The notes beneath the pieces are model-generated. The model did not search any database and was not told the DNA's origin. It was given only the letters and a program-made list of their open reading frames with translations. A stretch of DNA of 21,272 nt from a virus. Taxonomy: Duplodnaviria > Heunggongvirae > Uroviricota > Caudoviricetes. How positions within the stretch are numbered: the first letter of the stretch is position 1; each line of letters opens with the position of its first letter. Below are positions 1 through 21,272 of the stretch, one piece after another. Location of the stretch: the IMG/VR virus record IMGVR_UViG_2778261501_000004, positions 1 through 21,272 of that record; one strand, written 5' to 3'. The translations under genes and the position numbers were made by a program.

Positions 1-1011
1 TTATAACGTCACTCCGCCTTTTAGTGGATTCAGAGCGACGGCGTTCTGCAGGTAGTCAGGCGCAAGGTGCGCATAGGTCATTGTCTGCTGAATGCTCGCA
101 TGCCCCAGAATCTGTTGCAGTGCAATTATGTTGCCCCCATTCATCATGAAATGGCTTGCGAATGTATGCCGCAGAATGTGGGTTGCCTGATTGGGAGGTA
201 TATCAGGTTTCACTCTGCGTAAAATCCCGCAAAACTTCTCATAATCTACCTTGAACAATTTGGCGCTGGCCTCCTCTTTAACTTTTTTCTCCAGTTCCTC
301 AGAAATCGGCACTGTTCGCTTTTTACCGTTTTTGGTTTTCAGGAAGGTAACCCTGCAACTTGTAATCTGTGCTGGTTTTAGCGTGGCAACTTCCGTCCAT
401 CTTCCTCCAGTGCTCAGACATAAAAGCGCGACAAGTAAGTCATCACCAGTCAAAACATTTAGCAGTTTTTCGATTTCTGCTTTTTCCAGGAACGTCATTT
501 CAGGGTTAGCCTCCGTCAGTGGCGGCAGTCCGTGAATTGGGTGTTGCCCGGAAAATTCATCCAATTGAATTAATTTTGTGAACATGCCGGATAATCGGTA
601 CATGTCGCGGTTTATCGTTGCAGCACTGATGCCATCACGTAGTCGCATGGAGCGATAATCCATCAAAGCCCTTTTGTTCATCCGGCTCACTGGTATATCA
701 CCTATGCCGCTGATGGTTTTGAGCAGATGATTAAACTCTTTTGTCCCATGCTCGTGGTTTTGCCCGTGGTATTTCCACCAGATGTCGAGCAATTCTGTCA
801 AAGTTCGGCGGTCTGCTCGCTGGCCTCCCCATTCTTTCTGACTGGCATTGGCGATTGTGTATCGCTCAAATGCTAGTGCTTCAGCTTTTCTTTCAAATTT
901 CCTGCGGATGCGTTTTCCGTCGCGACCGCGAGGTCTAATGTCCACTTCATAGCGACCATCATCGAGCTTCTTAATTGCCATAAGAAAGCCCTCCGGCGCT
1001 GTATTCACCAT
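1..1011 (-). CDS. int: P2-type tyrosine integrase
   Basis: 336-aa ORF; C-terminal tyrosine-recombinase catalytic region (HILRHTFASHF ... LGHASIQQTMTYAHL); lies downstream of the repressor gene on the same strand, as in the P2 Pc-C-int operon. Stop codon is at window positions 1-3, so attL lies outside the window. Confidence 0.9.
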   Translation of the reverse strand: MVNTAPEGFLMAIKKLDDGRYEVDIRPRGRDGKRIRRKFERKAEALAFERYTIANASQKEWGGQRADRRTLTELLDIWWKYHGQNHEHGTKEFNHLLKTISGIGDIPVSRMNKRALMDYRSMRLRDGISAATINRDMYRLSGMFTKLIQLDEFSGQHPIHGLPPLTEANPEMTFLEKAEIEKLLNVLTGDDLLVALLCLSTGGRWTEVATLKPAQITSCRVTFLKTKNGKKRTVPISEELEKKVKEEASAKLFKVDYEKFCGILRRVKPDIPPNQATHILRHTFASHFMMNGGNIIALQQILGHASIQQTMTYAHLAPDYLQNAVALNPLKGGVTL

Positions 1012-1050
1012 CTTGGTGGCAAATGGTGAAAATGTAATTTTTATATAGAG

Positions 1051-1344
1051 TTAGCCAATCCTTTTCGCGGAGTGGTCGGATTCTGTTGACTCTGGCCCAA
1101 TGTGCGCGAGAGCCGGTGCGATTTGTCCCGCTTCCGGCGCTGTTTTATCTGTCATGAGCCATAGTGTGTATTTTTGGAACTGAGGTGCATTGGTGACCTG
1201 CAACACAACTTGGATGCCAGGGTCTTGATGGCCTCCTTCGTAATTCTTTAGCGTTCCTAACGCTATACCGCTGATTTCACTGAATTTTGCTTGAGTTAGC
1301 CCTTCCGATTGTCTTATTACTCTTAATTTCTGTGCGATATTCAT
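1051..1344 (-). CDS. P2 C-type immunity repressor (small HTH protein)
   Basis: The track ORF is 158 aa, but the plausible start is the ATG at 1342-1344 (MNIAQKLRVIRQSEGLTQAKFSEISGIALGTLKNYEGG...), giving about 97 aa with an XRE-like helix-turn-helix. Size and position (between int and cox, divergent from cox) match P2 gene C. No LexA/S24 peptidase domain. Confidence 0.8.
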   Translation of the reverse strand: MNIAQKLRVIRQSEGLTQAKFSEISGIALGTLKNYEGGHQDPGIQVVLQVTNAPQFQKYTLWLMTDKTAPEAGQIAPALAHIGPESTESDHSAKRIG

Positions 1345-1479
1345 TTGACATAGTCCTGACTTAATGACTATATTCCCCGAAAAGGTCATTAATCCAGAAC
1401 CTTTTCGGGCGTGAGTCCAGCGCCGCTTAAACGGTTCCAAGCGGTTTTTAAGGGGCTGGATCCTATGAGGGTAACATAG
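1345..1479. promoter_or_regulatory. early lysis/lysogeny switch region (face-to-face Pe/Pc promoters and operator expected)
   Basis: Divergent C and cox start codons flank this 135-bp interval. TTGACA at 1345-1350 with TATATT about 18 bp downstream is a candidate rightward Pe. TGAC repeats at 1346, 1357 and 1365 overlap it. Exact Pc not resolved. Confidence 0.5.
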
Positions 1480-1752
1480 ATGGAAGTTAATGATTATGTG
1501 ATTAAGTACCCGCTTGATGCGGTACATGCGGAAAAGTTTGCAGATTTATTGGGTAAACCAAAAACCGCAGTTACAGAAATGATAAAGGCTAACAAGCTAC
1601 CGGTTATCGAGCTTCGAGATCCAAATAAGCCGAAGGCCCGCGCCGGTGAGAAATGGGTTTTCATTCCAGAGTTTAATCGCGCTGTACGTGAGGCGTTTTA
1701 TAACCGACCGGTTGAACAGCGTGATGCATGGCTTTTGTGGATGGGGTTGTGA
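1480..1752 (+). CDS. cox: Cox-like excisionase / transcriptional repressor of Pc
   Basis: 90-aa ORF immediately rightward of the switch region, GAGGG RBS upstream; size, position and C-terminal WLxWxGL-type ending are as I recall for P2 Cox. Confidence 0.8.
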   Translation: MEVNDYVIKYPLDAVHAEKFADLLGKPKTAVTEMIKANKLPVIELRDPNKPKARAGEKWVFIPEFNRAVREAFYNRPVEQRDAWLLWMGL

Positions 1753-1754
1753 TT

Positions 1755-1925
1755 ATGAATGAGCCGCGTTGTATTGCTCAGTTACTGCGTAACGAAAGCC
1801 CCAGGGCGATTGACTTCACCATCACCCACGGGAAGGGACGCAAGGGAATCATTATCCGCACCAAAAAACAGAGTCCGTTAAAAAAGGCTCTGACCTTTCT
1901 GAAAAGCCGGAGGGTATGGAAATGA
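1755..1925 (+). CDS. hypothetical early protein (P2 orf78 position)
   Basis: ATG 3 nt after the cox stop; small basic ORF. The track offers an alternative start at 1728 that overlaps cox. No recognisable domain. Confidence 0.45.
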   Translation: MNEPRCIAQLLRNESPRAIDFTITHGKGRKGIIIRTKKQSPLKKALTFLKSRRVWK

Positions 1926-2422
1926 CAGTGATGACGCTCAATCTCGTTGAAAAACAGCCAGCAACTATGCGCCGGATAATTGGTAAGCATCTGGCCGTCC
2001 CTCGCTGGCAGGAGACATGTGATTATTATAATCAGATGATGGAACGCGAACGGCTAACGGTTTGCTTTCATGCGCAGTTAAAACAGCGTCACGCAACGAT
2101 GCGTTTTGAAGAAATGAATGACGTCGAACGTGAACGGCTGGTTTGTGCAATTGATGAATTGCGTGGGGCATTCTCAAAACGCCGTCAGGTTGGCGCAAGT
2201 GAGTATGCATATATTAGTTTTTTAACAGTCAGTCAGCGTCGCACTTTATTTATGCACGCACGACTGACAGAAAAAGAATTTAACCAGCCATACTGGCGAA
2301 TTAATGAAGAATCATGTTACTGGCGTGATGCTTTATTCCGTGCGTTACGTGAATTATTCAGTCTGTTTGAGTATGCACCGACAATTCTGACGTCGGTAAA
2401 ACCAGAGCAATATCTGCATTAA
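1916..2422 (+). CDS. replication protein B-like (helicase-loader position in P2)
   Basis: 168-aa ORF with GGAGG RBS, overlapping the stop of the previous ORF; the size is close to what I recall for P2 gpB (about 166 aa, unverified) and position matches. Assignment by synteny only. Confidence 0.6.
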   Translation: MEMTVMTLNLVEKQPATMRRIIGKHLAVPRWQETCDYYNQMMERERLTVCFHAQLKQRHATMRFEEMNDVERERLVCAIDELRGAFSKRRQVGASEYAYISFLTVSQRRTLFMHARLTEKEFNQPYWRINEESCYWRDALFRALRELFSLFEYAPTILTSVKPEQYLH

Positions 2423-2486
2423 ATAATTAACCAGAGTTTTTAACGCACTTAATCGTGCGGGGGCTTCTTTTTGCCTGGAGAAAGTC

Positions 2487-2711
2487 ATGCATACAGTTTC
2501 TGAAAACAAGTGCGGTAAATACGCATTACTGCTGCAACAGGCCAGAGCCGAAGCACAGGCCGACGCAGCGACACGCTTTTCTTCTCATCTTGACGCCATG
2601 ATTCGCCATATCACAAAGGCGGAGTTATCCCGCGTGGAGATAGTCGAGCTGCTCAGTCAGGAGTCGGAAAAATTTCACAATATCGGATTGTCTCGCGGGG
2701 AGGTGCTTTGA
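2487..2711 (+). CDS. hypothetical early protein (P2 orf80 position)
   Basis: 74-aa ORF with GGAG RBS; synteny only. Confidence 0.5.
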
Positions 2712-3010
2712 TGTCCTGTTCTAATTCAGTTGTATTACTGAATAACGCCTTAAAAATCGCCGTTATGAAAAATGGCGATTTATCTCTTATTCAACTTTGC
2801 CTTGATAAAGAAAAACGCGACATAACTGAATCTGTTATCGCGATTTATCAGAATGAATTAAACCTCCTGTCTGATGTGGTCAATTTACTTGTTAAACGCG
2901 CTGTATTCCACAAGCAAATTTCCTCAGTGGATGAACTGACAAAATTAACGACAGAACTTGCCAGTTATTGCGCTGATGTATCCAGGAAACTTAACGATAA
3001 AAGGAGCTGA
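2711..3010 (+). CDS. hypothetical early protein (P2 orf81 position)
   Basis: About 99-aa ORF; its ATG overlaps the stop of the previous ORF (TGATG). A TTG at 2708 is an alternative start. Synteny only. Confidence 0.5.
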   Translation: MSCSNSVVLLNNALKIAVMKNGDLSLIQLCLDKEKRDITESVIAIYQNELNLLSDVVNLLVKRAVFHKQISSVDELTKLTTELASYCADVSRKLNDKRS

Positions 3011-3012
3011 TA

Positions 3013-3237
3013 ATGCCGGACAACGTAGATTTTATTCAGGAACAACAGACTGAATTACTGGAGCGTCAGATTAACGCGGCAAGGGTAAAGCATTGCGGTG
3101 TTTCTGCGCTGGTTTGCGAAGAGTGTGACGCGCCAATACCTGCTGCCCGTCGTGCGGCTTATCCGTCAGCCACGCGTTGTGTTTCCTGCCAGTCAGTCTT
3201 TGAAGCAAAAAACAAACATTACCGGAGAACGGCATGA
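3013..3237 (+). CDS. TraR/DksA-family C4 zinc-finger protein (P2 orf82 position)
   Basis: 74-aa ORF with AAGGAG RBS; contains CEEC-x(n)-CVSC four-cysteine motif (CEECDAPIPAARRAAYPSATRCVSCQ) typical of phage TraR/DksA-like proteins. Confidence 0.7.
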   Translation: MPDNVDFIQEQQTELLERQINAARVKHCGVSALVCEECDAPIPAARRAAYPSATRCVSCQSVFEAKNKHYRRTA

Positions 3238-3509
3238 GTATTCGTATTGAAATTGGCGAACGTTATGTCGTTACCAGTGACAGCTTTCAGTTTATTCTCC
3301 ACGAGAAAAAGAGAGCGGAAAGCGGTAAAAACGCCGGTCAGGAATGGCTGTCGGTGGTTGGTTATTATCCGAAATTAAGCCAGCTCGTTTCCGGCCTGAT
3401 GCATCACGATATTCTGACCGGAAGCGCAAAGTCTTTTGCTGATTTAAACGCGCAGGTTGAGCAACTCAGCAGGCGTTGTTCAGAGGCTTTTGGCTCATAT
3501 GGCCGTTAA
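3234..3509 (+). CDS. hypothetical early protein (P2 orf83 position)
   Basis: 91-aa ORF; ATGA overlap with the previous stop; synteny only. Confidence 0.5.
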   Translation: MSIRIEIGERYVVTSDSFQFILHEKKRAESGKNAGQEWLSVVGYYPKLSQLVSGLMHHDILTGSAKSFADLNAQVEQLSRRCSEAFGSYGR

Positions 3510-5784
3510 AGCCTCCGGGCGTTTTGTCCCTCCGTCAGCATTTGCCGCAGGCACCGGTAAGGCGTTTACCGGTGCTTATGCATGGAACGCGCCACGCGAG
3601 GCTGTCGGGCGCGAAAGACCCCTTACACGTGACGAGATGCGTCAGGTGCAAGGTGTTTTATCCACGATTAACCGCCTGCCTTACTTTTTGCGCTCGCTGT
3701 TTACTTCACGCTATGACTACATCCGGCGCAATAAAAGCCCGGTGCACGGGTTTTATTTCCTCACATCCACTTTTCAGCGTCGTTTATGGCCGCGCATTGA
3801 GCGTGTGAATCAGCGCCATGAAATGAACACCGACGCGTCGTTGCTGTTTCTGGCAGAGCGCGACCAGTATGCGCGCCTGCCGGGGATGAATGACAAGGAG
3901 CTGAAAAAGTTTGCTGCCCGTATCTCATCGCAGCTTTTCATGATGTATGAGGAACTCTGCGATGCCTGGGTTGATGCACATGGCGAAAAAGAATCGCTGT
4001 TTACGGATGAGGCGCAGGCTCACCTCTATGGTCATGTTGCTGGCGCTGCGCGTGCTTTCAATATTTCCCCGCTTTACTGGAAAAAATACCGTAAAGGGCA
4101 GATGACCACGAGGCAGGCATATTCTGCCATTGCCCGCCTGTTTAACGATGAGTGGTGGACTCATCAGCTTAAAGGCCAGCGTATGCGCTGGCATGAGGCG
4201 TTACTGATTGCTGTCGGGGAGGTCAATAAAGACCGTTCTCCTTATGCCAGTAAACATGCCATTCGTGATGTGCGTGCGCGCCGCCAGGCAAATCTGGAAT
4301 TTCTTAAATCGTGTGACCTTGAAAACAAGGAAACCGGCGAGCGCATCGACCTTATCAGTAAGGTGATGGGCAGTATTTCTAATCCTGAAATTCGCCGGAT
4401 GGAGCTGATGAACACCATTGCCGGTATTGAGCGTTACGCCGCCGCAGAGGGTGATGTGGGGATGTTTATCACGCTGACCGCGCCGTCAAAGTATCACCCG
4501 ACACGTCAGGTCAGAAAAGGCGAAAGTAAAACCGTTCAGCTTAATCACGGCTGGAACGATGAGGCATTTAATCCAAAGGATGCGCAGCGTTATCTCTGCC
4601 GCATCTGGAGCCTGATGCGCACGGCATTCAAGGATAATGATTTACAGGTCTACGGTTTGCGTGTCGTCGAGCCACACCACGACGGAACGCCGCACTGGCA
4701 TATGATGCTTTTTTGTAATCCACGCCAGCGTAACCAGATTATCGAAATCATGCGTCGCTACGCGCTCAAAGAGGATGGAGACGAAAGAGGAGCTGCGCGA
4801 AACCGTTTTCAGGCAAAACACCTTAACCGGGGCGGTGCTGCGGGATATATCGCGAAATACATTTCAAAAAACATCGACGGCTATGCACTGGATGGTCAGC
4901 TCGATAACGACACCGGCAGGCCGCTGAAAGACACTGCAGCGGCTGTTACCGCATGGGCGTCAACGTGGCGCATCCCGCAATTTAAAACGGTTGGCCTGCC
5001 GACAATGGGGGCTTACCGTGAACTACGCAAATTGCCGCGCGGCGTCAGCATTGCTGATGAGTTTGACGAGCGCGTCGAGGCTGCACGCGCCGCCGCAGAC
5101 AGTGGTGATTTTGCGTTGTATATCAGCGCGCAGGGTGGGGCAAATGTCCCGCGCGATTGTCAGACTGTCAGGGTTGCCCGTAGCCCGTCGGATGACGTTA
5201 ACGAGTACGAGGAAGAAGTCGAGAGAGTGGTCGGCATTTACGCGCCGCATCTCGGCGCGCGTCATATTCATATCACCAGAACGACGGACTGGCGCATTGT
5301 TCCGAAAGTGCCGGTCGTTGAGCCTTTGACTTTAAAAAGCGGCATCGCCGCGCCTCGGAGTCCTGTCAATAACTGTGGAAAGCTTACCGGCGGTGATACT
5401 TCGTTACCGGCTCCCACACCTTCTGAGCACGTCGCAGCAGTGCTTAATCTGGTTGATGACGGTGTTATCGAATGGAATGACCCGGAGGTCGTGAGGGCGC
5501 TCAGGAGCGCATTAAAATACGGCCTGAGAACCTCAAACCGTCAGCAAAGAAACGGAAGCCCGTTAAAACCGCATGAAATTGCACCATCGGCCAGACTGAC
5601 CCGGTCGGAAAGAATGCAAATTACCCGTATCCGCGTTGACCTTGCTCATAACGGTATCAGGCCGCAGCGATGGGAGCTTGAGGCGCTGGCGCGTGGCGCG
5701 ACCGTAAATTATGACGGGAAAAAATTCACTTATCCGGTCGCTGATGAGTGGCCGGGATTCTCAACAGTAATGGAGTGGAAATGA
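3499..5784 (+). CDS. rolling-circle replication initiator endonuclease gpA
   Basis: Large ORF; HUH-type motif (TPHWHMMLF) and tyrosine pair (YIAKYISKNIDGY) typical of P2 A-family Rep proteins. Start taken at ATG 3499 (MAVKASGRF...), overlapping the previous gene; the track's longer ORF starts at 3457. Confidence 0.9.
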   Translation: MAVKASGRFVPPSAFAAGTGKAFTGAYAWNAPREAVGRERPLTRDEMRQVQGVLSTINRLPYFLRSLFTSRYDYIRRNKSPVHGFYFLTSTFQRRLWPRIERVNQRHEMNTDASLLFLAERDQYARLPGMNDKELKKFAARISSQLFMMYEELCDAWVDAHGEKESLFTDEAQAHLYGHVAGAARAFNISPLYWKKYRKGQMTTRQAYSAIARLFNDEWWTHQLKGQRMRWHEALLIAVGEVNKDRSPYASKHAIRDVRARRQANLEFLKSCDLENKETGERIDLISKVMGSISNPEIRRMELMNTIAGIERYAAAEGDVGMFITLTAPSKYHPTRQVRKGESKTVQLNHGWNDEAFNPKDAQRYLCRIWSLMRTAFKDNDLQVYGLRVVEPHHDGTPHWHMMLFCNPRQRNQIIEIMRRYALKEDGDERGAARNRFQAKHLNRGGAAGYIAKYISKNIDGYALDGQLDNDTGRPLKDTAAAVTAWASTWRIPQFKTVGLPTMGAYRELRKLPRGVSIADEFDERVEAARAAADSGDFALYISAQGGANVPRDCQTVRVARSPSDDVNEYEEEVERVVGIYAPHLGARHIHITRTTDWRIVPKVPVVEPLTLKSGIAAPRSPVNNCGKLTGGDTSLPAPTPSEHVAAVLNLVDDGVIEWNDPEVVRALRSALKYGLRTSNRQQRNGSPLKPHEIAPSARLTRSERMQITRIRVDLAHNGIRPQRWELEALARGATVNYDGKKFTYPVADEWPGFSTVMEWK

Positions 5785-6227
5785 TGGCAAAAATTCACGA
5801 GGTAAAGCTGCACGCCAAATATTTTGACCTTGTGCTGGAAGGAAAGAAACGCGCAGAGTTTCGGAAAAATGACCGTAATTATGAGCGCGGGGACACGTTG
5901 ATTTTGCATGAATGGGTACAGGGTGTGTATACGGGGCGAAAGGTTGAAGCCCGGATAACAGATGTTACTGACCTGTCAGACTGGCTGGAAGATTATGTCT
6001 TGCTAAGTATTGAGCGGCTTAATACAGGCGCATATGAGATTGTGAACTGGAAAGAACTTAGTGAGCGTGGTCTGGTATTCAGAATTAATCATGAAATTAT
6101 GCATCAGCTCGGCCTTGCTGTTATGTATGAGCCGGAGACGGGGCTGTCTGGCGGGGCAGTGGTTACTGCGGATGGGATATGGAACTATTCAGATGAACAG
6201 GTGGAGCGTACAAAGCAAAACGGGTGA
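5781..6227 (+). CDS. DUF3850/ASCH-like domain protein (cargo)
   Basis: Start overlaps the A stop (ATGATGG). N-terminal 80 aa (KIHEVKLHAKYFDLVLEGKKRAEFRKNDRNYERGDTLILHEW...) resemble the ASCH/PUA-like DUF3850 fold as I remember it; C-terminal half unassigned. Confidence 0.55.
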   Translation: MMAKIHEVKLHAKYFDLVLEGKKRAEFRKNDRNYERGDTLILHEWVQGVYTGRKVEARITDVTDLSDWLEDYVLLSIERLNTGAYEIVNWKELSERGLVFRINHEIMHQLGLAVMYEPETGLSGGAVVTADGIWNYSDEQVERTKQNG

Positions 6228-6442
6228 CTTGGATAATGCACAGAATACCAGGCGAGATACCGCACCATAAAACTAAAAATATCAAGCTGATGGCTATTGT
6301 TCAGCGTTTACAGCGGATTATGGTCAACGAAAATCTGACGCCCGATGAGCTGGTCGGGTGTGCCGAAATAGTCCGGGATAATTACGGGCGGTTTAACCAT
6401 ATCGGTCAATCAAGAGTTACGCCACCACCACGCAGACGATAG
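6224..6442 (+). CDS. hypothetical small protein
   Basis: 72-aa ORF overlapping the previous stop; no recognisable motif; could be non-coding. Confidence 0.3.
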   Translation: MTWIMHRIPGEIPHHKTKNIKLMAIVQRLQRIMVNENLTPDELVGCAEIVRDNYGRFNHIGQSRVTPPPRRR

Positions 6443-6639
6443 AGAACGCCGCCAGTCGTGAAACTTGTTTTCAGGGCTGGCGGGGTTGAACAACGAGCGA
6501 AGCGAGGCGTTAGCTAGGCTTTCTATATTGTTTACAATTAAACCTATCCAGAATTAATTGGAATTCAATTTGATCTTTTTCTCGCTACATATGGCCACAA
6601 GTACCAAAACGTGAGAACATCAAAGCTAGGCGAAATCTA

Positions 6640-6695
6640 GCTTTTCCATAGGAGTTGTTTCGTTATAATACGCGGTCGGTTTTTAGGAGGGGTCA
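6640..6695 (+). promoter_or_regulatory. candidate promoter and RBS of the methyltransferase gene
   Basis: Perfect TATAAT at 6664-6669 and AGGAGG at 6685-6690, 5 nt before the ATG at 6696; no convincing -35. Confidence 0.35.
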
Positions 6696-7634
6696 ATGCC
6701 AACTGTAGTGTCGCTTTTTTCCGGGTGTGGTGGTTCTGATGCAGGAGTCTTGAAGGCTGGGTTTGATGTTCTAATGGCGAATGACATTTTACCTTACGCT
6801 CGTGATGTGTATTTGGCTAACCATCCAGAAACTGATTATGTTTTGGGTGATGTCTCCACTATTGAATCGTTTCCATCTGCTGAACTGCTGGTTGGTTGCT
6901 ATCCCTGTCAAGGTTTTAGCCAAGGTGGAGTTCGAAAAGCTGATAGAAAAATTAATACGCTATACTTAGAGTTTGCAAGAGCTTTAAGAATAGTTAAGCC
7001 AAAAGCGTTCATTGTTGAAAACGTTTCTGGCATGTTGCGAAGTAACTTTGAACATTTGTTGAAAGATCAGTTCAAGGTTTTCGAAGAGGCTGGTTACAGA
7101 GTTAAATCTAAAATTCTAAATGCTTCTCATTTTGGTGTTGCTCAGGATCGTAAGCGCATTTTTATTGTTGGCATACATGAGAGATTTGGAGTTGATTTTT
7201 CGTTTCCAGTCGCGACTCATGGCGAAGGATTGAAAAGAGTGACTACTATCCGTGATGCGATAGGTTCGTTACCGGAATGGCCTGTTGGAGAGTTTTATGA
7301 TGCCGATTTCCATTGGTATTATTTATCAAGAAATCGCCGTCAGGACTGGGATCAAATCTCAAAAACCATAGTTGCTAATCCAAGGCATATGCCTTTACAT
7401 CCAATTAGTCCAACTCTTATAAAGTTAGGTCCAGATAAATGGCAATTTACATCAAATGAACGTGCACGGCGTTTTAGTTTTCGTGAGGCTGCTTATCTTC
7501 AAGGATTTAGTAATTTAGTTTTTCCTGAAACAGAGCGAGCATCCATGAATATGAAATATACAGTTGTCGGAAACGCCGTACCGCCCCCTTTATTCGAAGC
7601 GGTAGCGCGTTCATTACCTGATATTTGGGATTAA
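6696..7634 (+). CDS. DNA (cytosine-5)-methyltransferase
   Basis: 312 aa with canonical C5-MTase motifs in order: I FSGCGG, IV PCQGFS (catalytic Cys), VI ENV (FIVENVSG), VIII QDRKR, X GNAVPPP. AT-rich relative to phage backbone. Confidence 0.9.
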   Translation: MPTVVSLFSGCGGSDAGVLKAGFDVLMANDILPYARDVYLANHPETDYVLGDVSTIESFPSAELLVGCYPCQGFSQGGVRKADRKINTLYLEFARALRIVKPKAFIVENVSGMLRSNFEHLLKDQFKVFEEAGYRVKSKILNASHFGVAQDRKRIFIVGIHERFGVDFSFPVATHGEGLKRVTTIRDAIGSLPEWPVGEFYDADFHWYYLSRNRRQDWDQISKTIVANPRHMPLHPISPTLIKLGPDKWQFTSNERARRFSFREAAYLQGFSNLVFPETERASMNMKYTVVGNAVPPPLFEAVARSLPDIWD

Positions 7635-8560
7635 CTCAACACATAATCCATAGCCACTAAGTCATCAACAAACGTTAGATTGTCTTGGTGGTTTATCTGT
7701 GGATATTTTTTAGTCAGATTTACTAGTCTAAGTCTATCAACAAATATTGCAGCACCAAAATCACTCCTGTGAGCCCAGTCGCGGTTATGCCATCTTAAAT
7801 CTTGTGGAAGAAAATAATATGTTGACCATGGATGTAAGACAGGAAGCAAATTCCACAATTTAGCCGGTGTGGCCTCAAGTTGTTTTGCTACCCATTCAGT
7901 TTTTGAACATCCACATTGAGCAAGAGCAAGAGGTATAGACTCACGATTATCTCCCATATCATGCCAAGCGAGTATATCAATTCCTCCATCTCCCCTGTCA
8001 TTTGGTTTGAAATCTTCAATTGAAAAATTAGCTTTACATCTGAAATCTTGTGCTATTTTAGTTAACTTATCAAAGAGTAAGCCAGTGTAGTGACCTGAAT
8101 TACCTGCGCTAGCCCAACAGTGTTTAACTGTTGCTCCTTCAGGCATGAGGGCTTGAAATATGGGATAGCTTATTTTCTCAAATGCACTTGTAAATATGTC
8201 ACGGTGACTATTTTCTATATATTTTATATTTGCACAGGCTAAGAGTGCTATGTATAGTTTTTCATTTTGATTGTAATCAGCAATATTATGCTTTCTTAAG
8301 AATAATGTGTCTCTGTCATCAGAAAAATAAAAGGGGTAATCATCACCGAAAAGGCTAATTCTTGTGTCAATGAATGTCGCTGCAAAATTCCATTTATCGT
8401 CAGAATACCCGCGTGACTTTGGATTTGCTTGAGACCTAAAGAGGCTTGCTAGATCTCCTCTACTAAAGCATTTGTCTGTATTTACTGTAGCCCATAACTC
8501 TAAATAGTCGCCCCATAAATATGGCTCGTTATCGGGTAATGAGTCCATGTGAAAAATCAT
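7631..8560 (-). CDS. putative nuclease, Mrr-like PD-(D/E)xK signature (cargo, second gene of minus-strand pair)
   Basis: 309-aa ORF; start ATG overlaps the stop of the upstream gene (TAATG); contains NDRGDGGIDILAW followed by a Q-x-x-x-x-K region, reminiscent of the GDGGID core of Mrr-type restriction nuclease domains. 3' end overlaps the MTase stop by about 4 nt. Confidence 0.55.
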   Translation of the reverse strand: MIFHMDSLPDNEPYLWGDYLELWATVNTDKCFSRGDLASLFRSQANPKSRGYSDDKWNFAATFIDTRISLFGDDYPFYFSDDRDTLFLRKHNIADYNQNEKLYIALLACANIKYIENSHRDIFTSAFEKISYPIFQALMPEGATVKHCWASAGNSGHYTGLLFDKLTKIAQDFRCKANFSIEDFKPNDRGDGGIDILAWHDMGDNRESIPLALAQCGCSKTEWVAKQLEATPAKLWNLLPVLHPWSTYYFLPQDLRWHNRDWAHRSDFGAAIFVDRLRLVNLTKKYPQINHQDNLTFVDDLVAMDYVLS

Positions 8561-9639
8561 TATTCATCTTCCTCACGGATGCTTTCAATTTGTTTTTTAA
8601 TTTTACGCGCTATAGATAATATTTCACTCGAACGATATTCGTGATTTTCTGTGAAAGAGTGCGTGTTGAGAAGCATATCCCAAACAACTCTTAGTCGAGA
8701 TTCTGCTTGGTCTAGAGCTTGATCCAAAGCCTCTTCATGACCATTTGTATATAAATAGGCTTCTTCAATGTTTTTAGACTTTATGAGGTTATCTATTGCT
8801 GCTTCATTGGCAACTATTGTTGAAAGATTTTTGATCTTGCGACTTTCACCAATGATAGTATCACCCTGTTGATCTCTAACAAAGAACCAAGCAAAAAGCT
8901 TCTCAAGGTTTTCCTCTTTCAGGTTTTTAGCAGATAAATCTTTTCTATCATCTAAGCCTAACCAGTCTGTAATGTTAGTATATCCAAGAGCTGTTGTTAT
9001 GTAGGAAAAATCGACATCATTCTCACTCATATGCAAATTATAGAAGTTTTTATCAGCAGCGGTTTCATATAATTTGAGTGAAGTTAATAAAAGGCCGACG
9101 TAATAAGATTTACTGCCAATTTCTTTAGCTAATGACTTTAAAAGAGATTCTTTGTCTGCACCTTTGTAGAAAGTTTCACTAAGCTCCTTAAGATACTTAG
9201 CTTTAGAAAGTGCATCCCATTCTTTCACACCAGTAATGTGTCTATATCCGATATAACGTAACACATCTTCACGTCTTGTGTAGACGAGACAAGGTAATTT
9301 AGTCGGTTTATAAGTAGCATCGTCCTGAATTAGTTGAATGCTTTTTTCTTTTCTTTTAGGTGGTAAAAGTTCGCTATTGAGCAACTTTACGGCAGCAAGG
9401 CGACGGTTACCCTCAACTACAACATATTTTTTCCCGGAACTAACCACTAAAAGAGGTTCTCCGGGAAAGTAATCTTGTTCCCCTATGGACAGCATCAAAT
9501 CTTGTACACTTTCGTCATCAAGCATTTCTTCAATGACGGCATTTTCAGATCCAGCCCTATCGTTTAACCGATAGAAACGTGGGTTTTCAGGATCAAACTC
9601 TAGATCTTCCGTGTTTATGTATTTGATTTCGTTGCTCAT
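8560..9639 (-). CDS. ParB/Srx N-terminal domain protein (cargo, first gene of minus-strand pair)
   Basis: 359-aa ORF; residues 1-90 show the ParB N-terminal pattern (DPENPRF ... SIGEQDYFPGEPLLVV ... YVVVEGNRRLAAVKLL, i.e. the GxRR arginine box); remainder predicted helical, unassigned. Confidence 0.65.
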   Translation of the reverse strand: MSNEIKYINTEDLEFDPENPRFYRLNDRAGSENAVIEEMLDDESVQDLMLSIGEQDYFPGEPLLVVSSGKKYVVVEGNRRLAAVKLLNSELLPPKRKEKSIQLIQDDATYKPTKLPCLVYTRREDVLRYIGYRHITGVKEWDALSKAKYLKELSETFYKGADKESLLKSLAKEIGSKSYYVGLLLTSLKLYETAADKNFYNLHMSENDVDFSYITTALGYTNITDWLGLDDRKDLSAKNLKEENLEKLFAWFFVRDQQGDTIIGESRKIKNLSTIVANEAAIDNLIKSKNIEEAYLYTNGHEEALDQALDQAESRLRVVWDMLLNTHSFTENHEYRSSEILSIARKIKKQIESIREEDE

Positions 9640-9830
9640 AATTGTATTCTGCGCAGATATAAGGATGACTTGCTACAGCATAACCTTATGTTTAGCATCT
9701 GTCATTATGATGGCTGCCTTATGCATGATTTTGCATCCATTTTTTATTTTATTTTTTTGGGGGCGCATTAGGCCCGATATGGTTTTTGGAGACGATGCGT
9801 TTGCATCAAAACAGCCCCATGAAGCGGGCG

Positions 9831-9849
9831 GGCGAGGCGGGGAAAGCAC
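9831..9849. other. cos cohesive-end site (P2-type 19-nt sequence)
   Basis: GGCGAGGCGGGGAAAGCAC matches what I recall as the P2 19-nt cohesive end, and sits where cos is expected, between the A-side cargo and the Q/P packaging genes. Confidence 0.6.
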
Positions 9850-9990
9850 TGCGCGCTGGCAGTAGTGCTGATTTTATTTTTTCAGCGTCTGAGCGCGTCG
9901 TGATGGCGTTTAGATTGTGTGCCGGGGCGTTGGTTTGTCTGCGGGCTATTTTGCGCGGAGGTGAGCGTGTGAGGGCGTGATGGCGGGGTG

Positions 9991-10013
9991 TAAAAAAGCC
10001 GCCCGCAGGCGGC
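9991..10013 (-). terminator. rho-independent terminator downstream of Q (leftward late operon)
   Basis: GCCGCC-CGCA-GGCGGC hairpin followed on the minus strand by a T-run (plus-strand AAAAAA at 9992-9997), 6 nt past the Q stop. Confidence 0.55.
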
Positions 10014-10018
10014 GATGT

Positions 10019-11053
10019 TCAGCCGTTGTCAGTGTCCAGTGAGTAGTTTTTAAAGCGGATGACCTCCTGACCGAGCCAGCCGTTTATCTCGCGGATCCTG
10101 TCCTGTAACGGGATAAGCTCATTGCGGACAAAGACCTTTGCCACTTTCTCAATATCACCCAGCGACCCGACGTTCTCCGGCTTGCCGCCCATCAACTGAA
10201 AGGGGATGCGGTGCGCGTCCAGCAGGTCAGCGGCGCTGGCTTTTTTGATATTAAAAAAATCGTCCTTCGTTGCCACTTCACTGAGCGGGATAATTTTTAT
10301 GCCGTCGGCTTTCCCCTGTGGGGCATAGAGAAACAGATTTTTAAAGTTATTGCGGCCTTTCGACTTAACCATGTTTTCGCGAAGCATTTCGATATCGTTG
10401 CGATCCTGCACGGCATCGGTGACGTACATGATGTATCCGGCATGTGCGCCATTTTCGTAATACTTGCGGCGGAACAGCGTGGCCGACTCATTCAGCCAGG
10501 CAGAATTAAGGGCGCTCAGATATTCCGGCAGGCCGTACAACTCCTGATTGATATCCGGCTCCAGCAGGTGAAACACGGAGCCGGGCGTGAAGGCTGTCGG
10601 CTCGTTGAAGGACGGCACCCACCAGTAAACATCCTCCTCCACGCCACGGCGGGTATATTTTGCCGGTGAGGTTTCCAGTCTGATGACCTTACCGGTGGTG
10701 CTGTAACGCTTTTCCAGAAACGCATTACCGAACACCAGAAAATCCAGCACAAAGCGGCTGAAATCCTGCTGGGAAAGCCACGGATGCGGGATAAATGTCG
10801 AGGCCAGAATATTACGTTTGACGTAAATCGGTGAGCTGTGATGCACGGCAGCACGCAGGCTTTTTGCCAGACCGGTAAAGCTGACCGGTGGCTCATACCA
10901 TCTGCCGTTACTGATGCACTCGACGTAATCCAGAATGTCACGGCGGTCGAGTACCGGCACCGGCTCACCAAAGGTGAATGCCTCCATTTTCGGGGCGCTG
11001 GCGGTCATTGTTTTCACCGCTGGCTGCGGTGTTTTCCCTTTTTTCTTGCTCAT
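10019..11053 (-). CDS. portal protein gpQ
   Basis: 344 aa, leftward, start overlaps terminase stop; size and position as P2 Q. Confidence 0.85.
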   Translation of the reverse strand: MSKKKGKTPQPAVKTMTASAPKMEAFTFGEPVPVLDRRDILDYVECISNGRWYEPPVSFTGLAKSLRAAVHHSSPIYVKRNILASTFIPHPWLSQQDFSRFVLDFLVFGNAFLEKRYSTTGKVIRLETSPAKYTRRGVEEDVYWWVPSFNEPTAFTPGSVFHLLEPDINQELYGLPEYLSALNSAWLNESATLFRRKYYENGAHAGYIMYVTDAVQDRNDIEMLRENMVKSKGRNNFKNLFLYAPQGKADGIKIIPLSEVATKDDFFNIKKASAADLLDAHRIPFQLMGGKPENVGSLGDIEKVAKVFVRNELIPLQDRIREINGWLGQEVIRFKNYSLDTDNG

Positions 11054-12825
11054 CAGTAAAACTCCAGAATGGTGGATGTCAGCGGGGTGCTGATACCGGC
11101 GGTGAGTGGCTCATTTAACAGGGCGTGCATGGTCGCCCAGGCGAGGTCGGCGTGGCTGGCTTCCTCGCTGCGGCTGGCCTCATAGGTGGCGCTGCGTCCG
11201 CTGCTGGTCATGGTCTTGCGGATAGCCATAAACGAGCTGGTGATGTCGGTGGCGCTGACGTCATATTCCAGACAGCCACGGCGGATGACGTCTTTTGCCT
11301 TGAGCACCATTGCGGTTTTCATTTCTGGTGTGTAGCGGATATCGCGCGCGGCGGGATAGAACGAGCGCACGAGCTGGAACACGCCGACACCGAGGCCGGT
11401 GGCATCAATACCGATGTATTCGACGTTATATTTTTCGGTGAGTTTGCGGATGGATTCCGCCTGGGTGGCAAAGTCCATGCCTTTCCACTGGTGACGCTCA
11501 AGTATTCTGAATTTGCCACCGGCCACCACCGGCGGTGCCAGCACCACACATCCGGCACTGTCGCCACGGTGTGACGGGTCGTAACCAATCCATACCGGAC
11601 GGGAGCCGAACGGATTCGCGGCAAACGGCGCATAGTCTTCCCATTCTTCCAGCGTGTCGACCATGCAGCGTTGCAGCTCCTCGAACGGGAACACCGACGC
11701 CTTGTCGTCAACAAATTCACACATGAACAGGTTTTTAAAATCGTCGGCGCTGTTTTCGCGTTTGAGCTGCTCAATGTCGAACAGCGTGCAGCCACCTTTC
11801 AGGGCGTCCTCAATGGTGACAATCTGTCGCCACTGGCCGTCCGCACAGAGAAGCCCACCGGCAAGGGCGTTATGACTGACGTCGATTTCCACGCGTTCGG
11901 CGGCGCTGGCGCGTCCCCGGTTATACAGTTCACCCGACCAGAACGGGTAGGCGTCGTGCGCCAGCGTGGACGGGGTGGAGAAATAGGTCGAACGCAGGTG
12001 ACTCTGTGAGGCCATACCTGATGCCACCTTACGCAGTACCTGAAAATTCGGGATCCAGAAAATCTCGTCGACGTACAGGTCGCCGTTATGGCTCTGCGCG
12101 GTGTTGGAGTTGGTGCCGAGAAAAATCAGTTTTGCGCCGTTATTGCCCAGGACAATCGGGTCACCGGTCAGGTCAACGTCAACCAGACGGGCAAAGGCGA
12201 TGATGTATTCGCGGAACACATACGCCTGCGTTTTACTGGCCGACAGAAAAATCTGGTTATGACCGGTTTTCAGGGCGCGCAGCAGCGCCTCGCGGGAAAA
12301 ATAAAATGTCGCGCCAATCTGGCGGGATTTCAGGATATCGCGGATGCGGTGCTCAAGCCCGGCGCGATACCAGTGCAACTGATAGTCGAAAGACTGCTCA
12401 AAGAAAATCTGCTCCAGCTTTTCGATGGCCTCGTCACTGAAAAAATTCTTTTTCGGTTTGCGCCGCCCGCCTTTGTTGCGGTTAGCGACGTTCGGATTAA
12501 GGTCTGCCTCGTTGCCGGTCTGGCTGTAGCGATTTACCCGTGCCAGTCGTTCAATCTGGCGTCCCAGCAGGTCAATTTCCTTGAAGTCACCGCCGGTTTT
12601 CTGCGGTTTGATGATGAGCTGGGTCAGCCGCGCTTCCAGGCTCATTTCGACACGGCTGATGGGGGCAACGCTGTCCCAGCCGTCGCGCTGTTTCCAGCTC
12701 TGCACCGTCGGGCGTTTCATCTGCAACATGGCGGCAATCTGCGGCACGGAAAACCCCTGCCAGTACAGCAGCGCCGCCTGACGACGCGGGTCGTGTAAAA
12801 GAGTGGTGTCTGTGGTGATGGTCAT
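11053..12825 (-). CDS. terminase large (ATPase) subunit gpP
   Basis: Start taken at ATG 12823-12825 (MTITTDTTLLHDPRRQAALLYWQGFSVPQIA...), giving 590 aa; the track ORF extends 17 codons further upstream. Divergent from O, as in P2. Confidence 0.85.
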   Translation of the reverse strand: MTITTDTTLLHDPRRQAALLYWQGFSVPQIAAMLQMKRPTVQSWKQRDGWDSVAPISRVEMSLEARLTQLIIKPQKTGGDFKEIDLLGRQIERLARVNRYSQTGNEADLNPNVANRNKGGRRKPKKNFFSDEAIEKLEQIFFEQSFDYQLHWYRAGLEHRIRDILKSRQIGATFYFSREALLRALKTGHNQIFLSASKTQAYVFREYIIAFARLVDVDLTGDPIVLGNNGAKLIFLGTNSNTAQSHNGDLYVDEIFWIPNFQVLRKVASGMASQSHLRSTYFSTPSTLAHDAYPFWSGELYNRGRASAAERVEIDVSHNALAGGLLCADGQWRQIVTIEDALKGGCTLFDIEQLKRENSADDFKNLFMCEFVDDKASVFPFEELQRCMVDTLEEWEDYAPFAANPFGSRPVWIGYDPSHRGDSAGCVVLAPPVVAGGKFRILERHQWKGMDFATQAESIRKLTEKYNVEYIGIDATGLGVGVFQLVRSFYPAARDIRYTPEMKTAMVLKAKDVIRRGCLEYDVSATDITSSFMAIRKTMTSSGRSATYEASRSEEASHADLAWATMHALLNEPLTAGISTPLTSTILEFY

Positions 12826-12998
12826 GAATACCTCGCCGTGATGAATACACGGCAAGGCTACTGAGTCGCGTCCCACGATTCGCTAAGGTGCTGTTGTGTC
12901 AGTGATAAGCCATCCGGGACTGATGGCGGAGGATGCGCATCGTCGGGAAACTGATGCCGACATGTGACTCCTCTAATCACTATTCAGGACTCCTGACA
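12826..12998. promoter_or_regulatory. divergent late promoter region (P_P leftward, P_O rightward), Ogr-dependent in P2
   Basis: 173-bp intergenic region between divergent P and O starts; promoter elements not resolved by eye. Confidence 0.45.
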
Positions 12999-13853
12999 AT
13001 GGCAAAAAAAGTCTCAAAATTCTTTCGTATCGGCGTTGAGGGTGACACCTGTGACGGGCGTGTCATCAGTGCGCAGGATATTCAGGAAATGGCCGAAACC
13101 TTTGACCCGCGTGTCTATGGTTGCCGTATTAACCTGGAACATCTGCGCGGCATCCTGCCTGACGGTATTTTTAAGCGTTATGGCGATGTGGCCGAACTGA
13201 AGGCCGAAAAGATTGACGATGATTCGGCGCTGAAAGGCAAATGGGCGCTGTTTGCGAAAATCACCCCGACCGATGACCTTATCGCGATGAACAAGGCCGC
13301 GCAGAAGGTTTATACCTCAATGGAAATTCAGCCGAACTTTGCCAACACCGGCAAATGTTATCTGGTGGGACTGGCCGTCACCGATGACCCGGCAAGCCTC
13401 GGTACGGAATACCTGGAATTCTGCCGCACGGCAAAACACAACCCCCTGAACCGCTTCAAATTAAGCCCTGAAAACCTGATTTCAGTGGCAACGCCCGTTG
13501 AGCTGGAATTTGAAGACCTGCCTGAAACCGTGTTCACCGCCCTGACCGAAAAGGTGAAATCCATTTTTGGCCGCAAACAGGCCAGCGATGACGCCCGTCT
13601 GAATGACGTGCATGAAGCGGTGACCGCTGTCGCTGAGCATGTGCAGGAAAAGCTGAGTGCCACTGAGCAGCGCCTCGCTGAGATGGAAACCGCCTTTTCC
13701 GCACTTAAGCAGGAGGTGACTGACAGGGCGGATGAAACCAGCCAGGCATTCACCCGCCTGAAAAACAGTCTCGACCACACCGAAAGTCTGACCCAGCAGC
13801 GCCGCAGCAAGGCCACCGGCGGTGGCGGTGACGCCCTGATGACGAACTGCTGA
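12999..13853 (+). CDS. capsid scaffolding protein gpO
   Basis: Start at ATG 12999 (MAKKVSKFFRIGVEGDTCDGR...), 284 aa; first gene of rightward late operon. Confidence 0.85.
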   Translation: MAKKVSKFFRIGVEGDTCDGRVISAQDIQEMAETFDPRVYGCRINLEHLRGILPDGIFKRYGDVAELKAEKIDDDSALKGKWALFAKITPTDDLIAMNKAAQKVYTSMEIQPNFANTGKCYLVGLAVTDDPASLGTEYLEFCRTAKHNPLNRFKLSPENLISVATPVELEFEDLPETVFTALTEKVKSIFGRKQASDDARLNDVHEAVTAVAEHVQEKLSATEQRLAEMETAFSALKQEVTDRADETSQAFTRLKNSLDHTESLTQQRRSKATGGGGDALMTNC

Positions 13854-13911
13854 CCGGCGTCAGTCAGTCCGGGAAAACCTTCACGATTAACCCTTAATTT
13901 CAGGAAAAACT

Positions 13912-14985
13912 ATGCGCCAGGAAACCCGCTTTAAATTTAATGCCTACCTGTCCCGTGTTGCCGAACTGAACGGCATCGCCGCCGGTGATGTGTCGAAAAA
14001 ATTCACCGTTGAACCGTCGGTCACCCAGACCCTGATGAACACCATGCAGGAGTCCTCTGATTTTCTGACCCGCATCAACATTGTGCCGGTCAACGAAATG
14101 AAAGGGGAAAAAATTGGTATCGGTGTCACCGGCTCCATCGCCAGCACCACCGACACCGCCGGTGGCACCGAGCGTCAGCCGAAGGACTTCTCGAAGCTGG
14201 CGTCTAACAAGTACGAATGCGACCAGATTAACTTCGATTTTTATATCCGCTACAAAACGCTTGACCTGTGGGCGCGTTATCAGGATTTCCAGCTCCGTAT
14301 CCGTAACGCCATTATCAAACGCCAGTCCCTTGATTTCATTATGGCCGGTTTTAACGGCGTGAAGCGTGCAGAAACCTCTGACCGCAGCAGCCATCCGATG
14401 CTGCAGGATGTGGCGGTCGGCTGGCTGCAGAAATACCGCAATGAAGCCCCGGCGCGTGTGATGAGTAAGGTCACTGACGAGGAAGGCCGCACCACCTCTG
14501 AGGTTATCCGCGTGGGTAAGGGCGGTGATTATGCCAGCCTTGATGCACTGGTGATGGATGCGACCAACAACCTGATTGAGCCGTGGTATCAGGAAGACCC
14601 TGACCTTGTGGTGATTGTGGGGCGTCAGTTACTGGCGGACAAGTATTTCCCCATCGTTAACAAGGAGCAGGACAACAGCGAAATGCTGGCCGCTGACGTC
14701 ATCATCAGCCAGAAACGCATCGGTAACCTGCCAGCGGTACGCGTCCCGTACTTCCCGGCGGATGCGATGCTCATCACGAAGCTGGAAAACCTGTCCATCT
14801 ACTACATGGATGACAGCCATCGCCGCGTGATTGAGGAAAACCCGAAACTCGACCGCGTGGAGAACTACGAGTCAATGAACATTGATTACGTGGTGGAAGA
14901 CTACGCCGCCGGTTGTCTGGTGGAAAAAATTAAGGTCGGTGATTTCTCCACACCGGCTAAAGCGACCGCAGAGCCGGGAGCGTAA
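13912..14985 (+). CDS. major capsid protein gpN
   Basis: 357-aa ORF after O; size and position as P2 N. Confidence 0.85.
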   Translation: MRQETRFKFNAYLSRVAELNGIAAGDVSKKFTVEPSVTQTLMNTMQESSDFLTRINIVPVNEMKGEKIGIGVTGSIASTTDTAGGTERQPKDFSKLASNKYECDQINFDFYIRYKTLDLWARYQDFQLRIRNAIIKRQSLDFIMAGFNGVKRAETSDRSSHPMLQDVAVGWLQKYRNEAPARVMSKVTDEEGRTTSEVIRVGKGGDYASLDALVMDATNNLIEPWYQEDPDLVVIVGRQLLADKYFPIVNKEQDNSEMLAADVIISQKRIGNLPAVRVPYFPADAMLITKLENLSIYYMDDSHRRVIEENPKLDRVENYESMNIDYVVEDYAAGCLVEKIKVGDFSTPAKATAEPGA

Positions 14986-14988
14986 CCG

Positions 14989-15726
14989 ATGACGAGTCCC
15001 GCACAGCGCCACATGATGCGGGTCTCGGCAGCGATGACCGCGCAGCGGGAAGCCGCCCCGCTGCGACATGCAACTGTCTATGAGCAGATGCTGGTTAAGC
15101 TCGCCGCAGACCAGCGCACACTGAAAGCGATTTATTCAAAAGAGCTGAAGGCCGCGAAAAAACGCGAACTGCTGCCGTTCTGGTTGCCGTGGGTGAACGG
15201 CGTGCTGGAGCAGGGCAAAGGTGCACAGGATGACATTCTGATGACGGTCATGCTGTGGCGTCTGGATACCGGCGATATTGCCGGTGCGCTGGAGATTGCC
15301 CGTTATGCCCTGAAGTACGGTCTGACCATGCCGGGTAAACACCGCCGTACCCCGCCGTACATGTTCACCGAGGAGGTAGCGCTTGCGGCCATGCGCGCTC
15401 ATGCTGCCGGTGAGCCTGTGGACCCCCGCCTGCTGACGGACACCCTTGAACTGACCGCCACGGCTGATATGCCTGATGAAGTGCGCGCAAAGCTGCACAA
15501 AATCACCGGTCTGTTTCTGCGTGACGCTGGTGATGCCGCAGGGGCGCTGGCGCATCTGCAACGTGCGACACAGCTCGACTGTCAGGCAGGCGTAAAAAAA
15601 GAGATTGAACGACTGGAGCGGGAGCTGAAACCGAAGCCGGAGCCAAAAGCGGTCACCCGCGCCCCGCGTAAGATCCGGAGTGCGACACCGGCAAAACGTG
15701 GACGCCCGAAAAAGAAAGCCAGTTAA
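14989..15726 (+). CDS. terminase small/endonuclease subunit gpM
   Basis: 245-aa ORF 3 nt after the N stop; basic C-terminal tail; P2 M position. Confidence 0.8.
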   Translation: MTSPAQRHMMRVSAAMTAQREAAPLRHATVYEQMLVKLAADQRTLKAIYSKELKAAKKRELLPFWLPWVNGVLEQGKGAQDDILMTVMLWRLDTGDIAGALEIARYALKYGLTMPGKHRRTPPYMFTEEVALAAMRAHAAGEPVDPRLLTDTLELTATADMPDEVRAKLHKITGLFLRDAGDAAGALAHLQRATQLDCQAGVKKEIERLERELKPKPEPKAVTRAPRKIRSATPAKRGRPKKKAS

Positions 15727-15825
15727 CAACCGAATGCGCCCCGCGCCAGGGCGGCACGCCGGTCAGTGAGGGTGAATCACCTGACACAGCACCGGCGTCC
15801 ACCGCCCGACTTTTCAGAGGTAGTC

Positions 15826-16335
15826 ATGATGACGCTGATTATTCCGCGAAAGGAGGCTCCCGTGTCCGGTGAGGGTACGGTGGTCATCCCGCAACCGGCA
15901 GGCGACGAGCCGGTGATTAAAAACACGTTCTTTTTTCCCGATATCGACCCGAAGCGCGTCCGGGAACGTATGCGCCTTGAGCAGACCGTCGCCCCCGCCC
16001 GTCTGCGTGAGGCCATCAAGTCAGGCATGGCGGAAACAAATGCGGAGCTGTACGAGTACCGCGAACAGAAAATTGCCGCCGGTTTTACGCGTCTGGCGGA
16101 CGTTCCGGCAGACGATATCGACGGTGAAAGCATCAAAGTTTTTTACTACGAGCGCGCCGTGTGTGCGATGGCGACCGCGTCGCTTTATGAGCGTTATCGC
16201 GGCGTGGATGCCAGTGCGAAAGGCGACAAGAAGGCCGACAGCATTGACAGCACCATTGATGAGCTGTGGCGGGATATGCGCTGGGCAGTGGCGCGCATCC
16301 AGGACAAGCCGCGTTGCATCGTGAGTCAAATCTGA
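15826..16335 (+). CDS. head completion/stabilisation protein gpL
   Basis: Start taken at ATG 15826 with AGAGG RBS (MMTLIIPRKEAP...), 169 aa; track ORF begins earlier at 15766. Confidence 0.8.
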   Translation: MMTLIIPRKEAPVSGEGTVVIPQPAGDEPVIKNTFFFPDIDPKRVRERMRLEQTVAPARLREAIKSGMAETNAELYEYREQKIAAGFTRLADVPADDIDGESIKVFYYERAVCAMATASLYERYRGVDASAKGDKKADSIDSTIDELWRDMRWAVARIQDKPRCIVSQI

Positions 16336-16538
16336 TGAAGACCTTTGCGCTACAGGGCGACACGCTCGACGCCATTTGTGTCCGGTATTACGGGCGCACT
16401 GAGGGCGTGGTTGAGACCGTGCTCGCCGCAAATCCGGGACTGGCTGAACTGGGTGCGGTGCTGCCACACGGCACCGCCGTCGAACTGCCCGACGTTCAGA
16501 CCGCGCCCGTGGCTGAAACTGTCAATCTGTGGGAGTAA
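16335..16538 (+). CDS. tail protein gpX
   Basis: 67-aa ORF, ATGA overlap with the L stop (MKTFALQGDTLDAICVRYYG...). Confidence 0.75.
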   Translation: MKTFALQGDTLDAICVRYYGRTEGVVETVLAANPGLAELGAVLPHGTAVELPDVQTAPVAETVNLWE

Positions 16539-16541
16539 CGC

Positions 16542-16823
16542 ATGACAGCAGAAGAAAAAAGCGTCCTGTCGCTTTTCATGATTGGGGTGCTGATTGTTGT
16601 CGGCAAGGTGCTTGCCGGTGGTGAACCCATCACCCCGCGTCTGTTTATCGGGCGCATGTTGCTCGGTGGTTTTGTCTCGATGGTTGCCGGTGTTGTTCTG
16701 GTGCAGTTTCCTGACCTGTCACTGCCTGCGGTGTGCGGCATCGGCTCCATGCTGGGTATCGCCGGTTATCAGGTGATTGAGATTGCCATTCAGCGCCGCT
16801 TTAAGGGCAGGGGGAAACAGTAA
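16542..16823 (+). CDS. holin gpY
   Basis: 93 aa, hydrophobic membrane-spanning stretches and charged C-terminus; first gene of lysis cassette. Confidence 0.8.
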   Translation: MTAEEKSVLSLFMIGVLIVVGKVLAGGEPITPRLFIGRMLLGGFVSMVAGVVLVQFPDLSLPAVCGIGSMLGIAGYQVIEIAIQRRFKGRGKQ

Positions 16824-17320
16824 TGCCGGTAATTAACACGCATCAGAATATCGCCGCCTTTCTCGACATGCTGGCAGTGTCCGAAGGGACGGCGAATCAT
16901 CCGCTGACGAAAAACCGGGGCTATGACGTGATAGTCACCGGACTGGACGGAAAGCCGGAAATTTTCACCGACTACAGTGACCACCCGTTCGCGCATGGCC
17001 GACCGGCGAAGGTGTTTAACCGTCGCGGTGAAAAATCCACGGCCTCCGGTCGCTATCAGCAGCTTTACCTGTTCTGGCCGCATTACCGCAAACAGCTTGC
17101 CCTGCCGGATTTCAGTCCGTTGTCACAGGACAGACTCGCCATTCAGTTGATCCGCGAACGCGGTGCACTGGATGACATCCGGGCGGGACGCATTGAGCAC
17201 GCCATTTCACGCTGTCGCAATATCTGGGCGTCCCTGCCGGGAGCCGGTTACGGTCAGCGTGAGCATTCACTGGAAAAACTGGTCACCGTCTGGCGTACCG
17301 CCGGCGGCGTACCGGCTTAA
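16823..17320 (+). CDS. endolysin (lysozyme) gpK
   Basis: 165 aa, start overlaps holin stop; position and size as P2 K. Confidence 0.8.
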   Translation: MPVINTHQNIAAFLDMLAVSEGTANHPLTKNRGYDVIVTGLDGKPEIFTDYSDHPFAHGRPAKVFNRRGEKSTASGRYQQLYLFWPHYRKQLALPDFSPLSQDRLAIQLIRERGALDDIRAGRIEHAISRCRNIWASLPGAGYGQREHSLEKLVTVWRTAGGVPA

Positions 17321-17334
17321 ACGGAGTAAACACC

Positions 17335-17760
17335 ATGAAGAAATTATCCCTTTCACTGATGCTGAACGTGTCGCTGGCGCTGATGCTGGCACTGTCCCTG
17401 ATTTACCCGCAGAGCGTGGCCGTCAGTTTTGTCGCCGCCTGGGCGATTCTGGCGACGGTTATCTGTGTGGTTGCCGGTGGTGTCGGCGTGTATGCCACTG
17501 AGTATGTGCTGGAACGCTACGGGCGGGAGCTGCCGCCGGAATCGCTGGCCGTGAAGATTGTCGCGTCGCTGTTTTTGCAGCCGGTGCCGTGGCGCAGACG
17601 GGCGGCGGCTCTGGTGGTGATGGTGGCGACGTTTATCTCGCTGGTCGCTGCCGGGTGGATTTTTACCGCGCTGATTTACCTCGTGGCGTCGGTGTTCTTC
17701 CGGTTGATACGCACGGCCTGTCGTCAGCGTTTTGAGGGGCGGGAACCATGTCAAAGCTGA
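17335..17760 (+). CDS. lysA: LysA, membrane lysis-timing protein
   Basis: 141 aa, several hydrophobic helices; follows K. Confidence 0.7.
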   Translation: MKKLSLSLMLNVSLALMLALSLIYPQSVAVSFVAAWAILATVICVVAGGVGVYATEYVLERYGRELPPESLAVKIVASLFLQPVPWRRRAAALVVMVATFISLVAAGWIFTALIYLVASVFFRLIRTACRQRFEGREPCQS

Positions 17761-18173
17761 TGATTGTGCTGGTTGTGTTGTTATCACTGGCGGTGGCCGG
17801 TCTGTTTCTGGCGAAGCATGAAAACGCCAGCCTGCGCACCTCGCTGGACAGGGCGAACAACGTCGCCAACGGGCAGCAGACGACCATCACCATGCTGAAA
17901 AATCAGCTTCATGTTGCCCTCGCCAGAGCAGACAAAAACGAGCTGGCGCAGGTGGCACTGCGTCAGGAACTGGAGAACGCGGCGAAGCGTGAAGCACAGC
18001 GCGAGAAAACCATCACGAGGTTACTGAATGAAAACGAAGATTTTCGCCGCTGGTACGGCGCTGGCCTGCCTGATGCTGTGCGCCGGTTGCACCAGCGCCC
18101 GGCCTGCACCGACGCCAGTGATTGTCGCCAACGCCTGCCCGAAAGTGAGTCTTTGCCCGATGCCGGGCAGTGA
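17748..18173 (+). CDS. lysB: LysB, Rz-like inner-membrane spanin
   Basis: 141 aa, N-terminal membrane anchor then charged helical region; overlaps lysA stop. Confidence 0.7.
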   Translation: MSKLMIVLVVLLSLAVAGLFLAKHENASLRTSLDRANNVANGQQTTITMLKNQLHVALARADKNELAQVALRQELENAAKREAQREKTITRLLNENEDFRRWYGAGLPDAVRRLHQRPACTDASDCRQRLPESESLPDAGQ

Positions 18174-18318
18174 CCCGGAGACGAACGGTGATTTAAGTGC
18201 CGATATCCGGCAGCTTGAGAACGCGCTGGCACGCTGTGCCAGCCAGGTAAAAATGATTAAACACTGTCAGGACGAAAACGATGCTCAAACCCGACAGCCT
18301 GCGCAGGGCGCTGACTGA
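18028..18318 (+). CDS. lysC: LysC, Rz1-like outer-membrane lipoprotein spanin
   Basis: 96-aa ORF in the +1 frame, starting inside lysB; signal peptide with lipobox LCAGC; proline-rich mature part. Confidence 0.65.
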   Translation: MKTKIFAAGTALACLMLCAGCTSARPAPTPVIVANACPKVSLCPMPGSDPETNGDLSADIRQLENALARCASQVKMIKHCQDENDAQTRQPAQGAD

Positions 18319-18748
18319 TGCCGTCACGGTGCTGAAAACTAACCCCGATATGCTGCGGATATTCGTGGATAACGGGAGTATTGCCTCCACACTGGCGACG
18401 TCGCTGTCATTCGAAAAGCGTTACACGCTCAATGTCATTGTGACCGACTTTACCGGTGATTTTGACCTGCTCATCGTGCCGGTGCTGGCGTGGCTGCGGG
18501 AAAATCAGCCCGACATCATGACCACCGACGCAGGCCAGAAAAAGGGATTCACGTTTTATGCAGACATCAACAATGACAGCAGCTTTGATATCAGCATCAG
18601 CCTGATGCTGACCGAGCGCACGCTGGTCAGTGAGGTGGACGGCGCACTGCATGTGAAGAATATCCCGGAACCCCCGCCGCCGGAGCCGGTCACCCGCCCG
18701 GTGGAGCTTTATATCAATGGCGAACTGGTGAGCAAGTGGGATGAATGA
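18281..18748 (+). CDS. tail completion protein gpR
   Basis: 155 aa; position and size as P2 R. Confidence 0.75.
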   Translation: MLKPDSLRRALTDAVTVLKTNPDMLRIFVDNGSIASTLATSLSFEKRYTLNVIVTDFTGDFDLLIVPVLAWLRENQPDIMTTDAGQKKGFTFYADINNDSSFDISISLMLTERTLVSEVDGALHVKNIPEPPPPEPVTRPVELYINGELVSKWDE

Positions 18749-19193
18749 GTTTAAGCGTTTTGAAGACCGGCTGACCGGACTGATTGAGTCGCTGTCACCG
18801 TCAGGGCGTCGGCGACTGAGCGCCGAACTGGCAAAACGTCTGCGACAGAGTCAGCAGCGTCGGGTGATGGCTCAGAAAGCCCCGGACGGCACACCCTACG
18901 CGCCACGCCAGCAGCAGAGCGCCAGAAAAAAGACTGGTCGTGTTAAGCGAAAAATGTTTGCGAAACTTATCACCAGTCGTTTTTTGCATATCCGCGCCAG
19001 CCCGGAGCAGGCATCAATGGAATTTTACGGCGGGAAGTCGCCGAAAATCGCCAGTGTGCATCAGTTCGGTCTGTCGGAAGAAAACCGGAAAGACGGTAAG
19101 AAAATTGATTATCCGGCGCGTCCTCTGCTCGGCTTTACCGGTGAGGATGTGCAGATGATTGAAGAGATTATCCTGGCTCACCTCGACCGTTAG
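18741..19193 (+). CDS. tail completion / virion morphogenesis protein gpS
   Basis: 150 aa, overlaps R stop; position and size as P2 S. Confidence 0.75.
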   Translation: MNEFKRFEDRLTGLIESLSPSGRRRLSAELAKRLRQSQQRRVMAQKAPDGTPYAPRQQQSARKKTGRVKRKMFAKLITSRFLHIRASPEQASMEFYGGKSPKIASVHQFGLSEENRKDGKKIDYPARPLLGFTGEDVQMIEEIILAHLDR

Positions 19194-19259
19194 TTGTGCC
19201 ATTCCTGACACCTCATCGTCACATTGCCGCCGGTATGACCCGGCGGCATCCTTCCCGTT
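19194..19259 (+). promoter_or_regulatory. expected late promoter P_V region
   Basis: Intergenic S-V interval; contains TGT...ACA partial dyad (19195-19210) near where an Ogr-type site would be, but the spacing does not match the consensus I remember. Confidence 0.3.
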
Positions 19260-19832
19260 ATGAACACTCTCGCAAATATTCAGGAACTCGCGCGCGCACT
19301 GCGTAACATGATCCGCACCGGCATTATCGTCGAAACCGACCTTAACGCCGGTCGCTGCCGTGTGCAGACCGGCGGCATGTGCACCGACTGGCTTCAGTGG
19401 CTGACCCATCGCGCCGGTCGTTCGCGCACATGGTGGGCACCTTCCGTGGGGGAACAGGTGCTGATTCTGGCCGTGGGCGGTGAACTCGACACGGCATTCG
19501 TTCTGCCGGGGATTTATTCCGGCGATAACCACGCGCCGTCTGCGTCGGCGGATGCCCTGCATATCCGTTTCCCTGACGGGGCGGTGATTGAGTATGAACC
19601 CGAAACCAGTGCACTTACGGTAGCGGAGTTCTCCATCAGCCTGGCTACCGGTCGGGCAGATATTTACACGGAAACACCGGTCAAAGTGTCAGGCTTTAAG
19701 CGTGTCATAGACGAGCAGGACTGGACAATCACTAAGGTGACACATTTTCTGAATAATAGCGGCTTCACGACGTCCTTAGAGCTTGAGGTAAGGCTTTCTG
19801 ATGTGGAGTACGAAACCGAAGATGATGAGTGA
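19260..19832 (+). pseudogene. baseplate spike gpV remnant (N-terminal part of V joined to unrelated C-terminal sequence; probable V-to-D deletion fusion)
   Basis: 190-aa ORF; N-terminal ~120 aa look like gpV, but the acidic C-terminus (…RLSDVEYETEDDE) is unlike a spike domain, and ogr follows 83 bp later with no W, J, I, H, G, F, E, T, U or D genes in between. Confidence 0.55.
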
Positions 19833-19851
19833 TGTGTTTTATTTTATCTGT

Positions 19852-19880
19852 TTGTTTTATAAGGATAAATTAACTAAAAT
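19852..19880 (+). promoter_or_regulatory. candidate sigma70 promoter of ogr
   Basis: TTGTTT (19852-19857), 17-bp spacer, TAAAAT (19875-19880); 35 nt upstream of the ogr ATG. Confidence 0.4.
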
Positions 19881-19914
19881 GGCAACATCAACAAAACCGG
19901 AAGAGGTGCTCGCG

Positions 19915-20133
19915 ATGTTTCATTGTCCTTTATGCCAGCATGCCGCACATGCGCGTACAAGCCGCTATATCACTGACACGACAAAAGAGCGTTATCACCA
20001 GTGCCAGAACGTGAATTGCAGCGCCACGTTCATTACTTATGAGTCGGTACAGCGATACATCGTGAAGCCGGGAGAAGTCCACGCCGTGAGGCCGCACCCG
20101 TTGCCGTCAGGGCAGCAAATTATGTGGATGTGA
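19915..20133 (+). CDS. ogr: late gene transcriptional activator Ogr (Cys4 zinc finger)
   Basis: 72-aa ORF MFHCPLCQHAAHARTSRYITDTTKERYHQCQNVNCSATF...; CxxC-x(n)-CxxxxC zinc-finger arrangement; matches P2 Ogr as I recall it. Confidence 0.9.
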   Translation: MFHCPLCQHAAHARTSRYITDTTKERYHQCQNVNCSATFITYESVQRYIVKPGEVHAVRPHPLPSGQQIMWM

Positions 20134-20143
20134 TCACAAAAAT

Positions 20144-20170
20144 AGCCCCTCAGTTGAGGGGCTTTATTTA
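20144..20170 (+). terminator. rho-independent terminator after ogr
   Basis: AGCCCCTC-AGTT-GAGGGGCT hairpin followed by TTTATTTA. Confidence 0.6.
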
Positions 20171-20202
20171 TGGTCGATGTGGACGCTATGTGGACAGTGC
20201 TT

Positions 20203-20222
20203 GATATAAATCCATTTATATC
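20203..20222. repeat. perfect 9-bp inverted repeat (GATATAAAT cc ATTTATATC)
   Basis: Read directly; lies in the interval where the prophage right end (attR) must fall. Confidence 0.5.
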
Positions 20223-20261
20223 ATCAGGTTAGGTGCTTTTTTGTGACACCATCCCTGTCTT

Positions 20262-20288
20262 CCCCCACATGATGTGGGGGTTTTTTTT
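20262..20288 (+). terminator. strong rho-independent terminator, probably the host cpxP 3' end (CpxQ sRNA terminator)
   Basis: CCCCCACAT-g-ATGTGGGGG perfect hairpin followed by eight T; sits about 80 bp upstream of fieF, where cpxP ends in E. coli K-12. Confidence 0.55.
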
Positions 20289-20369
20289 ATCCTCAATTTG
20301 CCTGCTGCTTAATGCATTGCAGATGATTTGCTTCCGTTATACTAGCGTCAGTTGATAGCGGGAGTATTT

Positions 20370-21272
20370 ATGAATCAATCTTATGGACGGCTGGTCAGTC
20401 GGGCGGCGATTGCTGCGACGGCGATGGCTTCGTTGCTATTGCTGATTAAAATTTTTGCATGGTGGTATACCGGGTCGGTGAGTATTCTCGCCGCGCTGGT
20501 GGATTCGCTGGTGGATATCGGCGCGTCGTTGACGAATTTACTGGTGGTGCGATATTCCCTGCAACCTGCCGACGATAATCACTCGTTTGGTCACGGTAAA
20601 GCAGAGTCCCTCGCGGCGCTGGCGCAAAGTATGTTTATCTCCGGTTCGGCACTATTCCTGTTTTTGACGGGTATTCAACATCTGATATCTCCAACACCGA
20701 TGACAGATCCAGGCGTCGGGGTTATCGTGACAATTGTGGCGCTAATTTGTACGATTATCCTTGTCTCGTTTCAGCGTTGGGTGGTGCGCCGGACGCAAAG
20801 CCAGGCGGTGCGGGCTGATATGCTACATTACCAGTCTGATGTTATGATGAACGGCGCAATTCTGCTGGCGCTGGGGTTGTCCTGGTACGGCTGGCATCGC
20901 GCCGATGCTCTGTTTGCATTGGGAATCGGCATCTATATTTTATATAGCGCGTTACGCATGGGATATGAGGCGGTACAGTCATTACTGGATCGCGCATTGC
21001 CTGATGAGGAACGGCAAGAAATTATTGATATCGTGACTTCCTGGCCGGGTGTTAGCGGCGCTCACGATCTTCGCACGCGGCAGTCAGGGCCGACCCGCTT
21101 TATTCAGATTCATTTGGAAATGGAAGACTCTCTGCCTTTGGTTCAGGCACATATGGTGGCGGATCAGGTAGAGCAGGCTATTTTACGGCGTTTTCCGGGA
21201 TCGGATGTAATTATCCATCAGGACCCCTGTTCCGTCGTACCCAGGGAGGGTAAACGGTCTATGCTTTCATAA
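20370..21272 (+). CDS. fieF: cation-diffusion-facilitator Fe2+/Zn2+ efflux transporter FieF (YiiP)
   Basis: 300-aa [39 protein letters not shown]...; start at ATG 20370 with GGGAG RBS (track ORF starts 6 codons earlier); multiple TM helices plus cytoplasmic C-terminal domain; matches E. coli FieF as I recall it. Confidence 0.9.

Follow-up and report, generated by a model that had tools for sequence, protein, structure and literature searches.

Does the open reading frame that starts on the stop codon of replication gene A act together with the cytosine methyltransferase encoded downstream of it, or is it an independent part of the phage? We addressed this question in the window, the whole 21,272-nucleotide stretch of viral DNA analyzed here (IMG/VR record IMGVR_UViG_2778261501_000004). 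The features discussed are located in Table 1.

Table 1. Positions of the features discussed, in window coordinates
Feature	Position	Strand	Details
Replication gene A (gpA, rolling-circle initiator)	3499..5784	+	Context gene; TGA stop at 5782-5784 overlaps the orf91 start
GGAG, Shine-Dalgarno-like motif	5772..5775	+	Lies in the final codons of A; 5 nt separate it from ATG 5781; sequence reading
orf91 orthologue, DUF3850/ASCH plus DUF7415	5781..6227	+	148 aa; phrog_1812 over its full length, E = 3e-78
DUF3850/ASCH (PUA-like β-barrel) domain	5793..6017	+	Residues 5-79; Pfam, PDB 3IUW
DUF7415 domain, helix-helix-strand-strand-helix	6039..6224	+	Residues 87-148; Pfam PF24187
orf92, partner ORF	6236..6442	+	68 aa; phrog_11386, E = 5e-39, aligned from residue 5
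Hairpin with 19-bp arms	6445..6487	+	Just 3′ of the orf92 stop; inverted repeat; RNA fold of -29.2 kcal/mol, z = -4.5
C5 cytosine methyltransferase (Dcm)	6696..7634		PF00145, E = 3e-60

The ORF downstream of gene A is P2 orf91

The ORF is a real gene, because its dN/dS over 43 distinct alleles is 0.31, with purifying selection on both domains of the product, and full-length homologues are known at 52 to 56% identity. It is the orthologue of the already catalogued P2 gene orf91. Its place in that group follows from its position directly 3′ of gpA, in the same orientation and with an overlapping start, and from its similarity over the full length. At the nucleotide level, it matches the orf91 genes of L-413C, Wphi, and other Peduovirus phages at 95 to 97% identity, and it is 95 to 99.6% identical to RefSeq genes annotated as "DUF3850 domain-containing protein." The preceding gene A (775 aa if read from TTG 3457, 761 aa from ATG 3499) encodes a gpA 98% identical to those of P2, Wphi, and L-413C.

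The junction between the two genes reads ...GGAGTGGAAATGATGGCA. As originally predicted, the start of orf91 overlaps the end of A: ATGATGG spans the TGA stop of A and supplies two in-frame ATG codons for orf91, at 5781-5783 and 5784-5786. Judging from its sequence and spacing, the GGAG motif may function as a Shine-Dalgarno element.

orf91, orf92, and a hairpin form an optional block, probably of the early operon

The ORF had been described as the first gene of the cargo region, a description that the distribution of orf91 did not bear out: this is a P2 gene, its place beside gpA is kept down to 52% identity in another genus, and it adjoins at least 39 cargo types. A scan of genome contigs yielded only three loci; loci were instead taken from IMG/VR and from exact-protein look-ups. 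The same cargo was found beside both 93%- and 53%-type orf91 alleles, and the order A-orf91-orf92 is retained in Enterobacter-type P2-like phages at 52 to 56% identity. About 346 of 1,408 gpA-positive E. coli genomes carry the gene (about 25%). The original prediction would have accepted a backbone gene if orf91 were ubiquitous regardless of the cargo downstream; independence of cargo was indeed observed, but ubiquity was not. Variable presence and an intermediate GC content (46 to 49%) speak for a moron; the start on the A stop, the shared strand, the lack of a promoter-like site upstream, and the synteny conserved at 52% identity speak against one. We therefore regard orf91 as probably not a cargo gene, although it is not a backbone gene in the strict sense either.

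Together with orf92 and a terminal hairpin, orf91 makes up an optional block that spans about 5765-6513 and closes what is probably the early replication operon. In almost every one of 80 loci, the 52-to-56%-identity clade included, orf92 comes after orf91; it would encode 72 aa if GTG 6224, which overlaps the orf91 stop, were used. In one case (P0157), its N terminus is fused to DUF7415. The hairpin lies inside the conserved block, which ends near 6513, as does the homology seen in other prophages. It lacks a T-run and is therefore not a canonical terminator; it is probably the 3′ end or a stabilizer of the early transcript. A consensus scan around orf91 and orf92 found no canonical promoter or terminator beyond chance expectation, and no PADLOC or NCBIfam model matched either gene. 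GC content falls stepwise along the region, from 52 to 57% in A to 46 to 49% in orf91 and orf92 and 33 to 41% in the cargo.

This block is probably gained and lost as a unit and dispensable for phage viability; pro483, vB_YpM_22, and HQ103 are viable phages that lack orf91. One preprint calls orf91 "essential" in a methods remark given without data, a claim contradicted by such natural phages. Where E. coli prophages of the P2 type carry orf91, as about one-quarter do, the well-studied gpA-gpQ defence hotspot begins on its left side after the orf91-orf92-hairpin block and not at gpA, which affects how the cargo of this hotspot is delimited.

The product joins a DUF3850/ASCH domain to a DUF7415 domain

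The N-terminal 80 or so residues had been likened to the PUA-like ASCH/DUF3850 fold, and profile searches confirmed this. Both models proposed for the check scored above their curated Pfam cutoffs, DUF3850 (PF12961, residues 5 to 77; E = 6e-18, 65.2 bits against a cutoff of 22.9) and ASCH (PF04266; E = 3e-11, 44.2 bits against 21.2), and residues 4 to 78 matched PDB 3IUW (E = 4e-13), in agreement with a PUA-like β-barrel. The ASCH octapeptide GxKxxExR is present as G21, K23, E26, and R28, and an RKND motif as R28-K29-N30-D31; these positions are 94 to 99% conserved across 115 diverse domains. All residues nearly invariant in that set (H6, K9, K23, E26, R28, N30, D31, R32, D38, and E44) are kept here.

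The C-terminal 70 or so residues, previously left without an assignment, belong to Pfam DUF7415 (PF24187), which matched residues 87 to 126 (E = 8e-14, 52 bits against a cutoff of 27). The domain follows the family pattern W..S..GL..RIN.E..HP.GLA ... DG.W.Y and keeps the invariant residues G97, N103, E105, H108, G111, and S123, with Gln at the usual Pro109 position. AF2 left this domain unmodelled when given only 11 sequences (pLDDT of ~45); an alignment of 104 sequences was used instead and gave a pLDDT of ~90. Structure searches found no PDB relative of DUF7415.

DUF7415 recurs in many settings. Its fusion partners are DUF3850, which may stand on either side of it, a dATP/dGTP pyrophosphohydrolase, and an orf92-like segment. 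It immediately precedes gpA in Salmonella 186-like prophages, neighbors nrdD in T4-like phages, and sits between gpL and gpX in one Pseudomonas phage; in one Salmonella prophage lineage, a DUF7415 protein precedes, and is coupled to, a Dam methylase. Both DUF3850 and DUF7415 are common in virulent T4-, T5-, and T7-like phages. Two apparent architectures were set aside. Three Cox-DUF7415 "fusions" (P0016, P0021, and P0033) are most simply deletion chimeras in degraded prophages and were not used as evidence, and a locus with DUF7415 next to an integrase (H138), at first sight an independent module of DUF7415, orf92, and Dcm, proved to be a prophage that has undergone an internal deletion.

Possible roles of the orf91 product

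Taking these results jointly, we think it probable that orf91 belongs to an optional early-lytic block of P2-like phages, that its N-terminal domain handles a nucleobase-containing ligand, that its C-terminal domain is an adaptor, and that it has no partnership with Dcm. The product is likely to be an early-lytic protein that the phage can do without and whose substrate or ligand, bound or processed, is nucleic acid or nucleotides. Literature searches found no functional data on DUF3850, DUF7415, or orf91, and we infer ligand, activity, and partners from homology, fusions, and gene position. Production would probably be confined to lytic growth, with transcription from the early promoter and translation by re-initiation at the A stop, as the ATGA overlap and the GGAG 5 nt upstream suggest. 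The DUF3850/ASCH barrel most likely binds, and possibly hydrolyzes, its ligand, which may be RNA or DNA in single-stranded form or else a free nucleotide, perhaps a modified one. DUF7415 appears to be an independent module, probably an adaptor that works together with orf92 and with functions in replication or nucleotide metabolism. This mechanism draws on the ASCH relatives (ac4C amidohydrolase, RNase, and 5hmC glycosylase), on the DUF7415 fusions, and on the occurrence of DUF7415 beside gpA and nrdD.

A possible but unlikely alternative casts the protein as an early counter-defence or host takeover factor, in which a catalytic DUF3850 pocket would destroy or sequester a modified nucleotide or an immune nucleotide signal while DUF7415 and orf92 provided targeting. 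The gene occurs patchily, at the margin of a defence hotspot, and shows recombination at the level of domains and an intermediate GC content; all of this would fit such a factor, as would placement in the lytic operon rather than expression in lysogeny and the spread of both domains among virulent phages. The dense invariant charged residues resemble an active site, the ASCH relatives hydrolyze cytosine derivatives, and DUF7415 is fused to a dNTP pyrophosphohydrolase. However, PADLOC has no match for orf91, DefenseFinder-based surveys find almost no known anti-defence genes in P2 (PMC13586616), and the idea is entirely inferential. A further reading, which we regard as speculative and rather doubtful, would make orf91-orf92 a two-gene early-lytic counter-defence or nucleotide-processing module, with the densely conserved DUF3850 pocket as a hydrolase or trap for a modified cytosine-type or immune signaling nucleotide and DUF7415 as a new small adaptor fold common to temperate and virulent phages.

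We consider it quite unlikely that the protein is a replication accessory acting with gpA at the nicked origin or on the displaced single strand, with ASCH binding single-stranded DNA and DUF7415 contacting gpA. Translational coupling to gpA, synteny kept down to 52% identity, and the adjacency of DUF7415 to gpA in two arrangements, in which it follows A (P2-like phages) or precedes it (Salmonella 186-like prophages), speak for this role. However, about 75% of gpA-positive prophages, as well as the viable phages named above, do without orf91, P2 itself lacks the DUF7415 domain, and DUF7415 also occurs between gpL and gpX in a Pseudomonas phage, as well as in T4- and T5-like phages, which lack gpA.

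The downstream methyltransferase belongs to a separate cassette

The original prediction placed orf91 just upstream of a cytosine methyltransferase and suggested that the two might be functionally linked. A C5-methylase gene does lie downstream; it is not immediately adjacent, being separated from orf91 by orf92 (from 6224 or 6236 to 6442), the hairpin, and a spacer of ~250 nt. In every case examined, Dcm was paired with two convergent genes, one encoding a 309-aa protein and the other a ParB-N-like protein. This trio is also found where orf91 is absent: in phage HQ103, in about 46 E. coli genomes, and in Pseudomonas phage D14A, where it occupies another site in the genome. E. coli prophages of the DETEC-S560 type likewise carry the Dcm cassette without orf91. 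Homology between HQ103 and the window resumes at 6590, indicating that the cassette brings its own upstream region, which here contains TATAAT (6664-6669) and AGGAGG. By its sequence features, Dcm is part of a separate, self-contained, low-GC cassette of three genes with promoter-like signals of its own.

Dcm is present in 141 of 346 orf91-positive E. coli genomes (41%) versus about 46 of about 1,060 orf91-negative ones (about 4%), an enrichment that is weak evidence because the loci are physically linked and clonally related. Among IMG/VR loci, a C5-methylase accompanies orf91 at only 13 of 79, representing 6 of 39 cargo types, and at none of 20 loci of the divergent clade. Set against the 3 or so of about 45 cargo types sampled from Rousset Table S5A (PMC9122126), of which term counts and one part of ~88 loci were covered, the difference in rate by cargo type is indistinguishable from chance. 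A functional link between orf91 and Dcm is unsupported.

It is accordingly very improbable that the ASCH-like protein reads 5-methylcytosine laid down by Dcm, the two forming one functional unit. The proposal has some appeal, since PUA-like domains (SRA, EVE, YTH, and some ASCH) recognize modified bases, at least three Dcm lineages are found beside orf91, Dcm is enriched in orf91-positive genomes, and a DUF7415 protein precedes Dam in Salmonella prophages. However, a C5-methylase is missing from 59% of orf91-positive E. coli genomes, from 66 of the 79 IMG/VR loci, and from 33 of the 39 cargo types; Dcm keeps to its two convergent partners with or without orf91; orf91 and Dcm differ in GC content and predicted transcription unit; and DUF3850 and DUF7415 are abundant in virulent phages. 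The notion that orf91 is a functionless, decaying remnant is highly improbable: truncations and chimeras are frequent in prophages and P2 carries only half of the gene, but both domains are under purifying selection (dN/dS of 0.31), the family-invariant residues are all intact, and the gene persists in synteny across genera at 52% identity.

An optional early-lytic gene with a probable nucleobase-ligand domain and an adaptor domain thus remains our preferred reading. Because orf91 is a known P2 gene with no dependable tie to the methylase, the finding is largely ordinary. DUF3850 and DUF7415 are very common phage domains, and biochemical screening of them would be reasonable in view of their repeated fusions and their strongly conserved polar residues. 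Further study would be better directed at the Dcm/309-aa/ParB-N-like trio, which acts like a mobile cassette in different phage genera, than at orf91.

Comparison with known systems

Within the ASCH superfamily, E. coli YqfB is an N4-acetylcytidine (ac4C) amidohydrolase (PMC9599836), and other relatives are an RNase, ZmASCH, and a 5hmC glycosylase whose fold resembles that of ASCH. YqfB and its human counterpart in activity, EOLA1, share just 12 to 13% identity with the orf91 protein. When the octapeptides are aligned, the Lys and Arg of the YqfB catalytic set (Lys21, Thr24, Arg26, and Glu74) are kept, whereas the position of the nucleophile, Thr24, is occupied by Glu26. By the nucleophile position, the orf91 protein is not a YqfB-type enzyme, and YqfB chemistry is not simply transferable to orf91.

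A DUF3850 domain is also shared with the phage-enriched ParB-CTPase-DUF3850 prophage fusions (PNAS 2025, PMC12704722) and with the "RNA-binding protein" family phrog_986. The fusions have an N-terminal ParB-CTPase fold and adjoin parA, while the orf91 protein has no ParB domain. PDB 3IUW, an Enterococcus faecalis "activating signal cointegrator" from structural genomics, is a stand-alone DUF3850 protein of 83 aa, to which the window protein adds DUF7415. Conversely, stand-alone DUF7415 proteins (57 to 90 aa) of gammaproteobacterial prophages and T4- and T5-like phages are 45 to 60% identical to the C-terminal domain of orf91; they are mostly single-domain and are encoded elsewhere in the genome, upstream of gpA or of Dam, between gpL and gpX, or next to nrdD.

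The closest systems are P2 Orf91 (AAD03307), its full-length orthologues in L-413C and Wphi (gp91/gp92), and phrog_1812, which share with the window gene its position, the ATGA overlap with gpA, and the DUF3850 N-terminal domain. In Wphi the gene is annotated as two ORFs. P2's own Orf91 is a 109-aa protein without DUF7415, owing to a 232-bp deletion that corresponds to window positions 6005-6236 and after which tin and old follow.

Results

A P2-like (Peduovirus) prophage makes up the window; most of it matches P2-like phages of Yersinia and Escherichia at 96 to 97% identity, and the region of interest is 99.6 to 99.9% identical to E. coli PSS-08-2. In GGAGTGGAAATGATGG, the TGA stop codon of replication gene A lies at 5782 to 5784 and the first ATG of orf91, preceded by GGAG 5 nt upstream, at 5781 to 5783, confirming the original prediction that orf91 starts on the A stop; the ORF (5781 to 6227) encodes 148 aa. 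This arrangement is the one annotated in P2, Wphi, and L-413C, and the overlap is kept in all close relatives sampled, while a 5-nt gap replaces it in a divergent clade (the stop codon ends at 6995 and the following gene begins at 7001).

Of 5,426 complete E. coli genomes, 1,408 have a gene A 3′ end of this type. The original prediction treated orf91 as a cargo gene, with ubiquity as the mark of a backbone gene; it is not ubiquitous (full length in only 346 of the 1,408 genomes), yet its position beside A is conserved. Wherever present, orf91 directly follows A, and the next gene is nearly always a conserved ORF of 68 to 72 aa (phrog_11386), here called orf92. The divergent clade keeps the A-orf91-orf92 order, although orf91 is only 52 to 56% identical there, compared with ~74% for A and ~78% for Q. 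In pro483, vB_YpM_22, and HQ103, all of them isolated and viable, cargo comes directly after A, without a full orf91. P2 orf91 has been termed "an essential protein," with no data given (bioRxiv 10.1101/2025.08.28.672839, methods), a label that these natural phages contradict; the gene is dispensable.

Nucleotide homology of other prophages extends to ~6513, just beyond a strong hairpin. Lacking a T-run, this hairpin does not qualify as a canonical intrinsic terminator; the early transcript could end here, or the hotspot could have its recombination boundary here. GC content steps downward from A (52 to 57%) through orf91 and orf92 (46 to 49%) to the cargo (33 to 41%). Strictly, orf91 is neither a backbone nor a cargo gene. 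Given its patchy presence, its fixed place after A, the conserved block to ~6513, and the stepped GC content, we read orf91, orf92, and the hairpin as an optional block closing the early operon, placed between A and the gpA-gpQ hotspot already described (PMC9122126; PMC13586616).

Features of the orf91 region and the adjacent cassette (window coordinates unless stated)
Feature	Coordinates	Strand	Remarks
Hairpin	6445-6487		19-nt arms; -29.2 kcal/mol, z -4.5; immediately 3′ of orf92 stop, within conserved block
P2 deletion	L001 (P2, AF063097) 3421-3750 vs window 5701-6263		Counterpart of 6005-6236 (DUF7415 and orf92 start) gone; tin/old next
Dcm methylase	6696-7634	+	Cassette gene
309-aa protein	7631-8560	-	Convergent; no Pfam or PDB match
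359-aa ParB-N-like protein	8560-9639	-	Matches N-terminal part of PD-Lambda-5_A models and PDC-M38A model (PADLOC)

The proposed N-terminal ASCH/DUF3850 resemblance was borne out by Pfam HMM searches (DUF3850 at residues 5 to 77, E 6e-18; ASCH, E 3e-11). The sole solved relative detectable by sequence is 3IUW (E 4e-13), and the AlphaFold model of the orf91 protein, built on a 104-sequence alignment, has a mean pLDDT of 87. The ASCH octapeptide GxKxxExR is found as G21, K23, E26, and R28. Residues H6, K9, K23, E26, R28, N30, D31, R32, D38, and E44, conserved at 95 to 99% among 115 diverse DUF3850 domains, are all present in the window protein. YqfB-type amidohydrolases have a nucleophilic Thr (PMC9599836); the orf91 protein has Glu at that position and by this criterion falls outside the YqfB type. 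Elsewhere, DUF3850 stands alone in T7-like, T1-like, mycobacterial, and Gram-positive phages or is fused to DUF551 or ParB-CTPase domains.

The C-terminal ~70 aa, initially left unassigned, are DUF7415 (Pfam, E 8e-14), modeled by AlphaFold as helix-helix-strand-strand-helix; structure searches detected no solved relative, and we found no literature on this domain. For nearly all of the 4,959 representative proteins recovered in an exhaustive search (E ≤ 0.001), the match is confined to one half of the orf91 protein; the two domains are separate modules. Both are under purifying selection (dN/dS of 0.24 and 0.38). DUF7415 mostly occurs as a stand-alone protein of 57 to 90 aa in gammaproteobacterial prophages and also in T4- and T5-like virulent phages, adjoining nrdD in the T4-like ones. 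Representative P0046 carries the two domains in reverse order, and P0135 and P0138 are fusions of DUF7415 with a dATP/dGTP pyrophosphohydrolase. In P0157, a metagenomic protein of 188 aa, DUF7415 forms the C terminus and shares the chain with a ClpX-type zinc finger and an orf92-homologous N terminus (34% identity, pairwise E 4e-8), an architecture suggesting that orf92 and DUF7415 act together.

DUF7415 genes also occupy other sites in P2-like prophages. In Salmonella 186-like prophages, gpA is immediately preceded by one such gene, stand-alone and coding for 63 aa (L098, 5001 to 5192). In another Salmonella lineage, the gene codes for 135 aa and overlaps the start of a Dam-type methylase gene, which gpA follows (L105, 5001 to 5408). 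In a Pseudomonas prophage, one coding for 69 aa separates gpL from gpX (L102, 5001 to 5210).

A functional link between orf91 and the downstream cytosine methyltransferase had been suggested. A homologous Dcm lies downstream in 141 of the 346 orf91-positive E. coli prophages, and the raw enrichment is real (41% versus about 4%), but its source is adjacent, clonally inherited loci. Since the Dcm family is present in 187 E. coli genomes altogether, ~46 carry it without orf91. The one of these examined, strain DETEC-S560, has the order A, Dcm (WP_001143636), hypothetical, ParB-N protein, portal, which matches in full the "DNA_methylase + hypothetical + ParBc" arrangement given in the portion of Rousset Table S5A covered (PMC9122126). 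The 79 orf91-positive IMG/VR loci represent 39 cargo types, one of them common to 93% and 53% orf91 alleles; a C5-methylase occurs in only 6 types (13 loci) and in none of the 20 divergent-clade loci of this sample. Set against roughly 3 of ~45 in that portion of Table S5A, 6 of 39 allows no claim of a methylase excess beside orf91 by cargo type. In all cases examined Dcm is accompanied by the convergent gene pair, and only in some by orf91; the suggested link is unsupported.

The cassette directly follows gpA in Yersinia phage HQ103 and the ~46 E. coli genomes. Homology between HQ103 and the window stops at 5764, inside A, and restarts at 6590, ~100 nt upstream of the Dcm start; the cassette thus carries its own upstream region, which includes TATAAT (6664 to 6669) and AGGAGG ahead of the ATG. 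In Pseudomonas phage vB_PaeM-D14A (Citexvirus), the trio (62% identity for Dcm, 29% for the 309-aa protein, 43% for the ParB-N protein) is flanked by tail gene D and the regulatory region, at a great distance from any gpA. These data demonstrate that Dcm is part of a separate, mobile cassette of three genes, a candidate restriction-modification-like defense system. The stretch from 6590 to 9639 behaves as one mobile, self-contained unit, of the type of mth/gp96/gp98 in Wphi.

Discussion

Repressed in the lysogen, the P2 early promoter Pe drives an operon whose last gene is A. From this established biology, lytic growth would bring expression of orf91 and orf92, with transcription reading through and translation re-initiating. 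By homology, the conserved polar pocket of the DUF3850 barrel probably binds, and perhaps hydrolyzes, a nucleobase-containing ligand. Fusions and neighborhoods suggest that DUF7415 cooperates with DUF3850 and orf92, and its gpA, Dam-gpA, and nrdD neighbors and dNTP pyrophosphohydrolase fusion point to a probable tie to replication or nucleotide metabolism genes. The role of orf91 may lie in counter-defense, nucleotide housekeeping, or help for gpA; that it is an uncharacterized early counter-defense or nucleotide-processing module we consider unlikely. Known activities of the ASCH superfamily are ac4C deacetylation (YqfB and EOLA1; PMC9599836 for YqfB) and RNA cleavage (ZmASCH), and BapA, of ASCH-like fold, excises 5hmC.

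Many complete E. coli chromosome records, e.g., NZ_AP027679.1 and NZ_CP116094.1 (L107), place orf91 at exactly 2283 to 2728 and therefore begin at the first base of P2 gpA; such assemblies were apparently rotated to the prophage "replication" gene rather than dnaA.

P2 orf91 is entered as "unknown" in comparative tables, and RefSeq labels orf91 a DUF3850 or ASCH domain protein; in Rousset et al. (PMC9122126), it was gene 3 of the old-tin clone, without a separate test. In the Wphi record (L002, AY135739, 4001 to 4516), the region is annotated as gp91 (93 aa) and gp92 (64 aa), the latter distinct from the 72-aa ORF that we call orf92. The Wphi region nevertheless aligns with residues 1 to 142 of the single 148-aa gene, and the two-ORF annotation may reflect a frameshift or a sequencing artifact. 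Homology between P2 and the window ends at 6004 and restarts at 6237; thus, P2 Orf91 is a 232-bp deletion derivative without DUF7415. The window gene is the already known P2 orf91, and its copy does not depart from the family; to this our analysis adds the DUF7415 assignment and model, the orf91-orf92-hairpin block with its boundaries, the deletion origin of P2 Orf91, and the recognition of Dcm as part of a separate cassette.

What the first reader, a model, noticed from the sequence alone, without database searches (positions are those of the whole stretch)
6443..9830. Candidate uncharacterised restriction/defence module in the P2 A-cos (tin/old) hotspot
In P2 the interval between replication gene A and cos carries the dispensable orf91, tin and old genes, and this position is a known hotspot for anti-phage cargo in P2-like prophages. 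Here tin and old are absent. The interval instead holds a C5-cytosine methyltransferase with a full motif set and, convergent to it, a translationally coupled two-gene operon: a 359-aa ParB/Srx-domain protein followed by a 309-aa protein with a GDGGID, Mrr-like PD-(D/E)xK signature. The stretch is visibly more AT-rich than the flanking phage genes, which suggests horizontal acquisition. A methyltransferase convergent with nuclease genes is a restriction-modification-like layout, but a ParB-domain partner plus an Mrr-like nuclease is not a textbook type II arrangement, and I cannot assign the pair to any named system.
Basis: partly seen in the sequence, partly recalled or inferred. Interest (0 to 1): 0.85.

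Follow-up and report, generated by a model that had tools for sequence, protein, structure and literature searches.

The report
ParB-nuclease-methylase restriction module in prophage
The cargo slot of this P2-like prophage holds a widespread but unstudied three-gene unit (a DNA cytosine methylase, a ParB-like DNA-binding switch protein and a restriction-type nuclease) that most likely cuts unmethylated foreign DNA, which would make it a restriction system built around a protein normally used for chromosome segregation.

Summary
Between a terminator-like hairpin (6445-6487) and the exact P2 cos site (9831-9849) lie a HaeIII-like C5-cytosine methyltransferase (6696-7634, +) and a convergent TAATG-coupled pair. 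The pair is a 359-aa ParB-type protein (NTP-binding N-domain, ParB-like HTH, helical C-terminus) and a 309-aa winged-helix plus restriction-endonuclease-fold protein with invariant D191/D195/Q215/K226.

The three genes form a fixed mobile unit. In about 60 loci, from enterobacterial P2 phages to Pseudomonas phages and chromosomes of Methylotenera, Gallionella and Methylomonas, an intact pair never lacks an adjacent methyltransferase. Two loci have a broken nuclease gene beside an intact methylase.

A distant subtype keeps the same layout but uses a D12 N6-adenine methylase of the PD-λ-5_B family. That links the module to PD-λ-5, a validated defence made of a ParB/HEPN fusion plus a methylase.

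The best explanation is a methylation-sensitive restriction system whose nuclease depends on a ParB-type NTP switch. Its function is untested. The cassette was catalogued by Rousset et al. (2022) and sequenced in phage Wφ, but never explained. It is the obvious candidate for the λ restriction reported in E. coli W in 1967. I rate it a new variant of a known kind, of fairly high interest.

The parts
6445..6487 (+). Terminator-like hairpin just after the last conserved P2 early-operon ORF (6224-6442). It marks the left edge of the cargo.
   Evidence: Inverted repeat with 19-nt arms, 84% complementary, 5-nt loop. GC starts to fall here.
6488..6695 (+). MTase upstream region. It contains TATAAT at 6664-6669, the Shine-Dalgarno sequence AGGAGG at 6685-6690, an 8-bp perfect inverted repeat (6622-6629 / 6637-6644), and a TGGCCA palindrome at 6592-6597.
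   Evidence: Sequence read and repeats. The promoter scan gave no more sites than shuffled sequence, so these are sequence observations only.
6696..7634 (+). C5-cytosine DNA methyltransferase, 312 aa, M.HaeIII-like. It is the modification (self-marking) component, with predicted GGCC-type specificity.
   Evidence: Pfam DNA_methylase 2.9e-60. Full-length match to M.HaeIII 1dct at 3e-46, running through the target-recognition domain, with R212/R214/R230 aligned to HaeIII R225/R227/R243. These residues are >=95% invariant in 50 non-redundant homologues.
7631..8560 (-). 309-aa nuclease subunit ('B309'). It has an N-terminal winged-helix domain (about residues 1-140) and a C-terminal restriction-endonuclease-fold domain with the GDGGxD...Q-C...K core (D191, D195, Q215, K226).
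8560..9639 (-). 359-aa ParB-type subunit. It has a ParB/Srx NTP-binding N-domain (FDPENPR at 15-21; EGNRR at 76-80; RHITGVKEW at 133-141), a ParB-like HTH (about 160-196, LAKEIGSKSYYVGLLLTSL) and a long helical C-terminus (about 240-358).
9640..9830 (-). Upstream (promoter) region of the ParB-B309 operon. It abuts cos.
   Evidence: A promoter-like ATGACA-17-TATGCT lies at 9705-9677 on the minus strand, but the number of such sites is no greater than in shuffles. No inverted repeats were found.
9831..9849 (+). P2 cos cohesive-end sequence GGCGAGGCGGGGAAAGCAC. It is the right boundary of the cargo slot and not part of the module.
   Evidence: Exact 19/19 match. The cos sequence itself is from my own knowledge of P2.

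Best explanation
This is a three-gene, methylation-based restriction (self/non-self) module carried as prophage cargo.

Proposed mechanism:
1. The HaeIII-like C5-methyltransferase methylates host and prophage DNA at its target, probably GGCC.
2. The ParB-type protein and the 309-aa winged-helix/REase-fold protein are made from one coupled operon and act together as the restriction activity against incoming unmethylated DNA.
3. The ParB-type subunit is probably a dimer. It binds DNA through its ParB-like HTH and uses its conserved NTP pocket as a switch, closing or loading on DNA as ParB and KorB do.
4. That recruits or licenses the nuclease subunit, whose D191/D195/Q215/K226 site cuts the DNA.

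What is shown and what is inferred:
- Shown here: the domain identities, the obligatory three-gene linkage, the co-evolution of the pair, and the conservation of the catalytic and NTP-pocket residues.
- Inferred: that methylation blocks attack, that the target is GGCC, which subunit reads the methylation state, that an NTP is required, and whether the outcome is direct cleavage of the invader or a broader abortive-type DNA degradation.
For: 1. Obligatory linkage. Of 67 loci examined, 57 have the intact triad (54 distinct nuclease sequences). None has an intact ParB+nuclease pair without an adjacent MTase where at least 1.2 kb of flank exists. Searching from the ParB side gives 48 of 51. The contexts are unrelated:
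   - the P2 gpA-cos slot;
   - a different slot in a Pseudomonas phiCTX-like phage;
   - chromosomes of Methylotenera, Sulfurimicrobium, Gallionella, Methylomonas, Porticoccus and Aquabacterium.
2. R-M-type decay. L020 has the nuclease gene split and ParB truncated with the MTase intact. L065 has the nuclease gene interrupted by about 0.9 kb with the MTase intact. The reverse pattern was never seen.
3. MTase class swap. In Rhodobacterales and their prophages the same layout (ParB, then nuclease, then a convergent MTase) uses a D12 N6-adenine MTase instead (L116, L118/119, L120). The pair is therefore tied to DNA methylation as such.
4. The pair evolves as a unit. Pairwise-distance correlation between the two proteins is 0.93. 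They evolve fast (50-54% mean identity), while the MTase is slow (74%) with an invariant target-recognition domain.
5. Nuclease fold and invariant D...D...Q...K core.
6. ParB box I/II/III and HTH are conserved, and the closest structures are the CTP-switch proteins KorB, PadC and Spo0J.
7. Kinship with a validated defence. The ParB N-domain is homologous to PD-Lambda-5_A (1e-24). The N6A subtype's MTase matches PD-Lambda-5_B at 5e-87. PD-λ-5 ('ParB/HEPN, methyltransferase') protects broadly and was called an 'RM+Abi' system.
8. Precedent that a ParB-like protein can be the cognate activator of a DNA-acting enzyme (PMC13229309).
9. Vsr lies next to the MTase in one locus, as is typical for active C5-MTases.
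10. Location in the experimentally established P2 defence hotspot (PMC9122126, PMC9519451).
Against: - No functional data exist for this cassette in the literature I could search.
- Rousset et al. cloned eight further systems from the hotspot and found three active. None of the three described matches this cassette, and I could not establish whether it was among those tested.
- The MTase is only loosely co-phylogenetic with the pair (r about 0.17). Nearly identical MTases (98%) sit next to pairs that are only 25-32% identical. A classical sequence-matched R/M pair would not obviously predict this.
- The canonical ExK lysine position is a glycine (Q215-C-G217), so the catalytic lysine assignment (K226) is inferred from conservation only.
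- Pfam Mrr_cat is not matched.
- In the 5mYOX-ParB system, NTP-pocket mutations did not abolish function, so conservation of the pocket does not prove an NTP requirement.
- No promoter, operator or controller element could be identified above chance.
Confidence: 0.72

Rival explanations
1. PD-λ-5-like abortive infection. The ParB-type protein senses unmethylated or otherwise aberrant (phage) DNA and unleashes the 309-aa nuclease non-specifically on all DNA, killing the cell. The MTase only sets the 'self' state. This shares the self-marking logic of the main explanation but differs in outcome, giving population-level rather than direct immunity.
For: The ParB N-domain is shared with PD-Lambda-5_A, whose effector is a HEPN domain and which its authors interpreted as 'RM+Abi'. 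The same ParB head combines with interchangeable effectors (HEPN or REase fold) and interchangeable MTases (D12 or C5), as sensor-effector Abi systems do. Fast evolution of the pair beside a static MTase fits an arms-race sensor.
Against: The effector here has its own winged-helix DNA-binding domain and a type II REase-like core, as in direct-acting restriction enzymes. The decay pattern, with the nuclease gene lost and the MTase kept, fits either model. No data discriminate the two.
Confidence: 0.15
2. Two unrelated functions that merely travel together. The MTase would be a phage anti-restriction or epigenetic orphan methylase. The ParB+nuclease pair would be an independent system, for example a modification-dependent (type IV-like, MspJI/Mrr-style) nuclease or a superinfection-exclusion nuclease.
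For: The best fold matches include the modification-dependent enzymes MspJI and AspBHI. MTase and pair phylogenies are weakly correlated, and the pair can be swapped beside an almost unchanged MTase. ParB-superfamily DUF262 domains sense modified DNA in GmrSD and SspE (PMC12065111).
Confidence: 0.07
3. A maintenance or regulatory function. The ParB-type protein would act as a partition or KorB-like transcriptional silencer for the prophage, or as an activator or targeting factor for the methyltransferase (an epigenetic module). The 309-aa protein would be an accessory DNA-binding factor with a degenerate nuclease fold.
For: It has full ParB/KorB architecture with an HTH and a dimerisation-like C-terminus. 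ParB homologues have been proposed to direct DNA-modifying enzymes and one activates a phage dioxygenase. Orphan ParBs are common on prophages (PMC12704722).
Against: There is no ParA partner and no N-terminal ParA-binding LG(K/R)GL motif (read directly from the protein sequence; flanks). P2 integrates and needs no partition. The nuclease-site residues are invariant across 1,491 clusters' worth of diversity, which argues for catalysis rather than a degenerate fold. The selective loss of the nuclease gene with MTase retention is what one expects for a toxic gene.
Confidence: 0.06

Closest known systems
PD-λ-5 (Vassallo et al. 2022; PADLOC PD-Lambda-5_A/B)
   Same: It is a prophage-borne defence that combines a protein carrying the same ParB N-domain subfamily with a DNA methyltransferase. 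Our residues 1-152 match PD-Lambda-5_A at 1e-24. The N6A subtype of our family uses a PD-Lambda-5_B-type MTase (5e-87). PD-λ-5 is experimentally protective against most phages tested and needed an mrr-deleted host.
   Different: PD-λ-5 has two genes: a ParB-N/HEPN fusion of about 450-500 aa plus a D12 N6-adenine MTase. Here the ParB protein carries an HTH and a helical C-terminus instead of HEPN, the effector is a separate winged-helix/REase-fold protein with no PADLOC match, and the MTase is a C5 HaeIII-like enzyme arranged convergently.
Type II restriction-modification systems with HaeIII-like C5 methyltransferases
   Same: A small monospecific C5-MTase with the full motif set and a HaeIII-like target-recognition domain. 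It is tightly linked and convergent to a gene for a PD-(D/E)xK restriction-endonuclease-fold protein. Other shared traits are horizontal mobility, an occasional Vsr neighbour, and decay by loss of the nuclease gene.
   Different: The nuclease always comes with a co-translated ParB-type NTP-pocket protein. Its family matches no Pfam restriction-enzyme model. Its ExK lysine is displaced. To my knowledge, no described type I-IV enzyme uses a ParB/Srx-fold subunit with an HTH.
NTP-dependent two-component restriction enzymes (McrBC; by analogy Type III)
   Same: In the proposed working, a nucleotide-switch DNA-binding subunit is paired with a separate PD-(D/E)xK nuclease subunit encoded in one operon. 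This comparison rests on my own knowledge of McrBC.
   Different: McrB is an AAA+ GTPase and McrBC attacks methylated DNA with no cognate MTase. Here the switch protein has the ParB-CTPase fold and the system carries its own MTase. NTP dependence is not shown here.
GmrSD / BrxU / SspE (ParB-DUF262 + nuclease)
   Same: A ParB-superfamily NTPase-type domain is coupled to a DNA nuclease in anti-phage defence, and the ParB-like part senses the modification state of DNA (PMC12065111).
ParB / KorB / Noc CTP-dependent DNA clamps
   Different: There is no ParA partner or ParA-binding motif and no identified parS. Box III is divergent (RHxxGxxxW rather than ENxQR). The obligatory partner is a nuclease plus an MTase. 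The nucleotide bound is unknown, and the fold can bind CTP, ATP or GTP (PMC12704722).
Mrr / MspJI-family nucleases
   Same: A winged-helix or other N-terminal DNA-binding domain is followed by a C-terminal PD-(D/E)xK domain with a GDGGxD...Q-x-K-like signature. MspJI is the best Foldseek hit (2e-4).
   Different: Pfam Mrr_cat is not matched even at E<=1. There is no SRA-like domain. The QxK lysine is replaced (Q215-C-G217), with invariant K226 lying downstream. Unlike type IV enzymes, the protein is strictly linked to a methyltransferase.

Membership tests
Type II R-M system | An active-looking DNA methyltransferase with SAM-binding and catalytic motifs | tested here: met
   Pfam DNA_methylase 2.9e-60, covering profile positions 2-322 of 324. 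FSGCGG, PCQ and ENV motifs are visible in the sequence. Full-length alignment to M.HaeIII.
Type II R-M system | A linked endonuclease with a recognised nuclease fold and conserved catalytic residues | tested here: met
Type II R-M system | The endonuclease and methyltransferase recognise the same sequence, and methylation blocks cleavage | not testable with these tools
   Only indirect evidence: the pair never occurs without an MTase, and the nuclease gene decays while the MTase stays intact.
Type II R-M system | The endonuclease acts alone (homo-oligomer, Mg2+ only, no NTP-binding partner) | tested here: inconclusive
   A co-translated ParB-type protein with a conserved NTP pocket always accompanies and co-evolves with the nuclease (r=0.93). 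This argues against a classical stand-alone type IIP enzyme, but there is no biochemistry.
PD-λ-5 | An A protein homologous along its whole length to PD-Lambda-5_A (ParB-N fused to a HEPN-type effector) | tested here: not met
   Matches cover only residues 1-152 of our protein and positions 1-161 of the 440-500-position profiles. A true member (phage AS1) matches over residues 3-404 at 1e-42. The rest of our protein resembles ParB HTH and helical domains.
PD-λ-5 | A B protein of the PD-Lambda-5_B family (D12-class N6-adenine MTase) | tested here: not met
   Our MTase is a C5 enzyme, and PD-Lambda-5_B is not among its 25 best PADLOC matches. AS1's MTase matches PD-Lambda-5_B at 4e-103 and Pfam MethyltransfD12. 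The distant L116 subtype does meet this feature (5e-87).
ParABS partition / canonical ParB | An adjacent ParA ATPase and an N-terminal ParA-binding motif (L/F/I)G(K/R)G(L/F/I) | tested here: not met
   The neighbours are the nuclease, the MTase, gpA, orf91 and the portal gene. The motif is absent from the protein sequence. The motif definition comes from PMC12704722.
ParABS partition / canonical ParB | ParB-CTPase-fold N-domain with the box II GxxRxxA arginine motif, followed by an HTH and a C-terminal domain | tested here: met
Mrr / type IV modification-dependent restriction | Membership of Mrr_cat (PF04471) and stand-alone occurrence without a cognate MTase | tested here: not met
   No Mrr_cat hit at E<=0.1 for the window protein, nor at E<=1 for three homologues. 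The protein is always MTase-linked.
GmrSD/SspE-type ParB-DUF262 nucleases | A DUF262 domain with QRxxxW and DGxQR motifs fused to a DUF1524 nuclease | tested here: not met
PADLOC candidate PDC-M38 | An A protein matching the 715-position PDC-M38A profile along its length, plus the system's other components | tested here: inconclusive
   Residues 42-348 match profile positions 58-356 of 715 at 1.8e-25, so only the first half of the profile is covered. No literature on PDC-M38 was found and its composition could not be looked up.

The most novel reading that the evidence does not exclude
This would be a previously unrecognised class of restriction-modification system. In it, a ParB-type nucleotide-gated DNA clamp is the methylation-sensitive target-reading and communication subunit: it loads at unmethylated sites and then slides or closes on DNA. 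That licenses a separate REase-fold nuclease.

The same 'ParB head' logic would underlie PD-λ-5, where the effector is HEPN. The Wφ allele of this cassette (mth/gp96/gp98) would be the unexplained genetic basis of the λ restriction reported in E. coli W in 1967, a strain whose genome paper called it 'restriction minus'.
Probability: 0.33. Interest if true: 0.85.

Novelty: new variant of a known kind. Interest (0 to 1): 0.72.

Why it matters
If the reading is right, a chromosome-segregation switch fold (ParB-CTPase) has been recruited as the working partner of a restriction nuclease. No described type I-IV system has that arrangement.

- **Scale.** The nuclease family alone spans about 1,500 clusters at 50% identity, has no Pfam model, and is invisible to current defence finders. 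Such loci are currently scored as orphan methylases plus 'ParB' and 'hypothetical' genes.
- **PD-λ-5.** It would give a mechanistic handle on PD-λ-5, which is validated but unexplained, by showing that the ParB head is a portable methylation-linked sensor combined with different effectors and methylases.
- **A tractable model.** Phage Wφ and E. coli W or C(Wφ) lysogens have been available for decades, and about 2.6% of complete E. coli genomes carry one of three alleles.
- **An old discrepancy.** It could settle why λ was reported to be restricted in E. coli W in 1967 although the strain lacks hsd, mcrBC and mrr.
- **Practical consequence.** A HaeIII-like methylase in prophages affects how well DNA from these strains can be cloned in McrBC+/Mrr+ hosts.

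Tried and rejected
**Searches that gave nothing for the 309-aa protein**
- Pfam, NCBIfam and PADLOC gave no hit.
- Against PDB sequences, the single-sequence search gave only a non-significant MspJI hit (E=1.3), and a 38-sequence profile search gave nothing. The fold had to come from structure prediction.

**Family memberships rejected**
- PD-λ-5: only the ParB N-domain is shared.
- The partition interpretation. Rousset's 'putative plasmid partitioning system' turned out to be the StbA cassette, not this one. There is no ParA.
- Type IV or Mrr-like: not an Mrr_cat member, and always linked to an MTase.

**Control elements**
- The promoter and terminator scan found no more sites than in shuffled sequence.
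- No operator-like repeat lies upstream of the ParB operon, so I make no regulatory claim.

**Other checks**
- I looked for ParB-nuclease fusions that would prove a physical partnership. None appeared among the top 150 of 1,491 family clusters.
- GGCC counts in the module are as expected from base composition (5 observed, 4.8 expected), so they are uninformative.

**Literature**
- Searches for a described ParB+REase+MTase system, for PDC-M38 and for Wφ TO-region function found nothing specific.
- Kerszman et al. 1967, Pizer et al. 1968 and Odegrip et al. 2006 are not held. The historical link therefore rests on a title, a strain-table citation and my memory.

Full report
**1. What is in the window**

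The finding sits in a P2-like prophage. It is flanked on the left by replication gene A (3457-5784; Pfam Phage_GPA 6.6e-123), an orf91-like DUF3850/ASCH gene (5748-6227) and a small conserved ORF (6224-6442). On the right are portal gene Q (10019-11053, minus strand) and terminase.

A terminator-like hairpin at 6445-6487 and an exact match to the 19-nt P2 cos sequence at 9831-9849 (the cos sequence is from my own knowledge) bracket the cargo.

GC drops to 0.34-0.41 across 6500-9500, against 0.52-0.60 outside.

The cargo is exactly three genes:
- an MTase at 6696-7634 (+);
- a 309-aa gene at 7631-8560 (-), here called B309;
- a 359-aa gene at 8560-9639 (-).

The two minus-strand genes are coupled by a TAATG stop/start overlap. 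The MTase and B309 converge with overlapping stop codons.

**2. The three proteins**

*The MTase.* It is a complete C5-cytosine enzyme (Pfam 2.9e-60). It aligns end to end with M.HaeIII (3e-46), including the target-recognition domain. There R212, R214 and R230 align with HaeIII R225, R227 and R243. From memory of the HaeIII-DNA structure, these are the base-contacting arginines. They are at least 95% invariant in 50 non-redundant homologues. GGCC-type specificity is therefore plausible, but it is inferred.

*B309.* It matches nothing in Pfam, NCBIfam or PADLOC and only an unannotated PHROG (phrog_3984).
- A 38-sequence alignment gave a confident model (pLDDT 90.5, pTM 0.90).
- Foldseek places its C-terminal half with MspJI (2e-4), AspBHI, EcoT38I, SgrAI and NucC.
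- The N-terminal half matches winged-helix DNA-binding domains.
- Across relatives only 24-30% identical, D191, D195, Q215 and K226 stay invariant within the pattern GDGGxD...GQCxC...W..K. So do D18, E21, R67, Y103 and D275-R276.
- This looks like an Mrr/MspJI-style D...Q...K site with the lysine displaced. The lysine assignment is inferred.

*The 359-aa protein.* It is a full ParB-type protein.
- Box I (FDPxNPR), box II (EGNRR) and an RHxxGxxxW motif are invariant.
- Residues around 160-196 read like the canonical ParB helix-turn-helix.
- There is no ParA gene and no ParA-binding motif.

**3. The three genes are one unit**

The identical cassette is in one complete E. coli genome. Diverged alleles are in phage Wφ (mth, gp96, gp98), in a P2 isolate and in vB_EcoM-12474III.

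Outside P2 the same order and orientation occur in several places:
- chromosomes of Methylotenera and Sulfurimicrobium;
- eleven further species genomes;
- a different slot of a Pseudomonas phiCTX-like phage;
- about 40 IMG/VR contigs.

Counting all loci gives the following:
- 57 of 67 have the intact triad, with 54 distinct B309 sequences.
- None has an intact pair without an MTase where flank exists.
- Three are cut by contig ends.
- Two show clear disruption of the nuclease gene beside an intact MTase (L020 and L065).

Starting from the ParB side gives 48 of 51.

ParB and B309 co-evolve tightly (distance correlation 0.93) and fast (54% and 50% mean identity). The MTase is slow (74%) and only loosely coupled to them (r about 0.17). 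Wφ and 12474III have 98%-identical MTases beside pairs that are 25-32% identical.

**4. The MTase class can change while the layout stays**

The most distant pair found (L116) is followed by a convergent D12-class N6-adenine MTase that abuts the nuclease stop codon. Two further independent Rhodobacterales contexts show the same arrangement.

Their nuclease keeps D191, D195, Q215 and K226, and their ParB keeps boxes I-III. This is what one expects if the pair's activity is governed by DNA methylation as such.

**5. Link to a validated defence**

PADLOC matches the first roughly 150 residues of the ParB protein to PD-Lambda-5_A (1e-24). Vassallo et al. describe PD-λ-5 as 'ParB/HEPN, methyltransferase'. 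[quoted passage not shown]

A true PD-λ-5 in Marinobacter phage AS1 matches A full length (1e-42) and B (4e-103), and B is a D12 MTase. The MTase of the L116 subtype is the same family (PD-Lambda-5_B at 5e-87).

So there is a series:
- ParB head + HEPN + D12 MTase (PD-λ-5);
- ParB + REase-fold nuclease + D12 MTase (L116 type);
- ParB + REase-fold nuclease + C5 MTase (this window).

Our module is not a PD-λ-5 member, since two defining features were tested and not met. It is a relative that probably works on the same principle.

**6. Mechanism**

The best-supported reading (confidence 0.72) is a methylation-based restriction module. The MTase marks self DNA, and the ParB-type protein plus B309 attack unmarked DNA.

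Section 3 (linkage and decay pattern), section 4 (the MTase class swap), section 2 (conserved catalytic core) and the hotspot location support the first part.

The ParB subunit acting as an NTP-gated DNA-binding switch that licenses the nuclease is inferred from three things: fold, conserved pocket and HTH; co-translation and co-evolution; and the precedent of a ParB-like cognate activator of a phage DNA dioxygenase.

Within the C5-linked set, the ParB HTH region is better conserved (0.51) than the nuclease's winged helix (0.37) while the MTase target-recognition domain is static.

Rivals are abortive-type action as proposed for PD-λ-5 (0.15), mere co-travelling of an orphan MTase with a type IV-like pair (0.07), and a maintenance or regulatory role (0.06).

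**7. What is known and what is new**

The cassette has been sequenced since Wφ. It is listed as 'DNA_methylase + hypothetical + ParBc' in Rousset et al. 2022, Table S5A.

I found no functional description in any of these places:
- defence-system papers;
- the ParB-CTPase-fold survey, which treats prophage orphan ParBs generically;
- P2 diversity papers, which treat dcm-like genes as auxiliary;
- PDC-M38, for which nothing was found.

The B309 family is large (1,491 clusters at 50% identity, 442 with E<=1e-30), always about 300-370 aa and never fused.

In 5,426 complete E. coli genomes, the window allele occurs once, the 12474III allele 36 times and the Wφ allele 104 times. Each allele is at least 99% identical internally.

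**8. A historical lead**

E. coli W carries the Wφ allele. Its genome paper calls W 'restriction minus' because it lacks hsdMRS, mcrBC and mrr, and says none of its mobile elements encode genes of note.

[quoted passage not shown] I could not read it. My recollection that the restriction was attributed to the prophage is unverified.

The three-gene cassette is Wφ's only cargo in this slot, so it is the obvious candidate. The absence of mcrBC and mrr in W fits tolerance of a HaeIII-like methylase.

**9. Verdict**

The module is best classed as a new variant of a known kind: an R-M or PD-λ-5-like methylation-based defence with an unprecedented ParB-type subunit and an unnamed nuclease family. 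The function is untested.

Noticed in passing
window 5748-6227 (+): The orf91-like gene encodes DUF3850/ASCH (7.6e-18) plus a C-terminal DUF7415 (9.7e-14), and its start overlaps the 3' end of gpA. Kaljevic et al. 2025 report that ParB-CTPase folds are often fused to DUF3850 in phages. Here a DUF3850 protein and an orphan ParB sit about 3.4 kb apart in the same slot. In P2, Wphi and L-413C this gene belongs to the conserved backbone.
   Followed up: partly
L021 (Yersinia phage L-413C, NC_004745.1 29530-30522): The plague-diagnostic phage L-413C keeps only a 330-aa ParB-type gene (12474III allele) directly abutting orf91. The nuclease and MTase genes are gone, so this is a remnant of the triad.
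   Followed up: partly
L020 (Ca. Dechloromonas phosphorivorans MAG) 1803-4360; L065 (IMGVR_UViG_2945748529_000005) 5001-8137: Two decayed copies. In L020 the nuclease gene is split into 101-aa and 83-aa pieces and ParB is truncated to 296 aa, with an intact 316-aa MTase. In L065 the nuclease gene is interrupted by about 0.9 kb of inserted DNA, with ParB and the MTase intact. I did not identify the inserted DNA.
   Followed up: partly
L006 (Sulfurimicrobium MAG) 10171-10599: A Vsr very-short-patch-repair endonuclease gene (Pfam 2.1e-24) lies immediately next to the module's C5-MTase, followed by a PIN/MazE toxin-antitoxin pair. Vsr was seen in only this one locus among those inspected.
   Followed up: partly
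E. coli W (NC_017635.1 4339638-4341741) and PMC3032704: The E. coli W genome paper calls the strain 'restriction minus' and says its mobile elements carry nothing of note. [quoted passage not shown] The strain carries the Wphi methylase/ParB/nuclease cassette. How a C5-methylating prophage coexists with a putative 5mC-restriction system was not examined.
   Followed up: no
L056 (IMGVR_UViG_3300011875_000001) 695-3932; L062 5988-7004; L047 6787-7941: Layout variants. In L056 the MTase lies upstream of and co-directional with ParB and the nuclease. In L062 a more divergent C5-MTase (258 bits) follows the nuclease co-directionally. In L047 a 384-aa C5-MTase of another subfamily (179 bits) lies about 0.86 kb away.
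   Followed up: partly
window 6592-6597 and whole window: A TGGCCA palindrome, which contains the predicted GGCC target, lies about 70 bp upstream of the MTase's TATAAT. Over the whole 21-kb window GGCC is mildly under-represented (64 observed, 89.6 expected from base composition). Inside the module it is as expected (5 versus 4.8).
   Followed up: no
window 1-3250 and 19500-20500: Two further stretches of lower GC (0.43-0.49) than the structural genes, with a sharp AT-skew change near 1500. These are presumably the P2 immunity/early region and another variable region. I did not annotate them.
   Followed up: no
L117 (IMGVR_UViG_3300039008_000208) 4390-5532: The most distant ParB relative found (380 aa, 65 bits) has neither a B309-family neighbour nor an MTase. 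An RdgC-like gene lies downstream. The ParB type therefore also occurs outside the triad.
   Followed up: partly

Follow-up and report, generated by a model that had tools for sequence, protein, structure and literature searches.

The prophage-borne system PD-λ-5, described as 'ParB/HEPN, methyltransferase', has been validated as a broad-range defence, which its authors view as a compact RM+Abi (Vassallo et al., 2022; PMC9519451). Validation also exists for DndI and SspE, proteins in which a ParB-superfamily NTPase and a nuclease are brought together and coupled to a modification module (PMC11662687). The A-to-Q region of P2 is, in turn, an experimentally established defence hotspot (PMC9122126; PMC9519451). 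Here we compare with these systems a three-gene locus found in a window of 21,272 nucleotides (the whole stretch of DNA that was analysed, from the Caudoviricetes record IMGVR_UViG_2778261501_000004). The middle gene of this locus encodes a 309-aa protein that we consider, on balance, to be probably the DNA-cutting subunit of a restriction-modification (R-M)-like defence cassette of three genes, carried as cargo by a P2-like prophage. In the literature on PD-λ-5, the P2 hotspot, Wphi and Mrr-like nucleases with ParB, a description of the ParB-like/nuclease pair was not found.

Gene organisation and genomic setting

The prophage is P2-like and the cassette lies between gpA (3457-5784) and the portal gene (10019-11053), that is, as cargo of the P2 A-to-Q (tin/old) hotspot, with a layout equal to that of Wphi and of E. 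coli O145:H28 prophages. Its genes and flanking elements are:

6696..7634, plus strand: gene for a C5 DNA cytosine methyltransferase of 312 aa, convergent with the nuclease gene, whose stop codon its own overlaps (TTAA, 7631-7634)
7631..8560, minus strand: putative nuclease gene, an ATG-to-stop open reading frame of 309 aa (winged helix and PD-(D/E)xK domain)
8560..9639, minus strand: gene for a ParB/KorB-fold partner of 359 aa, directly upstream of the nuclease gene and TAATG-coupled to it
9640..10018, minus strand: intergenic region 5' of the ParB-like gene, probably holding the promoter of the two-gene operon as judged by a consensus scan
9705-9677: consensus-like candidate promoter site of the ParB-like/nuclease operon, from the same type of scan
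10013-9998: terminator-like hairpin of the portal gene, bounding the region 5' of the ParB-like gene

A previous sequence-only reading of this DNA had proposed a 309-aa open reading frame with a GDGGID motif at 7631-8560. This was borne out and the gene was placed on the minus strand, the plus-strand frame of 7631-8560 being ruled out as coding by its many stops. The string quoted in that reading, NDRGDGGIDILAWHDMGDNRESIPLALAQCGCSK, is an exact match to residues 187-220 (nt 7901-8002), and the TAATG coupling to the stop of the ParB-like gene was likewise found, base 8560 being common to the TAA stop and the nuclease ATG. A GAGGA Shine-Dalgarno sequence is located 9 nt upstream of this ATG. Scans for promoters and terminators near the operon gave a number of sites not above that expected from shuffled sequences. 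The nuclease gene is translationally coupled to the gene of a ParB/KorB-like protein, an obligate partner of the nuclease, which is encoded directly 5' of it in 64 of 68 species loci.

The GC content of the cassette is 37-40%, against 50-60% in the backbone. The trio is found elsewhere too: in phage Wphi (gp98/gp96/mth) and Pseudomonas phage D14A, in Methylotenera, in Pseudomonas glycinae, in a Burkholderiales MAG and, adjoining the repressor, in lambdoid prophages. Among 5,426 complete E. coli genomes, 141 contain the methyltransferase of the cassette, and both loci examined carry the full trio at this prophage hotspot. These data bear on a reading in which the genes are a phage DNA-handling module, i.e., a partition, replication or packaging helper composed of a ParB-like binder and a structure-specific nuclease. 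Proteins with a ParB fold are commonly found in segregation and the genes are situated between replication and packaging genes. However, most P2-like phages are devoid of the cassette and carry other cargo at the hotspot instead (see also PMC9122126), its GC content is foreign, its positions in lambdoid prophages, in a P2-like phage of Pseudomonas and in bacterial chromosomes are unrelated, and it is tied to DNA-modification genes, and we regard a role of this kind as extremely unlikely.

Predicted fold and active site of the 309-aa protein

The family of the nuclease comprises at least 2,300 sequence clusters. Neither Pfam, NCBIfam nor PADLOC holds a match to the protein, even at E<=10, and PHROGs matches are to families of 'unknown function' only. 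In the AlphaFold model (pLDDT 90.6), an N-terminal winged helix precedes a C-terminal PD-(D/E)xK domain with the alpha-beta-beta-beta-alpha-beta core fold of restriction endonucleases, and MspJI, NgoMIV and AspBHI are the closest solved structures in a structural search. Such a search had been put forward as a check with a non-nuclease fold as the adverse outcome, and it is a nuclease fold that the model points to. The N-terminal 200 aa, which had been left unassigned, do contain a separate domain, the winged helix, but this domain ends at residue 110 and the nuclease domain already starts near residue 115. The domains and the active-site block, in true residue numbers (the alignment and the structure model were made without Met1 and their numbering is the true residue number minus 1), are:

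8231..8560, minus strand: predicted winged-helix domain, aa 1-110, with near-invariant D18, E21, D29, R67 and Y75-P76-F77
7634..8218, minus strand: predicted PD-(D/E)xK domain, aa 115-309, from fold and residue conservation
7883..8002, minus strand: candidate active-site block N187...GDGGID195...Q215CGC...K226, from sequence and family conservation

Along the nuclease domain, a helix with F127-E128 is followed by a strand from D195, a strand ending in Q215-C-G217-C, a helix with K226 and a terminal D275-R276-x-R278. Among 142 diverse family representatives, clustered at no more than 50% identity, D195 is conserved in 100%, D191, E128 and Q215 in 99% each, K226 in 98%, and G190 and G193 of GDGGID in 96-99%. 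Because it is conserved across these 142 relatives, the GDGGID motif is not a chance match. The acidic residue with which strand 2 starts (D195) and the Glu of helix 1 (E128) are those expected of a PD-(D/E)xK enzyme; of the (D/E/Q)-x-K of strand 3, the Gln is kept and the Lys is missing. The canonical Lys position, two residues past Q215, is G217 in this protein, is Ala, Gly or Thr in 136 of the 142 representatives and is Lys in only 3, and the invariant K226 sits on the helix after strand 3, 11 residues past Q215. A PDB sequence search with the single protein returned MspJI alone (E=1.3); in this match D195 and Q215 align with MspJI D334 and Q355, and MspJI K357 is at the canonical Lys position. 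The earlier suggestion of a GDGGID core with a Q/E-x-K-like element about 20 residues on is therefore upheld for the Gln and for the non-canonical nature of the Lys, and fails for K220. This residue (in CGCSK) was ruled out as the catalytic Lys, its position varying between P, E, R, K and A in the family. A catalytic need for the conserved Cys pair (QCxC) is unlikely as well, since one or both of these Cys are substituted in members linked to dnd genes and in those of O145:H28.

By its modelled fold and conserved site, the 309-aa protein, so far without annotation, is predicted to be a DNA nuclease of the restriction type. In its predicted active site, E128, D195 and Q215 would bind metal and K226, on the post-strand-3 helix, would replace the canonical Lys. 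The relocation of an acidic residue is known in Cfr10I/NgoMIV, to which the relocation of the Lys is likened here. The absence of the canonical catalytic Lys (G217 in this protein, Ala/Gly in the family) is an observation that counts against the R-M-like model. It also fits a reading in which the fold has no catalytic activity and the protein acts as an adaptor or a regulator, for instance of the methyltransferase or of the ParB-like protein, the effector being elsewhere, all the more as the Lys is missing throughout the family. Inactive restriction-endonuclease (iREase) domains are common in defence systems (PMC10853773), and Pfam NA-iREase1 is seen among the locus neighbours. Nevertheless, E128, D195, Q215 and K226 are 98-100% kept across phyla, which is unexpected in a decayed site, and the three-gene cassette has no other candidate effector, its ParB-like protein being without the HEPN part of PD-λ-5_A. 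A dead fold thus appears very unlikely.

The sequence-only reading had called the protein a putative Mrr-like nuclease. The PD-(D/E)xK fold and the MspJI/AspBHI relatives agree with this, whereas the protein falls below the Mrr_cat threshold and the Lys of QxK is missing. Mrr_cat (PF04471) gave no match for the nuclease of the window at E<=10 and matched 2 of 29 relatives (best E=0.13), and a PDB search with the family profile found nothing. An hhalign comparison of the 142 family members with 100+ Mrr orthologues, in which the profile of Mrr had little depth (Neff 3.2), gave three short segments that are collinear between the two, FE, GDGGID and VDxxRL, with probabilities of 0.2-14%, and when E. 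coli Mrr alone was compared, profile against profile, the matches were again short and at motif level only. The profile-HMM search that had been advised thus leads to Mrr solely through short motifs, and filing the nuclease under Mrr_cat was rejected for this reason. From the GDGGID...Q-x-K signature of Mrr, the nuclease family has conserved the GDGGID and the Gln and is devoid of the Lys.

Modification genes, ParB-like partner and proposed function

The methyltransferase matches Pfam DNA_methylase (2.9e-60) and M.HaeIII (3e-46), both over the full length, and the best 25 of its 62 PADLOC matches are to DruM, MTase_II and DrmMII models, PD-Lambda-5_B not being among them. A C5 methyltransferase gene adjoins the pair in 55 of the 68 species loci, 42 of these with convergent orientation, and the modal junction is -4 bp. 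Taken with six loci that have dnd genes nearby, the endonuclease gene is linked to a modification gene in the manner of R-M systems. In three loci that are devoid of the methyltransferase (L070, L076 and L077), a convergent dndE-dndD-dndC takes its position, followed by dndB in L076 and L077, and in three further loci (L064, L065 and L079) dndC/dndD are found within 4 kb of the pair. That one family should read both 5-methylcytosine and phosphorothioate is hard to explain and speaks against the R-M-like model. The model is also disfavoured by two loci (L038 and L066) in which the pair has no neighbouring modification gene up to 5 kb away. Between the E. coli O145:H28 prophages and the window, the methyltransferase is 85% identical, the nuclease 26% and the ParB-like protein 30%. 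As judged from these sequences, such divergence seems hard to reconcile with a nuclease that reads the exact target of the methyltransferase and would argue against a strictly shared specificity.

The ParB-like protein matches ParB_N (E=0.0045) and the N-terminus of PADLOC PD-Lambda-5_A (E down to 1e-24), and contains a ParB N-domain fold with the nucleotide-binding motifs box I and GxxR (box II). Its PD-Lambda-5_A match is confined to profile positions 1 to ~160 of models that are 430-500 positions long; the C-terminal half of these models (HEPN) is unmatched and the C-terminus of the partner is a different helical region. An identity with DndB was rejected, as there is no DndB/DGQHR match and a separate genuine DndB is encoded beside the pair in L076 and L077.

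The protein is best read as the nuclease arm of an R-M-like system that would be a relative of PD-λ-5 and an analogue of SspE/DndI. In this R-M-like model, the methyltransferase would mark lysogen DNA, the ParB-like protein would bind DNA in an NTP-dependent manner, as a sensor or clamp, and license the nuclease, and the nuclease would nick or cleave incoming DNA without the mark. A further and more speculative possibility, which we hold only tentatively, is that the ParB-fold protein and the nuclease constitute a modification-agnostic restriction cassette that is joined at the stop codons either to a C5 methyltransferase or to dndE-D-C, that would recognise self by no single chemistry, and in which an NTP-gated clamp, loaded on or released from unmodified DNA, may license a Mrr-derived nuclease with a relocated Lys. 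If so, the pair would define a new mechanistic class of NTP-dependent R-M, distributed over many phyla and invisible to PADLOC 2.0.0, Pfam and NCBIfam.

If the R-M-like model is right, at least 2,300 clusters of 'hypothetical protein' would be the nuclease arm of an undetected R-M-like defence that is present in P2-like and lambdoid prophages and in the chromosomes of many phyla, and an orphan branch of the ParB-CTPase fold would gain a job, the gating of a nuclease. Because the 5-methylcytosine and phosphorothioate modules are apparently exchanged at one junction, the discrimination between self and non-self would be directly testable in a three-gene clone. Cassettes of this type would affect the host range in phage therapy and the transformability by plasmids, and would belong in defence-annotation tools.

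Comparison with known systems

MspJI, AspBHI and Mrr share the fold of the nuclease and are the top structural matches of its model. In the alignment with MspJI, the GDGG(I/V)D strand is matched at the catalytic Asp, as is a Gln ~20 residues on, and E. coli Mrr likewise has an N-terminal winged helix before its nuclease domain in a protein of ~300 aa. With respect to the Mrr clade, the nuclease has Gly/Ala in place of the QxK Lys, an invariant Lys 11 residues past the Gln, and an insertion of ~35 aa that separates the FE helix from the GDGGID strand. Moreover, unlike these modification-dependent enzymes, it is paired with a ParB-like protein and joined genetically to a modification module. The dependence of MspJI, AspBHI and Mrr on modification is the opposite of the logic of a methyltransferase-protected nuclease and speaks against the R-M-like model. 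A type IV enzyme like Mrr/MspJI could be at work, in which the nuclease cuts foreign modified DNA after its recognition by the winged helix or the ParB-like partner, the methyltransferase being a separate self-protection against host restriction. This would agree with MspJI and AspBHI as the best structural and sequence matches, with the architecture and collinear motifs that mirror Mrr, with GmrSD, whose design is also that of a ParB-superfamily NTPase and a nuclease, with the GmrSD or Mrr_cat genes that flank some loci (L065 and L079), and with the independent exchange of methyltransferase and pair. However, type IV enzymes are not normally joined to a modification enzyme, and an Mrr-type gene would be without a cognate methyltransferase, whereas here a C5 methyltransferase gene abuts the pair in 55 of 68 loci, typically with overlapping stop codons, and dndE-D-C is at the same junction in three. 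In addition, a 5mC-dependent nuclease beside a 5mC methyltransferase would be self-destructive unless their specificities differ. We therefore judge a type IV enzyme to be unlikely.

SspE and DndI (with GmrSD/BrxU as the type IV version) resemble the pair in having a ParB-superfamily nucleotide switch and a nuclease beside modification genes, and some members of the nuclease family directly abut dndE-D-C. They differ in that they are one polypeptide and not two, in that their switch is of the DUF262 and not of the classical ParB/KorB kind, and in that their nuclease is a DUF1524 HNH (His-Me) nickase and not a PD-(D/E)xK enzyme; neither the DUF262 (GmrSD_N) NTPase nor the DUF1524 (GmrSD_C) HNH domain of SspE/DndI/GmrSD was found in the ParB-like/nuclease pair. 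SspE and DndI are coupled to phosphorothioation, whereas most members of the nuclease family are 5mC-coupled. In a sensing mode of the SspE/DndI type, the pair would bind modified host DNA. This contact, and not a mere block at the target sites, would set the NTPase state and allow unmodified DNA of an invader to be nicked, and the self mark could be 5mC as well as phosphorothioate. The coupling of the pair to two chemically different modification modules is in line with this, as is its much faster divergence relative to the methyltransferase, expected if the exact sequence of the latter is not read. DndI and SspE lie beside dnd/ssp genes, and their defence is reported to depend on host modification and on the activity of the NTPase (PMC11662687; PMC9646914). 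We consider this mode of sensing rather improbable for the pair.

Returning to the R-M-like model, the likeness to PD-λ-5 consists of the homology between the N-terminal 150-160 residues of PD-Lambda-5_A and the partner, the methyltransferase in the cassette, which here is of the C5-cytosine type, and the compact prophage cargo. In contrast, the ParB protein of PD-λ-5 carries a HEPN (RNase-type) C-terminus, and here a separate PD-(D/E)xK gene, to whose family PADLOC has no match even at E<=10, follows the ParB-like gene; an identity of the cassette with PD-λ-5 was rejected, only the ParB N-domain matching and PD-λ-5_A being ParB/HEPN. With type II R-M, the cassette shares an M.HaeIII-like C5 methyltransferase gene facing a PD-(D/E)xK gene, mobility as low-GC cargo and an endonuclease that diverges faster than the methyltransferase; it differs in its additional ParB-fold protein with nucleotide-binding motifs and in that dnd genes may take the place of the methyltransferase. 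Compared with Cfr10I/NgoMIV/Bse634I/AgeI/SgrAI, with which no sequence similarity was detected, it is apparently the Lys that has moved here and an acidic residue there. If the proposed function holds, PD-λ-5, SspE/DndI and classical R-M would be one design family, which combines a sensor of the ParB type with an effector and a modification module that can each be swapped.

The gene pair and its prophage setting

The window carries a P2-like prophage with integrase, HTH repressor, gpA, portal, large terminase, scaffold gpO and capsid gpN genes, and three further genes are placed between gpA and the portal gene:

3457-5784, replication protein gpA
6696-7634, plus strand (convergent), C5 DNA cytosine methyltransferase (Pfam DNA_methylase, 2.9e-60)
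7631-8560, minus strand, 309-aa winged-helix and PD-(D/E)xK protein, putative nuclease
8560-9639, minus strand, 359-aa ParB-like protein, directly upstream of the 309-aa gene
10019-11053, portal protein

This interval is the tin/old position of P2, a known hotspot for anti-phage systems (PMC9122126; PMC9519451), and the low GC content of the cassette (37-40%, versus 50-60% for the phage backbone) matches the expectation for exchanged cargo. A phage DNA-handling function for the 309-aa protein is disfavoured by this foreign GC content, by its patchy distribution and by its varied genomic contexts.

The ORF proposed by the sequence-only reading at 7631-8560 exists: it runs for 309 codons from ATG to stop on the minus strand, the plus strand has no open frame over the same positions, and the string quoted there, NDRGDGGIDILAWHDMGDNRESIPLALAQCGCSK, is found at residues 187-220 of the translated protein. 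The proposed start/stop coupling to the ParB-like gene was also borne out, as the TAA stop and the ATG have base 8560 in common (TAATG), and the GAGGA ribosome-binding site of the 309-aa gene sits within the last codons of the ParB-like gene. The convergent methyltransferase gene was absent from that reading. Its stop codon and that of the nuclease gene overlap by 4 bp in a palindromic TTAA (7631-7634), which leaves no space for a terminator between the two genes, and convergent transcription may set the nuclease to methyltransferase ratio. Directly after the portal gene stop, a GC-rich hairpin with a T-run behind it (9998-10013, minus strand) separates the cargo cassette from the conserved late operon, so that the cassette probably has a putative promoter of its own in 9640-9997.

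The gene directly after gpA (5748-6227, plus strand) has a 159-aa product that is similar to P2 orf91 and contains DUF3850/ASCH (PUA-like) and DUF7415 domains. [quoted passage not shown] Between this gene and the methyltransferase gene lies a 72-aa ORF with a GTG start (6224-6442, plus strand) and no Pfam match, whose counterpart is a small hypothetical protein in the same place in the E. coli PSS-08-2, Wphi (gp92) and O145:H28 prophages.

The nuclease family and its relation to Mrr

Searches of Pfam, NCBIfam and PADLOC gave no match to the 309-aa protein, PHROGs gave only two, both of unknown function, and an identical protein in E. coli is labelled 'hypothetical protein'. A profile search of 1.84 billion representatives assigns 2,314 clusters to the family at E<=1e-3, of which 595 reach E<=1e-30; among the 150 best, almost all are ~300-370 aa long and match over the full length. 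Conservation was measured in 142 diverse family representatives and is numbered with Met1 as 1, the alignment and the AlphaFold model being shifted by -1. In the nuclease domain the conserved residues are E128, D191, G193 and Q215 (99% each), D195 (100%), C216 (94%), C218 (97%), W223 (95%) and K226 (98%); D275, R276 and R278 are each 100% conserved, and outside the domain D18, E21, R67, P76, F77 and Y103 reach 97-100%. The protein combines a nuclease fold with a conserved putative active site. The missing canonical lysine would favour a dead nuclease fold serving as an adaptor, but the 98-100% conservation of E128, D195, Q215 and K226 and a cassette that holds no other effector argue against it.

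The Q-C-x-C at the putative catalytic Gln (segment 215-226, nucleotides 7883-7918), conserved at 94-97% across most of the family, is replaced by Q-S-A-A or Q-C-A-T in members linked to dnd genes and by Q-C-G-A in the O145:H28 allele. This variation suggests that the Cys pair may be a subfamily-specific feature, perhaps a metal or redox site, outside catalysis.

The proposed likeness to Mrr stands in a loose sense, since the protein has Mrr-clade enzymes as its closest relatives of known structure and an architecture similar to that of E. coli Mrr, but it fails as formal family membership. The Mrr_cat HMM does not match the protein, and profile-profile comparison with Mrr orthologues recovered the FE helix, GDGGID and VDxxRL as three collinear motifs, at a statistically weak probability of at most 14%. 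E. coli Mrr has GDGGID...QAK, whereas the QxK lysine is missing from the 309-aa protein, whose downstream E/Q-x-K is non-canonical, as had been remarked. Moreover, Mrr, MspJI and AspBHI are modification-dependent (partly by RefSeq product name), whereas the 3' end of the 309-aa gene is joined to a methyltransferase gene.

Linkage to exchangeable modification modules

The ParB-like and nuclease genes with a convergent C5 methyltransferase gene recur across many settings: at the same hotspot of phage Wphi (gp98, gp96 and mth), elsewhere in the genome of a Pseudomonas P2-like phage, in Methylotenera, next to the repressor in P. glycinae and in a metagenomic lambdoid prophage, and in a Burkholderiales MAG. 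In the MAG, a gene for a 1,037-aa, type IIG-like N6 methyltransferase is inserted between the nuclease and C5 methyltransferase genes; this insertion in Burkholderiales (L006/L030, 6182-9295, and L029) suggests a second restriction-modification enzyme stacked inside the cassette.

With one genome taken per species, the scan found 68 loci in Pseudomonadota, Bacteroidota, Chloroflexota, Acidobacteriota, Armatimonadota, Verrucomicrobiota and Campylobacterota, all ORFs of which were scored by phmmer; these species representatives and about ten other loci, out of a larger family, make up the neighbour census. In 64/68 loci the ParB-like gene immediately precedes the nuclease gene on the same strand, the exceptions being three contig ends and one truncated copy. 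The nuclease is in obligate synteny, with translational coupling, with a ParB-fold protein that retains nucleotide-binding motifs. A C5 methyltransferase gene is present in 55 of the 68 loci; it is convergent in 42, while 10 have it downstream on the same strand and 3 have it upstream, and the commonest junction with the nuclease gene is the 4-bp, stop-on-stop overlap of the window.

Of the 13 loci that lack a C5 methyltransferase gene, five are cut by contig ends and six have DNA phosphorothioation genes; only L038 and L066 have no modification gene within 5 kb. In three of the six, from marine and Campylobacterota genomes (L070, 4977-9403; L076, 1-10628; L077, 3854-10816), convergent dndE, dndD and dndC (identified, like DndB, by Pfam or NCBIfam) take the place of the C5 methyltransferase gene, the junctions ranging from -4 to +62 bp and the -4 bp one reappearing with dndE in L070; dndB comes next after dndC in L076 and L077. 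In the other three (L064, L065 and L079), dndC/dndD lie no more than 4 kb from the pair. This recurrent, near-obligate linkage means that the pair is a unit attached to an exchangeable DNA-modification module, carried in the window as cargo of a defence hotspot. The structural neighbours would favour a type IV, modification-dependent enzyme beside an unrelated methyltransferase, but most loci show the stop-on-stop linkage and dnd genes can substitute at the same position, both of which speak against this.

The L076 pair has dptH and a phosphorothioate-DNA-binding restriction endonuclease gene on one side and the dnd operon on the other. In two Campylobacterota (L065, 2138-7354; L079, 2164-6727), the pair has dndC/dndD a few kb away and stands between a GmrSD type IV enzyme and a protein of the HEPN_Swt1 or HARE-HTH/Mrr_cat kind. 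Such dense islands of defence genes mix modification-dependent and modification-coupled nucleases.

Across loci the nuclease diverges fastest and the methyltransferase slowest, with the ParB-like protein intermediate (nuclease/ParB-like/methyltransferase identity to the window of 43/53/71% in Methylotenera and 49/65/84% in Wphi). Among 5,426 complete E. coli genomes, 141 match the query region, one with an identical cassette and 140 with the methyltransferase only, at ~77% nucleotide identity. The one examined of these 140 diverged loci, O145:H28 RM12581 (5094-8130, against 6696-9639 of the window), has the same hotspot and three-gene layout, with 85% identity in the methyltransferase but only 26% in the nuclease and 30% in the ParB-like protein. 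This implies that modules were swapped or that the restriction pair has diverged very fast. Either strong diversifying selection acts on the pair, or it recombines independently of the methyltransferase, and both readings are awkward for a nuclease that needs the exact target sequence of the methyltransferase.

The methyltransferase aligns over its full length, target-recognition region included, with M.HaeIII (GGCC; 3e-46), and its best PADLOC scores among the matches listed are to DruM models. If methylation is GGCC-type, the McrBC/Mrr enzymes of K-12-type hosts would have the cassette DNA as a substrate, as noted for PD-λ-5.

Proposed mechanism and precedents

We consider it fairly probable that the methyltransferase marks the DNA of the lysogen, and that the ParB-like protein, as an NTP-dependent DNA sensor or clamp, would license nicking or cutting of unmarked invading DNA by the winged-helix/PD-(D/E)xK protein. 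Modification might simply block attack, as in classical restriction-modification, or modification of self-DNA might be sensed in the style of SspE and DndI.

The components (PD-(D/E)xK nuclease, ParB fold and C5 methyltransferase), the overall restriction-modification-like logic and prophage hotspot cargo are already known. Our literature search found no published description of the ParB-like/nuclease pair, and PADLOC 2.0.0, Pfam and NCBIfam all lack the nuclease family. What appears new is a two-protein putative restriction unit with a non-canonical active site and interchangeable coupling to 5mC or phosphorothioate modules. SspE and DndI are validated combinations of a ParB-superfamily NTPase, a nuclease and a modification module (PMC9646914; PMC11662687), and PD-λ-5 is the precedent for a ParB module, an effector and a methyltransferase carried together by a prophage.

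Follow-up and report, generated by a model that had tools for sequence, protein, structure and literature searches.

A ParB-fold protein as candidate subunit of a three-gene, restriction-modification-like cassette in a defective P2-like prophage

Recent work has shown the ParB-CTPase fold to be a nucleotide switch of general use, well outside chromosome segregation and, to our knowledge, most 'orphan' ParB-like proteins on mobile elements are without an assigned function. The locus analyzed here raises the question of what such a protein does when its gene is joined to those of a nuclease-fold protein and a DNA methyltransferase. The window, meaning the whole stretch of viral DNA under study (21,272 nucleotides; positions 1 to 21,272 of IMG/VR record IMGVR_UViG_2778261501_000004), carries these genes as a compact, 3 kb unit flanked by gpA (3457-5784) and the portal gene gpQ (10019-11053), with a GC content of 36-40% versus 53-60% for the backbone. 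The element carrying the cassette is a defective P2-like prophage. The gpA-gpQ interval is a published defense hotspot of P2 (PMC9122126), and Rousset et al. (PMC9122126) list arrangements of 'DNA_methylase + hypothetical + ParBc' in this hotspot, though only in their Table S5A. No paper that we found describes the trio functionally, and 'PDC-M38' returned no match in the literature. The ParB-like gene is the first of two genes of a minus-strand operon that are translationally coupled, its TAA stop overlapping the ATG of the partner gene (TAATG), and facing the operon is a convergent C5 methyltransferase gene, whose 3' end overlaps that of the operon by 4 bases.

The ParB/Srx-fold protein gene, first of this restriction operon, was confirmed as a real open reading frame extending from ATG to stop at 8560..9639 and encoding 359 aa. 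It lies on the minus strand, which a preliminary description of this DNA, made from its letters alone, had left unstated; a plus-strand reading of the same interval was ruled out, its translation being full of stops. The motifs quoted in that description as a ParB N-terminal pattern were all found, namely FDPENPRFY (aa 15-23), SIGEQDYFPGEPLLVV (aa 51-66) and VVVEGNRRLAAVKLL (aa 73-87). They fall in a ParB N-terminal domain with an NTP-binding fold, delimited by invariant columns and hhalign to aa 1-150 (9190..9639, minus strand), which harbors Box I (ENPR, aa 18-21), Box II (GNRR, aa 77-80, nt 9400-9411) and, at the position of Box III, the invariant stretch GYRHITG...W (aa 131-141). N19, P20 and R21, G77, N78, R79 and R80, as well as GYRHITG, are invariant across 56 aligned homologues. 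The AlphaFold2 (AF2) model shows low pLDDT in the loop formed by aa 136-140.

The profile search proposed in the preliminary description did recover Pfam ParB_N (PF02195; E 0.0045, 17.4 bits), but the curated thresholds were reached neither for this model (gathering threshold 26.3) nor for TIGR00180 (E 3.9e-6, 26.7 bits, cut-off 58.45). ParB_N was matched by 19 of 34 family members at E <= 0.1 (best, 5.5e-5), and many homologues carry a precomputed PF02195 match. A profile of the family retrieved the ParB chains 4umk (E 0.0046) and 6sdk from the PDB, and hhalign to an approximate sequence of B. subtilis Spo0J gave 81.6% probability (E 1.1e-5), pairing NPR with NPxQPR of Box I and GNRR with GERR. 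The alpha/beta fold of the ParB/Srx superfamily, the arginine box and the Box I arginine were all present. With the family profile, the PDB, hhalign and the invariant Boxes I and II in agreement, even though the Pfam score lies under its cut-off, the superfamily assignment made earlier was upheld: the protein is a ParB superfamily member with intact phosphate-binding arginines. Where ParB has its hydrolysis motif, ENLQR, the protein has YRHITG. From the conserved motifs and by analogy to ParB, KorB, GmrSD/SspE and PD-lambda-5, we infer that the protein may bind or hydrolyze a nucleotide or act as a switch. In a survey of ParB-fold proteins, NTP binding was detected in only 11 of 28 purified proteins, and NTP specificity was predicted neither by sequence nor by AlphaFold3 (PMC12704722).

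Beyond this domain, the C-terminal 270 residues had been described as lacking any nameable motif. This proved incorrect, as a recognizable ParB/KorB-type helix-turn-helix DNA-binding domain is predicted at approximately aa 143-235 (8935..9213, minus strand). It is followed by a helical region (approximately aa 236-358; 8563..8934, minus strand), delineated from the secondary structure of the AF2 model, for which no family match was obtained and which ends in a long helical hairpin (H301-325 and H331-358) that may, judging from the model, serve as a dimerization element. The protein thus consists of a ParB N-domain, a ParB-type HTH and a helical C-terminus, the same order of N-domain with arginine box, HTH and C-terminal helical element as in the CTP-dependent clamps ParB, KorB and Noc. 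These clamps are also its best structural matches, the top one being KorB, a transcriptional repressor. A HEPN domain in the C-terminus, a candidate prompted by the 'ParB/HEPN' label of PD-lambda-5 and by the stretch RYIGYRH, was rejected because in the alignments RYIGYRH falls within the ParB N-domain, at its Box III region; no Rx4-6H HEPN motif was visible in the C-terminal region of the family alignment, where the conserved residues E265 and R267 are not followed by a His.

Given this architecture, is the protein a partition factor? The ParB-like gene might be a remnant or accessory of phage partition or plasmid maintenance, unrelated to the nuclease and the methyltransferase; about a quarter of P2-like phages do harbor putative plasmid partition systems in the hotspot (PMC9122126), and homologues appear in some databases under the name 'ParB/RepB/Spo0J family partition protein'. 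The context effectively refutes this very improbable explanation. No ParA or Walker-A open reading frame was present in the window, the ParA-binding motif LG[KR]GL was absent from the protein, and a repeat scan of 6200-10020 for parS-like sites yielded only short two-copy matches typical of chance. The protein differs from ParB, KorB and Noc in missing ParA, the ParA-binding peptide and a parS array, in carrying YRHITG for ENLQR, in its linkage to a nuclease and a methyltransferase and in scoring under curated ParB thresholds, including that of TIGR00180. Relatives are nearly absent from plasmids (5 of 72,556) and, in both of the plasmids inspected (2 of 5), an ORF of ~310 aa follows the ParB-like relative; linkage to the partner is, moreover, fixed in chromosomal, non-replicon contexts. 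The preliminary description was thus right in excluding a partition protein.

The partner gene (7631..8560, minus strand) encodes a 309-aa protein which, from its structure model, combines an N-terminal winged helix with a C-terminal PD-(D/E)xK restriction-endonuclease-like domain. The operon had been described as encoding a nuclease pair. A nuclease fold is present in the downstream 309-aa protein only, so that the term is not justified. Searches of the partner against Pfam, NCBIfam and PADLOC gave no match, a PDB search with a profile of the close alignment found nothing, and Mrr_cat was touched by three of 37 family members (E 0.085). The closest structural relatives are the modification-dependent enzymes MspJI (catalytic domain) and AspBHI. 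Putative active-site strands, placed by conservation and the MspJI alignment, are GDGGID (aa 190-195) and QCGC (aa 215-218; 7907..7993, minus strand). Among 62 representatives sharing 24-43% identity, D195 is invariant, and conservation is 90% or higher at G190, D191, G193, Q215, C216 and K226. The partner profile aligns to 'GDGGVD...GQAKC' of MspJI, a match that is not significant (E 0.14, PDB profile of the broader alignment). In place of the catalytic Lys of the MspJI QxK motif the partner has G or A, and its catalytic competence is putative because the canonical lysine of the D...QxK motif is absent. MspJI enzymes bind 5mC through an SRA-like N-terminal domain; the partner has a winged helix instead. 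In a search for fusions, each of the 150 top-ranking representatives of the partner family proved to stand alone, with a length of ~300-380 aa or, for fragments, less, and none would be long enough for a ParB-partner fusion.

The third gene (6696..7634, plus strand), convergent with the pair, encodes a C5 cytosine DNA methyltransferase of 312 aa, as judged from PF00145 (2.9e-60), TIGR00675 (7e-55) and an alignment to M.HaeIII (1dct) that is full-length, spanning residues 4-307 with the variable region included (E 3e-46). Its catalytic motifs are complete, as in Type II restriction-modification (R-M) methyltransferases. Judging from the resemblance to M.HaeIII, the enzyme may target GGCC or a related site; in word counts no single site stands out, as the backbone avoids many palindromes. 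The best PADLOC matches were the DruM2/DruM and MTase_II models, and PD-Lambda-5_B was absent among the 25 matches listed.

To what extent do the three genes belong together? Across 51 genome loci collected with the partner protein as query, the ParB-like gene lies directly upstream of the partner on the same strand in 47 and a C5 methyltransferase is present in 47, mostly immediately downstream and convergent. The complete trio is kept in ~45 of the 51, in Gamma-, Beta- and Alphaproteobacteria, Bacteroidota and one planctomycete, so the earlier proposal of a module with a nuclease-fold protein and a methyltransferase is borne out, and the trio clearly travels together across phyla. The same trio is found in Wphi (orf98, orf96 and mth), in vB_EcoM-12474, in a Pseudomonas Citexvirus at a different genome position and in non-phage chromosomal islands beside transposases or Vsr; the Wphi-type allele, of which E. 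coli W is a natural carrier, occurs in ~2% of the complete genomes of E. coli. The ParB-like protein and the partner correlate closely in their pairwise identities (r = 0.93), those of either with the methyltransferase only at r ~0.35, and mean identity amounts to 66% for the methyltransferase, 45% for the ParB-like protein and 40% for the partner. Co-divergence of two adjacent genes can also be explained by shared inheritance. At one locus the methyltransferase was kept, the ParB-like gene lost and the partner truncated (L041); at two others, the partner was frameshifted (L056) or interrupted by an IS (L060). Decay that leaves the methyltransferase and loses the pair is of the R-M type. One pair has no detectable methyltransferase (L040). 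Another stands without a C5 methyltransferase beside dndB, dndC and dndD (L062), which we read as an alternative modification.

The reading that we favor by a little, and hold to be somewhat probable, is that the ParB-like protein is the ParB-fold subunit of a three-gene, R-M-like anti-phage cassette in the gpA-gpQ defense hotspot, whose nuclease is targeted or gated by an NTP switch. The methyltransferase would mark resident DNA, while the ParB-like protein, probably as a dimer, would bind DNA via its HTH. Binding of an NTP at the N-domain would provide the switch, which may work like the closing or sliding clamps of ParB and KorB or may gate allosterically, in the manner of the GmrSD, BrxU and SspE DUF262 domains. 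Through it, the partner nuclease would be recruited, positioned or licensed, and DNA devoid of the mark would be cut.

The closest defense system to which this cassette may be compared is PD-lambda-5 (Vassallo et al. 2022), itself experimentally anti-phage, which is annotated 'ParB/HEPN, methyltransferase', affords broad phage protection and was cloned in an mrr-deleted host out of necessity (PMC9519451). Over their N-terminal ~150 aa the two proteins are members of one ParB-N subfamily, sharing EGNRR and an RH farther downstream, and both systems are methyltransferase-linked and prophage-borne. Yet, the PADLOC model PD-Lambda-5_A matched aa 1-152 only (1e-24), and hhalign to protein A of phage AS1 covered aa 5-149 only (98.3% probability). 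Protein A of PD-lambda-5 has ~430-500 aa and a fused HEPN effector; the protein studied here has 359 aa with an HTH and a helical tail devoid of Rx4-6H, its effector being a distinct PD-(D/E)xK-fold protein. The methyltransferases also differ, being of the D12-class N6-adenine type in the phage AS1 example and of the C5 type here; AS1_26, a bona fide PD-lambda-5 methyltransferase, matched PD-Lambda-5_B at 4e-103 and also PF02086. Membership in PD-lambda-5 was accordingly rejected, both for want of a full-length match to protein A and for the class of protein B.

That PD-lambda-5 has been described as a compacted RM+Abi system (PMC9519451) lends some credit to a different, quite unlikely reading, in which the pair, instead of being a classical restriction enzyme, acts as a sensor for abortive infection or of the modification state, the ParB-like protein sensing invading DNA (unmethylated, modified or phage-specific) and unleashing the partner as a non-specific toxic nuclease. 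The modification dependence of the partner's nearest structural relatives, MspJI and AspBHI, fits this reading, as do the pair that has dnd genes in place of the C5 methyltransferase and the pair for which no methyltransferase was detected. However, the partner carries a DNA-binding winged helix of its own and lacks an SRA-like 5mC reader, and the near-obligate linkage to one highly conserved methyltransferase, together with the loss of the pair first, better fits a modification-protected cutter.

A further possibility is that the ParB-like protein stands outside the cutting enzyme, as a KorB-like transcriptional controller, analogous to C-proteins, that would bind an operator and time or repress the nuclease gene, maybe through NTP-dependent clamping. 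Controller (C) proteins of R-M systems are ~80-100 aa in size, have an Xre-type HTH and act at C-box operators upstream of their own gene, and a regulator-like gene overlapping the R gene, with M convergent, characterizes C-protein systems, among them Esp1396I. The cassette reproduces this gene order and has no additional small gene for an HTH controller, and KorB, as noted, is a repressor. The intergenic region upstream of the operon (9640..10018, minus strand), which separates the start of the ParB-like gene from the terminator of the portal gene, contains a predicted sigma-70-like site (9705-9677) and a single copy of the element ATGCA-N5-ATGCA (9722-9736). This element recurs 90-130 nt upstream in five of 54 loci, versus 0.12 expected, and these comprise all enterobacterial P2-type alleles, to which it is confined. 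It is unlikely to be the protein's own operator, because L006 keeps it unaltered despite a ParB-like protein of only 31% identity, and because other loci share no common element (no motif common to 47 upstream regions was found). The upstream element does not track the divergence of the protein, which is moreover ~4 times the size of a C-protein, has a ParB-type architecture and co-diverges with the nuclease. Fusion of the homologous N-domain to the HEPN effector in protein A of PD-lambda-5 argues that the module works within the effector machinery. Overall, we regard a controller as an unlikely but serious alternative.

Two other groups of systems resemble the cassette in part. GmrSD, BrxU and SspE likewise couple a ParB-superfamily NTP-binding domain to a DNA nuclease in a defense role, with a DNA-binding helical domain after the ParB-fold domain. 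They are, in contrast, single polypeptides that combine DUF262 (DGQQR) with a DUF1524 HNH and act on modified DNA or sense phosphorothioate; the protein studied here carries GNRR, the motif of true ParB, its PD-(D/E)xK partner is a separate protein and a protective methyltransferase is linked. A DUF262-type match, also suggested at the outset, did not materialize: GmrSD_N failed to match the window protein and touched five of 34 relatives weakly (best E 0.0045), and no HNH domain was found. Type II R-M systems of the P2 and P4 hotspots and controller R-M systems (EcoT38I on a P2-like prophage; Esp1396I) share the convergent C5 methyltransferase and PD-(D/E)xK-fold protein, a cos-proximal location in a prophage hotspot and a decay that leaves an orphan methyltransferase. 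The cassette differs from them in its obligatory third, ParB-fold gene, which replaces or is added to the small C-protein, and in the atypical active-site motif of its nuclease. Type II enzymes are defined by Mg-dependent cutting at or close to a fixed unmethylated site and by the absence of an NTP requirement; the obligatory ParB-fold partner makes this absence doubtful here, and any NTP dependence would put the cassette outside classical Type II.

A broader proposal, which we put forward tentatively as possible rather than probable, is that the cassette represents a distinct and widespread class of restriction, in which a ParB-CTPase-fold, NTP-gated clamp or slider would find unmodified DNA and deliver or license a separate PD-(D/E)xK nuclease, one whose active site is non-canonical, the ParB-N module being reusable with other effectors (HEPN in PD-lambda-5) and other modifications (5mC, 6mA, phosphorothioate). 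Long-range communication in restriction is achieved by ATP-driven translocation in Type I and ATP-triggered sliding in Type III enzymes; a clamp or slider, if real, would be a third solution beside these two. The family offers a concrete case of an orphan ParB-like protein whose gene is constantly associated with those of a nuclease-fold protein and a methyltransferase. Should the switch model be true, it would provide a new NTP-dependent restriction mechanism and explain PD-lambda-5 as a sibling with the same sensor and a different effector. The partner would then also add to genome annotation an unannotated restriction-endonuclease family, which comprises 1,527 representatives at 50% identity.

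The ParB-like protein was encoded on the minus strand by a 359-aa ORF whose coordinates, 8560-9639, agreed with the preliminary description, and it carried the motifs quoted there. Its gene shares one base (TAATG) with that of a 309-aa partner protein (7631-8560, minus strand), which in turn is convergent, with a 4-base overlap, with a C5 methyltransferase gene (6696-7634, plus strand). A locus scan using the partner protein as query and one genome per species yielded 51 loci, from hosts including Bacteroidota and one planctomycete. The ParB-like gene lay directly upstream on the same strand in 47 of them, the other four being three contig-truncated loci (one of which, L046, has a ParB-like fragment) and the decayed locus L041; a C5 methyltransferase was present in 47/51 loci, mostly immediately downstream and convergent. 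The trio was found in phage Wphi (orf98, orf96 and mth; 65%, 49% and 84% identity), in vB_EcoM-12474 phages, at another genome position in Pseudomonas Citexvirus, and in islands on the chromosomes of Methylomonas, Dechloromonas and Acidovorax, with transposases or Vsr as neighbours. The deposited annotation of Yersinia phage HQ103 (L005) leaves 1 kb blank downstream of the partner gene (~2330-3350), where an ORF scan revealed an unannotated C5 methyltransferase, 76% identical to that of the window, thus yielding a full trio. The nuclease and methyltransferase module proposed earlier was therefore borne out by trio synteny, and the cassette is both widespread and experimentally tractable.

Within this module, the genes of the ParB-like protein and the partner behave like one co-evolving unit, reassorted relative to a methyltransferase that is itself conserved. 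Across 46 loci, the pairwise identities of the two proteins were tightly correlated (r = 0.93), whereas those of each with the methyltransferase were not (r only ~0.35), and mean identity was 66% for the methyltransferase versus 45% and 40% for the ParB-like protein and partner, respectively. In L006, an enterobacterial P2-type locus, the pair is ~30% identical to that of the window and the methyltransferase 85%. Decay was seen in L041, where the methyltransferase is intact, the ParB-like gene lost and the partner cut to half, and in two loci in which the partner is frameshifted (L056) or interrupted by an IS (L060); R-M systems would be expected to decay in this way, losing R and keeping M. 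The Salinibius halmophilus locus (L062, 4674-11679) lacks a C5 methyltransferase and has dndD, dndC and dndB on one side of the pair, and a HerA/DUF87-type 1265-aa ATPase and an HNH protein on the other. The pair can thus combine with another DNA modification, and in this bacterium may work with phosphorothioate modification. Two further variants were noted: in L040 the pair precedes a Uma2 nuclease and no methyltransferase lies closer than 6 kb, and in L031 an additional 1049-aa N6-methyltransferase protein separates the partner from the C5 methyltransferase.

Profile searches supported the ParB assignment in part, matches to ParB families being obtained with scores under the cut-offs (Pfam ParB_N, E 0.0045, with 17.4 bits where the cut-off is 26.3; TIGR00180, E 3.9e-6, under its own cut-off). 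A profile of 56 homologues (51-80% identity) matched H. pylori ParB (4umk, E 0.0046) and Spo0J (6sdk) in the PDB, and hhalign with the B. subtilis Spo0J sequence aligned Box I and placed GERR over GNRR (E 1.1e-5). The ParB N-domain is thus recognized weakly by sequence models. Stronger evidence comes from the fold. The AF2 model (pLDDT 87.6) matched the ParB structures Spo0J (7.8, 160 residues) and pNOB8 ParB-N (7.5, 180 residues), as well as the DNA-binding domains of KorB (6.8), ParB and VirB, and its C-terminus closes in a long hairpin. These matches indicate a full ParB layout of N-domain, HTH domain and helical C-terminus. Phosphate-binding residues are conserved, and three stretches, N19-P20-R21, G77-N78-R79-R80 and GYRHITG...W, are invariant in the 56 homologues; the last stretch occupies the Box III position and is the sole segment under pLDDT 50.

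The partner had no match in Pfam, NCBIfam or PADLOC, and no Pfam domain was found among its homologues. Its AF2 model (pLDDT 93.1, pTM 0.91) matched N.BspD6I (7.4), NgoMIV (7.2), MspJI (6.8), SdaI (6.4) and AspBHI (6.3), followed at lower rank by Bse634I, Cfr10I, AgeI and SgrAI, the N-terminal part matching small winged-helix proteins; the top Foldseek match was MspJI (E 7e-5, probability 1.00). A profile of 62 diverse representatives placed 'GDGGlD...QCaC' over MspJI 'GDGGVD...QAKC' with a non-significant E of 0.14. Among these 62, D195 is invariant and E128, D191, Q215 and K226 nearly so, and G or A stands in place of the canonical lysine. Judging from the model, the partner is thus predicted to be a restriction-endonuclease-like protein, with a good fold assignment and an atypical active site. 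The family comprises 1,527 representatives at 50% identity (E <=1e-3; 451 at E <=1e-30), and each of the best 150 is an unfused protein of ~300-380 aa or a shorter fragment.

The methyltransferase is a complete C5 enzyme (PF00145, E 2.9e-60) that aligned full-length with M.HaeIII, variable region included (E 3e-46), and GGCC or a related site is a reasonable guess for its target from this alignment. Vsr very-short-patch repair endonuclease genes, usual neighbours of 5mC-producing R-M systems, adjoin it in some non-enterobacterial loci, as a 58-aa fragment in L008 (10669-10845) and at full length in L012 (10073-10489).

The view that the ParB-like protein is not a partition protein was upheld by searches for ParA, parS-type repeats and plasmids. 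No Walker A motif was found among the ORFs of the window, the ParA-binding peptide LG[KR]GL was absent from the ParB-like protein, and a repeat scan of the cassette returned only short matches at chance level. Relatives were encoded on only 5/72,556 plasmids, and in both of the two inspected a ~310-aa ORF again followed the ParB-like gene. The evidence supports membership of a nuclease and methyltransferase module rather than a role in partition.

PADLOC matched residues 1-152 of the ParB-like protein to PD-Lambda-5_A (1e-24); the candidate PDC-M38A was also matched, its first half aligning with residues 42-348 (1.8e-25). PD-lambda-5, annotated 'ParB/HEPN, methyltransferase', protected against nearly all phages tested, required an mrr-deleted host and was termed a compacted prophage 'RM+Abi' system (PMC9519451). 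In bona fide PD-lambda-5 from Marinobacter phage AS1, a 486-aa protein A accompanies a D12-class N6A methyltransferase, and homology of the ParB-like protein to protein A ends at residue ~149 (hhalign 98.3%). Both cassettes thus share a ParB-N subfamily but differ in effector, a fused HEPN versus a separate PD-(D/E)xK protein, and in methyltransferase class, that of the window being C5; the window cassette is a sibling of PD-lambda-5, not a member. An Abi-type sensor, as proposed for PD-lambda-5, is a further reading of the window cassette, though an unlikely one. GmrSD, BrxU and SspE also couple a ParB-fold NTPase to a nuclease (summarized in PMC12065111), although their ParB fold is of the DUF262 variant and their nuclease an HNH domain. 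According to a survey of the ParB fold, orphan proteins of this sort are enriched on mobile elements and can bind CTP, ATP or GTP, unpredictably (PMC12704722). The cassette is a variation on two established kinds, R-M systems and defence nucleases coupled to a ParB fold, and its arrangement is already catalogued: the hotspot-cargo table of Rousset et al. lists both 'DNA_methylase + hypothetical + ParBc' and an arrangement of the Wphi type, with no test reported (PMC9122126), and our literature search found no functional study of the trio. The best-supported reading, which we hold to be somewhat probable, is an R-M-like defence cassette with a ParB-fold NTP-gated subunit. The methyltransferase would shield resident DNA, the partner would act as the cutter, and the ParB-like protein would bind DNA and, as a subunit gated by an NTP, target or license that cutter. 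The analysis establishes the folds, the conserved phosphate-binding residues and membership of the module; NTP binding and clamp behaviour are inferred, as are complex formation and site specificity.

A P2-like prophage of E. coli type makes up the window, and its genes follow the prophage order: integrase (1-1011, minus strand) and an HTH repressor, replication endonuclease gpA (3457-5784), a DUF3850/ASCH and DUF7415 protein of the P2 orf91 type (5748-6227), a 72-aa ORF of PHROG 11386 (unknown function; 6224-6442), the cassette, and portal gpQ (10019-11053, minus strand), followed by terminase, head, lysis and early tail genes. The gpA-gpQ interval is a P2 defence hotspot, holding old and tin in P2 itself (PMC9122126), and here contains a low-GC insert (36-40% at ~6500-9500 versus 53-60% in the backbone). 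The DUF3850/ASCH protein and 72-aa ORF also precede the cassette in Wphi and 12474. DUF3850 is among the reported fusion partners of phage ParB-CTPase folds (PMC12704722), whereas in the window it is encoded separately, by a gene of the backbone. The prophage appears to be defective: an ORF that has the gpV OB domain alone (aa 19-86; within 19260-20133) runs straight into ogr (Ogr_Delta, 19801-20133), beyond which lies chromosomal fieF (from 20352), so that P2 tail genes W through D are missing. The defence cassette has been kept on this cryptic prophage. Against maximal-order Markov expectation, the backbone (1-6227 and 10019-20300) strongly avoids short palindromes, with 10 GATC (64 expected), 1 GGACC plus GGTCC (21 expected), 57 GGCC (92 expected) and none of TGGCCA, AGGCCT or CGGCCG (~5 expected each); this is general restriction-site avoidance and indicates no single enzyme.

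Upstream of the ParB-like gene, by about 85-96 nt in the window and 90-130 nt across loci, lies ATGCA-N5-ATGCA (9722-9736, minus strand), in which one helical turn separates two TGCA tetramers. It occurred in 5/54 loci versus 0.12 expected from shuffles; these are the enterobacterial P2-type alleles (the window, L002, L006, L013 and L014), all of which keep it although their flanks diverge; HQ103 has TGCG-N6-CGCA at the same site. The main rival to an NTP-gated subunit, a KorB-like controller of nuclease expression, fits the gene order and the KorB structural match, and we consider it unlikely. This sole conserved upstream element does not track divergence of the ParB-like protein. L006 keeps it unchanged with a ParB-like protein 31% identical, and its reader is thus probably another factor; a phage or host factor may use it as promoter or operator. 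The window allele is rare, being found in 1 of 5,426 complete E. coli genomes, versus 104 for the Wphi allele.

Follow-up and report, generated by a model that had tools for sequence, protein, structure and literature searches.

A P2-like prophage of Escherichia coli without tail genes and with a recurrent deletion breakpoint in gene V

Gene content and integration site of the element

The window, i.e., the whole stretch of 21,272 nt of viral DNA analysed here, is by its sequence a defective member of the P2-like (Peduovirus) prophages of E. coli and carries an integrase of the Wphi/L-413C type (Table 1). Megablast searches against phage genomes returned close relatives of P2, and every match reached only to window positions 19627–19630 before it resumed elsewhere in the phage. 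In blastn comparisons with L-413C, window positions 1–6277 corresponded to L-413C 23342–29618 (int to orf91), 9831–19630 to L-413C 1–9807 (cos through the 5′ part of V) and 19620–20291 to L-413C 22557–23225 (the 3′ end of D, ogr and attP), with an additional short block at the cos overlap; the blocks overlap at their aligned ends because of local similarity. Both blastn and tblastn found the element colinear with L-413C and P2, i.e., it follows the P2 gene order with early (int-C-cox-B-A) and late operons. Searching with every L-413C protein by tblastn, we recovered int, C, cox, B, orf80-83, A, orf91, Q, P, O, N, M, L, X, Y, K, lysA, lysB, R, S and ogr at full length and free of stop codons. 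Amino acid identity to L-413C/P2 was 92–100% for the head, lysis, tail-completion and replication genes, 84% for cox and 65% for C. These matches and an exact cos bear out the first-pass annotation of this DNA, according to which immunity, replication, cos, terminase, portal, capsid, lysis and Ogr have been kept.

Table 1. Features of the element in the window (a slash marks the deletion junction)
Feature	Position	Strand	Evidence
Integrase, Wphi/L-413C type	1–1011	−	97.9% aa identity to L-413C Int, full length; 51.5% to P2 Int
Immunity repressor C, divergent allele	1054–1344	−	Full-length L-413C gpC match, 65% identity; HTH_3 domain
Early operon: cox, B, orf80-83, A (replication endonuclease), orf91	1465–6224	+	Full-length stop-free tblastn matches, 84–99%
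Accessory cargo replacing P2 tin/old	6696–9639	mixed	C5 DNA methylase plus two minus-strand ORFs
C5 cytosine DNA methylase	6696–7634	+	PF00145, E = 3e-60
Cargo ORFs	7631–8560 and 8560–9639	−	No Pfam match for either
cos, 19-nt cohesive end GGCGAGGCGGGGAAAGCAC	9831–9849	+	Exact P2 cos match
Portal Q and large terminase P	10019–12825	−	99.1% and 99.7% aa identity, full length
O, N, M, L, X, Y, K, lysA, lysB, R, S (scaffold, capsid, small terminase, head completion, lysis, tail completion)	12999–19193	+	Full length, 93–100% aa identity
5′ part of V, codons 1–121 (baseplate-spike OB-fold)	19260–19622	+	= L-413C 9436–9798, P2 10308–10670; PF04717; 3QR8
Deletion junction ACGGTA/GCGGAG, in-frame V121::D319 fusion	19622/19623	+	Base-by-base inspection
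3′ end of D, codons 319–387 and stop	19623–19832	+	= L-413C 22560–22769
ogr, late transcription activator, intact	19915–20133	+	98.6% aa identity, full length; PF04606
attR core, 47-bp block	20245–20291	+	Three-way alignment of window, L-413C attP and K-12 cpxP/CpxQ terminator

In gene order and in nucleotide identity (94–98% across the early, head, lysis and ogr regions) the element resembles P2, L-413C and Wphi, and its integrase and att core type are those of L-413C and Wphi. The three phages differ from it by a tail module of 12.8–13.1 kb that is missing in the window, by another C allele (65% identity) and by other cargo at the tin/old position. While int and cox-B-A on either side are 84–98% identical to their L-413C counterparts, the repressor itself reaches only 65%, from which we infer that the immunity specificity of the element probably differs. 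Within the cargo, the ORF at 8560–9639 has a homologue annotated in RefSeq as a ParB N-terminal domain protein, and prophages at the fieF locus in strains E2 and 20-16 carry the same methylase-containing cargo (within window 6278–9800). It may represent a restriction or defence module.

The attR core coincides with the terminator, i.e., the 3′ end, of cpxP and of the CpxQ sRNA; this 47-bp block is duplicated by integration and shows one mismatch to K-12. The att core of L-413C is identical to that of Wphi (PMC3448106). The host gene fieF follows ogr in the window and, read from the attR side, the insertion site is the cpxP/CpxQ terminator upstream of fieF; attL falls outside the window. The 110-aa ORF at 19801–20133 in the list of open reading frames is merely ogr read from an in-frame ATG farther upstream, which lies within the last part of the V::D fusion described below; the real ogr start is at 19915.

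The V::D fusion and the missing tail genes

The ORF at positions 19260–19832 (+) encodes a protein of 190 aa with two origins. Its residues 1–121 are those of P2/L-413C gpV and also match the solved gpV structure 3QR8, where the similarity ends at residue 121, and its residues 122–190 are the gpD C terminus 319–387 with two substitutions (K142R and E190D). The OB domain PF04717 (residues 19–86) was the sole Pfam match; the spike domain PF18715 was absent from the fusion in this search, so that the protein has a part only of the gpV spike architecture. Likewise, gpD, a VgrG-like hub (PF05954) of ~387 aa in its full form, is represented by residues 319–387 only, and no Pfam match was found there. 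Already in the first-pass annotation, the ORF had been read as a 190-aa V with a C terminus unlike that of the spike. Alignment to gpV and gpD agrees with this, placing the junction at V121::D319 and identifying the C terminus as gpD, not gpV, with two corrections of detail: the part foreign to gpV is 69 aa long instead of 65, and ogr, which indeed comes directly after this ORF, is separated from the stop codon by 82 nt, not 83.

At the nucleotide level, the junction at 19622/19623 reads ...GCACTTACGGTA/GCGGAGTTCTCC... and the sequence missing between its two sides is L-413C 9799–22559 (12,761 bp), equivalent to P2 10671–23744 (13,074 bp). In the tblastn search with every L-413C protein, W, J, I, H, G, FI, FII, E, T and U had no match in the window. 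As had been proposed, the baseplate, fibre, sheath and tube genes are thus gone, and the tape-measure gene is gone too; what is left of the contractile tail module (V W J I H G FI FII E T U D) are the V and D fragments fused together. Homology at the junction is minimal, consisting of GT plus a mismatch. We rejected a deletion via microhomology at GCGGA, which is common to V and D, as its product would have an extra A and be out of frame, in conflict with the observed junction.

These observations are best accounted for by one non-homologous deletion of ~12.8–13.1 kb that would have extended from just after V codon 121 to just before D codon 319 and removed the 3′ part of V, all of W, J, I, H, G, the G-FI spacer, FI, FII, E/E′, T and U and most of D. 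The ends would have been joined in frame by chance, linking the gpV OB domain to the last 69 residues of gpD, and the resulting 190-aa protein is most likely a functionless by-product. The colinear blocks, the gpV 1–121::gpD 319–387 composition of the protein and the exact junction all speak for a single deletion between 5′ V and 3′ D, which the first-pass annotation had suggested as the simplest explanation; this was correct and at the same time incomplete, the V-side breakpoint being a recurrent hot spot, as described below.

The source is a draft assembly, and an assembly artefact or a naturally short V allele would offer a trivial explanation. We consider either one extremely improbable and found nothing in its support. 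The gene and its neighbourhood are present in two independent assemblies (NCBI GCA_002510415.1, where the junction is inside a 105-kb contig, and Logan SRR3987532), the same fusion occurs in other strains, in one case on a 371-kb contig, and complete genomes share the V-side break. The fusion protein has been recorded as WP_172903892.1, and there are four further variants of the 190-aa fusion in other E. coli. A natural V allele is contradicted by the tail of the ORF, which is gpD sequence in the gpD reading frame.

As its non-tail genes are intact, the element should still be immune, excisable, replicative and lytic, judged from reading frames only, and it is predicted to be unable to build a tail or an infectious particle alone. 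In this respect it is a case of ordinary prophage decay.

A recurrent breakpoint in V and its partners

With the junction region as query, we searched 5426 complete E. coli genomes and found the identical junction in none of them. In two of the 5426, the V and D fragments are adjacent (OHT76-1, at fieF, and 23CRST025, at trhP), and in both V is cut after the same ...ACGGTA and joined to D positions other than that of the window. A 120-nt probe centred on the V break matched 1573 records of the complete E. coli genomes, 71 of them partially, and all three partial matches that were sampled stop at V nt 363. By comparison, a control probe of 120 nt from elsewhere in V matched 1552 records, all with at least 80% coverage. 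A full-length V probe gave the same pattern as the centred one, with two of three sampled truncations ending at nt 363. The V-side break is a hot spot at which ~4.5% (~1 in 22) of the V genes in complete E. coli genomes end, a share that comes from phylogenetically non-independent genomes and for which the exact end at nt 363 was read in the three sampled records.

The same position emerged when proteins were searched with the fusion sequence. Members of at least 17 clusters leave gpV right after ...EPETSALTV and continue in J, I, H, G, FI (at several positions), T, D (again at several positions) or ogr, either in or out of frame, whereas other positions of divergence from V were seen once each. 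The DNA of 10 loci (L002, L003, L009, L011, L012, L014–17 and L157) reads ...ACGGTA/ followed by differing P2 sequence. The position serves as a right-hand breakpoint as well, where .../SGIKTAS is preceded by at least six different upstream partners, and in a diverged P2-like phage with a V of 68% identity the break falls at the corresponding position. The dinucleotide TA directly precedes the break in 11 of 16 V121 partners (P = 5e-12, given a TA frequency of 4.45% in P2) and in 5 of 15 other left ends (P = 4e-4). A pattern scan for the V break with a next base other than A had no match in IMG/VR; the 73 metagenome and 65 GTDB genome loci that it returned include none with V homology and are chance matches.

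The defective prophages of E. coli OHT76-1, 23CRST025, E2 and 20-16 resemble the element in the window in that V is cut after ...ACGGTA at codon 121 and ogr is kept. They differ in their right partners (the D nt 847 region, D codon 233 and H), and most prophages of this kind bear extra deletions or IS insertions, whereas the element in the window has a single lesion. We hold with high confidence that the loss of the tail genes in this Wphi-type P2-like prophage goes back to a single deletion of ~13 kb with its V end at a recurrent hot spot. The deletion would have arisen by break-and-join, with breakage at a preferred site (...CGGTA/AG...) and joining with almost no homology.

V121::D319 itself is also present in a prophage with P2-type Int at trhP (locus L012). 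The V sequences of the window and of L012 differ at 20 of 366 nt and are nearly identical for ~60 nt on either side of the junction. From this distribution, V121::D319 may have had a single origin and have spread by homologous recombination between prophages, rather than having formed in the prophage of the window; we therefore make no claim that the junction formed there. A single origin followed by recombination cannot, however, account for the many different partners of V121. Another case of one junction at two loci is an identical 187-aa fusion of V(1–121) to Ogr (from codon 7), encoded by a gene at 10001–10564, which is found at trhP (L014/L015/L017) and at pflB (L016); its carriers at the two loci have different att regions and different extra deletions, and 6 of 363 V positions differ between them.

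The closest known object is the cryptic P2 remnant of K-12 (PR-X, comprising the yegZ pseudogene and ogrK next to cyaR/trhP). As in the window, the 3′ part of D, ogr and attR have been kept, and the D fragment in yegZ starts at the exact D nucleotide of the window (/GCRGAGTTCTCC, D codon 319). The left partner in K-12 is the P2 attL core (AAAAAATAAGCCCGTGTA/; ...AAGCCCGTGTA/), everything from int to D codon 318 is lost, and the attachment site is that of P2. In the window, by contrast, the left partner is V codon 121, ~19.6 kb of prophage have been kept and the site is cpxQ-fieF. The yegZ boundary (L006 3812–3830) reads AAAAAATAAGCCCGTGTA/GCAGAGTTCTCC, i.e., the break falls within the centre of the attL core, which continues directly into D codon 319. 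Altogether, the D position of the window is joined elsewhere to the attL core (in K-12), to S codon 84 and to FI.

Further positions are reused in a similar fashion. Within the P gene, P2 nt 1502 (GCGTGTA/) has four right partners and nt 2117 (ACGGGTA/) two partners in all, and a break recurs at nt 1047 in Q (P2 numbering). S codon 84 (TTGCATA/) is a left end with at least five right partners, the D position of the window included, and at least 10 left partners have S codon 11 as their right end. P2 position 21536 in T is joined to one partner, D codon 233, and positions 22137 in T, 12311 in I and 18351 in FI (all P2) have two left partners each. The window itself is intact at 18773/18774 and 18990/18991 (S codons 11 and 84), at 11949/11950 (in P, equivalent to P2 nt 2117) and at ~10880 (in Q), all of which are deletion endpoints in other E. 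coli prophages. Deletions at two of the loci, L009 (1379–1501) and L157 (568), are independent of each other and have their right ends at P2 29880 and 29918, ~12–26 nt from the origin nick site in gene A (P2 29892).

Possible causes of the breakpoints and their consequences

Recent large surveys of P2-like elements described defective copies and no consistent pattern in the pseudogenization or loss of core genes (PMC13586616). The breakpoints collected here make it quite possible, although we would not yet call it probable, that the decay of P2-like prophages is non-random and proceeds via a small network of discrete break-and-join positions that can be used repeatedly, which would imply a DNA-breaking and -joining activity with sequence specificity. 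Such a network may include V codon 121/122 as its busiest site, followed by P nt 1502 and 2117, Q 1047, S codons 11 and 84, V codon 139, T 21536 and 22137, I 12311, FI 18351 and D codons 233 and 319, and in many of these sites ...(C)GG(N)TA directly precedes the break. The activity behind it may be that of an integrase in trans, of a type II topoisomerase or of some unknown nuclease. If true, the network explains the boundary that the K-12 yegZ remnant and the element in the window have in common. IS-mediated adjacent deletion was rejected, as no IS sequence lies at any V121 junction, and the predicted DNA folding around the V site (z = −0.45 and −0.77) is no better than that of shuffled sequence and gives no support for a hairpin.

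One of the specific readings is that the breakpoints are secondary (pseudo-att) sites of the P2-type integrase, which would cut them after ...CG(K)GTA, as in the P2 att core CCCGTGTA/AGGGAG, and then join them. Int would be made constitutively together with C in lysogens, and internal segments would be deleted in the same way as int-dependent eduction deletes host DNA. In P2 eduction, the prophage and neighbouring host genes are lost in an int-dependent manner; as in the window, the deletion has one fixed, specific end and one variable end. The fixed end in eduction is att, however, and host DNA is lost, whereas both ends in the window lie inside the prophage, and a role of Int is unsupported for Wphi-type elements. 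In favour of the integrase, the P2 attL core in the K-12 remnant is broken at GTGTA/AGGG and joined to the very D position of the window, TA is strongly over-represented left of the V121 breaks as given above, and the V site (CACGGTA/AGCGG), the P sites (GCGTGTA/GCGG and ACGGGTA/GGCG) and the two sites joined in locus L002 (ACGGGTAAG and ACGTGTAAG, minus strand) all resemble the centre of the P2 core, CGTGTAAG. The location of int in the lysogenic operon with C (PMC3936717) also counts for it. Nevertheless, we regard this reading as unlikely. The Int of the window is only 51.5% identical to that of P2, its 47-bp core has no CG(K)GTA-type motif, and a comparison of this resident Wphi-type core with the junction sites found no similarity, and at least three independent V121 events fell in Wphi-type fieF prophages (the window, OHT76-1 and E2/20-16). 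When all P2 positions were ranked by their match to the P2 core (as 27-, 16-, 12- and 10-mers), the frequently used sites were not at the top, and 163–450 positions outscored V121. CGGTAAG has 17 strict copies in P2, of which the one at S codon 118 is not a breakpoint, and several of the frequently used sites lack the motif, such as S codon 84 (GCATA/T) and S codon 11. Strong cleavage sites of DNA gyrase or topoisomerase IV, with deletions arising by subunit exchange, i.e., by illegitimate recombination independent of short homology, would explain how each site can act on either side of a junction and be combined with many partners. This corresponds with a two-way network of discrete positions of which either side is usable and with the little or no homology at the junctions. 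The centre of the published gyrase consensus for E. coli, ...GGCGGTAT/NNNN/ATACCGCC... (PMC6379681), resembles the CGGTA of several of the frequently used sites, but the register is one nucleotide off relative to the cut in that consensus. Moreover, by a crude score against the 133-nt consensus, which is weak evidence in both directions, these sites were scattered between the 10th and 95th percentiles of P2 positions without enrichment. On balance, we think that topoisomerase cleavage is quite improbable as the cause.

A different view of the element itself places it in a lineage of satellite-like, helper-dependent derivatives of P2, which would keep cos, replication, packaging and head genes, borrow their tails from a P2-like phage resident in the same cell and spread between strains and loci. 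The loss of the tail block alone, with every other gene intact, fits this view, and so do identical junctions at different loci with different integrase modules (V121::D319 at fieF and trhP, V121::ogr at trhP and pflB). P4 satellites and capsid-forming PICIs, like the element in the window, are unable to assemble a full virion alone and could in principle use the parts of a helper, but they have satellite-specific functions. Among the annotated ORFs of the window we found no satellite genes of the P4-like or capsid-forming PICI-like kind; apart from the missing tail genes, the element is simply a P2 genome, and its dependence on a helper would be hypothetical. The DNA-filled heads and the complementation by a co-resident helper that the first-pass annotation had suggested are likewise hypothetical. 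From window position 1 to attR at 20291 the element measures ~20.4 kb, ~61% of the 33.6 kb of P2, which is an awkward size for packaging, and it is doubtful that a monomer of ~20.4 kb is packaged into a head of P2 size. Most other V121 carriers, however, have further deletions that inactivate terminase, capsid or replication genes, or IS insertions, which is a pattern of decay, and many V121 junctions are out of frame. Junctions common to several loci can be explained by homologous recombination between prophages as well. Taken together, a satellite-like lineage is very unlikely, and we retain the reading as a decayed prophage.

Without tails, the element poses no infectious risk alone, but it may confer immunity, carry its methylase cargo and lyse the cell if derepressed. 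Its wider value lies in a recurrent breakpoint that is exact to the nucleotide, has many partners and, in one of its junctions, involves a boundary of the classic P2 remnant of K-12. If a specific enzyme underlies these breakpoints, the domestication of prophages in E. coli would be partly mechanistic and predictable, which, if true, would have a bearing on the annotation of remnants and on the engineering of stable P2-based lysogens.
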